From: a virus | Length of the DNA: 48,053 nt | Direction: 5' to 3' (one strand) | IMG/VR virus record: IMGVR_UViG_3300005056_000004 | Shown: in pieces, positions 1 through 48,053 of the stretch | Layout of the letters: each line of letters opens with the position of its first letter | How positions within the stretch are numbered: the first letter of the stretch is position 1 | Notes under the pieces: generated by a model | What the model was told of the DNA's origin: nothing | Databases searched by the model: none | What the model saw: the letters and a program-made list of their open reading frames with translations, nothing else | Made by a program: the position numbers and the translations under genes

Positions 1-99
1 AAACAAGAGCAGATAGATATGAGCGTTTTACAACAAGACACAGAAGTTAAAAAAGCTTTAGACATAGCAAGCTCAACAGCGGTTCGTGATGCTCAGTCA
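1..99. repeat. Terminal overlap, left copy (identical to 47955-48053)
   Basis: Base-by-base identity from aaacaagagcagatagatatgagcg to gtgatgctcagtca at both window ends. Confidence 0.95.
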
Positions 100-594
100 A
101 AAGAAGCTGCTTTAAATAAGATAGTTGAGCGAAGTGTTTTAAATCAAAAAGAGCTATCAGAAAAAATAAAAAATGGTATAGTTTCTATAGAATACACTTA
201 CACAGACTCTCTTGGTGTTGTAAATAAAACAAACGATTATACTATAGCAGTAGTAAACGCTATAGGTACTATAACAAGTGCTATTACAACAAGCAATACT
301 GCCCCATCAATTTATCAACAACAGGCTGAAAAAATAGCTAAAGATACTCTTTTTGTTGAAGAGCAAACGAAGCAGTTAGGCTACTCTGTAATATATAACA
401 ACAGACTAAAAACTCTTGAAAATTATAGTGATACTATAGGAAATTTAGGTATTGGTGGTTTTGTTGTGAGTGCAAGCATGTGGACAACATACTTTGATAT
501 GATTAATAGAAACTACTCTTCTATAGTCGGTACATATAGCCCTAGTGATGATGCAACTTTTGCTGTTTCAGCTACAATATTAGATAAGGCATAG
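1..594 (+). CDS. C-terminal part of the wrap-around structural gene (function unknown, tail/fibre neighbourhood)
   Basis: Same frame as 47664-48053. An internal TAVRDAQS motif is repeated. It lies between two fibre-like genes. Confidence 0.65.
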   Translation, partial: KQEQIDMSVLQQDTEVKKALDIASSTAVRDAQSKEAALNKIVERSVLNQKELSEKIKNGIVSIEYTYTDSLGVVNKTNDYTIAVVNAIGTITSAITTSNTAPSIYQQQAEKIAKDTLFVEEQTKQLGYSVIYNNRLKTLENYSDTIGNLGIGGFVVSASMWTTYFDMINRNYSSIVGTYSPSDDATFAVSATILDKA

Positions 595-599
595 AGATT

Positions 600-1724
600 A
601 TGTCTGGTAATGTTGTTTATGATGGTGGAGGTGGAGGCAATATAGGAGGAGGTTCAGGTGGTTCGTATGGAGATGCAGGAAGAGGTGGAACAGTCGATTC
701 GGATAAGTTTGAGTATCTATCTCCTTCAGATATAACAAACAATAGTATACAGGACCGTATTTCAAATATACCAAACACAGCAAAACCAACAACTGTTTCT
801 CTCCCAAACGAGATATATATAGGTAATGCAAGCGACATTATAAATATTTATGGAACCGATTTATCAAATATTGAGAATCCTTTTCCTGCATATCTAACAG
901 GATATACAGAAAGCACAAAAACTGGAATCACTGCTGATGGGATAAGCTTTACATACACTTTATATACCCCAACGTATGAATACTCAGATGCTTACAATGA
1001 ATTTAACACAGCACTTCAAGATGCGAAAGATGAGATACGAAAGAATGATAATAAATCTAAAGGGGAAAAAGAGAAAAGAGATAATGACAACTGGGATATA
1101 GAATTTAATTTCATTTACATTTCCTCTGATCCATATATTAGATTACAAAACAACTACAACCTTATCCCAAGTGCTCAATTAGTTCAGAGTAGTATAGATG
1201 GAAGTATATATGACTGGTTTGCTGGGGGCACTAAGTACGATGCACCTCGTGCCGGTAATGCTCTATTTAATGAAACAGGCGACTTAAATACTGTTGTGTT
1301 CCTTGGATTACAAGACAAAAATTACAATAAACAACTAAAAAACAGATTAATAAATCAAGCAGAAGTTTATAGGATGTTAGAAGTAACGGCTGGTGCTTCT
1401 GTAAATAATGATAGCATCTTCACAAGACTAGCTCAAGTGCAAAGGGCAACTGCTCCAAGCGGTGCTATAACAATATCAGAATATGAGAGAGGTAAAGGAG
1501 GTCTTTTTGCAACTCCTAACTATACAAAGTCCGTTGATACAGATGCTCTGACACTAGCTAAGATAAGAGAAGGAGAAAATAATAATTTTGGAGACTTCTT
1601 ATTAGATGTTGTAGATATTGTTGGAGATGACCAATTTACAACATCTGTAAAAGATGTTGCTGACAATGCAGGAAGCTCTATTTCAGATGGGTGGAAAGGT
1701 GTAGGAGACTTCATTGGCTTTTAG
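600..1724 (+). CDS. Virion or tail-associated protein with a glycine-rich N-terminus, function unknown
   Basis: 374-aa ORF starting 3 nt after the upstream stop. N-terminus is GGGGGNIGGGSGGSYGDAGRGG. It sits in the structural block. Confidence 0.55.
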   Translation: MSGNVVYDGGGGGNIGGGSGGSYGDAGRGGTVDSDKFEYLSPSDITNNSIQDRISNIPNTAKPTTVSLPNEIYIGNASDIINIYGTDLSNIENPFPAYLTGYTESTKTGITADGISFTYTLYTPTYEYSDAYNEFNTALQDAKDEIRKNDNKSKGEKEKRDNDNWDIEFNFIYISSDPYIRLQNNYNLIPSAQLVQSSIDGSIYDWFAGGTKYDAPRAGNALFNETGDLNTVVFLGLQDKNYNKQLKNRLINQAEVYRMLEVTAGASVNNDSIFTRLAQVQRATAPSGAITISEYERGKGGLFATPNYTKSVDTDALTLAKIREGENNNFGDFLLDVVDIVGDDQFTTSVKDVADNAGSSISDGWKGVGDFIGF

Positions 1725-1798
1725 TAATCCAGAAATCTCTCATACCTTTTCTACTATGCAAAGAGCCAAAAACTTCTCAGTAATTTAACTAGAAATCA

Positions 1799-1838
1799 TA
1801 AACATTATAAATCCACATACCACTTACATGCTTTTTTA
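1799..1838 (+). promoter_or_regulatory. Conserved operon-leader box, copy A (core CACATACCACTTA at 1814-1826)
   Basis: 39/40 nt identical to 40341-40380. The core also occurs at 8733-8745 and, on the minus strand, at 30041-30053. A TATAAT-like hexamer lies at 1852-1857 and the start codon is 53 nt after the core. Confidence 0.5.
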
Positions 1839-1879
1839 GGACTAGAATACTTATAATAATTTAAGATTAAAGGACACAA

Positions 1880-2641
1880 ATGGGAAATGAAAAAAAAGAG
1901 GGTGTAGTGAAACAGCTTGAAGATATGTTAGGTCTTGGTGAAGATACATCTACTGTAGATAATGTACAAACTAAAGAAGCGACTCCTAAAGATGGCGAAG
2001 CATCTAAAGAAGATACTTCTAAAGATACTCTAGCACAAACTCCAAACACTACAGTTGTGACAGATGAACAAGTGCTCATCACAAAAGATATAGCAAAGAT
2101 AGACTTGCAGATAGAAGCACTAGAATCTGAAACTGTAGATACTGATAAATTCTTTGAAAACATCGAAGAGAACTTAAGTGAAGAGGAGCAGACACTAGAA
2201 CATAGTGATAGACCTGCATATATGAAACTCATCAACACTAAGGCAAAAGAGTACGAAGAGAGCAACTCAAATGCTCAAGCAATTCAAACACTTAAAAATG
2301 AGAAGCAGGAGAAAGAGTCTGTTTATGAGAGACAGAGTGCTATCACGGAAGTTATAGCAAAGTACCCATCTTATAAACATGAAGATGTTTTAGAGTTCTT
2401 TCAAAAAGAGCTATCTGAAACACAACAACAAAAGATAATTGACTCTTCTTCCTCTTATTCTGATGTTTACGAGGGTGCATACAAGAAGTTTTTAGAATTA
2501 AACCCATCAAACATTGAAACACAAGCTGTTACACATTTACCAAATATGAATAATATCAGAAAACAACTGTTAAAAACTTCTGATGTTGAGGACTCACTTC
2601 AAGATGATGATGATAAAATTCGAGAAGCTTTAGGGCTTTAA
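1880..2641 (+). CDS. Acidic, coiled-coil-like protein, putative scaffolding protein
   Basis: 253 aa, rich in E/D/K/T, lying upstream of the major capsid gene. AAAGGA-type RBS upstream. Confidence 0.45.
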   Translation: MGNEKKEGVVKQLEDMLGLGEDTSTVDNVQTKEATPKDGEASKEDTSKDTLAQTPNTTVVTDEQVLITKDIAKIDLQIEALESETVDTDKFFENIEENLSEEEQTLEHSDRPAYMKLINTKAKEYEESNSNAQAIQTLKNEKQEKESVYERQSAITEVIAKYPSYKHEDVLEFFQKELSETQQQKIIDSSSSYSDVYEGAYKKFLELNPSNIETQAVTHLPNMNNIRKQLLKTSDVEDSLQDDDDKIREALGL

Positions 2642-2660
2642 ATAAAACCAAGGAAAATAA

Positions 2661-2891
2661 ATGAGTGAAAATGAAGAAAATGAAGAAAATGAACCAAATG
2701 AAGTACCAAAGAAGAGAGATGAGTGGGAAATAAAAGAAGATTTAAGAGCTGTTAAGAGAGCTTTAAAAATATTTTCAGATAAAGAGAGACTCGAAGATGT
2801 TCAAGACTTAATCAGAGCAAACAAGAAAGTGGGTGATTCACTAGATGCTGTAGCTGATGGTGATATGCAAAAAGCACTCGGTTTTATGTAG
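2661..2891 (+). CDS. Small acidic protein, function unknown
   Basis: 76-aa ORF with an AAGGAAA RBS. N-terminus is SENEENEENEPNE. Confidence 0.5.
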   Translation: MSENEENEENEPNEVPKKRDEWEIKEDLRAVKRALKIFSDKERLEDVQDLIRANKKVGDSLDAVADGDMQKALGFM

Positions 2892-2897
2892 CTTTAA

Positions 2898-2919
2898 AAA
2901 GTAGGTTAGCCCCTACTTT
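2898..2919 (+). terminator. Hairpin after gene 2661-2891 (8-bp stem aaagtagg/cctacttt, 6-nt loop)
   Basis: The inverted repeat is read directly and begins 7 nt after the stop codon. The downstream T-run is only 3 nt, so it is a weak or partial terminator at best. Confidence 0.35.
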
Positions 2920-3052
2920 GAGTTAGGTAGCAATTTTAAAGAGAGCCTTACCCCTATTTGTGTCGCTCTTTAAGATGTGCTATCTACCTTAGGGTATAGG
3001 CAAAAGAAAAAAAATGTTTCACGACATATAAACTAAAAACAAAGGAATACGA

Positions 3053-4210
3053 ATGAGTGTATTTAATGGAATGTCTGCAACGGATTTTTTATCTGATGCT
3101 GCTACAAAAGTAGGTTATTCAAAAGAGATAACAAAACAGGCAATGGCAAAGAGTAAAATCAAGCCATTTATAGCAAGAAGTACTAACGATATGACTTCTA
3201 TCATTAAGTCACATACAAAGACTTGTGAACAAGGCAACATAGTTTCTATTGCTCTTGCAGATGAACTTGTAGAGTCTGGTGCTACTGGTAATGTAACTCT
3301 TGACGCGAGTAGTGAAGAGCTTAAAGAGATTAAGCAATTTATCAAAGTTGATTCTTATCAGCATACTGTTCCCTCTACTGGAAATGTGGTTACACAAAGA
3401 AGTGCTAATGATTTTAAATCTAAGGCGAAATCTGCACTGACAAACTGGGAAACTAGAAAATTCGATAGAACTTTCTTCCATTTAATGAGTGCTGATTGTA
3501 CGAACATTGTTGCTTGTGGACATCACTTAGATGCTACTACTGCAAAGATAGCGACAGCAGATGTTTTAACAACTTCGGATGTTGAAGAAGCAAAAAGAAG
3601 AGCTGAATTAGGTATTGATGCTAAAGGTAATGGTGTTCCACCTCTCATTCCTATTCATACATCTACAAATGAGAACCTTGGTTACTATGAAGATGTTGAG
3701 TATTTTGTGATGCTTGTTGGGACAAACTCTGCTCGTAACATCAAAACAGACCCTAACTGGGCAGCCGCTCGTAAAGATGCTACCGAGAGAGGAAAAACAA
3801 ATCCTATCTTTACTGGTGCACTCGGGTTCTGGGATGGTGTACTTCTACTTCCAGCTAAAACAGACACAGAGCGAAACTCTGGTATTTTAACTTCTAAGTC
3901 GAACTTCAAAGGTTTTGGTAGTGTTAAGAAGTCTGATCTTTCTATCTATGCTGGTATTTCTGGACAAGAGACAGAAATCAACCTTTTCTTAGGTGCTGGT
4001 GCAGCTCAAATCGTTGTAGATATGGGTATTAGCTACTATGACTATGCAGCTAAAGATGATGTTCGTAGAATGGTTGCGGCAGTTGATAGAGTGTTTGGCA
4101 TGGCAAAGACTAAGTTTAGTGCAAGTGCAAATGATGGAATCCTTCAAGATAGTATCTTTGATGGTAAAGACTATGGTGTTATCGCAGTTGTAGCATCAAC
4201 TGGAAAATAA
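3053..4210 (+). CDS. Major capsid protein (resembles the N4 gp56-type capsid family by recollection)
   Basis: 385 aa with a strong RBS (AAAGGAA) and position after the scaffold-like gene. The segment GNIVSIALADELVESGATGNVTLDASSEELKEIKQFIKVDSYQHTV...QRS...ALTNWETRKFDRTFFHLMS matches my memory of the N4-family capsid signature. Confidence 0.7.
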   Translation: MSVFNGMSATDFLSDAATKVGYSKEITKQAMAKSKIKPFIARSTNDMTSIIKSHTKTCEQGNIVSIALADELVESGATGNVTLDASSEELKEIKQFIKVDSYQHTVPSTGNVVTQRSANDFKSKAKSALTNWETRKFDRTFFHLMSADCTNIVACGHHLDATTAKIATADVLTTSDVEEAKRRAELGIDAKGNGVPPLIPIHTSTNENLGYYEDVEYFVMLVGTNSARNIKTDPNWAAARKDATERGKTNPIFTGALGFWDGVLLLPAKTDTERNSGILTSKSNFKGFGSVKKSDLSIYAGISGQETEINLFLGAGAAQIVVDMGISYYDYAAKDDVRRMVAAVDRVFGMAKTKFSASANDGILQDSIFDGKDYGVIAVVASTGK

Positions 4211-4220
4211 GGAGTAATAG

Positions 4221-4631
4221 ATGGCTATTAAAGTAAAAAGAAAAAATCGTGAAATTAGAGATGGTGGTACTGTTACCGCTATCTTTACAAGTGCAGATGT
4301 TGGCACAACAGTAGACTTTATGGGTATCCCTGAGGGTTTTCGTATAGTAGATGTAAATGTTACAGTTGATACTCTGTTTAATGGAACAGATGGCACTACT
4401 AATGATAACAAGATCAGTGTTGGAATTGAGGGCGATTTAGTCCGCTTTATCCCTGCAACATCGGTAGATGCTGTTAAAGGTATTACTTTTAACAACAGAC
4501 AACTTACTGCTGTAAATTCTATGGCTATTGTCATTGATATTACTGGTAGTGGTAGTGTTGCTGCTACTACAGGTAGTGCTACCGTTACTGTAAGCTATGC
4601 GAAGTTACCTGCATCTAAGCAAGAGTACTAG
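4221..4631 (+). CDS. Small beta-rich structural protein (possible capsid decoration protein)
   Basis: 136-aa ORF 10 nt after the capsid gene with an AAGGAG RBS. Rich in T/V/G/S. Confidence 0.4.
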   Translation: MAIKVKRKNREIRDGGTVTAIFTSADVGTTVDFMGIPEGFRIVDVNVTVDTLFNGTDGTTNDNKISVGIEGDLVRFIPATSVDAVKGITFNNRQLTAVNSMAIVIDITGSGSVAATTGSATVTVSYAKLPASKQEY

Positions 4632-4640
4632 GTCTATATC

Positions 4641-4985
4641 ATGGCTAAAGTACATTTTGCACCAAACAGCGCAATCAAGTATATCGGTTCTAAACATAAG
4701 GAGTTCACTTCCTCCTTAGATAGACCGAAGCCTATGCTTAAAAAAGGTGACATTGTCATAGTTGATAAGAGAACTTCTTTTAATCTTGTAACGAAAGGTT
4801 TTGGAGAGTTTATTGTTGTTGAAGATATTGAGTTTGTTAAGGCTGACACTAAGGCTGTTAAAGAGTTGGAAGATCTTAAAGAACAACTTGCTGCGTTTAA
4901 AAATGAAAATAATAATCTATTTTCTAAAAATGTAGAACTCACTAAATATATCTCTGCACTTCCAAAACTTGTAGAAGAGCAGTAA
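4641..4985 (+). CDS. Structural-module protein, function unknown
   Basis: 114-aa ORF, tightly packed, with a coiled-coil C-terminus. Confidence 0.5.
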   Translation: MAKVHFAPNSAIKYIGSKHKEFTSSLDRPKPMLKKGDIVIVDKRTSFNLVTKGFGEFIVVEDIEFVKADTKAVKELEDLKEQLAAFKNENNNLFSKNVELTKYISALPKLVEEQ

Positions 4986-4987
4986 AC

Positions 4988-5572
4988 ATGAAAGCAATCG
5001 ACTTTATAAATCAAGCTCGTGCAGACTTACAAGAGAAGTCTGAGCAGTGGAACGATTTAGAGATGTTGGTAAAATTGCAAAGAAGCTATGTTTCTTTGCA
5101 AGTTGATTTACCCTGTTTTATCACTAAGCAAACATTAGAGATAACAGAGGGTAAAGATGAATATTATCTTGACTTTATTGCTGTTAAAAATGTCTCACTA
5201 TTTGTAGAGAATGCGAAGTTTAAGTATGTGGGTGAAGAGTACTTTTACTCAAACAGACTCACAAATAGTTATATGTTTACTCAAGACATAGTCAAACTCT
5301 CCATGCCTAAAAAGAGTGCTAGTGCAGAGATAGTTTACAAGTACCAAAAGGAGCTTCATACTCTCAACTGCGAGATAGAACTTCCTGTAGAGTACCACAA
5401 GGCTTTGAGATACTTACTTATGAGCGAAGTGCATGAGAAGCCAACACGAAACACAAAAGATAGAAATCTAAATACGCACTACTTGAAACTCTATGACAAA
5501 GAACTTTTTAAAATAAAGTCTAAAAACTCACTCAGAGTTACAAGCACTACATCAAAATATCAAAAGGTTTAA
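4988..5572 (+). CDS. Structural-module protein (possible head-tail adaptor), function unknown
   Basis: 194-aa ORF starting 2 nt after the upstream stop. Confidence 0.45.
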   Translation: MKAIDFINQARADLQEKSEQWNDLEMLVKLQRSYVSLQVDLPCFITKQTLEITEGKDEYYLDFIAVKNVSLFVENAKFKYVGEEYFYSNRLTNSYMFTQDIVKLSMPKKSASAEIVYKYQKELHTLNCEIELPVEYHKALRYLLMSEVHEKPTRNTKDRNLNTHYLKLYDKELFKIKSKNSLRVTSTTSKYQKV

Positions 5573-5575
5573 GTT

Positions 5576-5854
5576 ATGGCATGGAATAGCAAAGATACAG
5601 CACTAGCAATTCAAGGATTAGGTTCATTAGCATCTGCATGGGGTCAATACGAAACAGACACAAAGAGAAACAAGCTTATTAAAGAAGAGATGGACTACAA
5701 GAAGTCTCTTGATGCAAGGGCATTTGCAAAGGCAGATAATGCACAGATAAATCTTGATGATGCTTTTTCAAATTCTGATTTAAACACGAAAAAGAAAAAG
5801 AAAAAGTATGATGCTAGCGGTGCAGAGATAGTTGATACAGCAACAACGGTATAG
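5576..5854 (+). CDS. Small structural-module protein, function unknown
   Basis: 92-aa ORF containing a lysine run (KKKKKK). Confidence 0.45.
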   Translation: MAWNSKDTALAIQGLGSLASAWGQYETDTKRNKLIKEEMDYKKSLDARAFAKADNAQINLDDAFSNSDLNTKKKKKKYDASGAEIVDTATTV

Positions 5855-5863
5855 AGAGTAGTT

Positions 5864-7735
5864 ATGTTTGAAACTACTACACTCCTCCGAGAATGGTTAA
5901 GAGAGTCTGCTCGACATTTTAAAGATACGAAAGCTTTTAGTAAAAAGGCAAGAGACTATAGAAATGGGGAGCAGCTTGATGACTTCATAAAAACAGTTCT
6001 AGCGAATCGTGGACAGCCTGAGCAGTATGAGAACCAGATAGCAAAACATAACAACTCCATACTCGGATATAAAAAAGAGCGAGAGATAGACATAAGACTT
6101 TTTGGTAGACAACAAGCTGATAGAGCCACAGCAAATATGCTCAACTCAATCATAAAAGCCATCACTCAAGTGAGCGACTATGAGAGTGAAGTTGAAGCCC
6201 TTGATGATGAGTTATCACTAGAGGGTGTAGCCATTGCAGAACTTACTATAACTGCTAGTGGAGAGTTTGATGAGTTTGGTAGAGAGCATAAAGACGTGGA
6301 AGTTACACAAGTTCCAGAAAAAGAGATGTTTCTTGACCCATTTTCCCGAGGGAAAAACTACAATAAAGACGCTCGTTATATTAGCAGATGTTTTTGGATA
6401 GATAAAGAGGACCTTTACGGACTAGGCTTTGATGAAAAAAAGATAGAAGAGTGTAGTAACTCAAACTACTTAGCTGACATACTCGATAATGACCTCTATG
6501 CTGATGAGACTATAAGAAAAAGAGTCTTACTCTCTTACACTTGGTATAGAAAGTATGACAAAGTTGCAAAAGAAGAGAAGTTTTACTTTGTGTTTTGGAG
6601 CGGAGAAACTATTTTGATGCAAGGTGAGTCTCCTTTTAACTTCAAAGGTTTTCCTTATGAAGTAGAGTTTTTAAACAGAGACTTTACTGCTAAGATAAAG
6701 TACTGGGGGCTTTATAAAGACATACTCCCTCTACAGGATCACATAAACTATGCGAAGTTGAGAATGCAAAATATGCTTGCAAACAACAAAACGCTTGTAG
6801 AAAAAAATGCAATTATAGACAATGACATAGAAGCTTTTAGAGACGAGTTCTCACCTGATGATGCAATTGTACTGGTAGAGAATCTTAATGGAATAAAAGA
6901 TGTAAGACAAAATGCACAGATACAGCAGATACTAAACATAATAGTCGATAACAGAAATCAGATAAGAGACTTACTAGGCACAAATGATGAGATGCAAGGT
7001 GTAGCTAACAATAGAATGAGCGGTGTAGGACAAGAGCAGAGAATCCAAACAGCACTCGTAGGTCACTCTCATTTTATGGGAAGCAGTGACAAACTTCAAA
7101 AGCGTATCGTCAAGAAAATGGTAAAGTTCATAGAACAGTACTATGACTCTCAAAGAGTTGTGAGCATAATAGACGAAGACTATATGCAGTCCTACATCAC
7201 TATGAACGAGAGTGTGAAGAATGACTATGGAAGTGTAGACTTTGAAGTGCTGGCAAATGGAAAAGTAAAACCAATCGCTAACAATACAATAGCAGTTGGA
7301 AAGTATGATTTAATCTTCTCTGCAAAACCTAAGAGCAAGTCTATGAGTTCTGAGCGACTTAGGCAAAATGTAGAGCTACTAAAAGTGCTTCAAAGTACAA
7401 ACCCTGAACTTGTGCAGTATTTAGTGCCTGACATATTAAGAGATAGTGATTCGCCAAGCGCTTTAAAGATAAGACAAATCATAGAACAAAATGAAGCTAG
7501 TGCTAAGGACTCGCCACAAGCACAGGCTATTCAGAAGTTGCAAGAAGCAAACCAACAGTTAGAGATGAGGCTCAAAGGCTCACAAGTAAATCTCAATGAC
7601 GCTAAGGCTAAATCAATGATAGACAAAAACAAGATAGACCTGCAAAAAGCCTTTAGCACTTCTCTTATAGCTAAAGATGCAAACAGAGCTAAACACAATA
7701 AAAATCAACTAGATGCAATGAAAGGAGTGAGATAA
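5864..7735 (+). CDS. Portal protein (putative)
   Basis: 623 aa is portal-sized. N-terminal ARDYRNGEQL resembles the Y-x-G-x-Q motif common near portal N-termini. Charged coiled C-terminal tail, and it lies immediately upstream of genes for internal or ejected proteins. Confidence 0.6.
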   Translation: MFETTTLLREWLRESARHFKDTKAFSKKARDYRNGEQLDDFIKTVLANRGQPEQYENQIAKHNNSILGYKKEREIDIRLFGRQQADRATANMLNSIIKAITQVSDYESEVEALDDELSLEGVAIAELTITASGEFDEFGREHKDVEVTQVPEKEMFLDPFSRGKNYNKDARYISRCFWIDKEDLYGLGFDEKKIEECSNSNYLADILDNDLYADETIRKRVLLSYTWYRKYDKVAKEEKFYFVFWSGETILMQGESPFNFKGFPYEVEFLNRDFTAKIKYWGLYKDILPLQDHINYAKLRMQNMLANNKTLVEKNAIIDNDIEAFRDEFSPDDAIVLVENLNGIKDVRQNAQIQQILNIIVDNRNQIRDLLGTNDEMQGVANNRMSGVGQEQRIQTALVGHSHFMGSSDKLQKRIVKKMVKFIEQYYDSQRVVSIIDEDYMQSYITMNESVKNDYGSVDFEVLANGKVKPIANNTIAVGKYDLIFSAKPKSKSMSSERLRQNVELLKVLQSTNPELVQYLVPDILRDSDSPSALKIRQIIEQNEASAKDSPQAQAIQKLQEANQQLEMRLKGSQVNLNDAKAKSMIDKNKIDLQKAFSTSLIAKDANRAKHNKNQLDAMKGVR

Positions 7736-8730
7736 TGGGATGGTATGATGCTTTTAAGAGTAATGTTGATTCTACTGCTTCAATAAACAAGATAACAAGT
7801 AATAGTGGGAGTGCAGGAAAATACTTTGGAGATGCCTTTAAAGATTTTGGTAAATCTTTACAAGACTCTGAAAATCAAAAGATAAAAGATGACGTTGCCG
7901 ATGCAAATATAAAAGCATCTCAAGCTCATACCGCTCTGTACACTGCTCAGAACACTCAGGCTGCGATAGATAATGAGTTTAACAATAACAAGAGAAAAGA
8001 CCAGGCAGAGACTAAGAAACTAGATGATGCTTTTAAGAGAGACTTTGCAAGTACAAGTGACATCAACTACCAAAAATCTCTCTTAGAATTCGAGAAGCCA
8101 GATGGTGAGTTTGACTCATCTGTATCAAGCAGTGCATTTGAGTATGCAAGTAAAAAGATAGCAAGTGATGAACTCTCAGCTCAAAAGAACTTTAACGATG
8201 AAGCTGTCAAAGTTTCTGTCGATGGCGGGTATGCTGACTTCTCAGCATTTAAAACTGCAAATGCTGACTCTCAACTTTTTAAAAACACTGATGGCACAAC
8301 TATGAAGTCTATAGAGAAGTATTTTAATGATAAAGACAGTACGCTTAAAGATATAAAAACTCAACAAAAACTTCTTGCTAAAGACAAGCAAATATATGCT
8401 CTTACTAGTTCTAAGAAAAATAAAGGTTTTGTATATGATGAGAATACAGATACAAAAATAGCAACACAGGTAAAGACTGCTATGGGGATGGATGCTCCAA
8501 ACTTTAACTTTGATGACACCACAAAAGTCGAGTATCAAAATGCTGTATCCGGCTCTGCAAAAATATCTAAAAAGTATAATCTTGAACCCTCTTTAGCTAT
8601 TCATGTTTATCAAAATCCAGATATGTATGACTTTACAGCAGATAATAAAGTGATACAGAAAAAGAGTCCAAAAAAGAGTCCAAAAAAGGCAGAGAACAAA
8701 GACCGTCTAAATATATTCAAAAGGTCTTAA
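7735..8730 (+). CDS. Virion-associated protein, function unknown
   Basis: 331-aa ORF whose start overlaps the portal stop (ATAATGG). C-terminal KKSPKKSPKK repeat. Confidence 0.5.
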   Translation: MGWYDAFKSNVDSTASINKITSNSGSAGKYFGDAFKDFGKSLQDSENQKIKDDVADANIKASQAHTALYTAQNTQAAIDNEFNNNKRKDQAETKKLDDAFKRDFASTSDINYQKSLLEFEKPDGEFDSSVSSSAFEYASKKIASDELSAQKNFNDEAVKVSVDGGYADFSAFKTANADSQLFKNTDGTTMKSIEKYFNDKDSTLKDIKTQQKLLAKDKQIYALTSSKKNKGFVYDENTDTKIATQVKTAMGMDAPNFNFDDTTKVEYQNAVSGSAKISKKYNLEPSLAIHVYQNPDMYDFTADNKVIQKKSPKKSPKKAENKDRLNIFKRS

Positions 8731-8745
8731 TCCACATACCACTTA
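8729..8745 (+). promoter_or_regulatory. Conserved operon-leader box, copy C (core 8733-8745)
   Basis: aatCCACATACCACTTAg begins at the stop codon of the upstream gene and ends 51 nt before the start of the giant ORF. Confidence 0.45.
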
Positions 8746-8796
8746 GGGCTTTTATATTAGCTAATATAACTCTTTATAAAATATTAAAGGGTTTAT

Positions 8797-11700
8797 ATGC
8801 CATCTCCAACAAACAAGTTTTTAACACAGATGAGAGAAGAATATCCTGAGTATGTTGATGTTGATGATACTACACTAGCTAAGGCTTACGGAAAAAAGCA
8901 CTATGCTTACTTAGAAGAAGATGTGTTTCTTGAGAAAGTAGGTCTTCACCAAAGTACTCTACTTGATGATGCTATAGACCTAGTAACTCCTACTGAAAAA
9001 CCATTCACACAAGATAACAATACAACTGAACCATCTCTCCACGATGCTATAGCTCCAAATGTTAATGGTAGTATGCCAGCTACTACAAAAGAACAAGAGA
9101 AGCCTTTTAGCGTTTCATCTCCTGCATTTACTCAAAGTGAAGATCTCACAACAACAATGACATCATCTCAAATGAAAGACTCTATAGCTAACGAAACGAG
9201 CCTACTGCTTGGTGAGGGAAAAGACTTTGAAAATCCTGACAGAGAGGATTATGAACTTGGTAAAAGAGTAGTTAATGCTACAAACAAAAGTACCTCTGGT
9301 ATGGCTAAGGGTCTTTTTCGCGTTATGGGTTCTACTGCATACACTCTCATTAGACCTTTTTCACAAGAGACTGCTACAAACATATATGAATCATACATGG
9401 GTTCTGCAAAGAAAATATCTGAGTATGTATATGAAGATAACAAGTTTGATGTAAAAAGTACTCACACTCCGAACTCTATAAAAGAAGCTGTTAAGGCTGG
9501 TGGAATATTTGATATAGACACAGTTCAAGAAGTGCTACTGTATGGCTTAGACACTACCATAGAATCTGTTCCAGATATGGCAGAGATAGCTACAATGTTC
9601 CCTGCTTATGTTCTCGGAAAGGCTGAAAACAGTGCTTTAGAGAGAGCAAAAAACGATGGAAGAAAAGAAGCGACTAATGAGGACTTTTTAAGAGTTTTAC
9701 CCACTGCGACTACGAGTGCTCTACTTGATAAAATGGGGTTAGAAGCTACAACAAGTAAAATATTTAACGATCTTGTGAAAACTACAGCAGCAGGCGGTAT
9801 AAAAGCAGCTTCAATAGAGATAACTAAAAAAGTGAGAAACGGTACACTTACTGAAGCTGTTACAGAAGCAGGACAAACTGTTATTGATAAGATGGGTGAA
9901 GAGATAGGAACCAAGAGTGGGCTAAGTTCAGTTGATAAGTATGCAGAAGAAGCAGCTTGGGCTTCACTAGCTGGCGGTATCGGTGGTGGCGCTATGAGTG
10001 GAACTACTGCGACAGGTACTATAATCTTTAACGAGTACTCAAAAGCTGATAAAGAAGCACAGAGAGAAGCTTACATACAAGACTCTTACAACAAGCAGAT
10101 GCTAGGGAGTTCTTCTTTAACATCTAGCATAGATGACAATAGATACGTAGTCTTTAAAAACAATCTTGATACAAAAGTAAAAAATATACAGACAGAGTTT
10201 CAAAACTTAGTGATAAACAATCCAGGCTTAGCAGTTCCAGTAGAAGCTGTTAATGATATAGCAGTTCAAAAAGCAGTAGTGCAAACTGCTAAAGAAGATG
10301 GACTCAATGTAAGTGATAATAATGGGCTCAATGCAATAGATGCTGGGTTTAAAGAGCTAGAAGCAGAGATAGGAACTCTTGATGAAGAGATGACTCCTAA
10401 GGGTAGTGAAGTTGTTAATGTTGAGCCTATACCAATAGTTAAAACTCCTATAGATACTGCAAGACTTACACAACTGCAAGAGACTCCAGCGGATGAACTC
10501 ACGGTTGATGAGCAGTTTGAATTAGAAGATTTACAAATAGAAGAACAACAAATCCAAAAGTTAGGAAATGATGAAACTGCTCTTGTAGATGCAAACTCTA
10601 AACTTTTTCAAGCAAACAAGAGTGAAGAAGCTAAAATAAAAAGCCTTGGTAAAGATGAAATAGCAAGTGATGAACTTACTGCACTCATAAAAGATGGTTT
10701 TACTTTTGTAAAAAAAGGTGACTCATTTGAGAATACGACTACAAGTATAGGCGATAGATACATTAAATATGATGAGCAAGGTAATAAACTCACAAAGTAC
10801 TCTACTGGAGATATGGAAGTCGAATACAGTGATGGAGAGTCTGTTATGTTACACCCTGATGGAACACATACATCATCTTTAGGCTTTGGAGGTGGCATTA
10901 CAACTGCACAAGATGGAACTCTTCTAAGTGATGAGGAAGCTATTTTAGATGAAGTAAAAAGTCGATTTATCACAAACAACAATTCAATAAAAACTATTCA
11001 AGTAAAAGTACCGACTATAGACGAAGCACGAGACAAACAAAGAGAGTCTAAAAAATCTGCACCGACTCACATAAGTGAGCAGTTAGCACTTAATGAAAAA
11101 CTTTATGCAAATGATGAGACAGCACTTGCAGATGCAAATGCTAAACTTTTTCAAGCAAACAAGAGTGAAGAAGCTAAAATAAAAAGCCTTGGCAAAGATG
11201 AAATAAAAAGACTTGATGATGAGTACTTTACTGAGAAATATAGTGATGTGGAAGTACAAAGAGCTTATGACTTTTTACCTACCGCTACAAAACAGAGTTC
11301 AGCAGTTCAAGCTTCACTAGACTTTGCTGGAACTCAAAACCCTCTCTTTAATACAAAGGGAAGTGAAGAGTATATAGTTCCAACATGGGCGAAAGACATA
11401 GTGAGCGATACACTTAGATATGATGATATAATTACAGCTGTTACGGATGCTAAGAATGGTAATCCTACAGATACTTCTTTTAGAGTTATGGATGCACTTC
11501 ATAAGGCTGGTGACCCTCACTTAGAAAATGAGATTAAGAGATTTGATGAACTATCTCAAAGATGGGATTTAAATGAGTTAGAAGAAGCAGAACAATCAGA
11601 ACTTGCAAAAGTTTTAGACAAACACTTAACAGGAGTAGAAGATGGCACAATCACAAGAGCAGAAGAATCGACAAGAGCTACACAAGATGAAACCGCAGAT

Positions 11701-14700
11701 AATGAAGTTGTACAAGCAGTTACAGAGCAAGGGTTACAGCAAACAAGAAGCACAAAAGAGAGTGATAGAAGTCTACCCGATAGCTTCGCAGCTCAAAAAC
11801 CTTTAGTCTTTGATACTGCAAAAGTATATGACACAAGAGGAATAAATCACGAAAACCCTCACAATAAACTCTCTGAAATAATTAAAAAAGATGTAGCAAG
11901 ATATGTAAGTCAGTTGGCTAAAAATCTTGGTTATGATTTTGAGATAGATAAGAAAGGTAAGAAAAAAACTTTTAATGGAGTAAATAATAATATTGCAGTA
12001 GTTGGTGGTAGTATAAGCTTCAAGCTTTTTAAACCAAATAGTGATGCTGGGATATATGTGAGCCTTAACTATGACTCCTCTATGACTGATGATGGAAGAT
12101 ATGATACTTATTTTTTAAATGATAAAAGCTTAGGACATTTCTTTAGAACAATAAATGGAATAGATGATCATACAGGTGGAAAAAACAATTGGTTTAAAAC
12201 CGAGGACCTAACAAGTGATACTTTTGTAAATAAAATAATATCTTTAGTTGAAGCACAAGAAAAACGAGATAGTGATATAATAAATAAAGAGGTAAAAGAA
12301 GATGAAAAACTTGAACAACCAACAGAAAGAGATGATGGACGAGATATACTCGAAACCTTATCAACAGTGGATGATGGGAAAAGTTCGGGACAATCTCGAA
12401 GAGTTCAACCCGACTCTATACAAGGAACTGATAGCAAAAGCCAAAAACAAAGCATTGCACCACTACCAGATACAACAGGTAGACAAAGCAACTCAGATGA
12501 TGGAAGAGTTAGTGATGAGCGATTATCAGCTTCACGAAGCGAAGTCGATGGCGGAGAGGGAACACATTCTACAGTTTCAAGATTAGAAGAGACAGCAGAT
12601 AACTTTGAAATAGAAGATGCCCTGGGAAAAGGTGGTCTTAAAACTAAGTTTAAAACAAATATTGAAGCTATAAAAATAGTTAAAAAAATCCAAACAAAAA
12701 ACTATAAACCTACCAAAGCAGAAAAAACAATCCTCTCTCAGTATGTTGGATGGGGTGGACTCGCTAATGCCTTTGTTCGACCCAACGGTTCAATAACTAA
12801 GGGATGGGAAAAAGAGTCTAAAGAACTTAAAGAGTTACTTAGCGATGATGAGTACAAAGAAGCTAAGGCTTCAACTCTTAATGCTCACTACACAAGCAAA
12901 GAGATAGTTGATGCTATCTGGAGCGGTGTCAAACAGTTTGGCTTTAAGGGTGGAAAAGTTTTAGAACCATCTGTAGGCGTTGGTAATTTTTTCGGTATGA
13001 TGCCAACTTCTCTTAAAAGTTCTACAAAGCTGTATGGCGTTGAACTTGATGGAATAACTTCTACTATAGCTCAAACACTCTATCCAAAAGCTACTATACA
13101 AAACAAGGGTTTTCAAGATGTAGAACTGAGCAATGACTTCTCTTTAGTCATAGGAAACCCTCCTTTTGGTTCTGTAAAACTTTTTGATAAAAACAACAAA
13201 CACTTAAAAGATATGTCAATACATAACTACTTCTTTGCTAAAAGCATGGATGCACTTGAAGAGGGAGGAATCCTTGCTATGGTTGTGAGCAATGGCTTAA
13301 TGGATGCAAGTAGCAGTGCTACAAGAGAGTATCTTGGAAGTAAAGCAAATCTTCTTGGAGCTATCCGACTTCCAAACAACGCCTTTAGTAAAAATGCAAA
13401 CACGGAAGTGACAACAGACATCATCTTCTTACAAAAAAGATATAAAAGTCAAGAATCAAACATAGATACATGGAGAGATATAGGAGAGATAAACGACACT
13501 CCTTTAAATCAATACTTTGTAAACAATGAAGCTATGATGCTTGGTAAGTGGGGGAAATATGGCTCTATGTATAGAGGGGATATGCCTGCTCTTGTTGCCT
13601 TTGAGGGTTCAACTAATACAGCAGGAATGCTTTTACCTGATGCACTTAAATCACTACCTTCAAACATAGTCACTCACGAGACTATCATAAAAGAGAACAC
13701 AAGCGAAGCTACATTTAGCGGTGATGTTTCCAAGGTAAGAGTCGGTGCTATGTATGTAAGTGATGGATATATATACAAGAGAGAACTAGATGTAGATGGA
13801 GAGCCACAAGTAAGGGAAGTTACTACAAAGCTAAACTCTAAAAATAAGATAGTAGAATATAAGCCTGCCGAGCTTTTAAAGATAAAAGGTATGATAGAAG
13901 TTGTATCAGTTGCAGATGAACTTAGAGTACTTCAACTTAATAACAGAGCAACTGATAAAGATTTAGCAAGAGCAAGAAAAGCTTTAAATAAGAGCTATGA
14001 AGCCTTTACTACAAAACACAAGTTTTTAAATAATGCTACAAACAAGAAGCTTTTTGAAGATGATGTGCGAAGTCCTTTTTTACTTGCACTTGAAAAACAT
14101 TATGATAAAGGTGTGAGTGCAGCAGTTGCTAAAAAAAGTGGGGAACTTGTCAAAAAAGAGTCTGCTGTTAAAGCAGATATATTTACTAAAAGAACTCAGA
14201 ACCCTTATGCCAGACCTACCAAAGCAGATAGTGAGCAGGATGCTCTTACTGTTAGTCTAAGTGAATATGGCTCTATTAACCTTGGATATATGCAAGAGCT
14301 TACCGCTAAAAGCGAAGCGGAGTTAATCTCTGCACTTGATGGATTTATGTATGATGATGTTGATGCTGGATGGGTAACTAAAGAGGAGTACTTAAGTGGA
14401 AATGTAAAAGAGAAGTTTGCACTCACGGATAATGTTAAGTACAAAAAAGCACTTCAAGAAGTGATACCAAAAGACATAGAAGCTATGGATATATCCATAA
14501 CACTTGGTGCTGGATGGGTTCCTAAAGATATTATGGCTGATTTTGTTGAGTTTATAACCGGTGATGATGCAGCAAAAGTAACTCTTACACCTCACAATGC
14601 TAGATGGACAATAAGTGCAAGAGTTACAAGTGCTAAAGCTTCGCAATGGGGTACTAAAAGAAGAACTGCTACGGAGATACTAGAGCAGACTATGAATCTT

Positions 14701-17700
14701 AAACAGATGAAAGTGCAAGACAATCACGGTACATCTTCTCAACCACAACTCGTTACAAACATAGATGAGACAACAGCGGTCCAAGAGAAACAAGAGGTTT
14801 TAAAAGAGGAGTTTAAAGAGTGGATTTTTAAAACAGCAGATAGAAGAACTGAGCTTGCAGAGATATATAATAGAGAGTTTAATACTAAGACTCTCCGTGA
14901 ATACGATGGTTCACATATAAACTTCGTAGGTAAGTCTGAGATGATAAACTTACGACAGCACCAAAAAAATGGAGTATGGAGAATGTTGCAAGGCGGTACG
15001 GTTCTCTTTGACCATACCGTAGGAACAGGGAAAACTTTTACAGCCATAGCTGGCGTAATGGAGCTAAGAAGAACAGGTAAAGCAAATAAGCCTTTAGTAG
15101 TTGTACCTAACCACTTAACTTCGCAATGGGGTAAAGAGTGGATGGAGTTATATCCAAATGCAAATATACTTGTACCAACGAAGGCAGACTTTAGTGCTGC
15201 AAGAAGAAAACTACTTATGAGTAAAATAGCTACTGGAGACTATGATGCGATAATTATAGCTCACTCTCAACTTACTTCTATCCAAAACGACCCTGAGTTT
15301 GAGACAAGCTTTATAGAAGATGAGATAACGAGAATCCAAACTTCTATAGATATGCTCAAAGAAGAAGATGGGAAAAGCAGAAGTGTTAAAAATGCAGAGG
15401 ACTCTAAGGCAAAACTAGAAGAGAGAATAAAAAAACTAAACGATATGCAAAGAGATGATAATCTTAACTTTGCAGAACTCGGCATAGATGCTCTCATCCT
15501 TGATGAGGCACATGAGTTTAAAAATCTTACTTACACTACTGGACTTCAAGGAGTAGCTGGACTTGGAAACCCTAAGGGGAGCAAAAAAGCTTTTGACCTT
15601 TTCATAAAGACTCAAAATATTTTAGAGAAGACTAATGGGAACAATGTAGTGTTTTTAACAGGGACACCCATCTCTAACACTATTGCTGAGATGTTTACAA
15701 TACAGAGATACTTAGACTATAGTGGACTTCAAGATAAAAATCTTGATGTGTTTGATGCTTGGGTAAAGCAGTATGCTGAGATAGTAAGTGACTGGGAGCT
15801 TAGTCCTAGTGGGAAGTATAAACTCAACACCCGCCTTAGAAAGTTTAATAATATGCCTGAACTTATAACAGAGTATAAACAGTTTGGCGATGTTGTTACA
15901 AGAGAAGATATACCGGCACTTCCAATCCCTCTGATAAAAGGCGGTCGTGCTGCAAACATAGTAGTTGAGAGAAGTGATGCACAAGCTGCATACATAGGAG
16001 TAGCAGATAAAAAGGGTAAATATCCTGAGGACTCTTTAGTTTACAGAAGTGAACATTTGCCAAAAGGTAAGCCAAAAAAAGGGGATGACAATATGCTCTC
16101 GATCATGGGGCTTGCTAGAAAAGTAGCACTCGACATGAGACTCATAGACCCTAGTTATGAAGATAACCCTGATAGCAAAGTGAATCTTACAGTTAAAAAC
16201 ACTTTTGAAATTTATAAGATGTGGAACGCTAAAAAAGGTACACAGTTAATCTTTTGTGATTTAAGTACACCTAAGGGTGCAGTAGCAAAAGAGAAAGCGA
16301 AGATAGAAGCACTTATAAAAAATGCAGAGAGTGCAGATGAAAACGTAGCAGAAAAAGCACAAGCTGAACTTGATAAACTTAACCCTGACGACATAGATGC
16401 TCTTAACTCAAAGTTTAGCGTTTATGATGACATCAAAGCAAAGCTAATAGCTAAGGGGATAAAAGAGAGTGAGGTCGTGTTTATTCACGATGCAAAAACT
16501 GACTTGCAAAAGCAAGAACTTTTTGCAAAAGTGAAGAGTGGAAAGATAAGAGTGCTGATAGGTTCAACTTCAAAGATGGGTTCAGGCATGAATGTTCAAG
16601 ATAAACTTGTAGCACTGCATCATATAGATGTACCTTGGAGACCATCAGACCTAGAGCAGAGAGAGGGTAGAATAATCAGACAGGGGAATGAGTTTTTTAA
16701 ATCTGACCCAGAAGGTTTTGAAGTAGAGATATTTCGTTATGCTACTAAAAACACACTTGACAGTATGATGTGGCAGACCATAGAAGCCAAGGCAAACTTC
16801 ATAGCACAGTTAAGAGCTGGGAATCTACTTGATAGAGAAGTAGAAGATGTCAGCGGTGAAGCTATAAACGCGGCAGAGATGAAAGCTATGAGTAGCGGAA
16901 ATCCTCTAGTATTTGAAGATATGAAACTTAAAAAAGATATAAAAAAGATGGAAGCTCTCAAAAAGTCTCATGACAGAAATCAGTATGATTTAGAGGACAA
17001 GATAAAAAAATCTACTACACTGCTAAGTGAGAGTAAATCTATTTTAGATGCTTATGCTCTTGATGCTAAGTTGTCAAAAAAACTTCCTAAAAAGTTTATT
17101 ATGAACATAAATAAAAAAGAGTATGAAAGCAGAGAAGACGCTGGTAAAGAGATACTACACATCATGCTTAAAACTCCAGAGAGAACTTCTAAGCTTATAG
17201 GTGAGATAGGTGGGTTTAAAGTTTATGTTGAGACTACAGGTAAAGGTTTGAGTCTTAGTGATACAGGGATAGTTACTCTTAGTGGGTCACAAGATTATGA
17301 GTTTAGCTTCAACATGGAAGATCAGAGCTATAGCGGACTTACTCTCAAGCTGGAAAACACAATCAAAAACATAGCTACTAAGATGCAAGAAAAAGAGTTG
17401 GATACAGAGTATGTTAAAGAGCAACTACCACAGCTTAAAGAACAGGTAGGAGAGTTTAAAAACTCTAATAAGCTTGATGAGTTAAGACTAAGACAAAAAG
17501 AAGTATTAGCAGAACTTAGAAAAAAAGATGATGAGCCAACAGATACAGTTGATGAGATGAGCACCGGTGAAGTTTTAGAAATGATAGAGACTTTAGAGGG
17601 TAGAGCAAATGAGAGTTTTATGAAAGTACCTACAAAAAAAGAGGTTAAAGATACAGCTGCAAATAATCACTACTCACGAGTGAATGGTTTTGATGAAGCC

Positions 17701-20700
17701 GGTGTAAACTATGTACCTACTTACAAAACAAGTGGACTTCCTCATAGACCAGCAACAGGAACTATAAGCATAGGCAACAAAGAAGTGTCACTTCCTACTT
17801 ATGAGAAAGCAATGAATGCTGATACTATCAGAGTTTATCTTAGTGAAATTATTGGTAATCGTTTGTATCAAGCCAAGCTAAAAAATAAAAGTGCTTTAGG
17901 AAAGTACAAGAGAGATGACAGTGCAATTCGTGTAAAGAACTATAGCGATATTGAAGTAATGGCTCACGAGATGGCTCACTACTTAGACTTTTTTCATAAC
18001 AACAAGAGTAAAGCTGCTCCTGATAGTTTCTTTAGAAGAGAGATACTAAAAAACAAAGAAGAGATAAAAGCTCTTAGCTACACTACAGACCCTAAAAATG
18101 TAATCAGCGAGGGATTTGCTGAGTTTACTCGTTTGTGGCTTACAAACTACAACAGCTTAACTCTTGTAGCCCCTAACATGATAAAAGATTTTGAAGCTAA
18201 ACTCTCTAAAGATAAAGAGCTAAATAAGAAAATGACACTACTTCAAGAGTCTATGCACCAATACTACTATCAAGGTGCTGGCGTTGCTAAGTATGTGGGT
18301 GGAGAGCTTACTCCTACTGCAAAGAAGATACAGAGAAGTCAAGCAGAGATAGGTAAAAACTTTCGCCAAAAGTCTATAGATAGAATCCACTCTATCAAAA
18401 GAATAGAAGCTGAGATAAAAGGTGATGTCGCAGTAAATGCTAGAGATAGTGCTTATAAATCTTTACAGCTTGTAAATGGATATAGCTCTATTATGTATAG
18501 CGCTATGAACATAGGGACACCGACTGTAAATGTAGATGGAGATATCTCTTACAGTGGAAAATCTTTAAATGATATATTTGCTCCTGCTACTACTGTAGAT
18601 GAAAACAGAGTGAAGCTTATGGAGAACTACTTTGTAGCGAGACGTGCTAACGAACTCATGGAACAAGGTCGTGAGAACTTAATCACTCAAGAAGATATAG
18701 ATGCAGACTTAGGACTTGCAGAGATATATCCAGAGTTTGAGACAATCTTTACAGAGTATCAAGAGTTTAACGATGCAATGCTAGACTTCTATGTAGATAT
18801 GAATCTCATCACAAGTTCACAAAGAGAGAACTTCCAAGAGATGAATAAAGACTATGTACCCTTTCATAGAATCAACGAAAGCGTTCAATACGATGGTGTG
18901 GCGACTTCAAAAATAGGGCAAAGGCTTACAGGTGGCACATCATCTTTAAACTCTATCATGGAGAACATTATCAATGGTGTTGAGAGTAACATCAAAGAGG
19001 CTTTAATTTCCCGAGGGAAATCTATGTTTTATGAAATGCTTGAAGAGAGTGGCATGGGTGGCGTTTATGCGACTAAAGTTTCGGCTGATAGTAAAGTAGT
19101 ACAAGACAACTTAAAGGACCAAGCGAAAAAGGTAGCTACTGTTATGGCTATGATGGATATAGCTGTTTCTAAAGATGGAATGATACTTAGTGGAAAAAGT
19201 GATGCAACAGAGATTTATGATGTAAGCGAGATAGAAGAGAATCTTCTTACTAATCCTAAAACGATGGAAGTATGGACTCATGGACACCCTCCAACTTCTG
19301 CTGATGGCTATATAGATAGTGTAATCATAAATGATAAAGTAGTTTACTTTGAAACTAAAGATATAGGGATTGTTGATGCTATGACTTCTTTTAGTGGTTC
19401 TCACTATGGAACAGTCGTAAGTGGTTTAATGTGGATGAAAAATGTAATGACATGGAACATTACAAATAATCCTCTCTTTTATCTTACAAACTTTGTTCGT
19501 GATACGGTTAGTGCATCTGTCTTATCTAAAAATGGATTTATACCTGTGATAACTTCACTCAATGGAACATATCACTTTATCACTCGTTCTAAAACATATA
19601 AAGAGTTTATGGCTAGTGGTGCTGGTTATGGAACGAGAAGAACATCTTTAGGTGGAGACATAGAAGCTATGAAGATGCTCAATGTAAAAAGAAGTCTCTC
19701 TGTTCTTGATAGAGTTGTAGATGCTTTAGAGTACGGTGCTGATATGTTTGAGTATGGTACTCGTGTTGGAGAGTTTAAACTAGCACAAAACTCTGGAAAA
19801 AGTAACACTCAGTCTGCATTTGAAGCTAGAGAGATAAGTACTGACTTTGCTATCAAAGGTAGTGATAAAACTATAAGTGGGTTTATGTCAACTGTTCCTT
19901 TTATGAAAGCTGCAATACTTGGACTTGATAAAACTGCTCGTAGGATATTTTCTCTTAATGGAGAGATGAAAGTTAGTAATGCTTTAAAATTCAGAAATCA
20001 ATTAGGAGAGCTGCAAACTCATAAGTTGAAAATATATGCTACTGGTGGGATGATGGCTGGTCTTACTCTCGCCCTTTGGTTTAACAATAAAGACGATGAG
20101 AGATACAAGAGACTTACTCGTGATGCTAAGATGATGTACTGGCACTTCTTTATAGGAGAGAAACATATAAAAGTTCCTCGTCCTTATGATATAGGATTTG
20201 TGTTTTCAACTGTACCTGAGCTAATGGCTGATGCAATTTACACTAAAGAGGGAAAAGAAGCTGCTAAAGATTTTGCTTGGGGTGTTAAGAATATGTTTAG
20301 CATTGGAGATATTAGTGGACTGTTCCAGCCTATACTTGATGATATGACTAACACAAATTGGACTGGCTCACCTATAGTTCCTGCTCGTATGCAAAACCTT
20401 GATGATTTGAGTGATCAGTATATGAACTCCACTCCACTTGTATATAAAATGTTTGGAAAAATTACTGGAGCGAGTCCAATAATGACTAAGCATTATGTAA
20501 ATGGTTACTTAGGTTTAACTGCTCGCATGATGGAAGAGGTTACTGAAAATATACTTTGGAACTCTAAAGAGTGGGGAGCAAGACCTTTTAGTAAAAATGC
20601 TGCTGAGTTTATGGTGTCGCGTTTTGTAGCAAAAGAGCAACCATCTCGTACTATTTATAGTGAGAAGTATTATGAGTTAGTGAAAAAAGCAAGTGCTGTT

Positions 20701-20997
20701 AAAAATAGCTATGACCTTAAGAGTAAAAAAGCATTTATAGATGGTGGCAATGATGTAAAAGAGTATATGAGTTCTAAAGAGAAGCAAGCTCATGTTCAGA
20801 TAAGTAGAATGCTTTCTTCTTATTCTAAAGAACTTGCCAAGGTTAAGAACAGTGTTGAGCATATTACTTATAATAAAATGTTTTCTCAATCTCAAAAAGA
20901 AGAGAAAATAAATGCAGCTTATGCAGCTAAGACATCCGCGTTTGAAAAGATAGTTACAAGTGTAAATAAAAAACTTGATGAAGTTGAGGGGAAATAA
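8797..20997 (+). CDS. Giant 4,066-aa polyvalent protein with N6-adenine DNA methyltransferase, SNF2/DEAH helicase, HExxH metallopeptidase motif and a large uncharacterised C-terminal region. DarB-like, probably a virion-packaged or ejected protein
   Basis: Uninterrupted 12.2-kb ORF. MTase motif I is LEPSVGVGNFFG and motif IV is GNPPFGS. Helicase motifs are GTGKTFTA (I), LILDEAHEFKN (II), LTGTPISN (III) and QREGRIIRQGN (VI). The peptidase motif is AHEMAHY. It follows the portal gene. Confidence 0.85.
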   Translation: MPSPTNKFLTQMREEYPEYVDVDDTTLAKAYGKKHYAYLEEDVFLEKVGLHQSTLLDDAIDLVTPTEKPFTQDNNTTEPSLHDAIAPNVNGSMPATTKEQEKPFSVSSPAFTQSEDLTTTMTSSQMKDSIANETSLLLGEGKDFENPDREDYELGKRVVNATNKSTSGMAKGLFRVMGSTAYTLIRPFSQETATNIYESYMGSAKKISEYVYEDNKFDVKSTHTPNSIKEAVKAGGIFDIDTVQEVLLYGLDTTIESVPDMAEIATMFPAYVLGKAENSALERAKNDGRKEATNEDFLRVLPTATTSALLDKMGLEATTSKIFNDLVKTTAAGGIKAASIEITKKVRNGTLTEAVTEAGQTVIDKMGEEIGTKSGLSSVDKYAEEAAWASLAGGIGGGAMSGTTATGTIIFNEYSKADKEAQREAYIQDSYNKQMLGSSSLTSSIDDNRYVVFKNNLDTKVKNIQTEFQNLVINNPGLAVPVEAVNDIAVQKAVVQTAKEDGLNVSDNNGLNAIDAGFKELEAEIGTLDEEMTPKGSEVVNVEPIPIVKTPIDTARLTQLQETPADELTVDEQFELEDLQIEEQQIQKLGNDETALVDANSKLFQANKSEEAKIKSLGKDEIASDELTALIKDGFTFVKKGDSFENTTTSIGDRYIKYDEQGNKLTKYSTGDMEVEYSDGESVMLHPDGTHTSSLGFGGGITTAQDGTLLSDEEAILDEVKSRFITNNNSIKTIQVKVPTIDEARDKQRESKKSAPTHISEQLALNEKLYANDETALADANAKLFQANKSEEAKIKSLGKDEIKRLDDEYFTEKYSDVEVQRAYDFLPTATKQSSAVQASLDFAGTQNPLFNTKGSEEYIVPTWAKDIVSDTLRYDDIITAVTDAKNGNPTDTSFRVMDALHKAGDPHLENEIKRFDELSQRWDLNELEEAEQSELAKVLDKHLTGVEDGTITRAEESTRATQDETADNEVVQAVTEQGLQQTRSTKESDRSLPDSFAAQKPLVFDTAKVYDTRGINHENPHNKLSEIIKKDVARYVSQLAKNLGYDFEIDKKGKKKTFNGVNNNIAVVGGSISFKLFKPNSDAGIYVSLNYDSSMTDDGRYDTYFLNDKSLGHFFRTINGIDDHTGGKNNWFKTEDLTSDTFVNKIISLVEAQEKRDSDIINKEVKEDEKLEQPTERDDGRDILETLSTVDDGKSSGQSRRVQPDSIQGTDSKSQKQSIAPLPDTTGRQSNSDDGRVSDERLSASRSEVDGGEGTHSTVSRLEETADNFEIEDALGKGGLKTKFKTNIEAIKIVKKIQTKNYKPTKAEKTILSQYVGWGGLANAFVRPNGSITKGWEKESKELKELLSDDEYKEAKASTLNAHYTSKEIVDAIWSGVKQFGFKGGKVLEPSVGVGNFFGMMPTSLKSSTKLYGVELDGITSTIAQTLYPKATIQNKGFQDVELSNDFSLVIGNPPFGSVKLFDKNNKHLKDMSIHNYFFAKSMDALEEGGILAMVVSNGLMDASSSATREYLGSKANLLGAIRLPNNAFSKNANTEVTTDIIFLQKRYKSQESNIDTWRDIGEINDTPLNQYFVNNEAMMLGKWGKYGSMYRGDMPALVAFEGSTNTAGMLLPDALKSLPSNIVTHETIIKENTSEATFSGDVSKVRVGAMYVSDGYIYKRELDVDGEPQVREVTTKLNSKNKIVEYKPAELLKIKGMIEVVSVADELRVLQLNNRATDKDLARARKALNKSYEAFTTKHKFLNNATNKKLFEDDVRSPFLLALEKHYDKGVSAAVAKKSGELVKKESAVKADIFTKRTQNPYARPTKADSEQDALTVSLSEYGSINLGYMQELTAKSEAELISALDGFMYDDVDAGWVTKEEYLSGNVKEKFALTDNVKYKKALQEVIPKDIEAMDISITLGAGWVPKDIMADFVEFITGDDAAKVTLTPHNARWTISARVTSAKASQWGTKRRTATEILEQTMNLKQMKVQDNHGTSSQPQLVTNIDETTAVQEKQEVLKEEFKEWIFKTADRRTELAEIYNREFNTKTLREYDGSHINFVGKSEMINLRQHQKNGVWRMLQGGTVLFDHTVGTGKTFTAIAGVMELRRTGKANKPLVVVPNHLTSQWGKEWMELYPNANILVPTKADFSAARRKLLMSKIATGDYDAIIIAHSQLTSIQNDPEFETSFIEDEITRIQTSIDMLKEEDGKSRSVKNAEDSKAKLEERIKKLNDMQRDDNLNFAELGIDALILDEAHEFKNLTYTTGLQGVAGLGNPKGSKKAFDLFIKTQNILEKTNGNNVVFLTGTPISNTIAEMFTIQRYLDYSGLQDKNLDVFDAWVKQYAEIVSDWELSPSGKYKLNTRLRKFNNMPELITEYKQFGDVVTREDIPALPIPLIKGGRAANIVVERSDAQAAYIGVADKKGKYPEDSLVYRSEHLPKGKPKKGDDNMLSIMGLARKVALDMRLIDPSYEDNPDSKVNLTVKNTFEIYKMWNAKKGTQLIFCDLSTPKGAVAKEKAKIEALIKNAESADENVAEKAQAELDKLNPDDIDALNSKFSVYDDIKAKLIAKGIKESEVVFIHDAKTDLQKQELFAKVKSGKIRVLIGSTSKMGSGMNVQDKLVALHHIDVPWRPSDLEQREGRIIRQGNEFFKSDPEGFEVEIFRYATKNTLDSMMWQTIEAKANFIAQLRAGNLLDREVEDVSGEAINAAEMKAMSSGNPLVFEDMKLKKDIKKMEALKKSHDRNQYDLEDKIKKSTTLLSESKSILDAYALDAKLSKKLPKKFIMNINKKEYESREDAGKEILHIMLKTPERTSKLIGEIGGFKVYVETTGKGLSLSDTGIVTLSGSQDYEFSFNMEDQSYSGLTLKLENTIKNIATKMQEKELDTEYVKEQLPQLKEQVGEFKNSNKLDELRLRQKEVLAELRKKDDEPTDTVDEMSTGEVLEMIETLEGRANESFMKVPTKKEVKDTAANNHYSRVNGFDEAGVNYVPTYKTSGLPHRPATGTISIGNKEVSLPTYEKAMNADTIRVYLSEIIGNRLYQAKLKNKSALGKYKRDDSAIRVKNYSDIEVMAHEMAHYLDFFHNNKSKAAPDSFFRREILKNKEEIKALSYTTDPKNVISEGFAEFTRLWLTNYNSLTLVAPNMIKDFEAKLSKDKELNKKMTLLQESMHQYYYQGAGVAKYVGGELTPTAKKIQRSQAEIGKNFRQKSIDRIHSIKRIEAEIKGDVAVNARDSAYKSLQLVNGYSSIMYSAMNIGTPTVNVDGDISYSGKSLNDIFAPATTVDENRVKLMENYFVARRANELMEQGRENLITQEDIDADLGLAEIYPEFETIFTEYQEFNDAMLDFYVDMNLITSSQRENFQEMNKDYVPFHRINESVQYDGVATSKIGQRLTGGTSSLNSIMENIINGVESNIKEALISRGKSMFYEMLEESGMGGVYATKVSADSKVVQDNLKDQAKKVATVMAMMDIAVSKDGMILSGKSDATEIYDVSEIEENLLTNPKTMEVWTHGHPPTSADGYIDSVIINDKVVYFETKDIGIVDAMTSFSGSHYGTVVSGLMWMKNVMTWNITNNPLFYLTNFVRDTVSASVLSKNGFIPVITSLNGTYHFITRSKTYKEFMASGAGYGTRRTSLGGDIEAMKMLNVKRSLSVLDRVVDALEYGADMFEYGTRVGEFKLAQNSGKSNTQSAFEAREISTDFAIKGSDKTISGFMSTVPFMKAAILGLDKTARRIFSLNGEMKVSNALKFRNQLGELQTHKLKIYATGGMMAGLTLALWFNNKDDERYKRLTRDAKMMYWHFFIGEKHIKVPRPYDIGFVFSTVPELMADAIYTKEGKEAAKDFAWGVKNMFSIGDISGLFQPILDDMTNTNWTGSPIVPARMQNLDDLSDQYMNSTPLVYKMFGKITGASPIMTKHYVNGYLGLTARMMEEVTENILWNSKEWGARPFSKNAAEFMVSRFVAKEQPSRTIYSEKYYELVKKASAVKNSYDLKSKKAFIDGGNDVKEYMSSKEKQAHVQISRMLSSYSKELAKVKNSVEHITYNKMFSQSQKEEKINAAYAAKTSAFEKIVTSVNKKLDEVEGK
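12600..13450 (+). other. Methyltransferase module of the giant protein (gamma-class N6-A MTase motifs)
   Basis: GxGxF motif encoded around 12961-12990. NPPF is encoded at 13155-13166. Confidence 0.8.
14940..16700 (+). other. SNF2-family helicase module of the giant protein
   Basis: Walker A (VGTGKT) is encoded at 15019-15036 and DEAH at 15502-15513. Motif VI QREGRIIRQGN lies near 16655-16690. Confidence 0.8.
17965..17979 (+). other. HEMAH (HExxH) zinc-metallopeptidase motif in the giant protein
   Basis: The codons cac gag atg gct cac are read directly. The context is EVMAHEMAHYLDFFH. Confidence 0.5.
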
Positions 20998-21668
20998 TGG
21001 CACACGATATAGAGATACGATTTAGATGTAGAGCTTTGTTTGAAGTTATGAATATGAATTTGAGTGACATAAGAAAACAAGAGAGTGTCGGACTCTCTAC
21101 TCTTAGCGACTGGAAGAATGATGATCGTGAAGAGTATGGCGGCATCTGGTTACAGGGGTGCAAATCTGGAAAGATAGAACAGACTACTGAGCAACTGAGA
21201 AAAGAGCTAGAAGCCACTTCTGTTTATGATGCAATGAAAAAGGAGTTGAATAAATTTTACGGAGTATCAAAAAGCGGTTCCCTCGATGTAAGCGGAATGC
21301 TTGAAGTCGGGAACGATAATTCAGAGATACAAGCACGAGCTGAAACAGACATGACACTTCTTGCCTCTGTAGGAGCTGACTACTTTGACTCGCAACTTTT
21401 TAAAAACTCGATGCTTAGTTCTATTGTTCTGAGTAATCAAGTGAAAAAAGACCCAACAAAAGTCAAGCAGTCAGATATAAAAGCAAGTTCTGAAATTCAC
21501 AAGATAGCTAAAGAGGCTAGATTTGGCAAAAGTCCTGAGACTGTTATCTTTAATGCCAATGGCAATTATAGTCCTGAAGAGTTAAATGACCTCACTATTG
21601 AACAGCTTGAAGAATTAGCTAAGAAAGAGATGGCTGGTGTTATTGATGTTGAGAAAGTAGAAAAATAA
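20997..21668 (+). CDS. HTH-like DNA-binding protein (possible small terminase or regulator)
   Basis: 223 aa with a start overlapping the giant ORF stop (TAATGG). N-terminal NLSDIRKQESVGLSTLSDWKND looks like a helix-turn-helix. The functional call is weak. Confidence 0.3.
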   Translation: MAHDIEIRFRCRALFEVMNMNLSDIRKQESVGLSTLSDWKNDDREEYGGIWLQGCKSGKIEQTTEQLRKELEATSVYDAMKKELNKFYGVSKSGSLDVSGMLEVGNDNSEIQARAETDMTLLASVGADYFDSQLFKNSMLSSIVLSNQVKKDPTKVKQSDIKASSEIHKIAKEARFGKSPETVIFNANGNYSPEELNDLTIEQLEELAKKEMAGVIDVEKVEK

Positions 21669-21676
21669 AGGCTTAA

Positions 21677-21698
21677 GGAACACCCAAGGGAACACCTA
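21677..21698 (+). repeat. GGAACACCCAAG tandem pair, left of the attP core (candidate integrase arm-type sites)
   Basis: ggaacacccaag ggaacacctact. The same 20-mer, ggaacacccaagggaacacc, recurs at 21928-21947. Confidence 0.55.
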
Positions 21699-21775
21699 CT
21701 GAGTATAGAAGTTTTTGTTTATTTTTTTAAATTCTTTGAAAGTTCGTATTTTAGGGGGTTTAAAGGATGTATAAG

Positions 21776-21822
21776 TGGTGGGTCCTATGTGACTCGAACA
21801 CATGACCACTCCGTTATGAGAC
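21776..21822 (-). other. attP core: 3' portion of a tRNA-Met(CAU)-like gene
   Basis: The minus strand reads ctcataa(loop)-cggag-tggtc-atgtg-TTCGAGT-cacat-aggaccc-a-CCA. This gives an anticodon loop with CAT, the 3' anticodon stem, a variable loop, a perfect 5-bp T-stem with TTCGAGT loop, the 3' acceptor strand and CCA. No matching 5' acceptor or D-arm lies upstream. It is adjacent to the integrase gene. Confidence 0.7.
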
Positions 21823-21902
21823 AAAAGCACTCATATCTACTTATATAGATTTACATATAAATCAACCTATCCAAGGGGTTTGTAATTCTATCTTAATATA
21901 TA

Positions 21903-21971
21903 TTTATCTATAATTATATATACGAAAGGAACACCCAAGGGAACACCCAAGTATATATAATTATAGATAAA
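21903..21971. repeat. 21-bp perfect inverted repeat (21903-21923 / 21951-21971) enclosing a GGAACACCCAAG x2 tandem (21928-21951)
   Basis: tttatctataattatatatac and its exact reverse complement flank gaaaggaacacccaagggaacacccaa. It sits 15 nt upstream of the integrase start. Confidence 0.8.
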
Positions 21972-21985
21972 GTAGGGATTATGTT

Positions 21986-23059
21986 GTGTCGATAAATAAA
22001 GATGATTATCCATTTCAAATTGAAACTGGGTTATGGGCAAATAAAAAATATACAGTTTTTTTATATAATTTCAGATTTGAAAAAAAGAGGTATCGAGCAC
22101 TTATAGACTTAACAGACAAAGTGGGTTGGAACAAAAAAGATAAAATCTTTACTGCTCGTGCTGAACTTATGAAGATAAAGAACGGAAAGAAAGATGCAGT
22201 GCTTAGTGACAAAGTAACTCTTGATGAGTTTATGAAAAGCTTTTTTGAACTTCGACCAGATACAAACAATACTAAAACTCGTAAGAGCCATTATGATAGA
22301 TACGTTAGTCCTATTTGTGGAATGAAAAGAGTTGTTGATATTCGGCAGCTACACATAAAACAGAGTATAAAGAGTCAAGAGGAACTAGGTCTTGCACCTC
22401 GAACTGTTAAACAAACGCTCGAAGCACTCTCCCCTGCTTTTAAAAGTGCTATTGCAAACAGGCTTATATCTTACAACCCTCTTGATGGTATAGTTATAAA
22501 GCTCCCAAAAACTAAAAAAATAGTAAGTGAAGCTGGGGTCGAACTTAGAAAGATATATAATGCGATATTTGCAGAGTTTGGAGATGATCCTTTTTATCTC
22601 TCACTTTTTCTCTTTGCACTTCAAGGTAGGAGGAGAGGAGAAATACTTACTCTTAAGTGGGAAGATATAAGTATAGACAACTCTTACTACATACTTCGTA
22701 ACACAAAGAACAATGAAGAGCAAAAGATTTTTCTAGCTGAGATTATCAAAGACAATTTAAAAGATATACCTCGTGTAAGTGACTGGGTTTTTACATCTCG
22801 TAGGACTGGCTCACATCTTGTTGATATTCGCAAGGTTACAGGCAGGCTAAAAAAGAGACTCAAAGATGAGAATTTTGGCATACACTATTTGAGAAATGTC
22901 ATTGTTTCGGCTATGGCTGAGAAAGGTTTTGATAGTATGCATCTTAGCGGTGCTTTAGGTCACAACGACCCTAACACTATAAAGAAGTATCTCACTATGA
23001 ACTATTTGAAGTCTAGTGAGATGGCTAGTGGGGTTATTGATGGGATTGTTAAGAAGTAA
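21986..23059 (+). CDS. int: Tyrosine integrase
   Basis: 357 aa with a GTG start. The C-terminal catalytic region has RRRGEILTLKW (Arg), HYLRNVIV (HxxR) and LGHNDPNTIKKYL (His and Tyr). It is next to a tRNA-derived att core. Confidence 0.85.
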   Translation: MSINKDDYPFQIETGLWANKKYTVFLYNFRFEKKRYRALIDLTDKVGWNKKDKIFTARAELMKIKNGKKDAVLSDKVTLDEFMKSFFELRPDTNNTKTRKSHYDRYVSPICGMKRVVDIRQLHIKQSIKSQEELGLAPRTVKQTLEALSPAFKSAIANRLISYNPLDGIVIKLPKTKKIVSEAGVELRKIYNAIFAEFGDDPFYLSLFLFALQGRRRGEILTLKWEDISIDNSYYILRNTKNNEEQKIFLAEIIKDNLKDIPRVSDWVFTSRRTGSHLVDIRKVTGRLKKRLKDENFGIHYLRNVIVSAMAEKGFDSMHLSGALGHNDPNTIKKYLTMNYLKSSEMASGVIDGIVKK

Positions 23060-23096
23060 TTCCATAAACTGTGTGCTCATATTATTATCCCTAATT

Positions 23097-23663
23097 TCAT
23101 TTGTTATTTTCGCTTAACTCTTTAAGCTCTCGTTCTTGTGGATAAATAGCCTCACTTACAGACTCAATCTCTTCATCTATTTTGAACACCTTTTTTTTTA
23201 GAGAAAGCTCTTTCTGTTTTATGTAATCAGGAGCTTCTGCTCTTCTAAATGGATATGAAATAAAGTGACTTTCTTTCTCTTTCATTTCTTTCTCTATCAG
23301 TAGTTCACTTAAATTGAGTAAGTTTATTTTATATATATTCAGTAGCCTGTAAAAAGTACCTGTATCAAAATTCTGATACTCATTATCCAACACCTCGTAA
23401 CTTTTATTTTGCACTAAATCACTTTCAACAATACTGTTTCGCTCGTAATCACTTATTAAAGGGCAAAGTTCTATTCTACAGTTCCCCTCACATTCATCCT
23501 TATTCCCTGGAAGACTACAAAATGAAATTACTGTATCTCCGTTCACATCTTCTTGAGTTTTTAAGTGTTTGCACTCTTTACTTAGAGCATCAAATAGTTC
23601 CCCACTTTTTATATTGTTAGACCACACTTTTTTTATCCCTCCATTCTTGCACATTAACTGCAT
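23097..23663 (-). CDS. Cysteine-containing protein with a coiled-coil C-terminal half, function unknown
   Basis: 188-aa ORF, last gene of the leftward block. Contains CSLPGNKDECEGNCRIELCP. Confidence 0.45.
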   Translation of the reverse strand: MQLMCKNGGIKKVWSNNIKSGELFDALSKECKHLKTQEDVNGDTVISFCSLPGNKDECEGNCRIELCPLISDYERNSIVESDLVQNKSYEVLDNEYQNFDTGTFYRLLNIYKINLLNLSELLIEKEMKEKESHFISYPFRRAEAPDYIKQKELSLKKKVFKIDEEIESVSEAIYPQERELKELSENNK

Positions 23664-24135
23664 CTATTTTCTTTTCGTCTTCTACTTTTTTTAGCATCAG
23701 GCTGATTACTTTTAACGTTCCCATTGTATGCTTGTTCGCACCGTGAAGAGTATCTAGCTTTATGAAGTCTTTTATATTTACACCGATTTTTTTAAACTGT
23801 TTCTCTCTTCTAAAAACAAATGTCTTTAAAAATCCTGCAATGCTTACATCATTCGGTAGTTCCTTAAAAGAGTCTAACCAAACTCTGTTTGTAGCATCTA
23901 CAATATCTGTAACATATCGTGTAGCCATATTAATCTTTGCTAAAGTCTTTAGATTTTTTTGAATATATTTCAAACTTTGTGTGCCTTCATCTAACTGTCT
24001 TATCATGTGCCAAAGCACTAAAGCTAACAGCTGCTCTTCAAAGTCAAACTTTCTCAATGTTTTAAGTATATTGTTTTTAATTGTGGGATGCAAACGAGTT
24101 ATCGGGACAAGTCCATCTACTATTATTTTATTCAT
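23617..24135 (-). CDS. Hypothetical early protein
   Basis: 172-aa ORF whose start overlaps the dUTPase stop. Confidence 0.5.
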   Translation of the reverse strand: MNKIIVDGLVPITRLHPTIKNNILKTLRKFDFEEQLLALVLWHMIRQLDEGTQSLKYIQKNLKTLAKINMATRYVTDIVDATNRVWLDSFKELPNDVSIAGFLKTFVFRREKQFKKIGVNIKDFIKLDTLHGANKHTMGTLKVISLMLKKVEDEKKIDAVNVQEWRDKKSVV

Positions 24136-24604
24136 TTAAGGACTCTCTAAATAAGTAACTTTTGTGTTCTAGTAGTATTATTTGAGCGATTTTTTCGCCT
24201 TTTTTTATGCAGAAACTTCCAATATCGCCAAAGGTAGTATGCATAGTATTATGAATAATAATCTTAATCTCATCTTCATAGTCTAAACCAATAACACCGA
24301 CACCATTAGGGACAACTAAACCTTTTTCTCCTAAACTGTTTATTAGCATTACTTGTAAGTAGTGAGAGGACATAACGGTGTCTAAAACTTCATCATAATC
24401 AGTAAAAGTGTTAGGATGCTCAATAATCCATTCCCCTACTATTTGATTCTTAACTCTATCACTAATATCAACACAAACACCAAGACCAACAACAACAGTC
24501 TCACCTGCACCTATAACGACATCTTCACTAGCATACAAATCAACACAAGCAGAGTATTTACTCCATCGTGTTGGTGCAGTTCCATTTTTTAAAACTTTAA
24601 ACAT
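24128..24604 (-). CDS. dut: dUTP diphosphatase (trimeric dUTPase family)
   Basis: SACVDLYASEDVVIGAGETVVVGLGV, NGVGVIGLDYEDEIKIIIHN and GEKIAQIILLE correspond to dUTPase motifs 1-4. Confidence 0.75.
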   Translation of the reverse strand: MFKVLKNGTAPTRWSKYSACVDLYASEDVVIGAGETVVVGLGVCVDISDRVKNQIVGEWIIEHPNTFTDYDEVLDTVMSSHYLQVMLINSLGEKGLVVPNGVGVIGLDYEDEIKIIIHNTMHTTFGDIGSFCIKKGEKIAQIILLEHKSYLFRESLNE

Positions 24605-25137
24605 TATTTTATCCCTCCATTATTTATTATCTTCTCACAATAATCTATCTCTTCTGTATCATTTTTCTTTCCAACTCTGATGAAATCATATACGAACACA
24701 TAAGGATTGTCTTCAAACTTGTAGCCTTTGGGTGCTCCTTTGTTCCATCGTACTTTGAAGTTGTCTTTCAGGCTTCTCCATGATTTTTTATTCCAAGTAC
24801 CTATACTATCATGTGCTTGTTTTTTATAAGTGCTTTTTACATCTTCTCTCCTGATATCCATATCACTAATATTCTGCAACTTCTCAACACGAACATTAGT
24901 AATTTTTAAGAAAATATTATGCTTTAGTTCAAAAGATGTTTCACTACGAACATTCGTAAGTTTCTCACTGACTTGCACAACTTCATCTATGTCATATTTA
25001 GAATATTCACTTACAAGAGAATCAAGCCACTCTTTCTTTTCAATATCGGTTCTGACTTCAACAACTACTCTAAATTGAGTCTTATGTCCATTAAGTACAG
25101 CCTTAATGTCTTCTTCATTCATTAGTATGTTATTCAT
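24604..25137 (-). CDS. Hypothetical protein, possibly ASCH-like
   Basis: The ORF track extends to 25215, but the first 26 codons are hydrophobic and overlap the upstream gene. Likely starts are ATG 25137 or 25122 (MNEEDIKAVLNGHKTQFRVVV). The ASCH call is a weak recollection. Confidence 0.35.
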   Translation of the reverse strand: MNNILMNEEDIKAVLNGHKTQFRVVVEVRTDIEKKEWLDSLVSEYSKYDIDEVVQVSEKLTNVRSETSFELKHNIFLKITNVRVEKLQNISDMDIRREDVKSTYKKQAHDSIGTWNKKSWRSLKDNFKVRWNKGAPKGYKFEDNPYVFVYDFIRVGKKNDTEEIDYCEKIINNGGIK

Positions 25138-25543
25138 TGCTATCCACCTGAACATGAAGACCACAACCACTAAACTCAATATATCTGGCAGTATCACTAT
25201 CTGGTATCTTGTCATTCAAACACGATAAACCATTTAGATAATGGCAGTTATGACAATTTCTTAATATGTTAGTTTCTAACTTGTATAAGATCTCTTTAGG
25301 TGTGTAGTCACAAAACAAGTCTGCTATCTCATTTATACTATCAAAGCTTTCGCCATTGTCAAAGCTTATTTCTAGTGTTGACAAGTCTATATCAAAACCA
25401 TAATCTCCGCAATCAATACGGAACAATGGATCTTCCTTTGTAGCATGATTTTCAAGCATACCTAGAACATATTTTTTATCATCGATTGGTCTTTTCTTTG
25501 CTTTATATATCGGTATAGTATTTTCATCTCTTCTTAAGCTCAT
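25130..25543 (-). CDS. Hypothetical early protein (CHNCH cysteine/histidine cluster)
   Basis: 137-aa ORF overlapping the primase stop. Confidence 0.5.
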   Translation of the reverse strand: MSLRRDENTIPIYKAKKRPIDDKKYVLGMLENHATKEDPLFRIDCGDYGFDIDLSTLEISFDNGESFDSINEIADLFCDYTPKEILYKLETNILRNCHNCHYLNGLSCLNDKIPDSDTARYIEFSGCGLHVQVDSNE

Positions 25544-27125
25544 AAATGACCCCTTTCATTTTTTTAATTTCAAAACTCTTTCTATCAAAACTCTCATCAC
25601 CACTAATGATATTTTGTAACTCTTTTTGATAGTGAGATATTTTCATAACTCTTATCTGGCTCTTTAGTTCTTCTACAGTGTAGAGACTTAGTTCATCTCT
25701 TAGTAGCAAACCTAGCAACTCTTGCGAGTTCTCTTTAAACATAAGAAACTCTCTTGAGTGATAGATAAACATATTCTCATTTAACTCAGATAAAACAAGT
25801 GTCTTGTTCTCATCATTCGCAGTTGCACTATTTATGATGTTCATCTCACTTATATTTATTGCTTGCAGCTGCACTACTTGTGATGGAACACTTTGTCTCG
25901 CTACTGTTACATGAGATACATTTATATTTAACACTTTTGACACATAGTTCTTGTACTCATCTTGTATGAGCGGCGTAAGAGTTTTTGTAAACGCCATTAC
26001 TTCACTAAGTGCCTCTTGCTTCTTGCTCGGCTCGCTTAAGTTGTAAGAACTCGCTATGTGACTAATGGCAAACTCTATAAGTGGTACTGGATGCTTCATC
26101 ATCTCAAACAACTCATCTCTCTTGTTCTCTCTTATCATGTCCGCTGGGTCTTTTCCCTCGGGAAACAATACAACTCCACCAAAAATTCCATGAGCACTTA
26201 AGAGCTTGCTTGCTTTAAACGCAGCAGCTACTCCTGCCTTGTCTCCATCGAAACACAAAAGAGCATTAGCTTGTGACTTCGCTATGATGTTACAGTGCAT
26301 CTCAGTGAGTGCTGTTCCCATCGTTGCGACTGCTGTTTTTACACCAGCTTGATGAAACATAACTACATCAAGATAACCTTCCACTACTGTAAAAGTTCCC
26401 TTTCTATAGATGTGTTCTTTTGCTAAGTTGTATCCATAAAGATTTCTCGACTTGTCAAAGAGTGGCGTTTGTGGAGAGTTTAAATACTTAGCTCTATCTC
26501 CACTCAGTATGCGACCCCCGAACCCTATGAGCTTACCTGTGTGGTTTCGGATAGGGAACGATATTCTGTTAGTTAATCTAGCATAATTCTTTCCATTATC
26601 ATCCGTAGCTAAAATCCCACACTCTACTGCATCAGGTATGCCAAACATCTCTTGAGTAATACTTTGTATCTGTAAAGAGGAGTTTGGTGCTAGACCTATC
26701 TCAAAAGCTTTTATGCTCTCGTGTGTAACTCCTCTTTCTATAAGATACTTATGAGTATCTTGTTCCATCTGACTGATATAGTAAGAGTTTATGAACTCCA
26801 TCACTTTTGAGTAGTTCTTTTTGTTTAACTCTTTGTCATACTCTAGTGTGAAGTTCATGCTGTTTGCTACATCTTCCACCGCTTCAACAAAACTCAGTTT
26901 TTTGTGGTCCTGTATGAACCCTATGGCATCTGAACCATAGCCACACCCAAAACAGTGACATATCTGTTTTACTGGACTCACCACAAAACTCGGTGTTGTC
27001 TCTCCGTGGAAAGGACAACAGGCTTTGAAGTTTGCACCAGTTTTTTTAAGTTCTATATGATCGCTTAAAATATCAACTATATCTATCTGACTTTTAAGAG
27101 TTTCTAATGAAGAATCTCGAATCAT
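25524..27125 (-). CDS. dnaG: DNA primase (DnaG-type, CHC2 zinc finger plus TOPRIM)
   Basis: CCPFHGETTPSFVVSP...CHCFGCGYGSDAIGF is the zinc finger. VVEGYLDVV and LCFDGDKAG are TOPRIM-like acidic motifs. Confidence 0.9.
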   Translation of the reverse strand: MIRDSSLETLKSQIDIVDILSDHIELKKTGANFKACCPFHGETTPSFVVSPVKQICHCFGCGYGSDAIGFIQDHKKLSFVEAVEDVANSMNFTLEYDKELNKKNYSKVMEFINSYYISQMEQDTHKYLIERGVTHESIKAFEIGLAPNSSLQIQSITQEMFGIPDAVECGILATDDNGKNYARLTNRISFPIRNHTGKLIGFGGRILSGDRAKYLNSPQTPLFDKSRNLYGYNLAKEHIYRKGTFTVVEGYLDVVMFHQAGVKTAVATMGTALTEMHCNIIAKSQANALLCFDGDKAGVAAAFKASKLLSAHGIFGGVVLFPEGKDPADMIRENKRDELFEMMKHPVPLIEFAISHIASSYNLSEPSKKQEALSEVMAFTKTLTPLIQDEYKNYVSKVLNINVSHVTVARQSVPSQVVQLQAINISEMNIINSATANDENKTLVLSELNENMFIYHSREFLMFKENSQELLGLLLRDELSLYTVEELKSQIRVMKISHYQKELQNIISGDESFDRKSFEIKKMKGVIYELKKR

Positions 27126-27134
27126 CTCTTTGCC

Positions 27135-27452
27135 TTACTCTTTTATCTTAGGACTCTTTTTAATTTTCATCCATCTCTTTTTAACCGCTTTACCCATCTT
27201 TTCATTACCAGCATCTTTAGTTAATTCTACGAATCTTTCTATCCTCTTATCTATCTCTTTAGAAATTGAAAGTCGCTCATCTCTCTTGTCTTTAGTTTGA
27301 GATAGTTCTCCAAACTCATCTATCATCACCCCCAACACTTCCATAAGTGCTTCAACTTCCAGTTCTGCATCTGTAGCTTCTATCTCAGTAGCTTCTATCT
27401 CATGTGCCTCTTCTATCATCATTTCTAACTCATTTCTTTTTCTAGCTTCCAT
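27135..27452 (-). CDS. Small, highly acidic protein, function unknown
   Basis: 105 aa with EIEATEIEATDAELEVEAL and a basic C-terminus. Confidence 0.5.
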   Translation of the reverse strand: MEARKRNELEMMIEEAHEIEATEIEATDAELEVEALMEVLGVMIDEFGELSQTKDKRDERLSISKEIDKRIERFVELTKDAGNEKMGKAVKKRWMKIKKSPKIKE

Positions 27453-27583
27453 TGTTTCTCCAATATTTTATCTATCTCTTTTTTGGCTATCGCTAAACTC
27501 AGTGTGTTTTCCTGATTTGCGATTGCATGACCGTTTTGTGGGGTTCCCTGTATCAATCCTAAGACTCTAAGATAAACTCTCAT
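27425..27583 (-). CDS. Possible small ORF (52 aa)
   Basis: The ATG at 27583 lies 3 nt after the stop of the upstream gene. My hand translation gave MRVYLRVLGLIQGTPQNGHAIANQENTLSLAIAKKEIDKILEKQWKLEKEMS. It overlaps the start of 27135-27452. Below the ORF-track size cut-off. Confidence 0.3.
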   Translation of the reverse strand: MRVYLRVLGLIQGTPQNGHAIANQENTLSLAIAKKEIDKILEKQWKLEKEMS

Positions 27584-27586
27584 TTG

Positions 27587-27904
27587 TTACTCATAAAACT
27601 TTCCAACGATACTGAGTAGTTCTTGCGCTATCTCTTCTATATTCTCAATGTCTGCACTGTTTTCAAGATAAAAAATCTCACCATTTTTTATCTCGAAATA
27701 ATCATTTATCTCACAATCAATAATATGATAAAATTCAAAGTTCATCTTTCCTGGCAAGAAACAAGCTGAACCTACTCTGTACCATTTTTTGTTAAACTCT
27801 TGATACTTTAGACACCCTTTTATTTTAAATTCTACATGTGCTTTTGCATTTTCAATAGCATTTTCATAAAATACTATAGCCTGCTGAGTTTCTTTAATAT
27901 TCAT
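27587..27904 (-). CDS. Hypothetical early protein
   Basis: 105-aa ORF whose start forms an ATGA overlap with the upstream small ORF. Confidence 0.5.
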   Translation of the reverse strand: MNIKETQQAIVFYENAIENAKAHVEFKIKGCLKYQEFNKKWYRVGSACFLPGKMNFEFYHIIDCEINDYFEIKNGEIFYLENSADIENIEEIAQELLSIVGKFYE

Positions 27905-28053
27905 TTTTCAATTCTCCATATAAAACCTGTTGCATCATTTCGCAGCAGTTTAGTTAGAAAGCTTTGAAGATATCTCATGTCTCTAGATACTTCTTCATAA
28001 GCTTTACCTTTGTATGTTCCTCTTAGTGAGTAGAGATGTTTAGTCTCTTGCAT
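27901..28053 (-). CDS. Possible small ORF (50 aa)
   Basis: Hand translation gave MQETKHLYSLRGTYKGKAYEEVSRDMRYLQSFLTKLLRNDATGFIWRIEK. There is an ATGA overlap with the next gene and a TAATG overlap with the previous one. Confidence 0.4.
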   Translation of the reverse strand: MQETKHLYSLRGTYKGKAYEEVSRDMRYLQSFLTKLLRNDATGFIWRIEK

Positions 28054-28178
28054 TAAATCTCTCCAAACTTTATATCAGCTTCTGGAACTACTGCTAAATG
28101 TGTAAGTTGTTCTCTGTTTAAAATAGAGTCTATGGCTTTTATTAGAAACTCTTTAGTCTCTATTTTCTTGTAGTCCAT
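28053..28178 (-). CDS. Possible small ORF (41 aa)
   Basis: Hand translation gave MDYKKIETKEFLIKAIDSILNREQLTHLAVVPEADIKFGEI. Its stop overlaps the next start. Confidence 0.35.
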   Translation of the reverse strand: MDYKKIETKEFLIKAIDSILNREQLTHLAVVPEADIKFGEI

Positions 28179-28280
28179 TTATGTAGATGTTATATTTCTT
28201 TGCTTTATCAGCTGTTCATCACTCATCAAGCGAAACATCTCTAAAGCTTTTCTCTTGGTCATCATCAGTTCTCTCCCCAT
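28179..28280 (-). CDS. Possible small ORF (33 aa)
   Basis: Hand translation gave MGRELMMTKRKALEMFRLMSDEQLIKQRNITST. Its TAA is immediately followed by the next ATG. Confidence 0.25.
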   Translation of the reverse strand: MGRELMMTKRKALEMFRLMSDEQLIKQRNITST

Positions 28281-28330
28281 TTTCTTTTTTTAAAAATAGA
28301 TATAATAAATTTACATATTTTTTTTAACAT

Positions 28331-29389
28331 TTAGATTTCCTCAATTGTGATTTTGTATCTTTGTGTAGTAGTGACTTTTGGAAAGTCATTAGGAATATTT
28401 AATTCCCAATATTGGAAATAACAATCTGTTGTATACCAAGAGTTTCCATCCTCTTCATTTCCGCTAACATCTCTTTCATTTATAATCCACTTCTTTTTTT
28501 TCACTTTTCCAAAATTATCACAAAAATCACTGTTTTCTTTAAGTGTCACTGCTTTAAACAAATATTTTTTATCTTTTGCTTCTTCGTGATAATGCTTACG
28601 ACCTAGCTCCAGGGCTTCATCTCTGTTAGTCGCTCTTAATCTGTGCCCACCGCCATGCGGTACACCTTTTTTATGTTGATAACTGATGATGTATAACTCT
28701 TTCTTTTGAACCTCTGGTACTTCATCACTCGTCATTTTCAAGTCTCTGTACTCAGCAATGCCATCTCTTGTAATGAACTTAGTGAGATACATACGATAAA
28801 CTTCTCTTTGCATCGGTTTATCTTTAACTCTTGATATCTCTTCAAGAACAGAGAGTCCTATGTCGTGCTTCGCTTCTTCTAAGTCTTTTACAATACTCTT
28901 GTCCAGTCGCAGGCATCCAAAAGCTTTAGAGAGATATGACTGTGACTTTCCTATCGCCTTCGCTAAGTCTCTCTTACATTCATAATTTCCACTAGCTTGT
29001 AGCTTTCCTATATGAACTGCAATTTCAAAGTCTGTTAAATCTTCCCTTTGAATATTCTCTATAAGTGCCAACTCTAAGACTTTGTCATCATCTACACTTA
29101 TGATATGTGCTTTGATGGTAGTCATGTCTGTCCACTCTTTATGAGCACGATATCTTCTTTCTCCACTTACTATCGTATAGCCATCACCGCGTTTAACTAC
29201 AACAATCGGCTGGAGTAGTCCGTTGTCTTTTATATCATGACCGAGTTCCATCAAAGCTACAGTCTCAAACTCCTTTCTTGGCTGGTCTGGGTTCGGGTGT
29301 ACCTTTGAAAGTTGTAACTCTGCAAAATCACCCATGCCATTCGTCCGCGTTTTGTTGTGGGTTACTTTATCTATCGCTGATAAGTTCAT
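28331..29389 (-). CDS. parB: ParB/Spo0J-family partition protein (N-terminal ParB nuclease-like domain, uncharacterised C-terminal half)
   Basis: LLQPIVVVKRGDGYTIVSGERRYRAH and LALIENIQREDL are classic ParB box motifs. It overlaps the parA stop by 23 nt. Confidence 0.85.
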   Translation of the reverse strand: MNLSAIDKVTHNKTRTNGMGDFAELQLSKVHPNPDQPRKEFETVALMELGHDIKDNGLLQPIVVVKRGDGYTIVSGERRYRAHKEWTDMTTIKAHIISVDDDKVLELALIENIQREDLTDFEIAVHIGKLQASGNYECKRDLAKAIGKSQSYLSKAFGCLRLDKSIVKDLEEAKHDIGLSVLEEISRVKDKPMQREVYRMYLTKFITRDGIAEYRDLKMTSDEVPEVQKKELYIISYQHKKGVPHGGGHRLRATNRDEALELGRKHYHEEAKDKKYLFKAVTLKENSDFCDNFGKVKKKKWIINERDVSGNEEDGNSWYTTDCYFQYWELNIPNDFPKVTTTQRYKITIEEI

Positions 29390-29987
29390 CTCGCAAGCTC
29401 CTTATCTCATTTTTAGCTATTTCGTTTTTTGTGTCAAAAACGCTAGAGCCGACTCCTAGAGTTGTTTTATAAACCTTTCGCGTTCTTATGACAGAGTCAA
29501 GGAGTTTATATTTATTTCCTATTACTTCTTTTATGATTGAAAAGTTACGAGTGAGCGGATGAATGTTGTTAAGTACTATGTTGAACTCAGTCTCTCCAAG
29601 TATGAGTTCATTTATGATGCCCTCAAATGTTTTGAAACCGAGAACTTCCGTAACAGAGTCGCTTATGGGGATGAGCACTTTATGAGAGCAGTCTATAGCT
29701 GTTCTGTTGATGTCGCTATCGAAACCGCCGACATCGACTATATAGAAGTCCGGTCTGTTCGCATCTGCGTTTGTTATAAGTAGTTCTAAAACTTCACTTA
29801 CTGTAGTGGGTTGTAAGACTTCTATGTCATTTAAGCCTCGTATCTCATTTATGAAGTGTAGAGTCTGCTGGAAGTCTAAGTCTACTAACGCGACTGTTTT
29901 CCCTATCTCTTTTAGAGAGTGTGCTAAGTGCCAAGCTAAAGTACTCTTACCGACTCCGCCTTTCGTGTGTGCTACTGTTATTGTCAT
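29367..29987 (-). CDS. parA: ParA/Soj-family partition ATPase
   Basis: The deviant Walker A is TKGGVGKST. FYIVDVGG is Walker B-like. 206 aa. Confidence 0.85.
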   Translation of the reverse strand: MTITVAHTKGGVGKSTLAWHLAHSLKEIGKTVALVDLDFQQTLHFINEIRGLNDIEVLQPTTVSEVLELLITNADANRPDFYIVDVGGFDSDINRTAIDCSHKVLIPISDSVTEVLGFKTFEGIINELILGETEFNIVLNNIHPLTRNFSIIKEVIGNKYKLLDSVIRTRKVYKTTLGVGSSVFDTKNEIAKNEIRSLRDELISDR

Positions 29988-30040
29988 TTTCCTAACCCCT
30001 CAGTTAATTTTATATGTAAGTCTATAATAATAAAAAACAC

Positions 30041-30053
30041 TAAGTGGTATGTG
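30041..30053 (-). promoter_or_regulatory. Conserved operon-leader box, copy D (minus strand CACATACCACTTA), upstream of parA
   Basis: The plus strand reads taagtggtatgtg. The parA start codon is 53 nt downstream on the minus strand, the same spacing as copies A and C. Confidence 0.45.
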
Positions 30054-30078
30054 AAAAACACCCACTTAAAATATGTTT

Positions 30079-30672
30079 TTACCACTTTCTTAAAGTTTTC
30101 CCTCGGGAAATTTCCTCGTGTGTAACTGTTGCATATCTTGCTGTAGTGCTTATGCTCTTGTGTCCTATATCTTGTCTTATATGCTCTAGCGATAAGCCTA
30201 GCTGATGAGCACTGGTGATGTAGCCTGCTCTAAAACTATGAGTAGAATATAAATTTCCCAACACTCTATGTATGAAAGAGTTCATGTTGAGCTTGAGAGC
30301 ACTTACAGTCATCGGCTTGTCAGAGTTGTTTTTCGCAAAGAGATATCCATTGTCTAAAAACATCATTCTTCTTAACATCTCCACTTGAACACCATCACTA
30401 TCGAAGCTAATGAGCCTTGTCGTTTTTGTCTTCGTGTCATTAGATAAGGAGTGCTCATTTGTAAGTATCATCTGCACTACTTCCTCTTTCGTTACATCTA
30501 TAATCTCGCTAATACGACACCCAGTGAGATACAGAAGTGTAAAAGCATTTTGCAGTTTTACTTTAGAACTCGCTTGTAGTGTTATACTCTTGTGCGCAGC
30601 ATTCATAAGTCGCTCATACTCTTTTTTGAGGATCGGCTTTTTTGGTCGTGCTGTTCCTGTTGGTCTTGCCAT
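30079..30672 (-). CDS. Small tyrosine recombinase (197 aa, Xer/FimB-sized)
   Basis: LTGCRISEI (Arg), HSFRAGYITSA (HxxR) and IGHKSISTTARY (His and Tyr). No N-terminal arm-binding domain. Confidence 0.8.
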   Translation of the reverse strand: MARPTGTARPKKPILKKEYERLMNAAHKSITLQASSKVKLQNAFTLLYLTGCRISEIIDVTKEEVVQMILTNEHSLSNDTKTKTTRLISFDSDGVQVEMLRRMMFLDNGYLFAKNNSDKPMTVSALKLNMNSFIHRVLGNLYSTHSFRAGYITSAHQLGLSLEHIRQDIGHKSISTTARYATVTHEEISRGKTLRKW

Positions 30673-30776
30673 TATGTTTCTCCATTTTCTATAAATTTTT
30701 TTACTTCTTCATAAGATACAATTTCGCCATTCTTTTTTGAGATATATCTTGTTCCATAAACAAATCCCACTTTCAC
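30672..30776 (-). CDS. Possible small ORF (34 aa from GTG, or 47 aa from TTG at 30815)
   Basis: Hand translation gave VKVGFVYGTRYISKKNGEIVSYEEVKKFIENGET. Its TAA overlaps the recombinase ATG (TAATG). Confidence 0.25.
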   Translation of the reverse strand: MKVGFVYGTRYISKKNGEIVSYEEVKKFIENGET

Positions 30777-30802
30777 GAAATGTTCACTGATAAAAAGTTT
30801 TC

Positions 30803-31021
30803 TTATCTCGTCCAATATTTCTCATTTTCTTCATCAAACTCTTCATTCCAAGTCTGGATTCTCTGTTTATCACTACTGCACTCAGAACACATGAGATATT
30901 CTTTCTGCTCCTCAATCTCTGTATCGCTCAACTTAAATTTTGCCATCTCCTGGCACTCTATCTCTATCTGTCTAAGAGTCAAAATCTCTTTACAGTTCCA
31001 ACATAATTTTTTTTCTTCCAC
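30803..31021 (-). CDS. Small zinc-ribbon protein
   Basis: 72 aa with CWNC...CSEC cysteine pairs. Confidence 0.5.
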   Translation of the reverse strand: MEEKKLCWNCKEILTLRQIEIECQEMAKFKLSDTEIEEQKEYLMCSECSSDKQRIQTWNEEFDEENEKYWTR

Positions 31022-31054
31022 TATTTCTCATTTTTTAGTTATAATCACTCATTC

Positions 31055-31082
31055 GATTATAAGTGCTTCAACACTTATAATC
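31055..31082. repeat. Perfect 11-bp-arm palindrome gattataagtg-N6-cacttataatc
   Basis: Read directly. It is intergenic, 34 nt upstream of the 30803-31021 start on the minus strand. Confidence 0.8.
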
Positions 31083-31182
31083 TGATGAATTATTATTTAA
31101 AATAATCTCTCAGCCCACTGTTCCATCTTGTGTTCAAACTTCTCGAACAGTGTGCTACTCTTTTTTATAAATTTAGCCATGA

Positions 31183-31374
31183 CTACTTACCTCCTGTATT
31201 TATTTTAGAATTTTTGATATATATATTTATACAAAAACTTTTGTCTATATTTTGCTCACTAATGAACTCTCTCATCGTTGTCGTTCTCCCTTTGTCAAGC
31301 ATTATCTGCTCAACTCTAAGAAAGGCTGCTACATCTTTTAGTGTTTTTTTACTTGCTGTATTATTTTTCATCAT
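31183..31374 (-). CDS. Hypothetical small protein
   Basis: 63-aa ORF overlapping the stop of the upstream gene. Confidence 0.45.
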   Translation of the reverse strand: MMKNNTASKKTLKDVAAFLRVEQIMLDKGRTTTMREFISEQNIDKSFCINIYIKNSKINTGGK

Positions 31375-32092
31375 CTTCTCCCATACTAAGATCTAGTTTC
31401 ATCATTCTTCTGTCTTGAAGTTTTTTCTTATATTTATCCTGTATTTCTTTTATGATAGTTAGTGCCTCTTCAAACGCAGCAGCTGGTATGTAGATATATG
31501 ATGGGACACCAAGTTCGTTATTGAGTTTAGAATAGATTGCTTTAGTTACTTCACTCTCGCACTCTTTATAAAAAAATGCTTGTACTGGGATTTTAGTTTC
31601 ATTTACAGCACCTCGAATTTTTCCAAGTTGTTCGGGTGTAAGATTTTTAGATACTTGCTCTTCCTGGTTCTTTAAGATGACACTCATCATTTGCATCATC
31701 TGCTGCAGTACGGGAATGATTTGATTTAGTATCTCTGCACCGCCTGCGTTTGCAGTTGCCATATACTCTTTCTCAACTGCTATGAAGTAGTCACGGACTT
31801 CTTTACCTTTTTGAGTTCGTGAAGCCATACTTATGTGTTTGGCTGTGTCGGTTGTTATTATGTAATCAATTTTGTTTGCACCAGCCACAAAGCCCTGTTT
31901 CTTCCGCTCCTCTTTTAGGGGGAGCGGGATATAATCTACATTAATTTCAAGTCCTAAAACTTTAAGTTGTCGTTTAATCCAGTCAGAGAAATCTTGTTTA
32001 ACCCCAAGAGATTTATGTAAATCTCTTGCATTTACTGCGTTTGTCTCAATCGCACCTATGACTCTTTTCTCTATATTGACTATGCCTTTCAT
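31361..32092 (-). CDS. Antirepressor-like protein (AntA/Bro-type N-terminal DNA-binding domain)
   Basis: NAVNARDLHKSLGVKQDFSDWIKRQL...INVDYI and TTDTAKHISMASRTQKGKEVRDYFIAVEKEY resemble phage antirepressor domains. It is the first gene of the leftward operon. Confidence 0.6.
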   Translation of the reverse strand: MKGIVNIEKRVIGAIETNAVNARDLHKSLGVKQDFSDWIKRQLKVLGLEINVDYIPLPLKEERKKQGFVAGANKIDYIITTDTAKHISMASRTQKGKEVRDYFIAVEKEYMATANAGGAEILNQIIPVLQQMMQMMSVILKNQEEQVSKNLTPEQLGKIRGAVNETKIPVQAFFYKECESEVTKAIYSKLNNELGVPSYIYIPAAAFEEALTIIKEIQDKYKKKLQDRRMMKLDLSMGEDDEK

Positions 32093-32243
32093 ATTTTACA
32101 TTCCTTTTATAATCTTTCTTATATGAAAGTATTATTTCATAATCTTGCCATAGTGAAACTTAATAACATATTAAAATCTTTCTTATTCACAATATCTTAA
32201 TGCATTATCTTGCAAAATAGGAGCTTTTTCGTTACTATTATGC

Positions 32244-32447
32244 ATGAAAATAGAAAAACTAACAATTAAAGACATATCAAATTTTATAGACAAAAACGAG
32301 AACACTATTAGTGGATGGAGCACGAAACAACCGAAACTACTAGAAATAGTAAAACTCGGTGCATTCTGCAAAAAAAACGATTTAGATATAGAAAAAATAA
32401 CTAAGCTGCTTGAAGTCCAAGAAGCTGTTAGAGGGGTTGAGTCATGA
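32244..32447 (+). CDS. Small HTH-like protein (Cro-like position)
   Basis: 67 aa, divergent from the leftward operon. Contains IKDISNFIDKNENTISGW. Confidence 0.4.
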   Translation: MKIEKLTIKDISNFIDKNENTISGWSTKQPKLLEIVKLGAFCKKNDLDIEKITKLLEVQEAVRGVES

Positions 32448-32626
32448 ATATAGACTCTATAATGAAGTATATACTTGCAATAGTATTATTGTTTATTATG
32501 TTTTTGTGGTCTGGTGGCGTTTACGAAACTTTTATAGCTGAAAAAGTTAGAGTTAATAAGATTACAGGTGCAGTAGAAGTTCTTAAAAAAGAAAATGAAC
32601 TTGTAGGTTGGTATGATGTTAATTAA
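32444..32626 (+). CDS. Small single-pass membrane protein
   Basis: 60 aa with the hydrophobic helix YILAIVLLFIMFLWSGGV. ATGA overlap with the upstream gene. Confidence 0.45.
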   Translation: MNIDSIMKYILAIVLLFIMFLWSGGVYETFIAEKVRVNKITGAVEVLKKENELVGWYDVN

Positions 32627-33065
32627 AATAGTAACTATAAGTATAGCACTACTCTTTACAAGCACACTCTGTAGCGATACTATGGATTGGATGTATGAAG
32701 ATAAGTCTGGTGAACAACCGCAAGAAACCACAGTTATAAGAAGTGAATGTGTCAGACCTATAAAACTAAAGCTCATTACCGACAACAGAGATGTTCACCG
32801 CTACAATGAAGAGCTCTATAAATATAGTTCATGTATGACACAGTTTATAAATACTCAAGTATCTTTAGCTAATGCTGCTAAAGATACTCAAAGCAGATTA
32901 ATACATGTAGCATCTATAAAACAAGCCAAGAAAGACTTAACTAGCTACGATAGGCTAGATAATGTAGATCAAAGACAACGCCACGAAGAACTAGCAAATC
33001 TCAATGGGCTAGGTTATGATGAAGATAGAGATAAAGAGAAAAAAAAGTTAGAGAAAATGAAATAG
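32613..33065 (+). CDS. Putative secreted lipoprotein (moron, superinfection-exclusion candidate)
   Basis: Signal peptide MMLIKIVTISIALLFTSTLC with a lipobox-like STLC followed by S. Confidence 0.5.
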   Translation: MMLIKIVTISIALLFTSTLCSDTMDWMYEDKSGEQPQETTVIRSECVRPIKLKLITDNRDVHRYNEELYKYSSCMTQFINTQVSLANAAKDTQSRLIHVASIKQAKKDLTSYDRLDNVDQRQRHEELANLNGLGYDEDRDKEKKKLEKMK

Positions 33066-33254
33066 CTGAATATATTTTACAAAAACATTAAGTTTTAACC
33101 ATAGAAACTCTTTAGGCATACAAATGTATGTCTAGCACAGACAAAAGCCCTCACAGAGCCTCCTACAGCCATACAAATACCACAAAAACACCACAAACAA
33201 GCAAAAAAATCCCCCGAACCGACGAGCCGCACCTTTCCACCACCACCACAAAAC

Positions 33255-33277
33255 TCGCCGCCATTTGAAAATTTTTT
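33255..33277. repeat. Left copy of a 23-bp perfect inverted repeat (tcgccgccatttgaaaatttttt)
   Basis: Exact reverse complement of 34002-34024. Confidence 0.9.
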
Positions 33278-33569
33278 GGCTCTTTTTTGGTTATTTCGGT
33301 TTTTATGAGTATGAAAGATTTTTTTGAGATAGCTATTATATAAAAGAGTTGAACTTCAAAGGATTTGAGAGTTTGACTCCGTGAGAACTCTGTTTTTACG
33401 GAGGGAATTAGTAAGTGAGTTGGTTTTTTGGAGATTTTCCGTAGGTTTCGGATTTCGGATTAGCGTTTATTTTTCTTAGAGTTGATGGAACTGCATCATT
33501 TTTATGACATGATGAGTGGTCCTCAACTTTTTTAGCACTCTCGGGAAAATTGGTCGAGGTGGTCTAAAC

Positions 33570-33603
33570 ATATTTATTTATTTATTTTAATATATTTATT
33601 TTA
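33570..33603. other. AT-rich tract (candidate DNA-unwinding element)
   Basis: tatttatttatttattttaatatatttatttta, with no G or C. Confidence 0.4.
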
Positions 33604-33744
33604 AGGTGGGAGTGCAAATGTTTAAGTTTAGTCCACTCTTTAAGGTTTAAGCCTTATTTTAGTGGAATATGGCTTAAGGTTAGAGCTTATGAGGTCGTTT
33701 ATGTGATAGTGTGAGTGATTTGTCGAAGTGCTTGCTCTTTCTGC

Positions 33745-33775
33745 AGTAGGTTAATGGTGTAGTAGGTTAATGGTG
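33745..33775 (+). repeat. Tandem 15-mer agtaggttaatggtg x2 (period 16)
   Basis: Read directly in the ORF-free region. Confidence 0.8.
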
Positions 33776-34001
33776 CTTATTATGTGGTGGTGGATTGCTA
33801 TTTGATAGTAGATGTTGGTGTCGTGCTTTTTCTCGTTTATGTTCTGTATGAGCGGTGGGGAGGGTACTTCCCCAAGTGTACTTCTGTCTGAACTACATAT
33901 GAGAGAAGTGCTAGATGAAAATTCATATTTGAGTTGTAAGTTCACAAAAGAGCGTTATTTCTTAAAGCCTGAAAGTAAGTTTCTCAAGATCACTTTTTCA
34001 T

Positions 34002-34024
34002 AAAAAATTTTCAAATGGCGGCGA
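34002..34024. repeat. Right copy of the 23-bp perfect inverted repeat (aaaaaattttcaaatggcggcga)
   Basis: Exact reverse complement of 33255-33277. The CAAATGGCGGCGA part recurs at 35029-35041 and, with one mismatch, at 35379-35391. Confidence 0.9.
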
Positions 34025-34035
34025 CTTATCGCAAT

Positions 34036-34058
34036 GGGGGGGGGTCGTATTTTTTTTT
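34036..34058 (+). repeat. Homopolymer pair: G9 (34036-34044) followed by T9 (34050-34058)
   Basis: Counted directly as gggggggggtcgtattttttttt. This is the only G/C run longer than 5 that I noticed in the window. Confidence 0.85.
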
Positions 34059-34174
34059 AAAATTGCGGAGAAAACACCAGGGAGTAAAATATTTTTAGTA
34101 AATTATGCAGCTACTTCAAAAACAGTTTTGGAGCAAATCTAGCTAGTTCTAAATTGGAACATACTGAGAATAAT

Positions 34175-34238
34175 ACTTAATTTTATTAAGGTAAAAATGT
34201 CCTCAATAACTTAATTTGATTAAGGTAAAAATGTCCTC
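34175..34238 (+). repeat. Tandem direct repeat, 30 nt x2, period 34 (acttaattt[t/g]attaaggtaaaaatgtcctc)
   Basis: 34175-34204 and 34209-34238 differ at one position. Confidence 0.85.
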
Positions 34239-34252
34239 TCTATATATAATAC

Positions 34253-34276
34253 CTATTCTTTTATAAAAAAGAATAG
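34253..34276 (-). terminator. Hairpin (10-bp stem ctattctttt/aaaagaatag, 4-nt loop) just downstream of the repressor gene
   Basis: Read directly. It lies 20 nt after the stop of the minus-strand gene 34296-34703, with A/T-rich flanks on both sides. Confidence 0.5.
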
Positions 34277-34295
34277 TATATACAGCATTTTTTTC

Positions 34296-34703
34296 TTATA
34301 TCTTTGCCATCTCTTGGAACTCTTTTAGTCTCACTATTATCTGCTCCATAAATTTATCTGGAGCATACTCCAGTAGATTAATGAGTTCTTGCATTTTAGT
34401 AGAGTTACTTATCTTTTCTAAAAGTAGTGGATCTATGGAAGAGTTAAAAGCTAGTTCTATTTTAGATATATCATTTAGGAGTATCTCTGACTCACTAAGC
34501 TTCATATTTCCATTACCTGTAAGTAACCAGTCGATAGATACTGAATACTTATTTCTGATGAGCTTTGATATGTTTGATGGTATTTCTCTTGTACCATTTA
34601 TATAGTGAGTATAACTATTTTGTGTTATTCCAAGCTCATGTGCAAAATCTTTTTTATTAAGTTCTAAACTCGCTCTGAGTTCTTCTAGGGGTACATTTAT
34701 CAT
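34296..34703 (-). CDS. XRE/cI-family HTH repressor
   Basis: LRASLELNKKDFAHELGITQNSYTHYINGTREIP is a canonical HTH_3 motif. It is divergently oriented to a rightward operon. Confidence 0.8.
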   Translation of the reverse strand: MINVPLEELRASLELNKKDFAHELGITQNSYTHYINGTREIPSNISKLIRNKYSVSIDWLLTGNGNMKLSESEILLNDISKIELAFNSSIDPLLLEKISNSTKMQELINLLEYAPDKFMEQIIVRLKEFQEMAKI

Positions 34704-34731
34704 TTAATATCCTTTAATAGTTTGATTCCTA

Positions 34732-34760
34732 TTGACATAATCACTCAATAAGTATATAAT
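34732..34760 (+). promoter_or_regulatory. Consensus sigma70-type promoter (TTGACA-17 nt-TATAAT) driving the rightward operon
   Basis: ttgaca at 34732-34737 and tataat at 34755-34760 with a 17-nt spacer. An 18-bp quasi-palindrome, atataattgcaactatat (34754-34771, 16/18 symmetric), overlaps the -10. Confidence 0.6.
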
Positions 34761-34811
34761 TGCAACTATATTTATATATTATAAAACAAATGACACATTA
34801 GGGGCTTAAAC

Positions 34812-35051
34812 ATGGAAATTAAATCTATCACTAAAACTTTTGAAATTCCAATGAAAAAAGAAGAAGTTGTTCAGATACTAAGAATAACAACACTTGCACT
34901 CGATAGAGCGATACGTAATAAAAAAATATCTTATTTGAAAGTAGGACATACTTTTACATTCACGGCTGAACAAGTAAATGCTTATATTGAACAAAATACA
35001 TTTCATTCAAAATATGAAAAAAATAAAACAAATGGCGGCGAAAATAATTAA
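34812..35051 (+). CDS. Excisionase/MerR-like HTH_17 DNA-binding protein
   Basis: VQILRITTLALDRAIRNKKISYLKVGHTFTFTAEQVNAYIE fits the Xis/AlpA-type winged helix. Confidence 0.6.
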   Translation: MEIKSITKTFEIPMKKEEVVQILRITTLALDRAIRNKKISYLKVGHTFTFTAEQVNAYIEQNTFHSKYEKNKTNGGENN

Positions 35052-35692
35052 TGCTTTATAACCTTTATGCAAACCAAGAGATGGGTCGGATTGAGAAGAT
35101 TAGTGGAAATGCTGTTTTAGTCTTTGAGGCTATAAAGCAGCTTATGGCACTTAATTATATTGAGATTGTTATTTATGAAGACAAAAGACATTATATATTG
35201 CATCAAGAGCTTATACTCCAACAAATCCCACTTTTTATTAAAACTACTAAAACACTTAGTCGAGCTATCGTAGAACTAAAAGAAGTAGACCTCATTATCT
35301 ATAGCGGCACAAACAGACAGCCTGCTTATGCTTTTACAGATAAGGCAATGTCGTATATCACAAGGTCCACTGGTTCCGCAAATGGCGGTGAAACTATTTT
35401 GGCTGAAAGTCAGAAACAAAAAAAGAAACCACTCTTTGATTTAAACCGCCCTACAAAACTATCAGACCTTAAACCAGAGTATTATCAACTCTTAGAAGTT
35501 CATGCTAAAAAAATGTGTGTCACGAAAAATATTTCCTTTGAAGAGTTCGGTAGCTTTGTCGATCATCATGGTTCCAAAGGGACAAAGTTCATTAACTATC
35601 TGAGAGCATTTTCAACATGGCTTCGTAACTATAAAAAATACAATCAAGCAAATGATGCAGAAAGTGGCACTATTGCTGGTGTGAAGCTTTAA
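35051..35692 (+). CDS. Putative replication initiation or organiser protein (winged-helix-like)
   Basis: 213 aa, upstream of the helicase. The gene body contains the GC-rich motif copy at 35379-35391, and another copy (35029-35041) abuts its start. The functional call is positional. Confidence 0.3.
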   Translation: MLYNLYANQEMGRIEKISGNAVLVFEAIKQLMALNYIEIVIYEDKRHYILHQELILQQIPLFIKTTKTLSRAIVELKEVDLIIYSGTNRQPAYAFTDKAMSYITRSTGSANGGETILAESQKQKKKPLFDLNRPTKLSDLKPEYYQLLEVHAKKMCVTKNISFEEFGSFVDHHGSKGTKFINYLRAFSTWLRNYKKYNQANDAESGTIAGVKL

Positions 35693-35693
35693 T

Positions 35694-36140
35694 ATGATTC
35701 GCTTTCTTGATGGACTTGTTTTACTTAAAGAACTTGATGATATTTCGGGTGCAAAAACATTATCATATAAATTAAGAAAACAGCACAATGAATCCATAGT
35801 TACAATTAATCGAACAGCATATATTTACAGATACTTGCTTGATGAAGAAACTCAAAAAATAGTAACTAACTTGGATGATTATGTTCAAGTTGGTGTTCTT
35901 GCAGATAAAATATCTACAGATAGACTCAATATAAAAAAACGGATAAAACTCATGAAAGCTAATCCACAACTAAATCTTTTTGAGTATTTAGAAGTTGCTG
36001 GTCAGTACTTTATTAAAATGGATGCAGAACTTAAATACTTACTTACTTACTTTCAGCCATTTAGCGCAACTCTAATAGAATTATCAAAACCAGATATTAA
36101 ATTAAAAATGCTTGGCGATTTCAGAATAGGATTTTACTAA
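35694..36140 (+). CDS. Hypothetical protein
   Basis: 148-aa ORF, tightly packed. Confidence 0.5.
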   Translation: MIRFLDGLVLLKELDDISGAKTLSYKLRKQHNESIVTINRTAYIYRYLLDEETQKIVTNLDDYVQVGVLADKISTDRLNIKKRIKLMKANPQLNLFEYLEVAGQYFIKMDAELKYLLTYFQPFSATLIELSKPDIKLKMLGDFRIGFY

Positions 36141-36328
36141 TGAGCAATATTGACTGGCTAAACACCGACACTTTAGCTATTGAGTTTGGAATAGCTAAAA
36201 GCACTCAAGCAAAATATCGTAGTGAAAAAACTATACCATACTCTAAGGTGGGCGGCTTTATATACTACTCAAGAAAGAAAATAAACGCATGGATAGAGAG
36301 CCATAGCTTTGAAGCAGAGGGAGCTTAA
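36140..36328 (+). CDS. Second excisionase-family HTH_17 protein
   Basis: LAIEFGIAKSTQAKYRSEKTIPYSKVGGFIYYSRKKINAWIE. Confidence 0.6.
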   Translation: MSNIDWLNTDTLAIEFGIAKSTQAKYRSEKTIPYSKVGGFIYYSRKKINAWIESHSFEAEGA

Positions 36329-36330
36329 AA

Positions 36331-37680
36331 ATGGTAAACACGGAAAATATAGAAAATATACGAATACTCATACTTGCATCTATACTTAGTGCTAATGAGT
36401 TTGGAGAGCTAGATTTAAACATTGTTATGACTAGCGGTATAAATAAAGAGTGGTTTAAAGACGATGCTCAAAGAGCTATGTTTGAAGTTATGAATGTTTG
36501 TTATGATGGTGACATAGCATTTGACGACCACACTATTTTGAGTTATATGAAAAAAGCAGGCATTGAGCATCCTGAGCAGATAATGCTTAATGTTATGAGT
36601 CAGACACAGGTGCCACAAACCATAGTCATGGAACACATAGCAACACTTAAAGAGGTTCATCATAGAGATATGCTTACTCTTTTGAGTCTTGAACTTCCTA
36701 AGCTGCTTAGCGATGAAAGTTTAAGTAGCGAAGCTATCACTCAAACTCTTCAAAACGCACTTGATGACTTCTCTTTTTTAAATAAGGGAAAGTCCACAAG
36801 AAGACTTAGCGAAGTGCGAGCCATTAGAAAAGCAAAACCTCCCGCTCAAAGGCTCAGAACTTACATACCATTTATAGATACAGTTCTTACAGATAAACAT
36901 GGGAACAGTGGCATAAGAAATGAGGGTTTATTTTTTATAAGCGGTAAAAAACAGAGTGGAAAAACCTACATACTCACACGTATCATAGAAAATGTATCTA
37001 AAGAGCATCCTGTAATGTTTGGAAGTATGGAGTTTGGGCAAGAGCTTTATGATGAAAATGTAGAGCAACAACAAGAGGATGGAAACTTTGAGGGGAACAT
37101 AGAGAACATACATACCTTTGATGACATTTATGATGTTGGTGGGATTATTGCAGAGATAAGACTACAGCATAAGTTATATGGAATCAAGCTTGTAGCACTA
37201 GACTCTATGATGAGAATGACAAATAATCACCCAGACCTTAAAACAGATGAGAGAAGAATATCTGAGATGTTCTCACGACTTGGAAAACTGAGCAAAGAGT
37301 TAAAAGTTCCTATCATTGTAGTTGTGCAGAGTTCTAAAGAAGACTTAAAATCAAGCATCATCAGTGTTAAGGGAAGTATGAATGCTGACCACGAGGCTTA
37401 CGTTTGGTTTCATCTTGCAAAGAGTAAACCTAAAGAGCCAGATGATGAGATGAGAAATGTTATTTGGAACAAAAACAAAGATACTCATAAGCACCCTATC
37501 CAAACACTTATGTTTGTGCCTCAAACAAGTGACTTCTATAGAGTAGAAGTTGATGAGCATGGCAATGCTGGTAAGGCACTTGATAAGTACAGAAAGCCAC
37601 CTCAAAAAGCTGTAGTGACTGTTTATGAAGAGATACCATCTTCTGTTGAAGCTCCGACATACGATATGCCGCAGTTTTAA
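36331..37680 (+). CDS. dnaB: DnaB-like replicative helicase
   Basis: 449 aa with Walker A SGKKQSGKTY. LVALDSMMRM is Walker B-like. VVVQSSKE resembles the DnaB QLNR region. The N-terminal helical domain is ILILASILSANEF. Confidence 0.7.
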   Translation: MVNTENIENIRILILASILSANEFGELDLNIVMTSGINKEWFKDDAQRAMFEVMNVCYDGDIAFDDHTILSYMKKAGIEHPEQIMLNVMSQTQVPQTIVMEHIATLKEVHHRDMLTLLSLELPKLLSDESLSSEAITQTLQNALDDFSFLNKGKSTRRLSEVRAIRKAKPPAQRLRTYIPFIDTVLTDKHGNSGIRNEGLFFISGKKQSGKTYILTRIIENVSKEHPVMFGSMEFGQELYDENVEQQQEDGNFEGNIENIHTFDDIYDVGGIIAEIRLQHKLYGIKLVALDSMMRMTNNHPDLKTDERRISEMFSRLGKLSKELKVPIIVVVQSSKEDLKSSIISVKGSMNADHEAYVWFHLAKSKPKEPDDEMRNVIWNKNKDTHKHPIQTLMFVPQTSDFYRVEVDEHGNAGKALDKYRKPPQKAVVTVYEEIPSSVEAPTYDMPQF

Positions 37681-37800
37681 GAGAGCTTATACATAGAGTT
37701 TCCCTCGGGAAAAATTAAAAAGGAAAATAGTTATGATTGCAACACAGAAAAAAAAGTTAAGAAAAAAAAGAAAAGATAGACTAGAAAAAGGAGATGTAAC

Positions 37801-38220
37801 ATGAAACAGTTTATTGGAACAAAGATTGTAAAAGCAAAAGTTATGAATAGATTAGATTATAATTTATTTAGAGGATGGAAATTGCCAGATGATGAAAATG
37901 GTTCAGATGATGGATATTTAGTTGAATACTTAGATGGTGGAGAGCCAAACACTAAAGAATATAATGGATATGTCTCATGGAGTCCTAAAGAGCAGTTTGA
38001 AAATGCTTATAAAGAGAGTGGTAACTTATCGTTTGGAGATGCAATTACATATTTGAAACAAGGTAAAAAAGTTGCTAGAAAAATATGGAATGGTAAAAAG
38101 ATGTTTCTATTTTATGTTCCATCAAGTTCTTATATTGCAATGAAAACTACACAAGACAATGTAGTCCCGTGGTTAGCAAGTCAAATAGATATGTTAAGTG
38201 ATGATTGGGAGGTCCTATAA
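37801..38220 (+). CDS. Two-domain protein whose C-terminal half resembles DUF2829 (Tad2-like)
   Basis: FGDAITYLKQGKKVARKIWNGKKMFLFYVP matches my recollection of the DUF2829 signature (FGEALxALKxGKKVARxGWNGK). The N-terminal half, IGTKIVKAKVMNRLDYNLFRGWKLPDDE...GYLVEY...GYVSWSPKEQFENAYK, is a common phage module. Confidence 0.55.
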   Translation: MKQFIGTKIVKAKVMNRLDYNLFRGWKLPDDENGSDDGYLVEYLDGGEPNTKEYNGYVSWSPKEQFENAYKESGNLSFGDAITYLKQGKKVARKIWNGKKMFLFYVPSSSYIAMKTTQDNVVPWLASQIDMLSDDWEVL

Positions 38221-38783
38221 TGTCAAATATAGGAAGAGTTTATAGAGATAGTTTTGTGAAGGATGGGAAGAAGTTCCCTATTTTAGTTTTAGATATTAGA
38301 ACGATTAGTATTCGTAAAAAGTTTAGTATAAGCGTGAATAAAAATAAGTATGAAGATGGAAATGTTTTATCACAGCCTGTTGCTGGTAAAGAGGAGTATC
38401 CTGATTATCACATTTGGCATAACTTCTCTAACCGTGGAGAGTCTTTACCATCACAAATAGTTGGAGACATCAGAAACGCAGTGAGTGATAGTGGACTTGA
38501 TTATAAAAAAGCGAAACTTTTTGACCCTTTTATATCTGATAAAAACATCTACTTCACCATTTTTGCAGTTGATGATGATAAGAAAATAGATGAAAACCAT
38601 CTTTACAACGTTGTAGCTAAACCATATAGACCAAGTGCAATTACTCAAAGCGGTGACTACTCTCAACCAGCACAATCACACTATACAAACAGTACCCAGA
38701 GTGCTCAGACATATAAAAAGCAAGATGGCGAAGATATACCTGTTATTGTTGAGAGTGTAAATGAAGATGAGATTCCATTTTAG
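38205..38783 (+). CDS. DUF736-like protein with a Q/S-rich linker and SSB-type acidic C-terminal tip (DEIPF). Small terminase by position is an alternative
   Basis: The C-terminus is ...ESVNEDEIPF* (bacterial SSB tips end DDDIPF). PDYHIW and LFDPFISDKNIYFTIF resemble DUF736 blocks. Confidence 0.4.
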   Translation: MGGPIMSNIGRVYRDSFVKDGKKFPILVLDIRTISIRKKFSISVNKNKYEDGNVLSQPVAGKEEYPDYHIWHNFSNRGESLPSQIVGDIRNAVSDSGLDYKKAKLFDPFISDKNIYFTIFAVDDDKKIDENHLYNVVAKPYRPSAITQSGDYSQPAQSHYTNSTQSAQTYKKQDGEDIPVIVESVNEDEIPF

Positions 38784-38786
38784 CAC

Positions 38787-40343
38787 ATGAGTGAAATAAA
38801 AAAAGCATTAGCAAAGAAAAAAGCGGAACCTGTTGTTCTTGCTCTTGCTAAGAAGTCATTGCTACACTATGTTCGTTATATGTTTGAGGAGTATCACGAG
38901 GTTACTTTTCTTGAAGCGTGGTATCACGAGCTACTTTGCAACGCTTTAATGAAAGTGCTTACCGGAGAAACTACACGACTCATAATAAACATACCCCCAT
39001 CTTATGGAAAAACGGAACTTGCGGTAAAGGCTTTAATATCTTGGGCTTTAGGAAACAATCCTTGGATGCGATTTATATACGCTTCGTACTCAAACGAGTT
39101 AGCAACTGAAACCCCTGCAGATGTAAAAAGTATGATAACTTCTAACGCTTATAAAAAAGTGTTCGGAGAAAAGAAGCTTAACAAAACTGCCGACCAAAAA
39201 TGGTACTTAGATAAAAATGGAAAAAAAGATGGCGGTATGTTCTCGACTACTATCGCTGGCGGCGTAACTGGTTTTCACTCTGACATACTTATCATAGATG
39301 ACCCTATGAAAGCTTTTGACAAGAACTCAAAGGCTGCGAGAGATGATACCATTCGGTTTTATACCGGTACTGCGAGTACACGACTAAGAAAGTCAAATCC
39401 TAACCCTGCCATTATAGTCATTATGCAGCGGCTTCACGAGAAAGATTTGGTAGGCTATCTGCTTGATGAAGAGCCAGACTTATGGACACACATAAATCTT
39501 ACAGGTATAGAGCCTAGAGAGACTATTTATGAGTTTTTTGATTTTTATTATAAACGAGAATCACATGAACCACTTAATCCACTCTTTGAAAATAGAGAAG
39601 CTTTAGAGACTCAAAAAGAGGTAATGAAAGAGGACTGGTACTCTCAGTATATGCAGGACCCTCGAACAATAGAAACCGGTTACGTCAAAGATGAAGACTT
39701 TACGACTATTGCATCGTGGGAGCTTACAGATGATAATAAGTGCATAAGCATAGACCCTGCTCAAAGCACTAAAGAGACAGCCGATAATAGAGCAATATCT
39801 GTAGTGGGTGTTGCTCTAAGCATAGAAAAAACAGAACTATTTAATGTGTATGGTACTTGGTTCGGTGTTTGGGGCAATGAAGAGTTTATAAATAAAATAA
39901 TAGAAATTATGATAGCAAACAATAGTGTACCTGTATTCATGGAGTCAAGCGGTGGGGGGATAATTACAGAGCAGTATCTTAAAAAGAGAATAGCAGTTGT
40001 AAACTTAGAACTCAAAAAAGCAGGACAACCCATGCTTACAAATAGGATTACCCTCTTTAATCCAAAAACAAAGATAAGCAAAAACCAAAAAATAGACCAG
40101 AGTATCACCTACTTAAAAAACCATCAAATAAGACTTGTTAATGGCGGAGCAGGACAAGAACAAGTAAGAACCGAGTACAAAGGTTTTCATCCTGAAAAAG
40201 ACTCCAAAGAAGATGACTGCATGGAAACTATCGCGAATGTGGTAGTAAACGACTTTGTATCTCCTAAAATAATAAAAGATATGAACACTATAAAAATTCA
40301 AAAACATTCTCATAAACAGAGATTTGGAAAGTTTAGAATTTAA
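38787..40343 (+). CDS. terL: Terminase large subunit
   Basis: Walker A-like IPPSYGKTE, Walker B ILIIDDPMK, coupling motif IVIMQRLHEKDL, and a C-terminal nuclease-like region with acidic residues. 518 aa. Confidence 0.85.
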   Translation: MSEIKKALAKKKAEPVVLALAKKSLLHYVRYMFEEYHEVTFLEAWYHELLCNALMKVLTGETTRLIINIPPSYGKTELAVKALISWALGNNPWMRFIYASYSNELATETPADVKSMITSNAYKKVFGEKKLNKTADQKWYLDKNGKKDGGMFSTTIAGGVTGFHSDILIIDDPMKAFDKNSKAARDDTIRFYTGTASTRLRKSNPNPAIIVIMQRLHEKDLVGYLLDEEPDLWTHINLTGIEPRETIYEFFDFYYKRESHEPLNPLFENREALETQKEVMKEDWYSQYMQDPRTIETGYVKDEDFTTIASWELTDDNKCISIDPAQSTKETADNRAISVVGVALSIEKTELFNVYGTWFGVWGNEEFINKIIEIMIANNSVPVFMESSGGGIITEQYLKKRIAVVNLELKKAGQPMLTNRITLFNPKTKISKNQKIDQSITYLKNHQIRLVNGGAGQEQVRTEYKGFHPEKDSKEDDCMETIANVVVNDFVSPKIIKDMNTIKIQKHSHKQRFGKFRI

Positions 40344-40380
40344 ACATTATAAATCCACATACCACTTACATACTTTTTTA
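40341..40380 (+). promoter_or_regulatory. Conserved operon-leader box, copy B (core 40356-40368)
   Basis: 39/40 identical to 1799-1838. It begins at the terL stop codon, and the next start codon is 46 nt after the core. Confidence 0.5.
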
Positions 40381-40414
40381 TGGTTAATATTTTCTTAATA
40401 ATTAAAGGTGGATT

Positions 40415-40930
40415 ATGAGGAAAGTAAGACTAGATGTTTCAAAGTTTGGATTAGTTGTTGGTGCAAAAATAAAACTTGAACTTATAAATAGTATTGGTAA
40501 ACTACAAGCAACCACAAGTGGTTACAGTCTTGATAAAAGTATAATAATAGAAAACATTACCATCATCGAAGTAGAATTACTTGAAAGTGATTTGGTAGAC
40601 TTTCTCCACTTCTATAAAATAACACTCAATAGCGAACTAAGTTTTACTTTTAGAGTTCCCACTAATGATGATTCCTCCACTCACGACCTAATATCACTCT
40701 TTAAACTCTCTTGTTATAAAGGGATAATCAATCAGGATAATAAATCACTCTCCCCACTATTTACTAAAAAACTAGACTTTTATTTCTCGGGGGAAAATCC
40801 ACACTTTACAAAAGTAGAAAAAGATATCGTGCAATTATATGAATACTACGCGAATGATGTAATAAATGGCACAGCAACAATAGACATCATGAAAATGATG
40901 GATCAATATTTATCAAAAATAGGATTTTAA
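40415..40930 (+). CDS. Structural/tail protein, function unknown
   Basis: 171-aa ORF with an AAAGGTGGA RBS. Confidence 0.5.
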   Translation: MRKVRLDVSKFGLVVGAKIKLELINSIGKLQATTSGYSLDKSIIIENITIIEVELLESDLVDFLHFYKITLNSELSFTFRVPTNDDSSTHDLISLFKLSCYKGIINQDNKSLSPLFTKKLDFYFSGENPHFTKVEKDIVQLYEYYANDVINGTATIDIMKMMDQYLSKIGF

Positions 40931-40931
40931 A

Positions 40932-42062
40932 ATGAGTTTTATAAAAAATGTTAATGCAGTAGCAGCAGACTTGGCAGGCGGAGCAGCATCAAAAATAGCA
41001 ATTATAAACAAAAACATAATTTCATTTAGTGCAAAAGTTATTTCTAGCCTTAAAGAGCTAGACACTCACACAACAGCAAAAGAGAATCAACTAGACACTT
41101 TCAACACTGCCAAAAAAGCAGAACTAGATACTCACACAACAACAAAAGAGAAGCAGCTAGACACTTTCAACACTGCTAAAAAAGCAGAACTAGACACTCA
41201 CACAACAACAAAAGAGAATCAACTAGACACTTTCAACACTGCGAAAAAAGCAGAACTAGACACTCACACAACAACAAAAGAGAATCAACTAGACACTTTC
41301 AACACTGCGAAAAAAGCAGAACTAGACACCCACACTGCAACAAAAGAGACTCAACTAGATACTTTTAACACTGCGAAAAAAGCAGAGCTAGACACTCACA
41401 CTGCTGGAATAGTAGATGATGTTCATGCTACTAAAACAAAAACTCATAGATACTTACTAGAAGTAGAAGAAAATGCTTATGATGTAGATAAAAAATTTAC
41501 ATATATAAAAGATATAGAAGTTCGTAAAGTAAAAGCATTAGATGAAACAACAGAGATACGAAAATCTGATTTAGATAAACATACAAATATAAAAAAAGTT
41601 GTATTAGATAACTATGTTGATGATACTAAAAAAGCAGAACTAGATACTCACACTGTAGCAAAAGAGAATCAATTAGATGATTTCAACACTGTTAAAAAAG
41701 CAGAACTAGACACTCACACCACAACAAAAGAGACTCAATTAGATGATTTTAACACTGTTAAAAAAGTAGAGCTAGACACTCACACTACAACAAAAGAGAC
41801 TCAACTAGACACTTTCAACACTGCCAAAAAAGTAGAACTAGACACTCACACAACAACAAAAGAGAATCAGCTAGATAACTACGAAGCCACAAAAGAACTA
41901 GAATTAAATGATTATAAAGTTATAAAAATAGATGAAATTGAAGTGTATAAAAACAAAAAAGTTGATGAGATTAATAATCAAGTAAACACTATTTACTCTG
42001 ACACATTTAAAGTTGCACGAAGATTTAAAATGCAGACTTTCGGCATAGGCTTAAATTTATAG
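40932..42062 (+). CDS. Fibre-like protein built from 22-aa (66-nt) tandem repeats
   Basis: KKAELDTHTTTKENQLDTFNTA units are present in two arrays. Confidence 0.65.
   Translation: MSFIKNVNAVAADLAGGAASKIAIINKNIISFSAKVISSLKELDTHTTAKENQLDTFNTAKKAELDTHTTTKEKQLDTFNTAKKAELDTHTTTKENQLDTFNTAKKAELDTHTTTKENQLDTFNTAKKAELDTHTATKETQLDTFNTAKKAELDTHTAGIVDDVHATKTKTHRYLLEVEENAYDVDKKFTYIKDIEVRKVKALDETTEIRKSDLDKHTNIKKVVLDNYVDDTKKAELDTHTVAKENQLDDFNTVKKAELDTHTTTKETQLDDFNTVKKVELDTHTTTKETQLDTFNTAKKVELDTHTTTKENQLDNYEATKELELNDYKVIKIDEIEVYKNKKVDEINNQVNTIYSDTFKVARRFKMQTFGIGLNL
41055..41402 (+). repeat. 66-nt in-frame tandem repeat array 1 (5 full units plus a partial one)
   Basis: Units start at 41055, 41121, 41187, 41253 and 41319, with a partial unit at 41385. 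Confidence 0.9.
41637..41900 (+). repeat. 66-nt in-frame tandem repeat array 2 (4 units, the last degenerate)
   Basis: Units start at 41637, 41703, 41769 and 41835. Confidence 0.85.
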
Positions 42063-42116
42063 AAATGATGACCAAAGACAAGTCTTAAAACTGTTCAAAA
42101 AATTAAGGAGTTACAG

Positions 42117-43637
42117 ATGGGTTTAAAAAGCACAAGAGATACACTTGTCAGTAGGATTGAAGAAGTTGCTGGCACAAGTACAGACCTTGAACAGTTAAGC
42201 TTTGCAGGGGCAAGCTTACAAAAATTAGTCGATATCAACTTTGATATTTTACCAGAAGATACAGCATACAATATAGGTGTTCCAGGAACAATGGGATATG
42301 GTGTATCTGCAATGCACGATGAGTTAGTTCCAGCTGGGTATATGAAACTATCTAGTCATGATGATGTTGCTCATCCAAATTATGGTTGTGTGATAGATTT
42401 GAATGGAAGTGTATTTGAGTATATTGCTCCTTTTTTCTTCAAAATGATTGGAAATAGTATTACTACTAGCCCTATATATGTAAGTGGATATGTAAAACCT
42501 CGTGCTTTTTACGACTCGCCAAATGGATTTTTACACTTTAAATACATGGCTGGTAATGTTGGTGGAAAACTTGTTTCTAAACAAAATATCGACCCAGTAT
42601 CAACATCAACTTCACATAACCCTATTGGGAATCTATTATCTGCTCCATCAAATAATTATGGTGGATTTGTTGATGCTTGTAAATCAGCAGGCTACAAAGC
42701 AACTACTATATTTGAATGGACTGCACTACAACTTTTAGCACTTGCTCAGTCGCAAAGTGGTGCATCTTCTGCACTATGTGCATTTAATGATGTTGCACCA
42801 TTTTTTCCAAAAGGAAATCTTGGAAATGCTTTACACGATGTAAATGATACAAGTGTAACTTTTACCGGTAGCGGCTATTCAAACTGTGCTTTGACAGGTA
42901 GTGGTTCAAACTTTGCAAAGACAACACACAATGGTCAGAACTCCGGTATAGCAGATATGAACGGAAATATGTGGAAGATTGTAACAGGACTTACATACTT
43001 AGCAAAAAATAATGCGACTTGTGCAATAAATACAAAAGATGTATCTATGCCTAGCCACGGTTTAGCAATTAATGATGTAATTTACTTCGGTGGTACACCA
43101 TCTAGTGGCTCTACTTATAACACTGCTGCTTATACAGTAACCGCAGTAACTGATGGCAATAACTTTACAGTAGGAACTGTACTTCAAAGAGCTATCGTGT
43201 CTACTGACGGAGTTTATAGTTCAAGATATTTCAGAATTTTAAAAACTTCTGTGAATCCACATGATCTTACAAGTGTAAATCTACTTGATGATTCTAAATA
43301 TGATTTGCTAAATCTTACTGGAATGATTGATTCAAATACTGGAAGTACTTATTTTGGGAATGGAGCAGAGACTGTTCTTAACTTTTCTACAGATACAAAT
43401 TCAATAGCATACAAAGCTGGAAGTGTTGGAATTCCAACTCCAACAGGAACAAGTGCATCTGGAGCTACTATATTTGGGAATGACTATATTTACAAATATA
43501 TGAGACATGGTCTCGTGCCGATTGTCGGTGGGTATTGGAATGACACTTCCAATGCTGGGGTTTTCGCTCTTGATTTGTACGGTGCTTCGGCTAATTCGCA
43601 CAGCGCTGTTGGTGGTTTCGCCTCTGTTTCCTTGTAG
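42117..43637 (+). CDS. DGR target protein: receptor-binding tail fibre with a C-terminal C-type-lectin-fold variable region
   Basis: 506 aa. IADMNGNMWKIV resembles the CLec/FGE-type DMxGNVWEW motif. The C-terminus VGGYWNDTSNAGVFALDLYGASANSHSAVGGFASVSL carries the VR. Confidence 0.85.
   Translation: MGLKSTRDTLVSRIEEVAGTSTDLEQLSFAGASLQKLVDINFDILPEDTAYNIGVPGTMGYGVSAMHDELVPAGYMKLSSHDDVAHPNYGCVIDLNGSVFEYIAPFFFKMIGNSITTSPIYVSGYVKPRAFYDSPNGFLHFKYMAGNVGGKLVSKQNIDPVSTSTSHNPIGNLLSAPSNNYGGFVDACKSAGYKATTIFEWTALQLLALAQSQSGASSALCAFNDVAPFFPKGNLGNALHDVNDTSVTFTGSGYSNCALTGSGSNFAKTTHNGQNSGIADMNGNMWKIVTGLTYLAKNNATCAINTKDVSMPSHGLAINDVIYFGGTPSSGSTYNTAAYTVTAVTDGNNFTVGTVLQRAIVSTDGVYSSRYFRILKTSVNPHDLTSVNLLDDSKYDLLNLTGMIDSNTGSTYFGNGAETVLNFSTDTNSIAYKAGSVGIPTPTGTSASGATIFGNDYIYKYMRHGLVPIVGGYWNDTSNAGVFALDLYGASANSHSAVGGFASVSL
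43510..43623 (+). repeat. DGR variable repeat (VR)
   Basis: Gapless 114-nt alignment to 44088-44201 with 101 identities. 12 of the 13 mismatches lie opposite TR adenines. Confidence 0.9.
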
Positions 43638-43649
43638 TAGGGAACGATA

Positions 43650-44054
43650 GTGAACGGGGTAAGCAAAGGTGAAGTTTCTTTAAATAGAAAGTTTGTGGAA
43701 ATGATGAAGTTACTTAATGTGTATCTCAATCATTTTCCACGATATGAAAAATTTGCACTCTCTAATGATATACGAAATACAGCTTACAGAGTGTATGACT
43801 TAATAACAGAGTGCCAAAAGAGATACTATAAAAAGAGTTCACTTACTTCTCTTGATATAGAACACGAGAAGCTTAGAATGCAGATAATCCTAGCGAACGA
43901 ACTCGGATATTTTGCATTTAAAGATGGTTCTAAAAACTCTAAACTTGCACGACCTGAACATAGATTTTTAGCTATCTCTCAACTTATTGATGAGATAGGT
44001 AGGATTATAGGTGCTTGGATAAACAAGCTAAGAAAGACAAACGAGTTTACATAA
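43650..44054 (+). CDS. avd: Accessory variability determinant (Avd, four-helix-bundle family)
   Basis: NHFPRYEKFALSNDIRNTAYRVYDLITEC resembles the Avd/S23-like FPKxEKYxL...R signature. It is small and basic and lies between VR and TR. The true start may be ATG 43701, giving 117 aa. Confidence 0.75.
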   Translation: MNGVSKGEVSLNRKFVEMMKLLNVYLNHFPRYEKFALSNDIRNTAYRVYDLITECQKRYYKKSSLTSLDIEHEKLRMQIILANELGYFAFKDGSKNSKLARPEHRFLAISQLIDEIGRIIGAWINKLRKTNEFT

Positions 44055-44087
44055 AACTCAATGGGCTACTGCATTAACATGATTTGT

Positions 44088-44201
44088 GTCTCGTGCCGAT
44101 TGTCGGTGGGAATTGGAATAACACTTCCAATGCTGGGGTTTTCGCTCTTAATTTGAACAATTATTCGGCTAATTCGAACAACAATGTTGGTGGTTTCGAC
44201 T
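44088..44201 (+). repeat. DGR template repeat (TR), noncoding
   Basis: Intergenic between avd and the RT gene. It contains 26 adenines, 12 of which are substituted in the VR. Confidence 0.9.
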
Positions 44202-44296
44202 TCGTTCTAACCTGAAATATCTTAAAGATAAAATTGGAACAAAGGGATGTAGAGTCCAGCTATAAGCGAAATTTTAAAGAGGAGATTTGTTAGAGT

Positions 44297-45343
44297 ATGA
44301 GAAATATTAAGTATGGACTAGAAATTCCAAATACCTCGAAAAGATACGGTGGACTGTACCAGCTTGCTTTTACAAAAGAGAACCTTTACAAAGCTTATTT
44401 AGAAGCTAGAAAGGGTAAGAGAAATAAGGTTGGTACATATTTATTTGAAAAAAACATAGGTGAAAACATTGATAACTTATTTGAAGAGTTACAGTGTTTT
44501 TCATATAAGCCTAGAGAGTATAGAACTTTTACAGTTTATGAACCAAAAGAGAGAGTTATTAAGGCACCTCATTTTAGAGATTTAGTAGTGCAGCACTCTA
44601 TTTATAGAGTGATTTATAATATTTTCAATAAGTCATTTATAGATACTAGCTTTGCTTGTAGGAAAAATGGTGGAACTCATAAGTGTAGTGTTTATACCCA
44701 GACTCAGATGAAGAAATATAATGGAAATCTTTACTTTATCAAGCTTGATATTAGAAAGTTTTTTTACTCTATAGATAGAGGAATACTTAGAAAGTTATTT
44801 GAGAAGAAAATAAAAGATAAACAAATGATAGACATTATGACTCTGTTTACAGAAGATGATAGTTCTAGTGTTGGCATACCAATTGGTAATCTTTTAAGTC
44901 AGCTATATTCTCTCATATATCTTAACGAGTTGGATCACTTTGTAAAAAGAGAACTTAAAATAAAAAGCTATGTTCGTTACGTAGATGATTTTGTGCTCAT
45001 CGGTCTCACTCTTGATGAAGCAAAAATAGCAAAAGAGAAGTGTGAGAAGTTTGTACAGGACAAATTAAATCTTGAATTATCTCATTGGCATATACAGAAG
45101 ATAAAAAGAGGTATTAACTTTGTCGGATATAGGACATGGAAAAATGTAAAGTTTGTTAGAAAGCACTCTTTATACAAGTTCAAAAGAGCAACAAAAAAAC
45201 AAAAGGTCGATTCGATTATATCTTTAATCGGTCATGCAAAAGGTACAAAAAGTTTGAGTTATTTCAAAAATATACTTGAAAACTATATGCCTTATTATAA
45301 AAATTTAATACCGACTAGGAGTCGAAAATGTTTAGATATGTAA
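44297..45343 (+). CDS. DGR-type reverse transcriptase
   Basis: 348 aa. The catalytic motif is YVRYVDDFVLIG (YxDD). The DGR-clade hallmark is IPIGNLLSQLYSLIYLNELD (IGxxxSQ). IKLDIRKFFYSI is motif A. Confidence 0.9.
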   Translation: MRNIKYGLEIPNTSKRYGGLYQLAFTKENLYKAYLEARKGKRNKVGTYLFEKNIGENIDNLFEELQCFSYKPREYRTFTVYEPKERVIKAPHFRDLVVQHSIYRVIYNIFNKSFIDTSFACRKNGGTHKCSVYTQTQMKKYNGNLYFIKLDIRKFFYSIDRGILRKLFEKKIKDKQMIDIMTLFTEDDSSSVGIPIGNLLSQLYSLIYLNELDHFVKRELKIKSYVRYVDDFVLIGLTLDEAKIAKEKCEKFVQDKLNLELSHWHIQKIKRGINFVGYRTWKNVKFVRKHSLYKFKRATKKQKVDSIISLIGHAKGTKSLSYFKNILENYMPYYKNLIPTRSRKCLDM

Positions 45344-45732
45344 AATATAACAAGATACAGAAACCTGATACAGTTTTAGAGTTTAGAGGCGGTGATGATG
45401 ATACAGTCAAAGTTAATTACTTTGATGTTGATGTTGTTAGTATTGAAGCGACACTTGAAGCTGACATTGATGCTTTAGTAGCACAACAAGCTAGTGAAAT
45501 AGGGTGTACTATTATAACTCAAGCAGAGTTTAAAACATTGGTATCTGGAACTGCACAGTTGAAAAGAATCCGAGAAGTTGTTGCATCTGAAATATCTAAA
45601 AATTACACGCTTTCTGATGAAATTGGAATTAGTAGAAGAGCAATTGATGATGCAAAGAGAGTCACTTATGATACTTATGTTAAAACTTGTACATCAAAGG
45701 GAACATCTCTTAAAGCACTTGTAGGGTACTAA
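45328..45732 (+). CDS. Hypothetical protein
   Basis: 134-aa ORF overlapping the RT 3' end by 16 nt. Confidence 0.5.
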   Translation: MFRYVKYNKIQKPDTVLEFRGGDDDTVKVNYFDVDVVSIEATLEADIDALVAQQASEIGCTIITQAEFKTLVSGTAQLKRIREVVASEISKNYTLSDEIGISRRAIDDAKRVTYDTYVKTCTSKGTSLKALVGY

Positions 45733-45734
45733 AA

Positions 45735-46076
45735 ATGTCATACAATAACTTTAACGATATAAATATGATTTCAACGTTAGTTGCATTTTTGGCTGGTATA
45801 TGGGGTGCTGTTTTAAGTTTTCTTAGAAGGGATATGAAAACATATTCTACACTTAAAAAAATATCTCTTTTCTTTATGGATATGTTTGTAAACATAGGCT
45901 TAACAATGTTAGCTTATCTAGGACTAATCGGCTATGGGGCAAACGACCTTTTAGCAGTTGCGGTCAGTGGTTTTATAGGACATCAAGGCACTAGAAGTTT
46001 TTATCTTATTGAACTAATAATAACTGAAAAATTAGGTGCAAAAGCTACATTTGATGAGATTAAAAAGGGGAAATAA
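45735..46076 (+). CDS. Putative holin (three predicted TM helices)
   Basis: Hydrophobic segments are ISTLVAFLAGIWGAVLSFL, FVNIGLTMLAYLGLIGYG and LLAVAVSGFIG. It lies upstream of the endolysin. Confidence 0.5.
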   Translation: MSYNNFNDINMISTLVAFLAGIWGAVLSFLRRDMKTYSTLKKISLFFMDMFVNIGLTMLAYLGLIGYGANDLLAVAVSGFIGHQGTRSFYLIELIITEKLGAKATFDEIKKGK

Positions 46077-46567
46077 TGTGGGAAAACATAAAAGAAATAG
46101 TAGGAACAGTAGCACCAATAGCAGGATCACTTTTAGGTGGTCCAATAGGTGGAACAGTAGGAAGTATGGTAGCAGGACTTTTAGGAGTTGAAGATGATCC
46201 AAAGTCAATAGAAAGAGAACTGAGAAATAATCCTGATGCTCTACTAAAGCTAAAAACTCTTGATGCAGATGAAAGAATAAAATCTTTAAACGCGATGTAT
46301 AAAGATAGAGCAGATGCACGGAATATGAGTATAAAAGTGCAAAGTAGTGCGGATTGGTTAGTAAGAAGCACTGGAAGTATGATAGCAATATTTACAGTAG
46401 CAAGTGCATTCGTAATGGATATGTACTTGCTATACTTATCAGTAACAAATGGAGAAATAAACAGTATATTCACTTTGATAGCTGGTGGAACAACTGTAAA
46501 ATCGGCGCAAGTGCTATCGTTTTACTTTGGAGATGCAAAAGCAAACGCTGATAAAGCAAGGGGATAA
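46076..46567 (+). CDS. Membrane protein of the lysis cassette (GTA-holin-3TM-like)
   Basis: A glycine-zipper N-terminus VAPIAGSLLGGPIGGTVGSMVAGLLGV plus C-terminal hydrophobic helices. ATAATGTGG start overlap. Confidence 0.45.
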   Translation: MWENIKEIVGTVAPIAGSLLGGPIGGTVGSMVAGLLGVEDDPKSIERELRNNPDALLKLKTLDADERIKSLNAMYKDRADARNMSIKVQSSADWLVRSTGSMIAIFTVASAFVMDMYLLYLSVTNGEINSIFTLIAGGTTVKSAQVLSFYFGDAKANADKARG

Positions 46568-46569
46568 AG

Positions 46570-47064
46570 ATGAACTTCAATGAACTGCAAGAGAGAAACA
46601 AGACAACAGTATATCCATACTCAAGAAAATCGTTAAAAGTACTTTTAGACGTACTTCCAATAATGCAAGAGTTCGCGTTTAGACTAGCCAACATCATGGA
46701 CTTGAGAATGGTATCAGGAGTGAGAACAGATGAAGAGCAACACAAAAAGTTTTTAGATGGACTTAGTTCTAAAGATGGGTATAAAAAAAAGAGCGCACAC
46801 CAAAAAAGAGAAGACGGATTTGGATATGCAATAGATATGCTACCTTTACCAAAAGGTGTAAATATGTATGCAGATGATGGAAGTGAAGACAATATCAGAT
46901 GGGGTCAATTTGATGGAGCTTGTCATGCGATAGCGTTTGAAATGGGAATAAAAGTAAGAACAGGATTTAAGTGGAGAAACAATTTAATGGGTTCGTTAGC
47001 AAGAGCAGAAAGAGAAAACACACTTCCAGATGGAAATCACATAGAGTATGTAGGAGTAGCATAA
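46570..47064 (+). CDS. Endolysin, peptidase M15-type (zinc D-Ala-D-Ala / L-Ala-D-Glu peptidase fold)
   Basis: VSGVRTDEEQ, SAHQKREDGFGYAIDM and DGNHIEY correspond to the SxxR...Q, H..D and terminal His zinc-ligand blocks of M15 lysins. Confidence 0.7.
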   Translation: MNFNELQERNKTTVYPYSRKSLKVLLDVLPIMQEFAFRLANIMDLRMVSGVRTDEEQHKKFLDGLSSKDGYKKKSAHQKREDGFGYAIDMLPLPKGVNMYADDGSEDNIRWGQFDGACHAIAFEMGIKVRTGFKWRNNLMGSLARAERENTLPDGNHIEYVGVA

Positions 47065-47106
47065 AGCTACTTCATGCATCATCCTCAATAAGATTAGGTT
47101 TTATAA

Positions 47107-47664
47107 ATGAAAAATTCACAATCAGATAAGTTATCTAGGATTTCTATAGTTAAATCTGCTGGACTTCAAGCTCTAATAGATATTTTAAACAATACAACGG
47201 TAGGTACACTTAGTAGTTCTATAGATAGTAATAGTGCTGACATAGTAACTATAAATACATCTATTACAAATATAAATACTCAAGCTGCTACTAATGCAAA
47301 TGACATAGCAGCTATAAATACATCTATTACAGATATAAATACTCAAGCTACTACTAATGCAAATGACATAGCAGCTATAAATACATCTATTACAGATATA
47401 AATACTCAAGCTACTACTAATGCAAATGACATAGCAGCTATTAATGCTTCCATACAGACCCTTACAGATATAGACACACTTATCAACAGTAAGATAGACT
47501 CAATAGCACTGCTATTTGGTATAGTATTTAACACAGATGGAACTATAAGTACTCAAAACTATACAGCACACACACACTCTTACTCTGATGTAAGCATAGA
47601 AGATACAGCAGATGCAACAGGCTTGACAAACACTGATACTAAAACAACACAAGGAGTTGCATAA
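47107..47664 (+). CDS. Fibre-like protein with 21-aa (63-nt) tandem repeats
   Basis: NANDIAAINTSITDINTQATT occurs three times. Confidence 0.6.
   Translation: MKNSQSDKLSRISIVKSAGLQALIDILNNTTVGTLSSSIDSNSADIVTINTSITNINTQAATNANDIAAINTSITDINTQATTNANDIAAINTSITDINTQATTNANDIAAINASIQTLTDIDTLINSKIDSIALLFGIVFNTDGTISTQNYTAHTHSYSDVSIEDTADATGLTNTDTKTTQGVA
47251..47439 (+). repeat. 63-nt in-frame tandem repeat x3
   Basis: Units start at 47251, 47314 and 47377. Units 2 and 3 are identical. Unit 1 differs at a few positions. Confidence 0.9.
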
Positions 47665-48053
47665 TGGCAACAATTATCACGAAAGAGATAGAGAATATAT
47701 TTGATACATTCTTAGAAAAGACAATAGCAAAACTTACAACGCTTTATAAAGATACAAACATGGAAGATGAGGCTTTTGCAACTATATCCGGTGCTGCTAT
47801 TACATCAGCAATGAACTCAAGTGTCAATGCTCACGACTCACTGAAGAGAGGTCAGCTCATAGATAAACAGATTGCTACAGAAGCTAAAAAGACTCTCGAC
47901 ATAGTAAGCTTAACAGCAGTTCGTGATGCTCAGTCAGATAAAGACTTACTTGTAAAACAAGAGCAGATAGATATGAGCGTTTTACAACAAGACACAGAAG
48001 TTAAAAAAGCTTTAGACATAGCAAGCTCAACAGCGGTTCGTGATGCTCAGTCA
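47664..48053 (+). CDS. N-terminal part of a wrap-around structural gene (294 aa after circularisation, continues into 1-594)
   Basis: ATG at 47664 follows AAGGAG and overlaps the TAA stop of the upstream fibre gene. The frame stays open to the window end and is in phase with ORF 19-594 through the 99-nt overlap. Confidence 0.7.
   Translation, partial: MATIITKEIENIFDTFLEKTIAKLTTLYKDTNMEDEAFATISGAAITSAMNSSVNAHDSLKRGQLIDKQIATEAKKTLDIVSLTAVRDAQSDKDLLVKQEQIDMSVLQQDTEVKKALDIASSTAVRDAQS
47955..48053. repeat. Terminal overlap, right copy (identical to 1-99)
   Basis: Same as the left copy. A 99-nt overlap is typical of a circular contig from a k=99 de Bruijn assembly (inference). A true direct terminal repeat cannot be excluded. 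Confidence 0.95.

Follow-up and report, generated by a model that had tools for sequence, protein, structure and literature searches.

The window, that is the whole stretch of viral DNA that was analysed (48,053 nt), contains one gene encoding a protein of 4,066 residues, and our preferred reading, to which we give a probability of about 0.6, is that this giant is a polyvalent protein packaged in the virion and injected into the host, consisting of a frame and an antirestriction cargo. The gene is part of the virion operon, its product is strongly depleted in cysteine, the catalytic motifs of its DarB-type core are intact, and its domain content is a mosaic in which the core is enclosed by parts that recur around other enzymes. 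We infer packaging, ejection, the essentiality of the frame and the antirestriction activity from homologues and from the literature.

The giant gene and its surroundings

The giant gene and the neighbours that place it in the phage genome are the following.

5864..7735, + strand: portal gene, P22-like (Pfam P22_portal, E = 1e-87; PHROG 156)
7735..8730, + strand: ORF of 331 aa with no cysteine, between the portal and giant genes
8797..20997, + strand: giant ORF, 4,066 aa, 453.7 kDa, with a single cysteine (C2487)
20997..21668, + strand: ORF of 223 aa, its start overlapping the stop codon of the giant gene (TAATG)
38787-40343: TerL

The giant ORF starts with ATG, contains no internal stop codon and is preceded at a distance of ~7 nt by a candidate ribosome binding site (AAGGG). 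With 12,201 of the 48,053 nt (25.4%) it takes up a quarter of the window as a single uninterrupted frame, just as the original prediction described, and the motifs quoted in that prediction were all found where it had placed them. The calculated pI of the protein is 5.4. A Megablast search of 50,697 phage records with the gene gave no matches; the phage is therefore new at the DNA level, and only comparisons at the protein level are informative. Scans for promoters and terminators produced matches no commoner than in shuffled sequence.

A metagenomic scaffold as the source and a 99-nt direct repeat inside the gene could speak for an assembly artefact, chimeric or frame-fused, but we find this explanation barely credible. 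Composition is even along the whole gene, the homologues of the protein are full-length and collinear with the same architecture (VvAW1 gp01 and several proteins of 3,700-4,100 aa), two independent MAGs hold giant ORFs of 3,921-4,118 aa within the same three-gene neighbourhood, and the identical protein is recorded on 4 contigs, these possibly being re-assemblies of one sample. The gene is real, and on present evidence the ORF is no chimera.

Judged by the portal gene, the giant gene belongs to the virion operon. The two are not directly adjacent, as had been proposed, but are separated by the 331-aa ORF, which is syntenic with 307-aa ORFs of the two closest relatives (32-33% identity), gave no match in family searches and is a candidate for a partner or co-ejected protein. 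On the other side, the 223-aa ORF is 74% identical to ORFs at the same position in both relatives, and its only family match is a weak one to DUF1804. An integrase gene is found just downstream of the giant gene. The phage is temperate and of a Campylobacterales type, with its closest relatives in Sulfurimonas/Campylobacterales genomes, and its major capsid protein belongs to Pfam PF13252, the nearest capsids being those of Helicobacter phages KHP30/KHP40. The capsid had earlier been taken as N4-like; however, PF13252 and P22_portal in the window stand against PF25209 and SU10_portal in N4, BLASTP of the window capsid protein against the N4 capsid protein gave no match, and the giant protein contains no RNA polymerase domain, while vRNAP domains are present in N4. 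Following these comparisons, we rejected an assignment to the N4-like phages (Schitoviridae).

Domain content of the giant protein

With several unrelated enzymatic domains in one polypeptide and the portal gene one ORF upstream, the protein has the features of the phage-type polyvalent proteins. It also contains LPD38, which has been reported only among such proteins (Iyer et al. 2017). Its parts are listed in order.

9439..10086, + strand (aa ~215-430): conserved domain, here called D1, found by exhaustive phmmer
10087..12288, + strand (aa 431-1164): acidic, poorly conserved linker, from composition and searches
10567-10665 and 11110-11208, + strand (aa 591-623 and 772-804): 33-aa direct repeat
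12289..17652, + strand (aa 1165-2952): DarB-type core, from PHROG 10089, Pfam and homology to P1 DarB
aa ~1341-1560, + strand: predicted gamma-type N6-adenine methyltransferase, from Pfam Eco57I and motifs I and IV
12973-12996, + strand (aa 1393-1400): motif I, VGVGNFFG
13153-13173, + strand (aa 1453-1459): motif IV, GNPPFGS (NPPF)
aa ~2041-2760, + strand: predicted SNF2/DEAH ATPase, from Pfam ResIII, SNF2-rel_dom and Helicase_C
15022-15036, + strand (aa 2076-2080): Walker A, GTGKT
15502-15525, + strand (aa 2236-2243): DEAHEFKN
aa 2288-2294, + strand: TGTPISN
16657-16689, + strand (aa 2621-2631): motif VI, QREGRIIRQGN
17689..18306, + strand (aa ~2965-3170): predicted zincin-like metallopeptidase domain, from conservation and AF2 topology
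17965-17979, + strand (aa 3057-3061): HEMAH, then D3064 and an EGFAEF helix with E3105 and E3109
18307..20994, + strand (aa 3171-4066): large helical C-terminal body, from Pfam, AF2 and BFVD fold matches
20044-20082, + strand (aa 3750-3762): hydrophobic helix GGMMAGLTLALWF
20095-20580, + strand (aa 3767-3928): Pfam LPD38 (PF18857), E = 1.6e-32

PHROG 10089 ('DarB-like antirestriction') matched the core over aa 1165-2952 with E = 0 and 1,998.7 bits, and BLASTP against P1 DarB was collinear, with E = 7e-23 for the methyltransferase and E = 5e-19 for the helicase at 22-29% identity, the methyltransferase region aligning motif for motif. Motif I stands 60 residues ahead of motif IV, and this spacing, together with the Eco57I match (E = 1.9e-11), fits a gamma-type N6-adenine methyltransferase. 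Both methyltransferase motifs and, C-terminal to them in the same polypeptide, an intact SNF2/SF2 ATPase are features of DarB membership that we found here, and all catalytic motifs of the core are intact. Judged by sequence, the core is a member of the known DarB-like antirestriction class. The original prediction of a polyvalent protein of the P1 DarB type, with methyltransferase, SNF2 helicase and HExxH motif, is supported by these results; the novelty that it attached to the class was overrated, since the class had already been described.

The predicted zincin-like domain and the helical body behind it together form what we call the C-module. In the former, H3057, E3058, H3061, D3064, E3105 and E3109 are conserved at a level of at least 90% in 53 homologues (alignment A1), and the key residues are invariant in 19 further proteins (alignment A3). 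The AF2 topology is a helix, three strands, the HExxH helix and then the Glu helix, and the domain matches the zincin core as well as the clade trait of an Asp three residues after HExxH (PMC5512222). In Pfam, the HExxH region gave only a faint match to Peptidase_M91 (E = 0.89). The best match of the C-module model in a Foldseek search of the PDB was also weak (6d2s and 6cz6, probability 0.8, E = 0.39, 161 columns); these are chains of a M. tuberculosis transcriptional regulator, which we take to be PrpR, presumably with a zincin-like domain of the ImmA/IrrE type, and we treat the match as a lead and no proof. From its conserved residues and modelled topology, the HExxH domain may be a zincin-like metallopeptidase, and we retain it as putative. 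A second HExxH sequence (HENPH, aa 1018) is found where few relatives are detectable, and was treated as a chance occurrence.

The C-terminal ~1,000 residues had been described as matching nothing, yet they contain LPD38, which was the only credible match when eight sub-segments were searched in Pfam at E up to 5, and the C-terminal ~1,135 aa also match PHROGs 15406 and 18222. The AF2 model of the C-module (aa 2932-4066) reached a pLDDT of 85 and a pTM of 0.83. It has 65 fold matches in BFVD with TM-scores up to 0.84, nearly all to the later fragments of giant viral proteins that had been split, and those that were mapped correspond to the C-terminal end of such proteins. In the PDB, Foldseek found no relative of the C-module at E <= 0.001, a profile search with A1 stayed at chance level, and sequence searches with the N- and C-terminal thirds of the protein likewise gave chance-level matches only. 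As modelled, the C-terminus is a conserved module of ~1,100 aa, confidently predicted and without a solved relative. The hydrophobic stretch in it might be read as a transmembrane segment; over 19 aa, however, the Kyte-Doolittle mean reaches 1.21 at best, which is below transmembrane grade, and the stretch is part of a helix inside a confidently modelled globular body, so this reading was rejected. The maximum over the whole protein is 1.35, and no segment of it is hydrophobic to a transmembrane grade.

The ~1,250 N-terminal residues had also been said to match nothing, and when homologues of the N-terminal 1,164 aa were sought in a word-indexed search, indeed one match only was returned, so that an exhaustive search was needed. 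With phmmer, D1 then gave 297 matches (about 300 protein clusters), in proteins of 1,500-5,400 aa and always at ~120-460 residues from the N-terminus. The motif S-x-P-D-M (aa 257-261) is invariant, as are R283, E353, T356, E357 and Q360 (alignment A2), and the domain has a Gly-rich hydrophobic end at aa ~389-400. An AF2 model from 13 sequences is all-helical and of low confidence (pLDDT 43.8). The linker that follows has a net charge of -49 over 734 aa, with two small islands of conservation at aa ~810-915 and at aa ~945-1164, and its residues ~620-800 are mostly missing in the closest relatives.

Frame, cargo and likeness to ejected proteins

Conservation of the C-module extends to 56 proteins; a large number of these are only 1,200-1,950 aa long and have no Pfam methyltransferase or helicase on record. 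Local domain mapping identified more than 30 proteins with D1, zincin and LPD38 and without DarB (the smallest of 1,585 aa), and 5 proteins which, as the giant does, combine D1, DarB and the C-module. In 19 of the DarB-less proteins, every one of which has LPD38, the middle is occupied by GGDEF, InPase, PBECR1, PBECR3, GNAT, MTS, Methyltransf_23 or LPD23, and the source names of the BFVD fold matches are varied too (RelA/SpoT, LT_GEWL, type I methylase). On this mapping, D1 and the C-module are a constant frame around an interchangeable enzyme middle. The flanks, in which new effector activities had been thought possible, are a conserved frame that is partly catalogued as LPD38 and MPTase (Iyer et al. 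2017). Identity to the relatives jumps near aa 3000: the C-module is 66% identical to the Sulfurimonas/Campylobacterales relatives and 40% to VvAW1, whereas the core is 49% identical to VvAW1 gp01 across 1,699 aa and only 24-30% to the Sulfurimonas/Campylobacterales relatives. Because frame and DarB core have different nearest relatives, the core has been swapped in.

VvAW1 gp01 (3,640 aa, annotated 'DarB-like antirestriction') has the same succession of methyltransferase, SNF2, HEMAH and LPD38 and is located at the end of the virion module; however, the N-terminal 1,164 aa of our protein have no detectable match in VvAW1, its capsid and flanking genes are unrelated to those of the window phage, and no synteny of flanking genes was found. 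Similar giants occur in Erwinia phages PEp14 and Pavtok, Klebsiella phages SopranoGao and LASTA and Ochrobactrum phage POI1126, and the cores of this VvAW1 group are 45-50% identical over more than 90% of their length. Tblastn with the core matched, among others, phages of Burkholderia and Ralstonia, and the C-module has a fold match in Ralstonia phage Alix. The Bcep22-like giants (Bcep22 gp75; JC1 gp69, 4,515 aa) are DarB-like, make up ~22% of the genome and are encoded at the end of the morphogenesis module, but they are more distant in sequence and differ from the window phage in hosts and phage lineage. P1 DarB (2,255 aa) shares the collinear methyltransferase and SNF2 dyad, but has neither D1 nor the zincin domain nor LPD38, is not cysteine-poor (9 Cys) and is a myovirus protein. 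Conversely, PTXU04_00025 of an E. coli phage (2,197 aa) and HTVC204P gp40 (1,253 aa) have the C-terminal helical body with LPD38 and, unlike the giant, no DarB dyad. The dyad is also absent from phi24B gp47 (2,811 aa), which had no tblastn match with the C-module and is linked to it by its authors' domain annotation.

The giant protein has 1 cysteine in 4,066 aa (0.025%), compared to 0.67% in the other 41 ORFs (P = 4e-11), and 57 homologues have 8 in 91,183 residues. VvAW1 gp01, PTXU04_00025, HTVC204P gp40, N4 gp50, T7 gp15 and T7 gp16 have none at all, and other ORFs of the virion operon, such as 7735-8730, are cysteine-free as well. Suppression of cysteine is a hallmark of ejected Schitoviridae proteins (PMC11445570). 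For homologues there is experimental evidence: 51 unique peptides of JC1 gp69 were recovered from CsCl-purified virions (PMC9144972); phi24B gp47, for which LPD38 and a metallopeptidase are annotated, is plentiful in virions yet invisible in cryo-EM, its authors proposing an ejection protein (10.64898/2026.04.10.717836); and knock-down of PTXU04_00025 found this protein critical for efficient infection (10.1101/2023.09.18.558157). PTXU04_00025 is homologous to our C-module (TM-score 0.60, E = 1e-53). Where T7 encodes gp16, the T7-like Pelagibacter phage HTVC204P has its LPD38 homologue, gp40.

The virion RNA polymerases N4 gp50 and DEV gp71 (~3,400-3,500 aa, cysteine-free) are ejected through a short tail and have the same three-part build: the N-terminal part is helical, the middle is enzymatic, and the C-terminal part, which is large and again helical, carries a zinc/HExxH motif. 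Both being giant and cysteine-poor or cysteine-free, the functional analogy drawn by the original prediction seems reasonable, although the cargo is an RNA polymerase instead of a methyltransferase-helicase. Homology to N4 gp50 was undetectable by sequence or profile; when A1 was aligned to the C-terminus of gp50 with hhalign, the probability was 0.6%. Neither the T7 locus nor the N4 locus nor the examined P1 region yielded a match to the HMMs of A1 and A2, and the frame showed no sequence or fold link to the characterised ejection proteins T7 gp14-16 and N4 gp50-52.

Proposed role and alternatives

From these comparisons we propose that the frame, D1 and the ~1,100-aa C-module, which is kept across many short-tailed phages, would steer the giant protein to the inside of the capsid and from there through the tail, and may itself act as an ejection or pilot protein. 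After injection, the DarB dyad would work on the incoming genome in cis, as suggested by homology to P1 DarB, and shield it against restriction, most probably of type I. Perhaps the zincin domain cuts the polyprotein into working pieces, or it may act on envelope or host proteins. To our knowledge, P1 DarB is alone in having experimentally demonstrated antirestriction, and we know of no demonstrated mechanism for the other giant polyvalent virion proteins.

Another view, that of the original prediction, is that the protein is an accessory antirestriction passenger, dispensable like P1 DarB, with ends that serve for capsid targeting only while other proteins eject. P1 DarB, to which the core is homologous, is head-internal, guards DNA in cis against type I enzymes and is non-essential in P1 (PMC5512222), where the antirestriction system also needs DdrA, DdrB, Hdf and Ulx (PMC9144972), and the cysteine-free virion-operon ORFs such as 7735-8730 could be the real ejection proteins. 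However, the frame (~1,300 aa and more) is larger and better conserved than a targeting signal requires, PTXU04_00025, a frame-type protein without DarB, is critical for infection, and an LPD38 protein occupies the gp16 slot of a T7-like phage, and we therefore consider a mere passenger rather unlikely. An enzyme that stays in the cytoplasm and is not packaged, either a methyltransferase-helicase of the restriction-modification or defence type protecting the lysogen or a replication helicase, is suggested by the integrase gene just downstream and by partial matches of low score to the models of DrmD, DpdE and orphan methyltransferases. Those matches are all to single domains and stay far short of the cut-offs set for the families (34 bits against 610, for example), no nuclease or specificity domain was found, and the same-strand position inside the virion operon, the suppressed cysteine and the homologues found in virions all make such an enzyme highly improbable. 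Membership of a defence or restriction-modification system (DISARM DrmD, Dpd, type I/III) was itself rejected, NCBIfam scores being 28-54 bits against cut-offs of 500-1,100 and PADLOC giving partial matches to methyltransferases or helicase lobes only.

It is also conceivable that the protein is a motor for genome import, in which the frame anchors at the envelope channel, SNF2 reels the DNA in with ATP and the methyltransferase marks it, a mechanism that would take the place of DNA entry driven by transcription, as in T7 and N4. Enzymes of the SNF2 type translocate dsDNA (PMC5512222), P1 DarB works in cis and the helicase motifs are intact, whereas the many frame proteins without any ATPase indicate that import does not generally depend on one, and for these reasons we think this motor, and with it the replacement of transcription-driven entry, quite improbable. 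A broader form of the idea, which we hold to be improbable as well, is that D1 and the zincin-LPD38 frame constitute a widespread and essential family of podovirus pilot proteins, unrelated to the T7, P22 and N4 sets, that anchors an SNF2 DNA-import motor; the translocase at the entry channel would pull the genome in with ATP, and the methyltransferase would mark the passing DNA. If this were true, the phage would have an import motor that immunises DNA during entry.

Returning to the frame with an antirestriction cargo, giant polyvalent virion proteins account for 20-28% of some small phage genomes, and the class is extended here to a temperate phage with Sulfurimonas/Campylobacterales relatives, with a confident model supplied for a module of ~1,100 aa to which no solved structure is related. 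The occurrence of the same frame with a different DarB core is a natural experiment, with module boundaries at ~aa 1165 and ~aa 2950-3000. If the frame is an ejection device with interchangeable cargo, it would offer a natural scaffold with which proteins could be brought into bacteria, and also a target for studying how proteins of half a megadalton traverse a short phage tail.

The giant gene and its surroundings

The window contains a single uninterrupted giant ORF, as the original prediction had it. It encodes a protein of 4,066 aa (453.7 kDa, pI 5.4) and takes up 25.4% of the 48,053 bases. Base composition and strand skews are even along the gene, and an identical protein is on record in four contigs of 20-50 kb, one of them ENA ERZ23495903 scaffold_387 (48,271 bp). 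The gene follows the portal gene in the virion operon, although not directly as had been stated, as a 331-aa ORF lies between them:

5864-7735, +, portal gene, P22-like
7735-8730, +, 331-aa ORF
8797-20997, +, giant ORF
20997-21668, +, 223-aa ORF, its start overlapping the giant's stop codon (TAATG)

Translation of the 223-aa ORF seems to be coupled to that of the giant gene. This ORF is better conserved than the giant itself, with 74% identity in both closest relatives, and a weak DUF1804 match at its N-terminus is the sole hint of a family. The window bears signs of a temperate phage or plasmid-prophage (21986-23059, 28331-29987 and 30079-30672). They include a tyrosine integrase immediately after this operon, paired ParA and ParB genes, and a second tyrosine recombinase, a short one. 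Genes for a DnaG primase (25524-27125) and for a DnaB-like helicase (36331-37680) are also present. Two virion-module ORFs are repetitive: one of 376 aa with about ten tandem copies of a 66-nt coding unit (40932-42062) and one of 185 aa with three copies of a 63-nt unit (47107-47664). A diversity-generating retroelement occupies 42117-45343, with 12 of the 15 mismatches between its two repeats at template adenines:

42117-43637, 506-aa tail-fibre-like ORF
43510-43628, variable repeat, at the 3' end of that ORF
43650-44054, 134-aa ORF in the avd position
44088-44206, template repeat
44297-45343, reverse transcriptase ORF (RVT_1, E = 2.9e-15)

A DarB core between two conserved ends

In the middle of the protein, Pfam identified an Eco57I-type N6-adenine methyltransferase, ResIII/SNF2 and Helicase_C, and every motif quoted in the original prediction was found where it had been placed. 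Residues 1165-2952 give a near full-length match to phrog_10089, 'DarB-like antirestriction' (E = 0, 1,998.7 bits). BLASTP against P1 DarB is collinear, with catalytic motifs aligned, for both the methyltransferase (29% identity, E = 7e-23) and the helicase (22% over 872 aa, E = 5e-19), and the proposed likeness of this core to P1 DarB is thus upheld. It is close to certain that the giant belongs to the DarB-like polyvalent class. Matches to defence-system models (DrmD, DpdE and others), the other identity considered, were partial and well under family cut-offs. A tblastn search of the core against 50,697 phage records matched 153, each below 60% identity. Vibrio phage VvAW1 gp01 (3,640 aa) came first at 49.5%, followed by Erwinia PEp14, Pavtok and Stean, Klebsiella SopranoGao and LASTA, Ochrobactrum POI1126 and Sinorhizobium PBC5; Ralstonia and Burkholderia phages were also matched.

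Both ends of the protein had been described as matching nothing nameable, and neither description survived. The last ~1,135 aa match Pfam LPD38 (E = 1.6e-32) and PHROGs 15406 and 18222, and 56 homologues of this C-terminal module were found in a large protein collection. In an alignment of 53 C-module sequences, the His and Glu of HEMAH, an Asp three residues on and a downstream EGFAEF helix are kept in at least 90%, and these residues are invariant in 19 further proteins. Exactly such a configuration has been described for a phage-type clade of zincin-like metallopeptidases within polyvalent proteins (Iyer et al. 2017, PMC5512222). AlphaFold2, given this alignment, modelled the module confidently over its whole length (pLDDT 85, pTM 0.83), and the predicted order of elements (helix, three strands, HExxH helix, Glu helix) is that of a zincin core. 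The hydrophobic stretch noticed originally is modelled well as a helix just before LPD38 and is not of transmembrane grade. Foldseek found no relative of the model among solved structures at E <= 0.001, and a profile search of PDB sequences returned nothing. Predicted viral structures yielded 65 matches over 1,000-1,200 columns, their TM-scores reaching 0.84; nearly all were later fragments of giant proteins stored piecewise in the library under names such as RelA/SpoT, type I methylase, LT_GEWL, PTXU04 and Ralstonia phage Alix.

For the N-terminus, a word-indexed search gave one homologue and an exhaustive HMMER search 297, nearly all aligning to aa ~215-430, a domain we call D1. It occurs in proteins of 1,500-5,400 aa, always ~120-460 residues from the N-terminus. 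The motif S-x-P-D-M and several polar residues in it are invariant, and it has a hydrophobic end rich in Gly; its AlphaFold2 model is all-helical and unreliable (pLDDT 43.8). Residues 431-1164 are strongly acidic and, but for two small conserved islands, weakly conserved. They contain a direct repeat of 33 aa, or 99 nt (nt 10567-10665 and 11110-11208, starts 543 nt apart), whose copies are nearly identical at the DNA level too. The two closest relatives largely lack aa ~620-800, around and between the copies, which suggests that a recent insertion or duplication took place here.

Nine segments of the giant were mapped against all 202 collected homologues, and a recurrent architecture emerged, in which a variable middle follows D1 and precedes the zincin domain and then the LPD38 body, the C-module being the C-terminal end in every case mapped. 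Five proteins (3,677-4,044 aa) have the full architecture of the giant, and more than 30 have both ends of this frame without the DarB methyltransferase-ATPase dyad, the smallest with 1,585 aa. In 19 DarB-less members, all with LPD38, the middle holds GGDEF, inorganic pyrophosphatase, PBECR1 or PBECR3 nucleases, GNAT, methyltransferase domains or LPD23. The closest C-module relatives come from a Sulfurimonas MAG and a Campylobacterales MAG, the latter on a 422-kb contig and therefore an integrated prophage; both are giants (3,921-4,118 aa), and in both genomes the neighbouring ORFs are the same pair, of ~307 and ~225 aa.

Percent identity to the giant
C-module: Sulfurimonas/Campylobacterales relatives 66; VvAW1 gp01 40
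DarB core: Sulfurimonas/Campylobacterales relatives 24-30; VvAW1 gp01 49 (over 1,699 aa)

In the core, the MAG relatives are thus about as distant as P1 DarB. This contrast, with an identity step at ~aa 3000, shows the giant gene to be a mosaic whose cargo was exchanged inside a conserved frame. In Vibrio crassostreae podophages, a 'putative methyltransferase' of 2,668 aa (Vibrio phage 41E34.2, 11719-19725) has both frame ends in common with the giant (N-terminal aa 12-372; C-module 32% identity). These podophages are absent among the DarB-core matches listed or tallied, so this protein may be another case of the same frame with a different middle.

Probable packaging and ejection, and the comparison with N4

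Position, cysteine content, homologue proteomics and essentiality all point the same way, to packaging and ejection of the giant. The VvAW1 giant gene follows genes annotated 'DNA ejection', and in HTVC204P, a T7-like Pelagibacter phage, the LPD38 homologue gp40 (1,253 aa) occupies the place of T7 gp16, with internal-virion genes on one side and the tail-fibre gene on the other. The giant has a single cysteine, against 0.67% across the other 41 ORFs (P = 4e-11).

Cysteines/residues in the giant and compared proteins
This ORF 1/4,066; VvAW1 gp01 0/3,640; PTXU04_00025 0/2,197; HTVC204P gp40 0/1,253
57 homologues pooled 8/91,183
T7 gp15 0/747; T7 gp16 0/1,318; N4 gp50 0/3,500; P1 DarB 9/2,255

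Cysteine suppression is conserved in ejected Schitoviridae proteins and has been linked to periplasm passage (Lokareddy et al. 2024, PMC11445570). In CsCl-purified JC1 virions, only one protein scored higher than gp69 (4,515 aa; PMC9144972). Virions of phi24B contain gp47 in abundance; this protein, which combines LPD38 with a metallopeptidase, is invisible to cryo-EM and proposed by its authors to be an ejection protein (10.64898/2026.04.10.717836). PTXU04_00025, which has LPD38 without DarB and is homologous to the giant's C-module in sequence and fold, was critical for efficient infection upon CRISPRi-ART knock-down (10.1101/2023.09.18.558157).

The original prediction drew on N4, and as a functional analogy this is apt. 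Its stated basis, an N4-like capsid, was wrong: the capsid protein is PF13252, its nearest solved relatives being the capsids of Helicobacter phages KHP30/KHP40, and the portal is P22-like, whereas N4 has PF25209 and SU10_portal. BLASTP between the two capsid proteins showed no similarity, and neither hhalign nor HMM searches linked the giant to N4 gp50. Among the virion-module ORFs compared, the sole N4 similarity was that of a 139-aa ORF (37801-38220) to gp49, a DUF2829 protein, at 38% identity.

The best explanation as a whole, at a probability of roughly 0.6, is a packaged and ejected frame with a DarB cargo acting on the entering genome. Domain content, intact motifs, mosaicism, context and cysteine bias are direct observations; the rest we infer. 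The giant would be packed in the capsid and expelled loosely folded through the short tail; the N4 virion RNA polymerase is likewise thought to exit loosely folded (PMC13434306). The frame would serve incorporation and exit, and probably also an essential ejection function. The dyad would next act on the incoming genome, by analogy with P1 DarB shielding it in cis against type I restriction, with the SNF2 motor carrying the methyltransferase along DNA as Iyer et al. propose (PMC5512222). The zincin domain may set parts free.

Host lineage and what is new

The nearest frame relatives in Campylobacterota genomes (one an integrated prophage), the 35% GC and a capsid nearest to those of Helicobacter phages point to a Campylobacterota host. 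The DarB core is nonetheless closest to those of Vibrio and Erwinia phages.

The class is already known, from Iyer et al. 2017 (PMC5512222), from PHROG 10089, from the 2022 paper on JC1 (PMC9144972) and from the Bcep22 mass spectrometry of Gill et al., reportedly of 2011, to which the JC1 paper refers. Small podophage genomes with 22-28% of their length in one giant gene also have precedents, in JC1 and VvAW1. What is new is the host lineage, of Sulfurimonas/Campylobacterales type with a GC of 35%, the explicit dissection of frame and cargo with a natural cargo swap, cysteine suppression family-wide and beyond Schitoviridae, and a confident predicted model of the C-module, a module without a solved relative.

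Follow-up and report, generated by a model that had tools for sequence, protein, structure and literature searches.

What does a phage use 1.2 kb of DNA for when no gene can be recognized in it? In the window, by which we mean the whole 48,053-nt stretch of DNA analysed here, positions 33066-34295 contain no ORF longer than 64 aa, and the two longest ORFs (33751-33945, minus strand, 64 aa; 33812-34003, plus strand, 63 aa) overlap antisense, as an earlier sequence-only reading had pointed out. That reading had proposed three explanations, a replication origin, a structured RNA or a switch, and could assign none of the elements to a class that it was able to name. Its account of the surroundings was accurate, with an HTH_3 repressor gene at 34296-34703 on the minus strand, the DnaG primase and ParA/ParB genes on the left side and a DnaB-like helicase gene on the right, and nearly all of the features that it listed were found where it had placed them or a few bases away. 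The source phage infects sulfur-oxidising bacteria. To our knowledge, phages of Sulfurimonas, Arcobacter and related Campylobacterota are represented almost only by metagenomes, and none has a mapped origin.

Sequence comparisons point to a conserved control module that acts as DNA, and they speak against a folded RNA, an invertible switch or a decayed gene. We assign a probability of about 0.5 to the view that this module is an iteron-type replication origin or a replication-control region. Of the three earlier explanations, the origin gained real support, and the structured RNA and the switch were not supported.

Conservation of the region

Approximately 25 contigs of related Campylobacterota phages (Sulfurimonas, Arcobacter and relatives) shared the layout, the composition switch and a near gap-free spacing, at a DNA identity of 65-80%, equal to that of the neighbouring genes. 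Since layout, spacing and switch recurred in 13/13 full-length relatives examined, these features are above chance (Table 1). The position of the region was syntenic in every phage compared. Scans of viral, genome and metagenome collections returned the same context and chance matches only; no similarity to known phages or plasmids was found.

A search of the region for tRNA and tmRNA genes gave none, and a tRNA-like appearance of the minus-strand block 33880-33900 did not hold up. No sigma-54 promoter, IHF site, DnaA box or canonical parS could be fitted to the region. An attP was also considered and rejected, with the integrase gene 11 kb away and the least stable duplex of the genome located just upstream of that gene.

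Table 1. Features of the region and of the adjoining replication block (positions in the window).
Feature	Position	Strand	Remarks
A+C-rich left flank	33137-33251	+	plus strand 9% G, 9% T, 41% C
Left arm AAAAAATTTTCAAATGGCGGCGA	33252-33277	-	sole left-facing motif copy; composition switch point
T/G-rich block with boxes TTATTTCGGTTTTT (33291-33304) and ATAAAAGAGTTGAAC (33340-33354)	33278-33376		boxes conserved in alignments
Hairpin CTCCGTGAGAAC-TCT-GTTTTTACGGAG	33377-33403	+	more stable on plus strand
G-rich stretch ACGGAGGGAATT..GAGTTGGTTTTTT, then direct TTTCGG heptamer repeats (33435-33459)	33398-33459		conserved
A/T tract ..ACATATTT..TATTTTAATAT..	33564-33603		conserved; partial dyad symmetry
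Four direct TTAAG(G)TT boxes	33599-33685	+	fixed spacing of ~21, 18 and 33-34 bp; divergent spacers
Tandem 16-mer	33742-33773	+	this phage only; variable part, not conserved in relatives
G-run / GGGG..CCCC palindrome, then CTGAACTAtATATGAGAGAAtTGC	33850-33911		conserved
Right arm	34002-34027	+	first right-facing motif copy
G9-TCGTA-T9 tract	34027-34050	+	not conserved in family
Two 30-nt units, each with palindrome CTTAAT-N3-ATTAAG	34175-34238	+	putative iterons of 213-aa protein
A/T-rich stretch with hairpin 34253-34275 (repressor-gene terminator)	34241-34295		
Motif copy 3	35019-35041	+	last codons of cro-like gene
213-aa protein gene	35051-35692	+	first gene of module ending in DnaB-like helicase
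Motif copy 4 CAAATGGCGGTGA	35379-35391	+	within codons of the disordered linker of the 213-aa protein

Tandem repeats and a putative initiator

The 30-nt tandem repeat reported at 34175-34238 was confirmed, and its period is 34 bp. Each phage carried repeat units at this position only, and these were of two kinds, either two units at 34-35 bp or three to five units at 21-23 bp. The periods are whole numbers of helical turns. The kind of repeat matched the N-domain clade of the 213-aa protein in 10/10 phages; it was discordant with the repressor type in two phages (L038 and L007) and independent of the type of the cro-like gene. The similarity of the units correlated with the identity of the N-domains (Spearman 0.31, Mantel p = 0.02) and not with the repressor (-0.09, p = 0.70). 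The rule linking repeat kind to N-domain clade was tested afterwards on an independent prophage, L080, which combines a clade-A protein with an S24 repressor, and the prediction of two units at 34 bp held. The L080 unit resembled those of L008 and L038, the phages whose N-domains are closest to that of L080 (47-50% identity). In all, the covariation spans 11 phages, and its modest statistics count against the origin reading. The tandem repeats appear to behave like iterons that covary with a winged-helix, initiator-like protein. Two palindromic units, as present in this phage, are also typical of operators.

The 213-aa protein was modelled with a winged-helix N-domain, a disordered linker (pLDDT <50 at residues 107-126 of the predicted structure) and a helical C-domain. 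It had no Pfam, PHROG or PDB sequence match. Its best fold matches in the PDB were 4pql (E = 8e-3) and 5kbj (E = 4e-2), N-domains of plasmid initiators bound to iterons, and RepA/Rep N-domains ranked first, weakly, among many MarR-type winged-helix proteins. The gene is followed by a 148-aa gene, an HTH_17 gene and the DnaB gene. From its model, its best fold matches and its place in the gene order, the protein looks like an initiator and is a putative replication initiator. Because the fold matches are weak and MarR-type regulators score almost equally, it could also be a transcription factor, with the repeats as its operators.

A polar motif at the borders and in the replication block

A perfect 23-bp inverted repeat had been described in the region. 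The 23-nt core is indeed perfect, but the full arms measure 26 nt and include one mismatch (96% complementarity, 724 nt between the arms). The 20-nt core of the arm occurs exactly twice in the window, compared to an expectation of 0.01. Inverted repeats flanked the segment in all relatives, at an arm-to-arm distance of 478-1036 bp, and the right arm of the relatives was located 10-55 bp from the tandem repeats.

The sequence-only reading had missed that the inverted repeat is an instance of a recurring polar motif, which is also found before and inside the replication gene. This asymmetric 23-nt motif, A6-W4-CAAATG-NN-GSCGA, faces left in one copy per phage and right in two to five copies, some of which closely precede the first replication gene or lie within it, irrespective of the reading frame. 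This phage has only four copies, all within 2.2 kb (33.2-35.4 kb). In every relative, copy 3 preceded the start codon of the 213-aa gene by 10-22 nt; its reading frame differed, and the cro-like proteins whose coding sequence contains it (..NGGE.. or ..QMAAN) were unrelated. A 23-nt polar motif that occurs in any reading frame and in unrelated proteins suggests a constraint at the DNA or RNA level that overrides protein coding. The motif may be linked to the conserved 62-aa HTH_17 protein; it was present in every relative with enough upstream sequence, and L077 has a homologue of the protein in a different genome context and lacks the motif. A literature search for the motif gave chance matches only, and exact 20-mer matches in L017/L035 and elsewhere were dismissed as chance matches in unrelated sequence.

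Because the motif is conserved across phages with two unrelated repressor types, it is unlikely to be an immunity operator. Asymmetric, orientation-biased operators are known, namely the stoperators of mycobacteriophage L5 and the C1 operators of P1. Like these, the motif is a non-palindromic site (13-23 bp) that is repeated, also in coding sequence, with an orientation tied to transcription. Unlike these, it is confined to four copies within 2.2 kb instead of being spread genome-wide, and it does not change with the repressor type. The ParB of this phage is of the chromosomal Spo0J type. No TGTTTCACGTGAAACA-like parS site was found at up to three mismatches, and the polar motif is not palindromic; ParB may bind this motif.

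Conserved spacing and easily melted DNA

Between the arms, 183-185 nt separated the TTTCGG cluster from the arm in 10/16 loci, and the core block aligned without gaps over 139 columns in 10/14 sequences. The sequence ttaagcc-N17-ggcttaa, read earlier as a local hairpin, is present, but the relatives conserve four direct TTAAG(G) boxes at this place and no hairpin. The G-run of the block at 33850-33911 amounts to G9-G10 in L001, L002 and L007. The origin reading gains support from this spacing, since it is fixed without an ORF or an RNA fold.

The pure A/T tract reported at 33570-33603 was also confirmed. The conserved tract that includes it (33564-33603) is nearly invariant in 14 relatives and is the second least stable 30- and 40-bp duplex window among 48,000 positions, which makes it a candidate unwinding element or a candidate -10 region of the Campylobacterota type. 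The interval 34241-34300 is the second least stable 60-bp window of the genome. The A/T-rich stretch located there is a second candidate unwinding element, and its hairpin is conserved in relatives.

Comparison with known origins

We favoured an origin because of both the iteron-like covariation with the 213-aa protein and the presence of two duplex stretches that rank among the least stable of the genome. In such a mechanism, the winged-helix protein would bind the tandem repeats at 34175-34238 as iterons, the A/T-rich DNA at 34241-34295 and/or the A/T tract at 33564-33603 would melt, and the DnaB-type helicase and DnaG-type primase of the phage itself would then be recruited. The conserved 700 bp between the arms, with TTTCGG, TTAAGG and the G-run at fixed distances, would act as a nucleoprotein scaffold. 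More speculatively, the two arms might mark the borders of the nucleoprotein complex, a conserved factor might bind the motif and act in a strand- or direction-specific manner, and the motif copies before and inside the initiator gene might couple initiator expression to this factor.

Iteron-type theta origins are found in P1 (oriR/RepA), in staphylococcal RepA_N plasmids such as pSK41, and in lambda (ori/O). As at these origins, tandem repeats with a helical period were found beside easily melted A/T-rich DNA, and the repeat sequence appears to track the DNA-binding domain of a linked winged-helix protein, a candidate for binding the repeats. The protein likewise has its N-domain joined to a C-domain by a flexible linker, helicase functions are encoded after it, and the same genome carries ParA/ParB genes. 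In contrast to known iteron origins, the repeats are neither within nor next to the putative initiator gene but approximately 800 bp from it, on the other side of the repressor and cro-like genes. In the lambda O and RepA_N systems the origin is inside the initiator gene, whereas the putative initiator gene of this phage holds single motif copies only. Other differences are that this phage has only two units, that no DnaA-box cluster was seen in the region, that the region has no sequence similarity to any plasmid, and that the extra 700 bp bounded by an inverted, family-wide motif have no counterpart. This conserved sequence of approximately 700 bp is more than known iteron origins need, which counts against an origin. 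We also know of no established link between an extreme strand composition and origins of such size.

In extrachromosomal mycobacteriophage prophages, an ORF-free segment was shown to be needed for prophage maintenance and to be sufficient for autonomous replication (Wetzel et al. 2020, PMC7157519). Like the present region, those origins are ORF-free segments (~0.4-1 kb) in temperate phages with parAB. They differ in host phylum and phage family, share no sequence relation with this region, and belong to phages without an integrase and an initiator protein, both of which this phage has (the initiator being putative).

If the simplest reading is true, the region is a phage origin, an element of an ordinary kind whose form is unusual and well conserved. 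A cis-acting replication module and its cognate binding protein would supply a testable origin and might be developed into the backbone of a shuttle vector for hosts in which genetic tools are missing.

Strand composition and a possible regulatory RNA

The plus strand was said to flip from A+C-rich to G+T-rich at the left arm, and the flip is located exactly there. In the A+C tract at 33137-33256, (G+T-A-C)/length is -0.63, a value 4.4 SD under the mean of the genome that ranks with the most extreme found in the 48 kb. The G+T-rich stretch at 33278-33900 is likewise as described, with a GC skew of +0.3 to +0.53 and an AT skew of -0.2 to -0.38. A hairpin at 33114-33135 closes the upstream plus-strand genes, and the left flank comes after it. 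This flank was G-poor in 13/13 relatives, with (G+T-A-C)/length between -0.27 and -0.64, and the depletion of C from the plus strand reached into spacers that cannot be aligned. Around the inner segment, every relative showed mirror symmetry of both composition and motif orientation, a point in favour of an origin. A plot of cumulative GC skew, which the sequence-only reading had proposed, simply tracked gene orientation along the genome, a point against it.

Could the region encode a regulatory RNA? We consider this improbable. The transcript would be long and largely unstructured, either G+U-rich from the plus strand or a C-rich 3' extension of the repressor mRNA on the minus strand, and it could either prime replication through an R-loop or act in antisense, with the 13-26-nt arm as its seed and the motif copies before and inside the putative initiator gene as targets. 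P4, P1 and N15 are known for small antisense immunity RNAs, and the arm is complementary to the right-facing copies, including the one 10-22 nt before the initiator start codon. However, the left arm is canonical in L013 and L038 despite variants that their right-facing copies share, and the two arms differ at up to 5/23 positions within one phage.

The hairpin reported at 33377-33403 was found (-15.9 kcal/mol, z = -5.2). It was kept in 9/14 relatives (z between -2 and -5) and was weaker on the minus strand in seven of these nine; its greater strength on the plus strand is due to G.U pairs. Such a conserved, strand-specific hairpin would fit an RNA locus, but it was missing from the consensus pairs that RNAalifold derived from 14 sequences, and compensatory pairs were absent; the left block gave 4 pairs at -0.92 kcal/mol, and the core gave -0.55 kcal/mol with 7 invariant and 0 compensatory pairs. 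The Rfam check also went against a structured RNA: across the whole window nothing reached the gathering score, and only two chance-level matches (16-17 bits) appeared at E <= 10. Folding z-scores of the whole region were alike on both strands (-3.1 and -3.4). Long-range pairing between the A+C flank and the G+T interior was rejected, as its energies equalled those of shuffled flanks and the complementarity is compositional only. The C-depletion of the plus strand would fit selection on a transcript for escape from Rho or for R-loop formation, and ORF-free transcribed origins are known from extrachromosomal mycobacteriophage prophages (PMC7157519). Against such a transcript, the region has no promoter above chance (best matches 9/12, versus 12/12 for PR nearby), and the A+C-rich flank is unable to hold a plus-strand sigma-70 promoter.

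Possible insulation of convergent transcription

The strand asymmetry could instead stem from Rho-dependent insulation of two convergent transcription units. The whole region would then be a transcriptional insulator between the rightward moron genes and the leftward repressor gene, in which C-rich, G-poor stretches load Rho and the repeats and the motif are lysogeny operators; we regard this as unlikely. For both incoming directions, the untranslated transcript would have the C-rich, G-poor composition of a Rho-dependent terminator (rut). On the minus strand the inner 450 nt have 24% C and 10% G, a rut-like state that is kept in 13 relatives, and hairpins are present at both borders. Moreover, the palindromic units of this phage, L008, L038 and L080 look operator-like, and the 213-aa protein has MarR-type regulators among its close fold matches. 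For a Rho terminator, however, constant spacing and invariant boxes across 700 bp would be unnecessary. The repeats were also rejected as operators of the adjacent repressor; they are missing from the PR/PRM region, are discordant with the repressor type, and track the first gene of the replication block and not the repressor or the cro-like gene.

A possible bipartite origin with strand-specific signals

An extended form of the origin reading, which we find rather doubtful, would assign a function to the motif and the asymmetry as well. The motif copies would be strand-specific loading or priming signals for DnaB/DnaG, comparable to the ssi sites of IncQ plasmids, or an antisense RNA seed and its targets that set the initiator level, and the asymmetry would reflect long-lived single-stranded or R-loop DNA at an unusually large bipartite origin. 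The oriV of IncQ plasmids (RSF1010) consists of iterons, an A/T-rich region and two ssi sites, ssiA and ssiB, on opposite strands. In layout, which is all that was compared, this phage similarly has a conserved sequence once per strand, inverted, beside iteron-like repeats and A/T-rich DNA, and like IncQ the replicon encodes its own helicase and primase. Unlike the ssi sites, the arms are 500-1000 bp apart instead of adjacent and have no hairpin; the primase is of the DnaG type and not RepB', and extra motif copies are present in the downstream operon. If true, this reading would define a new origin architecture common to a whole Campylobacterota phage family.

Inversion and gene decay as rival readings

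A switch is very unlikely. Under this reading, a 197-aa tyrosine recombinase (gene at 30079-30672) would flip the 724-bp segment by acting on the 26-bp inverted repeats. In known invertons (fimS/FimB-FimE and those of Bacteroides), inverted repeats flank 0.5-1 kb and the genome codes for a short tyrosine recombinase, and this phage family fits with its segments of 478-1036 bp and a catalytic-domain-only recombinase that is close to FimB/FimE in size and syntenic in relatives. Also in favour of inversion, L061 and L068 have the same variant (CAAAAGG) in both arms. In contrast to invertons, however, the approximately 25 relatives all had the segment in a single orientation, as did four near-identical copies that came from different samples. 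Nor are the arms homogenised; those of one phage differ at 0-5/23 positions and are often nearer to the same-side arm of other phages. The arm also lacks internal dyad symmetry, and recombination at the direct copies of the right arm (three in L003, two in L005) and at the downstream copies would yield deletions. The recombinase gene is 2.6 kb away and adjoins parA/parB, and dimer resolution is its more likely role.

A decayed gene, a frameshifted or recoded gene that was missed, or a MITE with terminal inverted repeats is hardly credible: the G+T-rich strands give long stop-free stretches with hydrophobic peptides (MAASFVVVVE...) that are open in several relatives, and the 26-nt terminal repeats have ACT on both sides, but no ORF is common to more than 4/12 other relatives, all frames are interrupted, conserved blocks contain single-base indels, ORFs from the ATG of the motif range from 4 to 101 aa and are broken or startless on the minus strand in L002, L003, L008 and L010, and each phage has one syntenic site with no copy elsewhere in host genomes, plasmids or the phage collection. 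Nor did any relative carry an intact gene at this position, the finding that the sequence-only reading had named as the mark of a pseudogene. Two candidate peptides, MAASF... from the ATG of the arm and ...GGxGxSPS..SELxMR... from the block 33850-33911, were rejected on frames, starts and stops in relatives; this block is not coding because all three of its frames are interrupted there.

Features private to this phage

The G9/T9 pair that had been listed was found at 34027-34050. The tandem repeat described as a 15-mer at 33745-33775 does exist, but it consists of 2 x 16 nt at 33742-33773. Both of these, and ttaagcc-N17-ggcttaa, are private to this phage and absent as conserved features in relatives. 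Near-identical copies differed by two SNPs in the tandem 16-mer, and one of them had G10 in the G9-TCGTA-T9 tract. A lone copy of the flank and arm (L015) was observed in a Sulfurospirillum chromosome, where it forms a remnant without phage genes.

Genome context of the element

The sequence comprises the complete genome, about 48 kb long, of a temperate phage; the two ends overlap, with 37-98 and 47991-48052 matching one and the same stretch in a relative. The sequence features that had been described for the gene-free element on a sequence-only reading were all present, with small corrections.

Positions of the main features of the phage genome
Feature	Position	Direction	Content
Structural genes	up to 21.7 kb	rightward	
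Giant ORF	8797-20997		single ORF, 4066 aa, within structural block
Unstable gap	21883-21922		immediately upstream of integrase gene
Integrase gene	21986-23059		357 aa
Leftward block	23.1-32.1 kb	leftward	DnaG-type primase, ParB, ParA, tyrosine recombinase, AntA antirepressor
Tyrosine recombinase gene	30079-30672		197 aa, catalytic domain only
Three small genes	32244-33065	rightward	
Gene-free element	33066-34295		
Left arm	33252-33277		inverted repeat
A/T tract stretch	33564-33603		second least stable duplex in genome at its window size
Right arm	34002-34027		inverted repeat
Tandem repeats	34175-34238		two 30-nt units
Right-end stretch	34241-34300		second least stable duplex in genome at its window size
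HTH_3 repressor gene	34296-34703	leftward	
Promoter	34732-34760		TTGACA-17-TATAAT, perfect
Rightward block	after promoter	rightward	cro-like, 213-aa, 148-aa, 62-aa HTH_17, DnaB-like helicase, terminase
Tad2-like gene	37801-38220		139 aa, directly after helicase gene
Repeat-bearing gene	40932-42062		~66-nt internal tandem repeats, 41054-41927
Retroelement	43510-45343		bAvd-like 43650-44054; reverse transcriptase 44297-45343
Variable repeat	43510-43623		3' end of gene 42117-43637
Template repeat	44088-44201		

The element has a fixed architecture in related phages

No sequence similar to the element was found in the deposited phage genome collection or the plasmid collection. Relatives were gathered from viral, genome and metagenome collections by matches to the inverted-repeat core (20 nt), and further loci came from a core-block pattern and from a query with the 62-aa protein, giving approximately 25 distinct relatives (designated by L-numbers). 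All named source organisms were Campylobacterota MAGs (Sulfurimonas, Arcobacter, Campylobacterales or Sulfurospirillum). Other exact matches to the 20-nt core fell in unrelated coding sequence, at a count consistent with chance expectation.

Non-coding DNA of the relatives was 65-80 % identical to the window, equal to the neighbouring genes, and the order of its parts was invariant. From the left, a hairpin is followed by a G-poor, A+C-rich flank (~110 nt), the left arm, a T/G-rich block with fixed boxes, a second hairpin, a G-rich stretch and TTTCGG repeats, a variable stretch, the A/T tract, four direct TTAAG(G) boxes, another variable stretch, a G-run/CCCC block, the right arm or arms, phage-specific tandem repeats, an A/T-rich hairpin and the 3' end of the repressor gene. 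Spacing was preserved even where sequence diverged: the arm and the TTTCGG cluster lay 183-185 nt apart in 10 of 16 loci, and the A/T-tract and TTAAG block gave a 139-column alignment free of gaps for 10 of 14 sequences. The composition switch was seen in all 13 full-length relatives and reached into parts that could not be aligned.

Four near-identical copies of the phage differed within the element by a G9 run (34027-34035) that is G10 in one copy, which could reflect slippage or assembly error, by a 46-nt insertion after 33972 in two, and by two SNPs in the 16-mer tandem (33753 and 33756). Partial copies were also found. In a Sulfurospirillum MAG (L015, 292-kb contig), a lone A+C flank, left arm and first T-rich block (2296-2516) lie in a bacterial chromosome, in surroundings without phage genes and with a proC-like gene ~500 nt downstream; this is probably a prophage remnant. 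In an Arcobacter MAG (L010), the left two-thirds of the element (800-1300) end at the fourth TTAAG box and run straight into a sequence (1523-3290) homologous to the structural gene of window positions 5864-7735. This is the result of a large deletion or rearrangement, and the contig also holds a run of N.

A polar motif is maintained irrespective of coding

The arm is one instance of an asymmetric motif, A6-W4-CAAATG-NN-GSCGA. Each phage has one left-facing copy, the left arm, and two to five right-facing copies, located at the right arm or arms, 10-22 nt upstream of the 213-aa gene start within the final cro-like codons, and once or twice inside the 213-aa gene. Their offsets relative to the 62-aa gene are near-constant (about -1088, -770 and -480). 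The window has only four copies, all within 33.2-35.4 kb. The cro-like copy is read in varying frames (..NGGE.. or ..QMAAN) and is kept even with a cro-like protein of another family, and the copies within the 213-aa gene coincide with segments modelled as disordered. Thus, the constraint is on DNA or RNA rather than on protein. Since the motif is also conserved in phages with two unrelated repressor types, an immunity operator is unlikely. A family-wide polar motif that overrides coding is worth pursuing, as is the strand asymmetry. A partial copy (ATAAAACAAATG, 34781-34792), which exactly repeats the initial 12 nt of copy 3 (35023-35034), lies in the cro-like mRNA leader, right after the PR -10 box.

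Tandem repeats track the 213-aa protein

In every phage, tandem repeats of its own adjoin the right arm. They come in two kinds, one of two units with a period of 34-35 bp, often palindromic, the other of three to five units with a period of 21-23 bp; no such units were found elsewhere in the locus. The repeat kind was discordant with the adjacent repressor, as L038 has an S24-peptidase repressor yet 35-bp units, and L007 a short HTH_3 repressor yet 21-bp units. It was also independent of the cro-like gene: units of L008 and L038 are very similar, and their cro-like proteins are unrelated. By contrast, the N-domain of the 213-aa protein falls into two clades that matched the two repeat kinds in 10 of 10 phages. 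Unit similarity correlated with N-domain identity (Spearman 0.31, Mantel p = 0.02) and not with repressor identity (-0.09, p = 0.70). A test locus fetched after this rule was set, a prophage-like stretch on a 422-kb Campylobacterales MAG contig (L080), combines an S24 repressor with a clade-A 213-aa-type protein. As predicted, it has two units at 34 bp; the unit GTGCAAAATTTGCAC is similar to the units in L008 and L038, whose N-domains are also the nearest to its own (47-50 % identity). In these sequence comparisons, the tandem repeats behave as putative iterons of the 213-aa protein.

The 213-aa protein had no sequence match in Pfam, PHROG or PDB, and none of its ten homologues is annotated. 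In an AlphaFold model (mean pLDDT 73), a disordered linker (107-126) joins a winged-helix N-domain (1-105) to a helical C-domain. The top PDB fold matches, which were weak, are 4pql (E = 8e-3) and 5kbj (E = 4e-2), the N-domains of iteron-binding staphylococcal plasmid initiators, with MarR-type regulators close behind. The gene heads the block that ends with the DnaB-like helicase, and a DnaG-type primase is also phage-encoded. As modelled, the protein looks like a replication initiator.

A candidate replication origin

We consider the element a candidate cis-acting replication module, most likely an origin, with a probability of about one half. An origin was among the possibilities raised by the sequence-only reading, and we favour it because iteron-like repeats are tied to a linked winged-helix protein, two stretches are among the least stable duplexes of the genome, spacing is fixed without an ORF or RNA fold, and composition and motif orientation are mirror-symmetric around the inner segment. 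We do not place the probability higher because the repeat-to-protein covariation is based on 11 phages and because the 213-aa protein could instead be a transcription factor, with the palindromic units as its operators. Location and length also weigh on the estimate: known iteron-type origins lie in or beside the initiator gene, and ~700 bp of conserved sequence exceeds their need.

An RNA-assisted origin is a live variant, because transcribed origins that lack ORFs occur among extrachromosomal mycobacteriophage prophages (PMC7157519). Against this variant, no promoter above chance was found inside the element. The extreme composition is as expected from prolonged single-strand or R-loop exposure. 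The same composition resembles a Rho-loading site for both incoming directions, and the element could therefore be a spacer that insulates two convergent transcription units.

The other possibilities fared worse. An ncRNA had been proposed; a structured or recognisable one is unsupported: the element has no Rfam match, and RNAalifold on 14 sequences of the two best-conserved blocks gave essentially no consensus structure and zero compensatory changes. The whole region folds ~3 SD better than shuffles, alike on both strands, owing to the inverted repeats and segregated composition, and the A+C flank pairs with the G+T interior no better than shuffled flanks do. Only the hairpin at 33377-33403 departs from this picture: 9 of 14 relatives retain it, and G.U pairs make it more stable on the plus strand. 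On the evidence of assemblies, the suggested switch, in the form of an invertible segment, is not supported: the inner segment has a single orientation in all relatives and in the four near-identical copies, which come from different samples. Moreover, the two arms within a phage show 0-5 differences over 23 positions and are often nearer the same-side arm of other phages, and direct copies of the right arm number two or three in L003 and L005. A protein gene, intact or decayed, is not supported: any one ORF was shared by at most 4 of the 12 other relatives, ORFs from the arm-internal ATG have random lengths (4-101 aa) and are startless or shortened in several phages, and the best peptide similarity (block 33850-33911) is broken by stops and single-base indels. 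A mobile element is likewise unsupported, as the syntenic position is constant.

Other features of the genome

At a window size of 30-40 bp, duplex stability is lowest, genome-wide, in the gap upstream of the integrase gene, a likely attP region. The 197-aa tyrosine recombinase, separate from the integrase, adjoins parA/parB in a synteny kept in relatives; a role in dimer resolution is a guess. The product of the 4066-aa ORF on an identical contig has Eco57I methyltransferase, ResIII/SNF2 helicase and LPD38 domains, a set that identifies it as a giant polyvalent protein. The 139-aa protein has a Tad2-like domain (PF11195, anti-Thoeris). The many ~66-nt repeats, which form a ladder of self- and cross-matches, vary in copy number among near-identical phage copies. 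In the diversity-generating retroelement, all 13 mismatches between the template and variable repeats are at template-repeat adenines.

Follow-up and report, generated by a model that had tools for sequence, protein, structure and literature searches.

The locus at positions 42117-45343 of the 48,053-nt stretch of viral DNA analysed here (the window) is, with an estimated probability of about 93%, a working diversity-generating retroelement (DGR) with the gene order target(VR)-avd-TR-RT of the prototype system BPP-1 (Table 1). It is a textbook instance of a well-known system and nothing new in kind. Support for this reading comes from the anatomy of the locus, from homology, from RNA covariation and from a natural turnover of VR that is restricted to adenine-templated positions. 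The element is carried by a temperate 48-kb phage that has a circular genome and an integrase. It is a phage of sulfur-oxidising Campylobacterota, with Sulfurimonas as the probable host genus.

Table 1. Features of the DGR locus, in positions of the window
Feature	Position	Strand	Remarks
DGR target gene, 506 aa	42117..43637	+	VR at C-terminus
VR	43510..43623	+	mutagenised part 43521-43606; 3' end of target gene
Post-VR target element GAAC-GATA-GTGA	43642..43653	+	conserved 12-mer, GRNA loop
avd, accessory variability determinant, four-helix bundle	43650..44054	+	Pfam bAvd
Upstream strand of predicted long-range RNA duplex	44064..44075	+	in avd-TR spacer; like the avd strand of BPP-1 'cPRT Stop'
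TR	44088..44201	+	26 adenines, gapless alignment to VR
TR-side strand of predicted template:primer duplex (CTTCGTTCTAA)	44200..44210	+	pairs with 44234-44244
Stem-loop TATCT-TAA-AGATA	44218..44230	+	position of the BPP-1 Avd-binding stem-loop
Sp primer strand TTGGAACAAAG	44234..44244	+	predicted partner of 44200-44210
Sp stop-duplex strand (44246-44257), stem-loop GCT-ATA-AGC (44259-44267), GAAAT (44268-44272)	44246..44272	+	
DGR reverse transcriptase (RT), 348 aa	44297..45343	+	Pfam RVT_1; phrog_1423, E = 1e-101

As proposed in the initial annotation, VR and TR can be aligned without a gap; TR is shifted by 578 nt relative to VR. Homology is lost at 43509/44087 (5') and beyond 43623/44201 (3'). 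Thirteen of the 114 positions differ. Twelve of these differences lie on TR adenines (44111, 44120, 44150, 44156, 44159, 44160, 44163, 44177, 44181, 44183, 44184 and 44199) and the thirteenth is T44162, opposite G43584 of VR, so that 12 of 26 adenines are substituted as compared with 1 of 88 non-adenines (Fisher p = 2e-8). The position of the substituted adenines at codon positions 1 and 2, described earlier for the substituted sites, holds in the VR reading frame for all 26 adenines of TR. The TR adenines are found in 11 AAY codons plus ATT, ACT and TAT. Because the TR adenines are confined to the first two codon positions, about 5e14 protein variants are possible without stop codons according to our own calculation. 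The 3' end of VR is situated 14 nt upstream of the target stop codon. When the window was searched with TR in which every A was replaced by N, allowing up to 3 mismatches, no second VR was found; the A->N pattern matched just the VR and TR sites (chance expectation 0.00).

All twelve adenine substitutions are indeed located on TR adenines, but only eleven of them are left as mutagenic. At the twelfth, A44199 of TR and C43621 of VR, the same A/C difference was present in 16/16 relatives read, in Pseudomonas phage Bise and in a Helicobacter prophage, and C43621 was constant among near-isogenic VRs. Because it is fixed in every relative inspected, this pair represents an IMH/IMH*-type difference and not a product of mutagenesis. 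Next to it lies an A-free stretch of 14 nt, 43607-43620 (TGTTGGTGGTTTCG), which is identical in VR and TR and supplies the 3' homology. This arrangement at the IMH/IMH* boundary, 14 nt of A-free identity, the fixed VR-C/TR-A position and then divergence, was kept in all relatives inspected. From C43621 on, VR has an IMH-like sequence that differs from TR.

The reading frames of both Avd and RT are intact. The product of avd, annotated initially as an Avd-like four-helix protein, matched Pfam bAvd with 65.5 bits (cutoff 40) and phrog_3206 'Avd protein of DGR' with E = 6e-20; its score against NCBIfam DivGenRetAVD, 70.7 bits, is under the 80-bit equivalog cutoff. The RT motifs IGNLLSQ and YVDD are present and align to IGSLTSQ and YMDD of the Bordetella enzyme bRT, and equivalents of all 11 bRT residues checked (K29, F66, R74, I76, D138, I181, G182, S186, Q187, D215 and D216) are kept. 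The best PDB match was bRT itself (8ub7, E = 9e-54), followed at 5e-22 by a chain whose deposited name is 'retron-type reverse transcriptase' and at 1.5e-20 by a group II intron RT. This argues for a DGR-type enzyme and not for a retron or group II RT. Assignment to the retron, group II or defence RTs was rejected at scores of 109.6 bits for NCBIfam group_II_RT_mat (cutoff 300), 49.7 for Drt3a (200) and 47.3 for Retron St85 (235).

The target carries the motifs DMNGNMW and GGYWND, on which a C-type-lectin fold of its C-terminus had been suggested, and this fold was recovered by structure prediction. The AlphaFold2 model (pLDDT 83, pTM 0.85) has its best PDB matches in two C-type-lectin-fold DGR variable proteins, TaqVP (5vf4, E = 7e-9, probability 1.0) and Mtd (1yu4, E = 3.5e-3), with identities of just 11-16%. 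The target sequence itself gave a weak match to 5vf4 over residues 238-296 and 457-495, which correspond to the conserved core and the VR segment. The target differs from TaqVP and Mtd by a helical segment at its N-terminus and by an endosialidase-type beta-barrel inserted at about residues 300-360; the model also matched tailspikes and depolymerases. Residues 233-275 were modelled at low confidence; residues in and around this stretch are invariant in the family. The variable residues lie on the ligand-binding face of the C-type-lectin fold.

From the similarity of the fold and the gene neighbourhood we infer that the target is a probable receptor-binding or tail-fibre tip protein. There is a small chance that the DGR is real and its target instead a lysis-associated, superinfection-exclusion or host-surface-modifying protein. 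Such a role would agree with the position of the gene between the terminase and the lysis cassette, away from recognisable tail genes, with the result that searches of Pfam, NCBIfam and PHROG matched the target to no functional family, and with the existence of C-type-lectin-fold DGR targets among non-virion cellular proteins, e.g. TaqVP. The order target-avd-TR-RT followed by small genes, however, is that of BPP-1, whose target Mtd is the tail-fibre tip, and the upstream neighbour of the target gene encodes a repeat-rich, fibre-like protein. The beta-barrel and the tailspike and depolymerase matches of the model likewise speak for a receptor-binding protein, this type of barrel being found in phage endosialidase tailspikes. 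Furthermore, since the genome is circular, the capsid module follows the target gene at a distance of about 6 kb.

The turnover of VR was read from consensus assemblies of different metagenome samples. The source samples have the accessions ERZ23495903, ERZ23496371 and ERZ23497142 at ENA and 3300029805 and 3300005043 at JGI; a literature search for the sample accessions gave nothing relevant. Compared with the window, near-isogenic contigs of other samples have 17, 13 or 1 changed positions in VR, none in TR, which is identical in 5/5 of these contigs, and 0-2 elsewhere in 3227 nt. All but one of the 32 VR differences (31/32) are located at TR-adenine positions, the exception being T/G at 43584. 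In the four VR versions, including that of the window, variation is seen at 19 of 25 mutable adenines and A is replaced by C, G and T; all four versions show the same concentration of TR/VR mismatches on TR adenines. Within the 90% cluster of the target, the proteins are identical except for residues 469-497 and a single P440T. Since the VR changes are A-restricted and TR and the flanks are near-invariant, the DGR appears to be active in nature, and the turnover is indirect evidence of RT-dependent mutagenic retrohoming.

A decayed element, whose TR and VR would differ through ordinary drift or as a relic of earlier activity, is very improbable. The post-VR hairpin is degenerate with no predicted stability, and the non-adenine mismatch T44162/G43584 would also be compatible with decay, but the three additional VR versions are found on contigs otherwise identical over 3.2 kb and differ at A-templated sites only, with an invariant TR. 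One of these contigs, L005, is a single base apart from the window, again at an A-templated position, and the intact frames and the 11/11 kept bRT residues speak against decay as well. Recombination of pre-existing alleles or assembly chimeras of co-occurring strains, instead of mutagenic retrohoming, could be suspected in metagenome assemblies, some scaffolds of which contain N gaps nearby, but can be dismissed almost entirely, as these processes would neither confine the VR differences to TR-adenine positions nor spare the 3.1 kb of flanking sequence, which has just 0-2 differences, and the same A-bias of TR/VR mismatches was found again in about 55 independent loci.

The RNA elements of the BPP-1 cryo-EM structure, the TR:Sp primer duplex and the stop duplex, are recognisable in the sequence of the locus as predicted pairings and covary across relatives. 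For the TR:Sp duplex, 29 relatives pair on average at 9.28 of 11 positions; swapping the partners lowers this to 7.04 (at most 7.93 over 1000 trials), and shifting the register to 3.3-5.8. In the stop duplex, RNAalifold paired 44064-44075 with Sp 44246-44257 in the same number of relatives, with compensatory changes at most pairs. Covarying pairs were present in this duplex and in the stem-loop 44259-44267, and GCGAAAT is nearly invariant among the 29 relatives; at the same position BPP-1 has GC-UUCG-GC followed by GAA (bioRxiv 10.1101/2023.10.23.563531). The stem-loop 44218-44230 is weak (ViennaRNA -1.3 kcal/mol), and a stem of 4-6 bp with a different sequence occurs at the equivalent position in most relatives. 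A 3-bp CCU:GGG helix proposed by RNAalifold was dropped in favour of the TR:Sp duplex, which crosses it and has the register and partner-swap controls. A permissive Rfam scan of 43400-45400 matched no family, its sole match being a chance snoRNA.

We infer the priming nucleotide, the cDNA start and the homing mechanism as follows. A transcript spanning the avd-TR spacer, TR and the TR-RT spacer would fold such that 44234-44244 pairs with TR 44200-44210 and 44246-44257 with 44064-44075. By analogy with BPP-1, whose Sp numbering and positional equivalence were checked on the locus L092 against the cryo-EM preprint (bioRxiv 10.1101/2023.10.23.563531), A44243 is the predicted priming adenosine, like Sp A56, and G44244 would be like G57. 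The RT-Avd complex would thus prime cDNA in cis, probably at A44243, and copying would start at C44200 or A44199. TR would be copied faithfully save at adenines, where random bases would go in. In the target gene, VR 43510-43620 would then give way to the cDNA, with guidance from the A-free 3' homology 43607-43620, the IMH-like sequence from C43621 on and the GRNA-loop element 43642-43653. Tentatively, the fixed TR-A/VR-C position beside the predicted start of the cDNA might serve as the key self/non-self mark by which TR escapes targeting.

For the region behind VR, the initial annotation had pointed to a hairpin at 43626-43645. This hairpin is real as a sequence but weak (DNA dG -2.2 kcal/mol, z -1.44, equalled by 22/200 shuffles). 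It was rejected as a functional element, its energy not being significant, its pairing being lost in relatives when these were read, and its sequence overlapping the 5' arm of a conserved core. The core contains the 4-nt GRNA loop GATA at 43646-43649, flanked by two Watson-Crick pairs and tandem G.A mismatches, and overlaps the GTG start codon of avd (43650). The 12-mer GARCGRYAGYGA is present as a single + strand copy in 45/91 loci and directly 3' of VR in all but one of them; a literature search for it returned nothing relevant. More generally, a GRNA loop was found 12-29 nt 3' of VR in 50/52 unique loci, with a stem of 5 or more Watson-Crick bp in 16 of these. The known rule places a hairpin/cruciform 4-34 bp behind VR and gives it a GC-rich stem of 7-10 bp and a GRNA loop of 4 nt, and BPP-1, with the loop GAAA, requires an 8-bp GC-rich stem (PMC3240598). 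The GATA loop of the window fits this rule in its distance but not in its stem, which has a dG of 0, whereas relatives with full stems exist. Possibly, though this is a tentative suggestion, the clade of AT-rich Campylobacterota phages to which this one belongs has lost the stable stem and kept the core, GA-(G/A)C-GRNA-G(C/T)-GA, and homing recognises the sequence or a non-canonical G.A mini-hairpin and not an extruded GC-rich cruciform. If so, the core would be read directly by RT-Avd, the DGR RNA or a host factor.

The likeness to BPP-1 extends over the entire cassette. Both elements have an identical gene order with small genes after RT, VR at the 3' end of the target gene and an Avd, and both belong to temperate phages with an integrase. 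In BPP-1, too, mismatches are A-specific (18/22), and its RT shares 34% identity with that of the window. They also share the TR:Sp primer duplex, the stop duplex and a small stem-loop with GAA behind it, and a GRNA loop comes after VR in each. In contrast, the upstream strand of the stop duplex is located within avd in BPP-1 and in the 33-nt avd-TR spacer in the window, the A-free 3' homology is (GC)14 in BPP-1 and G/T-rich in the window, and the 506-aa target with its inserted beta-barrel is larger than Mtd with 381 aa. A DNA search with the cassette against 50,697 phage records gave no match, and the two elements show no similarity at the DNA level.

At the protein level, the closest RT in the phage collection (52% identity) belongs to the isolated Pseudomonas phage Bise (OR683401.1). 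Bise has the same cassette order, a spacer of like design, a GACT (TR) versus GCCT (VR) boundary and 9/9 mismatches at adenines; its genome is GC-rich and, unlike the window, it has a perfect 6-bp post-VR stem in the hairpin GGGTGC-GGTA-GCACCC. The Bise DGR is unannotated, the record naming only a 'four helix bundle protein' and a 'reverse transcriptase family protein'. A more distant relation was found in the Helicobacter ganmani prophage BK070120.1, whose host is also a member of the Campylobacterota and in which related proteins were found for the RT (37%), the portal (30%) and the capsid protein (22%). Its TR/VR pair shows 10/10 mismatches at adenines and the same A/C boundary, its 9-bp post-VR stem with a GATA loop is intact, unlike that of the window, and its cassette genes are all annotated as hypothetical. 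The same cassette and gene order recur in about 50 loci of many phyla. Thus the genomic context, initially considered remarkable, is not exceptional, because the cassette is found across phyla and a Helicobacter prophage of broadly the same type has one as well.

Over the roughly 900 nt covered of the neighbouring tandem-repeat gene, which include the second repeat array only, L002 and L005 equal the window exactly; L001 and L003 have 100-N gaps at this gene. Around the integrase, a search of 10-kb flanks for a host junction found phage DNA only. The starts of two contigs, some 200 nt upstream of the integrase gene, hint at an att site.

DGRs are understood in outline and about 31,000 have been counted by a recent survey, as cited in the BPP-1 cryo-EM preprint (bioRxiv 10.1101/2023.10.23.563531); therefore one more phage DGR changes little. 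The value of this element is practical: its four natural VR versions on a near-identical 48-kb circular genome are a clean record of adenine mutagenesis. The cassette family is large and cross-phylum, and its alignment lends covariation support to the RNA elements of the BPP-1 cryo-EM structure. The conserved post-VR core and the fixed A/C boundary are testable candidates for the target-recognition and cDNA-integration steps. Finally, with this locus a temperate phage that carries a DGR is added for the environmental sulfur-oxidising Campylobacterota, the host being probably Sulfurimonas.

The intergenic TR aligned without gaps to the VR at the 3' end of the target gene (ORF 42117-43637, 506 aa), and repeat coordinates and mismatches were as the initial annotation had described them. 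Of the 13 mismatches, 12 were at TR adenines and one was at T44162 (VR G43584), i.e. 12 of 26 adenines were substituted against 1 of 88 other bases (Fisher p=2e-8). When each A of the TR was allowed to be any base, the pattern matched two sites in the 48-kb window, the TR and the VR (0.00 chance matches expected); thus, the window has a single VR. The proposed design around AAY codons also held, as codon position 3 of the VR frame was free of TR adenines, all 26 being at positions 1 or 2. The codons concerned, eleven AAY plus ATT, ACT and TAT, would by our calculation permit ~15^11 x 4^3, roughly 5e14, protein variants without stop codons.

The main check proposed initially, polymorphism at A-templated sites as a sign of activity, was approached by proxy with public assemblies, namely the 90%-identity protein cluster of the target and five contigs from other samples. 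Among the six full-length cluster members, one was the window protein and one differed by S496G, while the remaining four carried 10-12 residue differences, all within 469-497 at TR-A codons except one P440T. The five contigs differed from window 42117-45343 at 17, 17, 15, 15 and 1 positions, of which 17, 17, 13, 13 and 1 were in the VR, none in the TR and 0-2 elsewhere. All VR differences were at A-templated positions except 43584, where the other near-isogenic contigs have T, as does the TR at 44162, and only the window and contig L005 have G. This T to G change, the sole non-adenine TR/VR mismatch, is a rare non-adenine event, because it is limited to the window and L005, whose VR differs from that of the window by one base. 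Across four VR versions 19 of 25 mutable adenine positions varied, with A changed to C, G or T. Ordinary drift, recombination or assembly chimerism cannot give A-restricted VR differences on near-fixed flanks. Judged from these assemblies, the DGR has evidently kept renewing its VR while the rest of the genome stayed fixed.

The twelve adenine substitutions listed initially all lie at TR adenines, but one of them, A44199/C43621, was rejected as a product of mutagenesis, being fixed in all relatives inspected and never variable in near-isogenic VRs, among which C43621 was constant. After the A-free stretch at the repeat end, the TR has A (G-A-CT) and the VR has C (G-C-CT) in 16 of 16 relatives read, and likewise in Pseudomonas phage Bise and the Helicobacter ganmani prophage. 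This pair is the first fixed IMH/IMH*-type difference.

Directly downstream, the hairpin gtttcc-N8-gggaac (43626-43645) suggested in the initial annotation was discarded, since it folds weakly (DNA dG -2.2 kcal/mol, z -1.44, 22 of 200 shuffles as good) and, by our own reading of the sequences, its pairing is not retained in relatives. A different element is conserved there. Of 91 fetched loci, 45 contained the pattern GARCGRYAGYGA a single time, on the + strand, and in all of these but one (L044) it was directly 3' of the VR. The 12-mer can be read as a loop of 4 nt (GATA, GGTA or GACA) on two closing Watson-Crick pairs, which covary, being G-C/C-G in most relatives but A-T/C-G in the window. 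Outside these pairs are tandem G.A mismatches, to which many relatives add an outer stem of variable sequence; in other relatives the stem is perfect over 5-10 bp, with a GATA, GACA, GAGA or GGTA loop. Guo et al. 2011 (PMC3240598) gave a hairpin/cruciform rule by which a sense-strand GRNA loop lies 4-34 bp after the VR, and the element of the relatives corresponds to it. For the window and the relatives nearest to it, no more than the two Watson-Crick pairs remain of the stem, without predicted stability, and in the window the core shares bases with the GTG start codon of avd.

Features of the DGR and its surroundings in the window
Feature	Position	Strand	Remarks
Polyvalent protein	8797-20997	+	4066 aa, single ORF; quarter of the genome; directly after portal-proximal genes
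Tyrosine recombinases (two)	21986-23059; 30079-30672	+; -	
ParA/ParB	28331-29987	-	
Tandem-repeat proteins (two)	40932-42062; 47107-47664	+	
VR	43510-43623	+	3' end of ORF 42117-43637
Post-VR 12-mer	43642-43653	+	GAACGATAGTGA in window; GAGCGATAGCGA in most relatives
avd	43650-44054	+	Pfam bAvd, phrog_3206
TR	44088-44201	+	intergenic
Primer duplex	TR 44200-44210 CTTCGTTCTAA : spacer 44234-44244 TTGGAACAAAG		9 Watson-Crick, 1 G.U, 1 mismatch
Small stem-loop	44218-44230		between primer-duplex strands; different sequences in most relatives
Stop duplex	avd-TR spacer 44064-44075 : spacer 44246-44257		unprompted RNAalifold pairing
Stem-loop GCT-ATA-AGC	44259-44267		covarying; then near-invariant GAAAT
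DGR reverse transcriptase (RT)	44297-45343	+	best solved relative bRT

The window was then mapped on the RNA architecture of the Bordetella phage BPP-1 (bioRxiv 10.1101/2023.10.23.563531), with the numbering of that paper checked on the BPP-1 sequence (L092). Pairing of the primer duplex in 29 relatives averaged 9.28 of 11 positions, compared with 7.04 for swapped partners (maximum 7.93 in 1000 trials) and 3.3-5.8 for shifted registers, and several positions showed multiple pair types. Since the spacer consensus '...A-GGG' faces 'G-A-C-U' of the TR, we infer by analogy that A44243 would be the counterpart of the priming Sp A56 of BPP-1 and G44244 that of G57, with C44200 as the predicted first templated base of the cDNA. 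The small stem-loop holds the position of the Avd-binding stem-loop of BPP-1. Compensatory changes were found in most pairs of the stop duplex (RNAalifold), and together with the following stem-loop and GAAAT it matches the 'cPRT Stop' of BPP-1 (avd:Sp duplex, GC-UUCG-GC, then G79 A80 A81). Gene order and RNA design are the same as in the prototype, and by homology the cDNA would replace the VR, a step presumably guided by 14 nt of A-free homology together with the IMH-like sequence and the GRNA element.

The proteins fit the roles first assigned to them. The Avd ORF scored 65.5 bits against Pfam bAvd (cutoff 40) and matched phrog_3206 'Avd protein of DGR' at 6e-20; the NCBIfam equivalog was slightly under threshold. 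The top PDB relative of the RT was the Bordetella bRT (8ub7, E=9e-54), followed at ~1e-21 by a chain deposited as 'retron-type reverse transcriptase' and a group II intron RT, and the NCBIfam retron, group II and Drt models were all far under their cutoffs. The hallmark motifs IGNLLSQ and YVDD aligned with IGSLTSQ and YMDD of bRT, and of the bRT residues that contact template, dNTP or metal according to the cryo-EM paper (bioRxiv 10.1101/2023.10.23.563531), the 11 checked were all identical (K29, F66, R74, I76, D138, I181, G182, S186, Q187, D215, D216). Family searches of the target (Pfam, NCBIfam, PHROG) gave no informative match. An AlphaFold2 model on 56 homologues (pLDDT 83, pTM 0.85) best matched the DGR variable proteins TaqVP (E=7e-9) and Mtd (E=3.5e-3), in agreement with the suggested C-type-lectin fold, and an insert at about residues 300-360 was matched by endosialidase-type beta-barrels. 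From fold and gene neighbourhood, the target is a putative receptor-binding protein. Residues ~228-283 (window ~42798-42965) are among the most conserved stretches of the family, with P228, P231, K232, G233, D241, D244, G261, K268, T270, N272, G273, Q274, G277, D280 and G283 invariant; despite this conservation pLDDT was below 50 at 233-275. Its role could be that of a loop region for metal or ligand binding, or of an interface in an oligomer.

Positions 1-99 and 47955-48053 are an exact direct repeat, and this terminal overlap of 99 nt shows the genome to be circular and complete, at 47,954 bp. The capsid protein gave a sub-threshold N4-gp56-family match and a Pfam Phage_capsid_3 match, and the portal is P22-like. 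Eco57I-type methylase, ResIII/SNF2 helicase, Helicase_C and LPD38 'large polyvalent protein' domains were found in the 4066-aa ORF; primase, DnaB-like helicase, anti-repressor, terminase, holin and endolysin are also encoded. Given two tyrosine recombinases and the ParAB pair, the element could integrate or else be maintained as a plasmid-prophage. The starts of two independent contigs (L095, L096), ~200 nt upstream of the first integrase gene, hint at an att site around ~21700-21980. The tandem repeats have 66-nt (22-aa) units (x5.3 and x3.8) and 63-nt (21-aa) units (x3.3), and scaffolds L001 and L003 contain 100-N gaps inside the first repeat gene. A 134-aa ORF without family match (45328-45732, +) lies between RT and holin, overlapping the RT gene end by 16 nt, and was present in 5 of 5 near-isogenic contigs examined.

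The initial annotation was right about the genes it named, but the context that it called notable is not exceptional. The target-avd-TR-RT cassette, with the same spacing and A-biased TR/VR, was present in 56 of the 92 sequences that were scanned, 91 fetched loci plus the window; these belong to Campylobacterota, Gamma-, Beta- and Alphaproteobacteria, Bacteroidota, Ignavibacteriota, Planctomycetota and others. At 74% identity, the closest genomic relative of the target was encoded by an uncultured Sulfurimonas MAG, in keeping with a G+C content of 35% in the window. Helicobacter prophages encode distant relatives of the structural genes, and one of these prophages, that of H. ganmani (BK070120.1), has a DGR built in the same way. 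The records of BK070120.1 (3459-3571 / 4242-4354, 10/10 mismatches adenine-specific) and of Pseudomonas phage Bise OR683401.1 (2516-2631 / 3230-3345, 9/9) have no DGR annotation. In an Atribacterota MAG contig (L035), VRs at 31-142 and 1812-1923 match one TR (2367-2478), with 18/18 and 19/20 mismatches at adenines, which makes this relative a two-target DGR of the same family.

Altogether, the DGR is a well-preserved and, as the assemblies indicate, evidently active member of a known, very large class. The covariation in relatives that supports the BPP-1 RNA elements, the conserved G.A-containing post-VR core, its degeneration in the AT-rich clade and the universally fixed A/C boundary base are comparative by-products that provide useful leads for the homing step, confirming published expectations more than overturning them.
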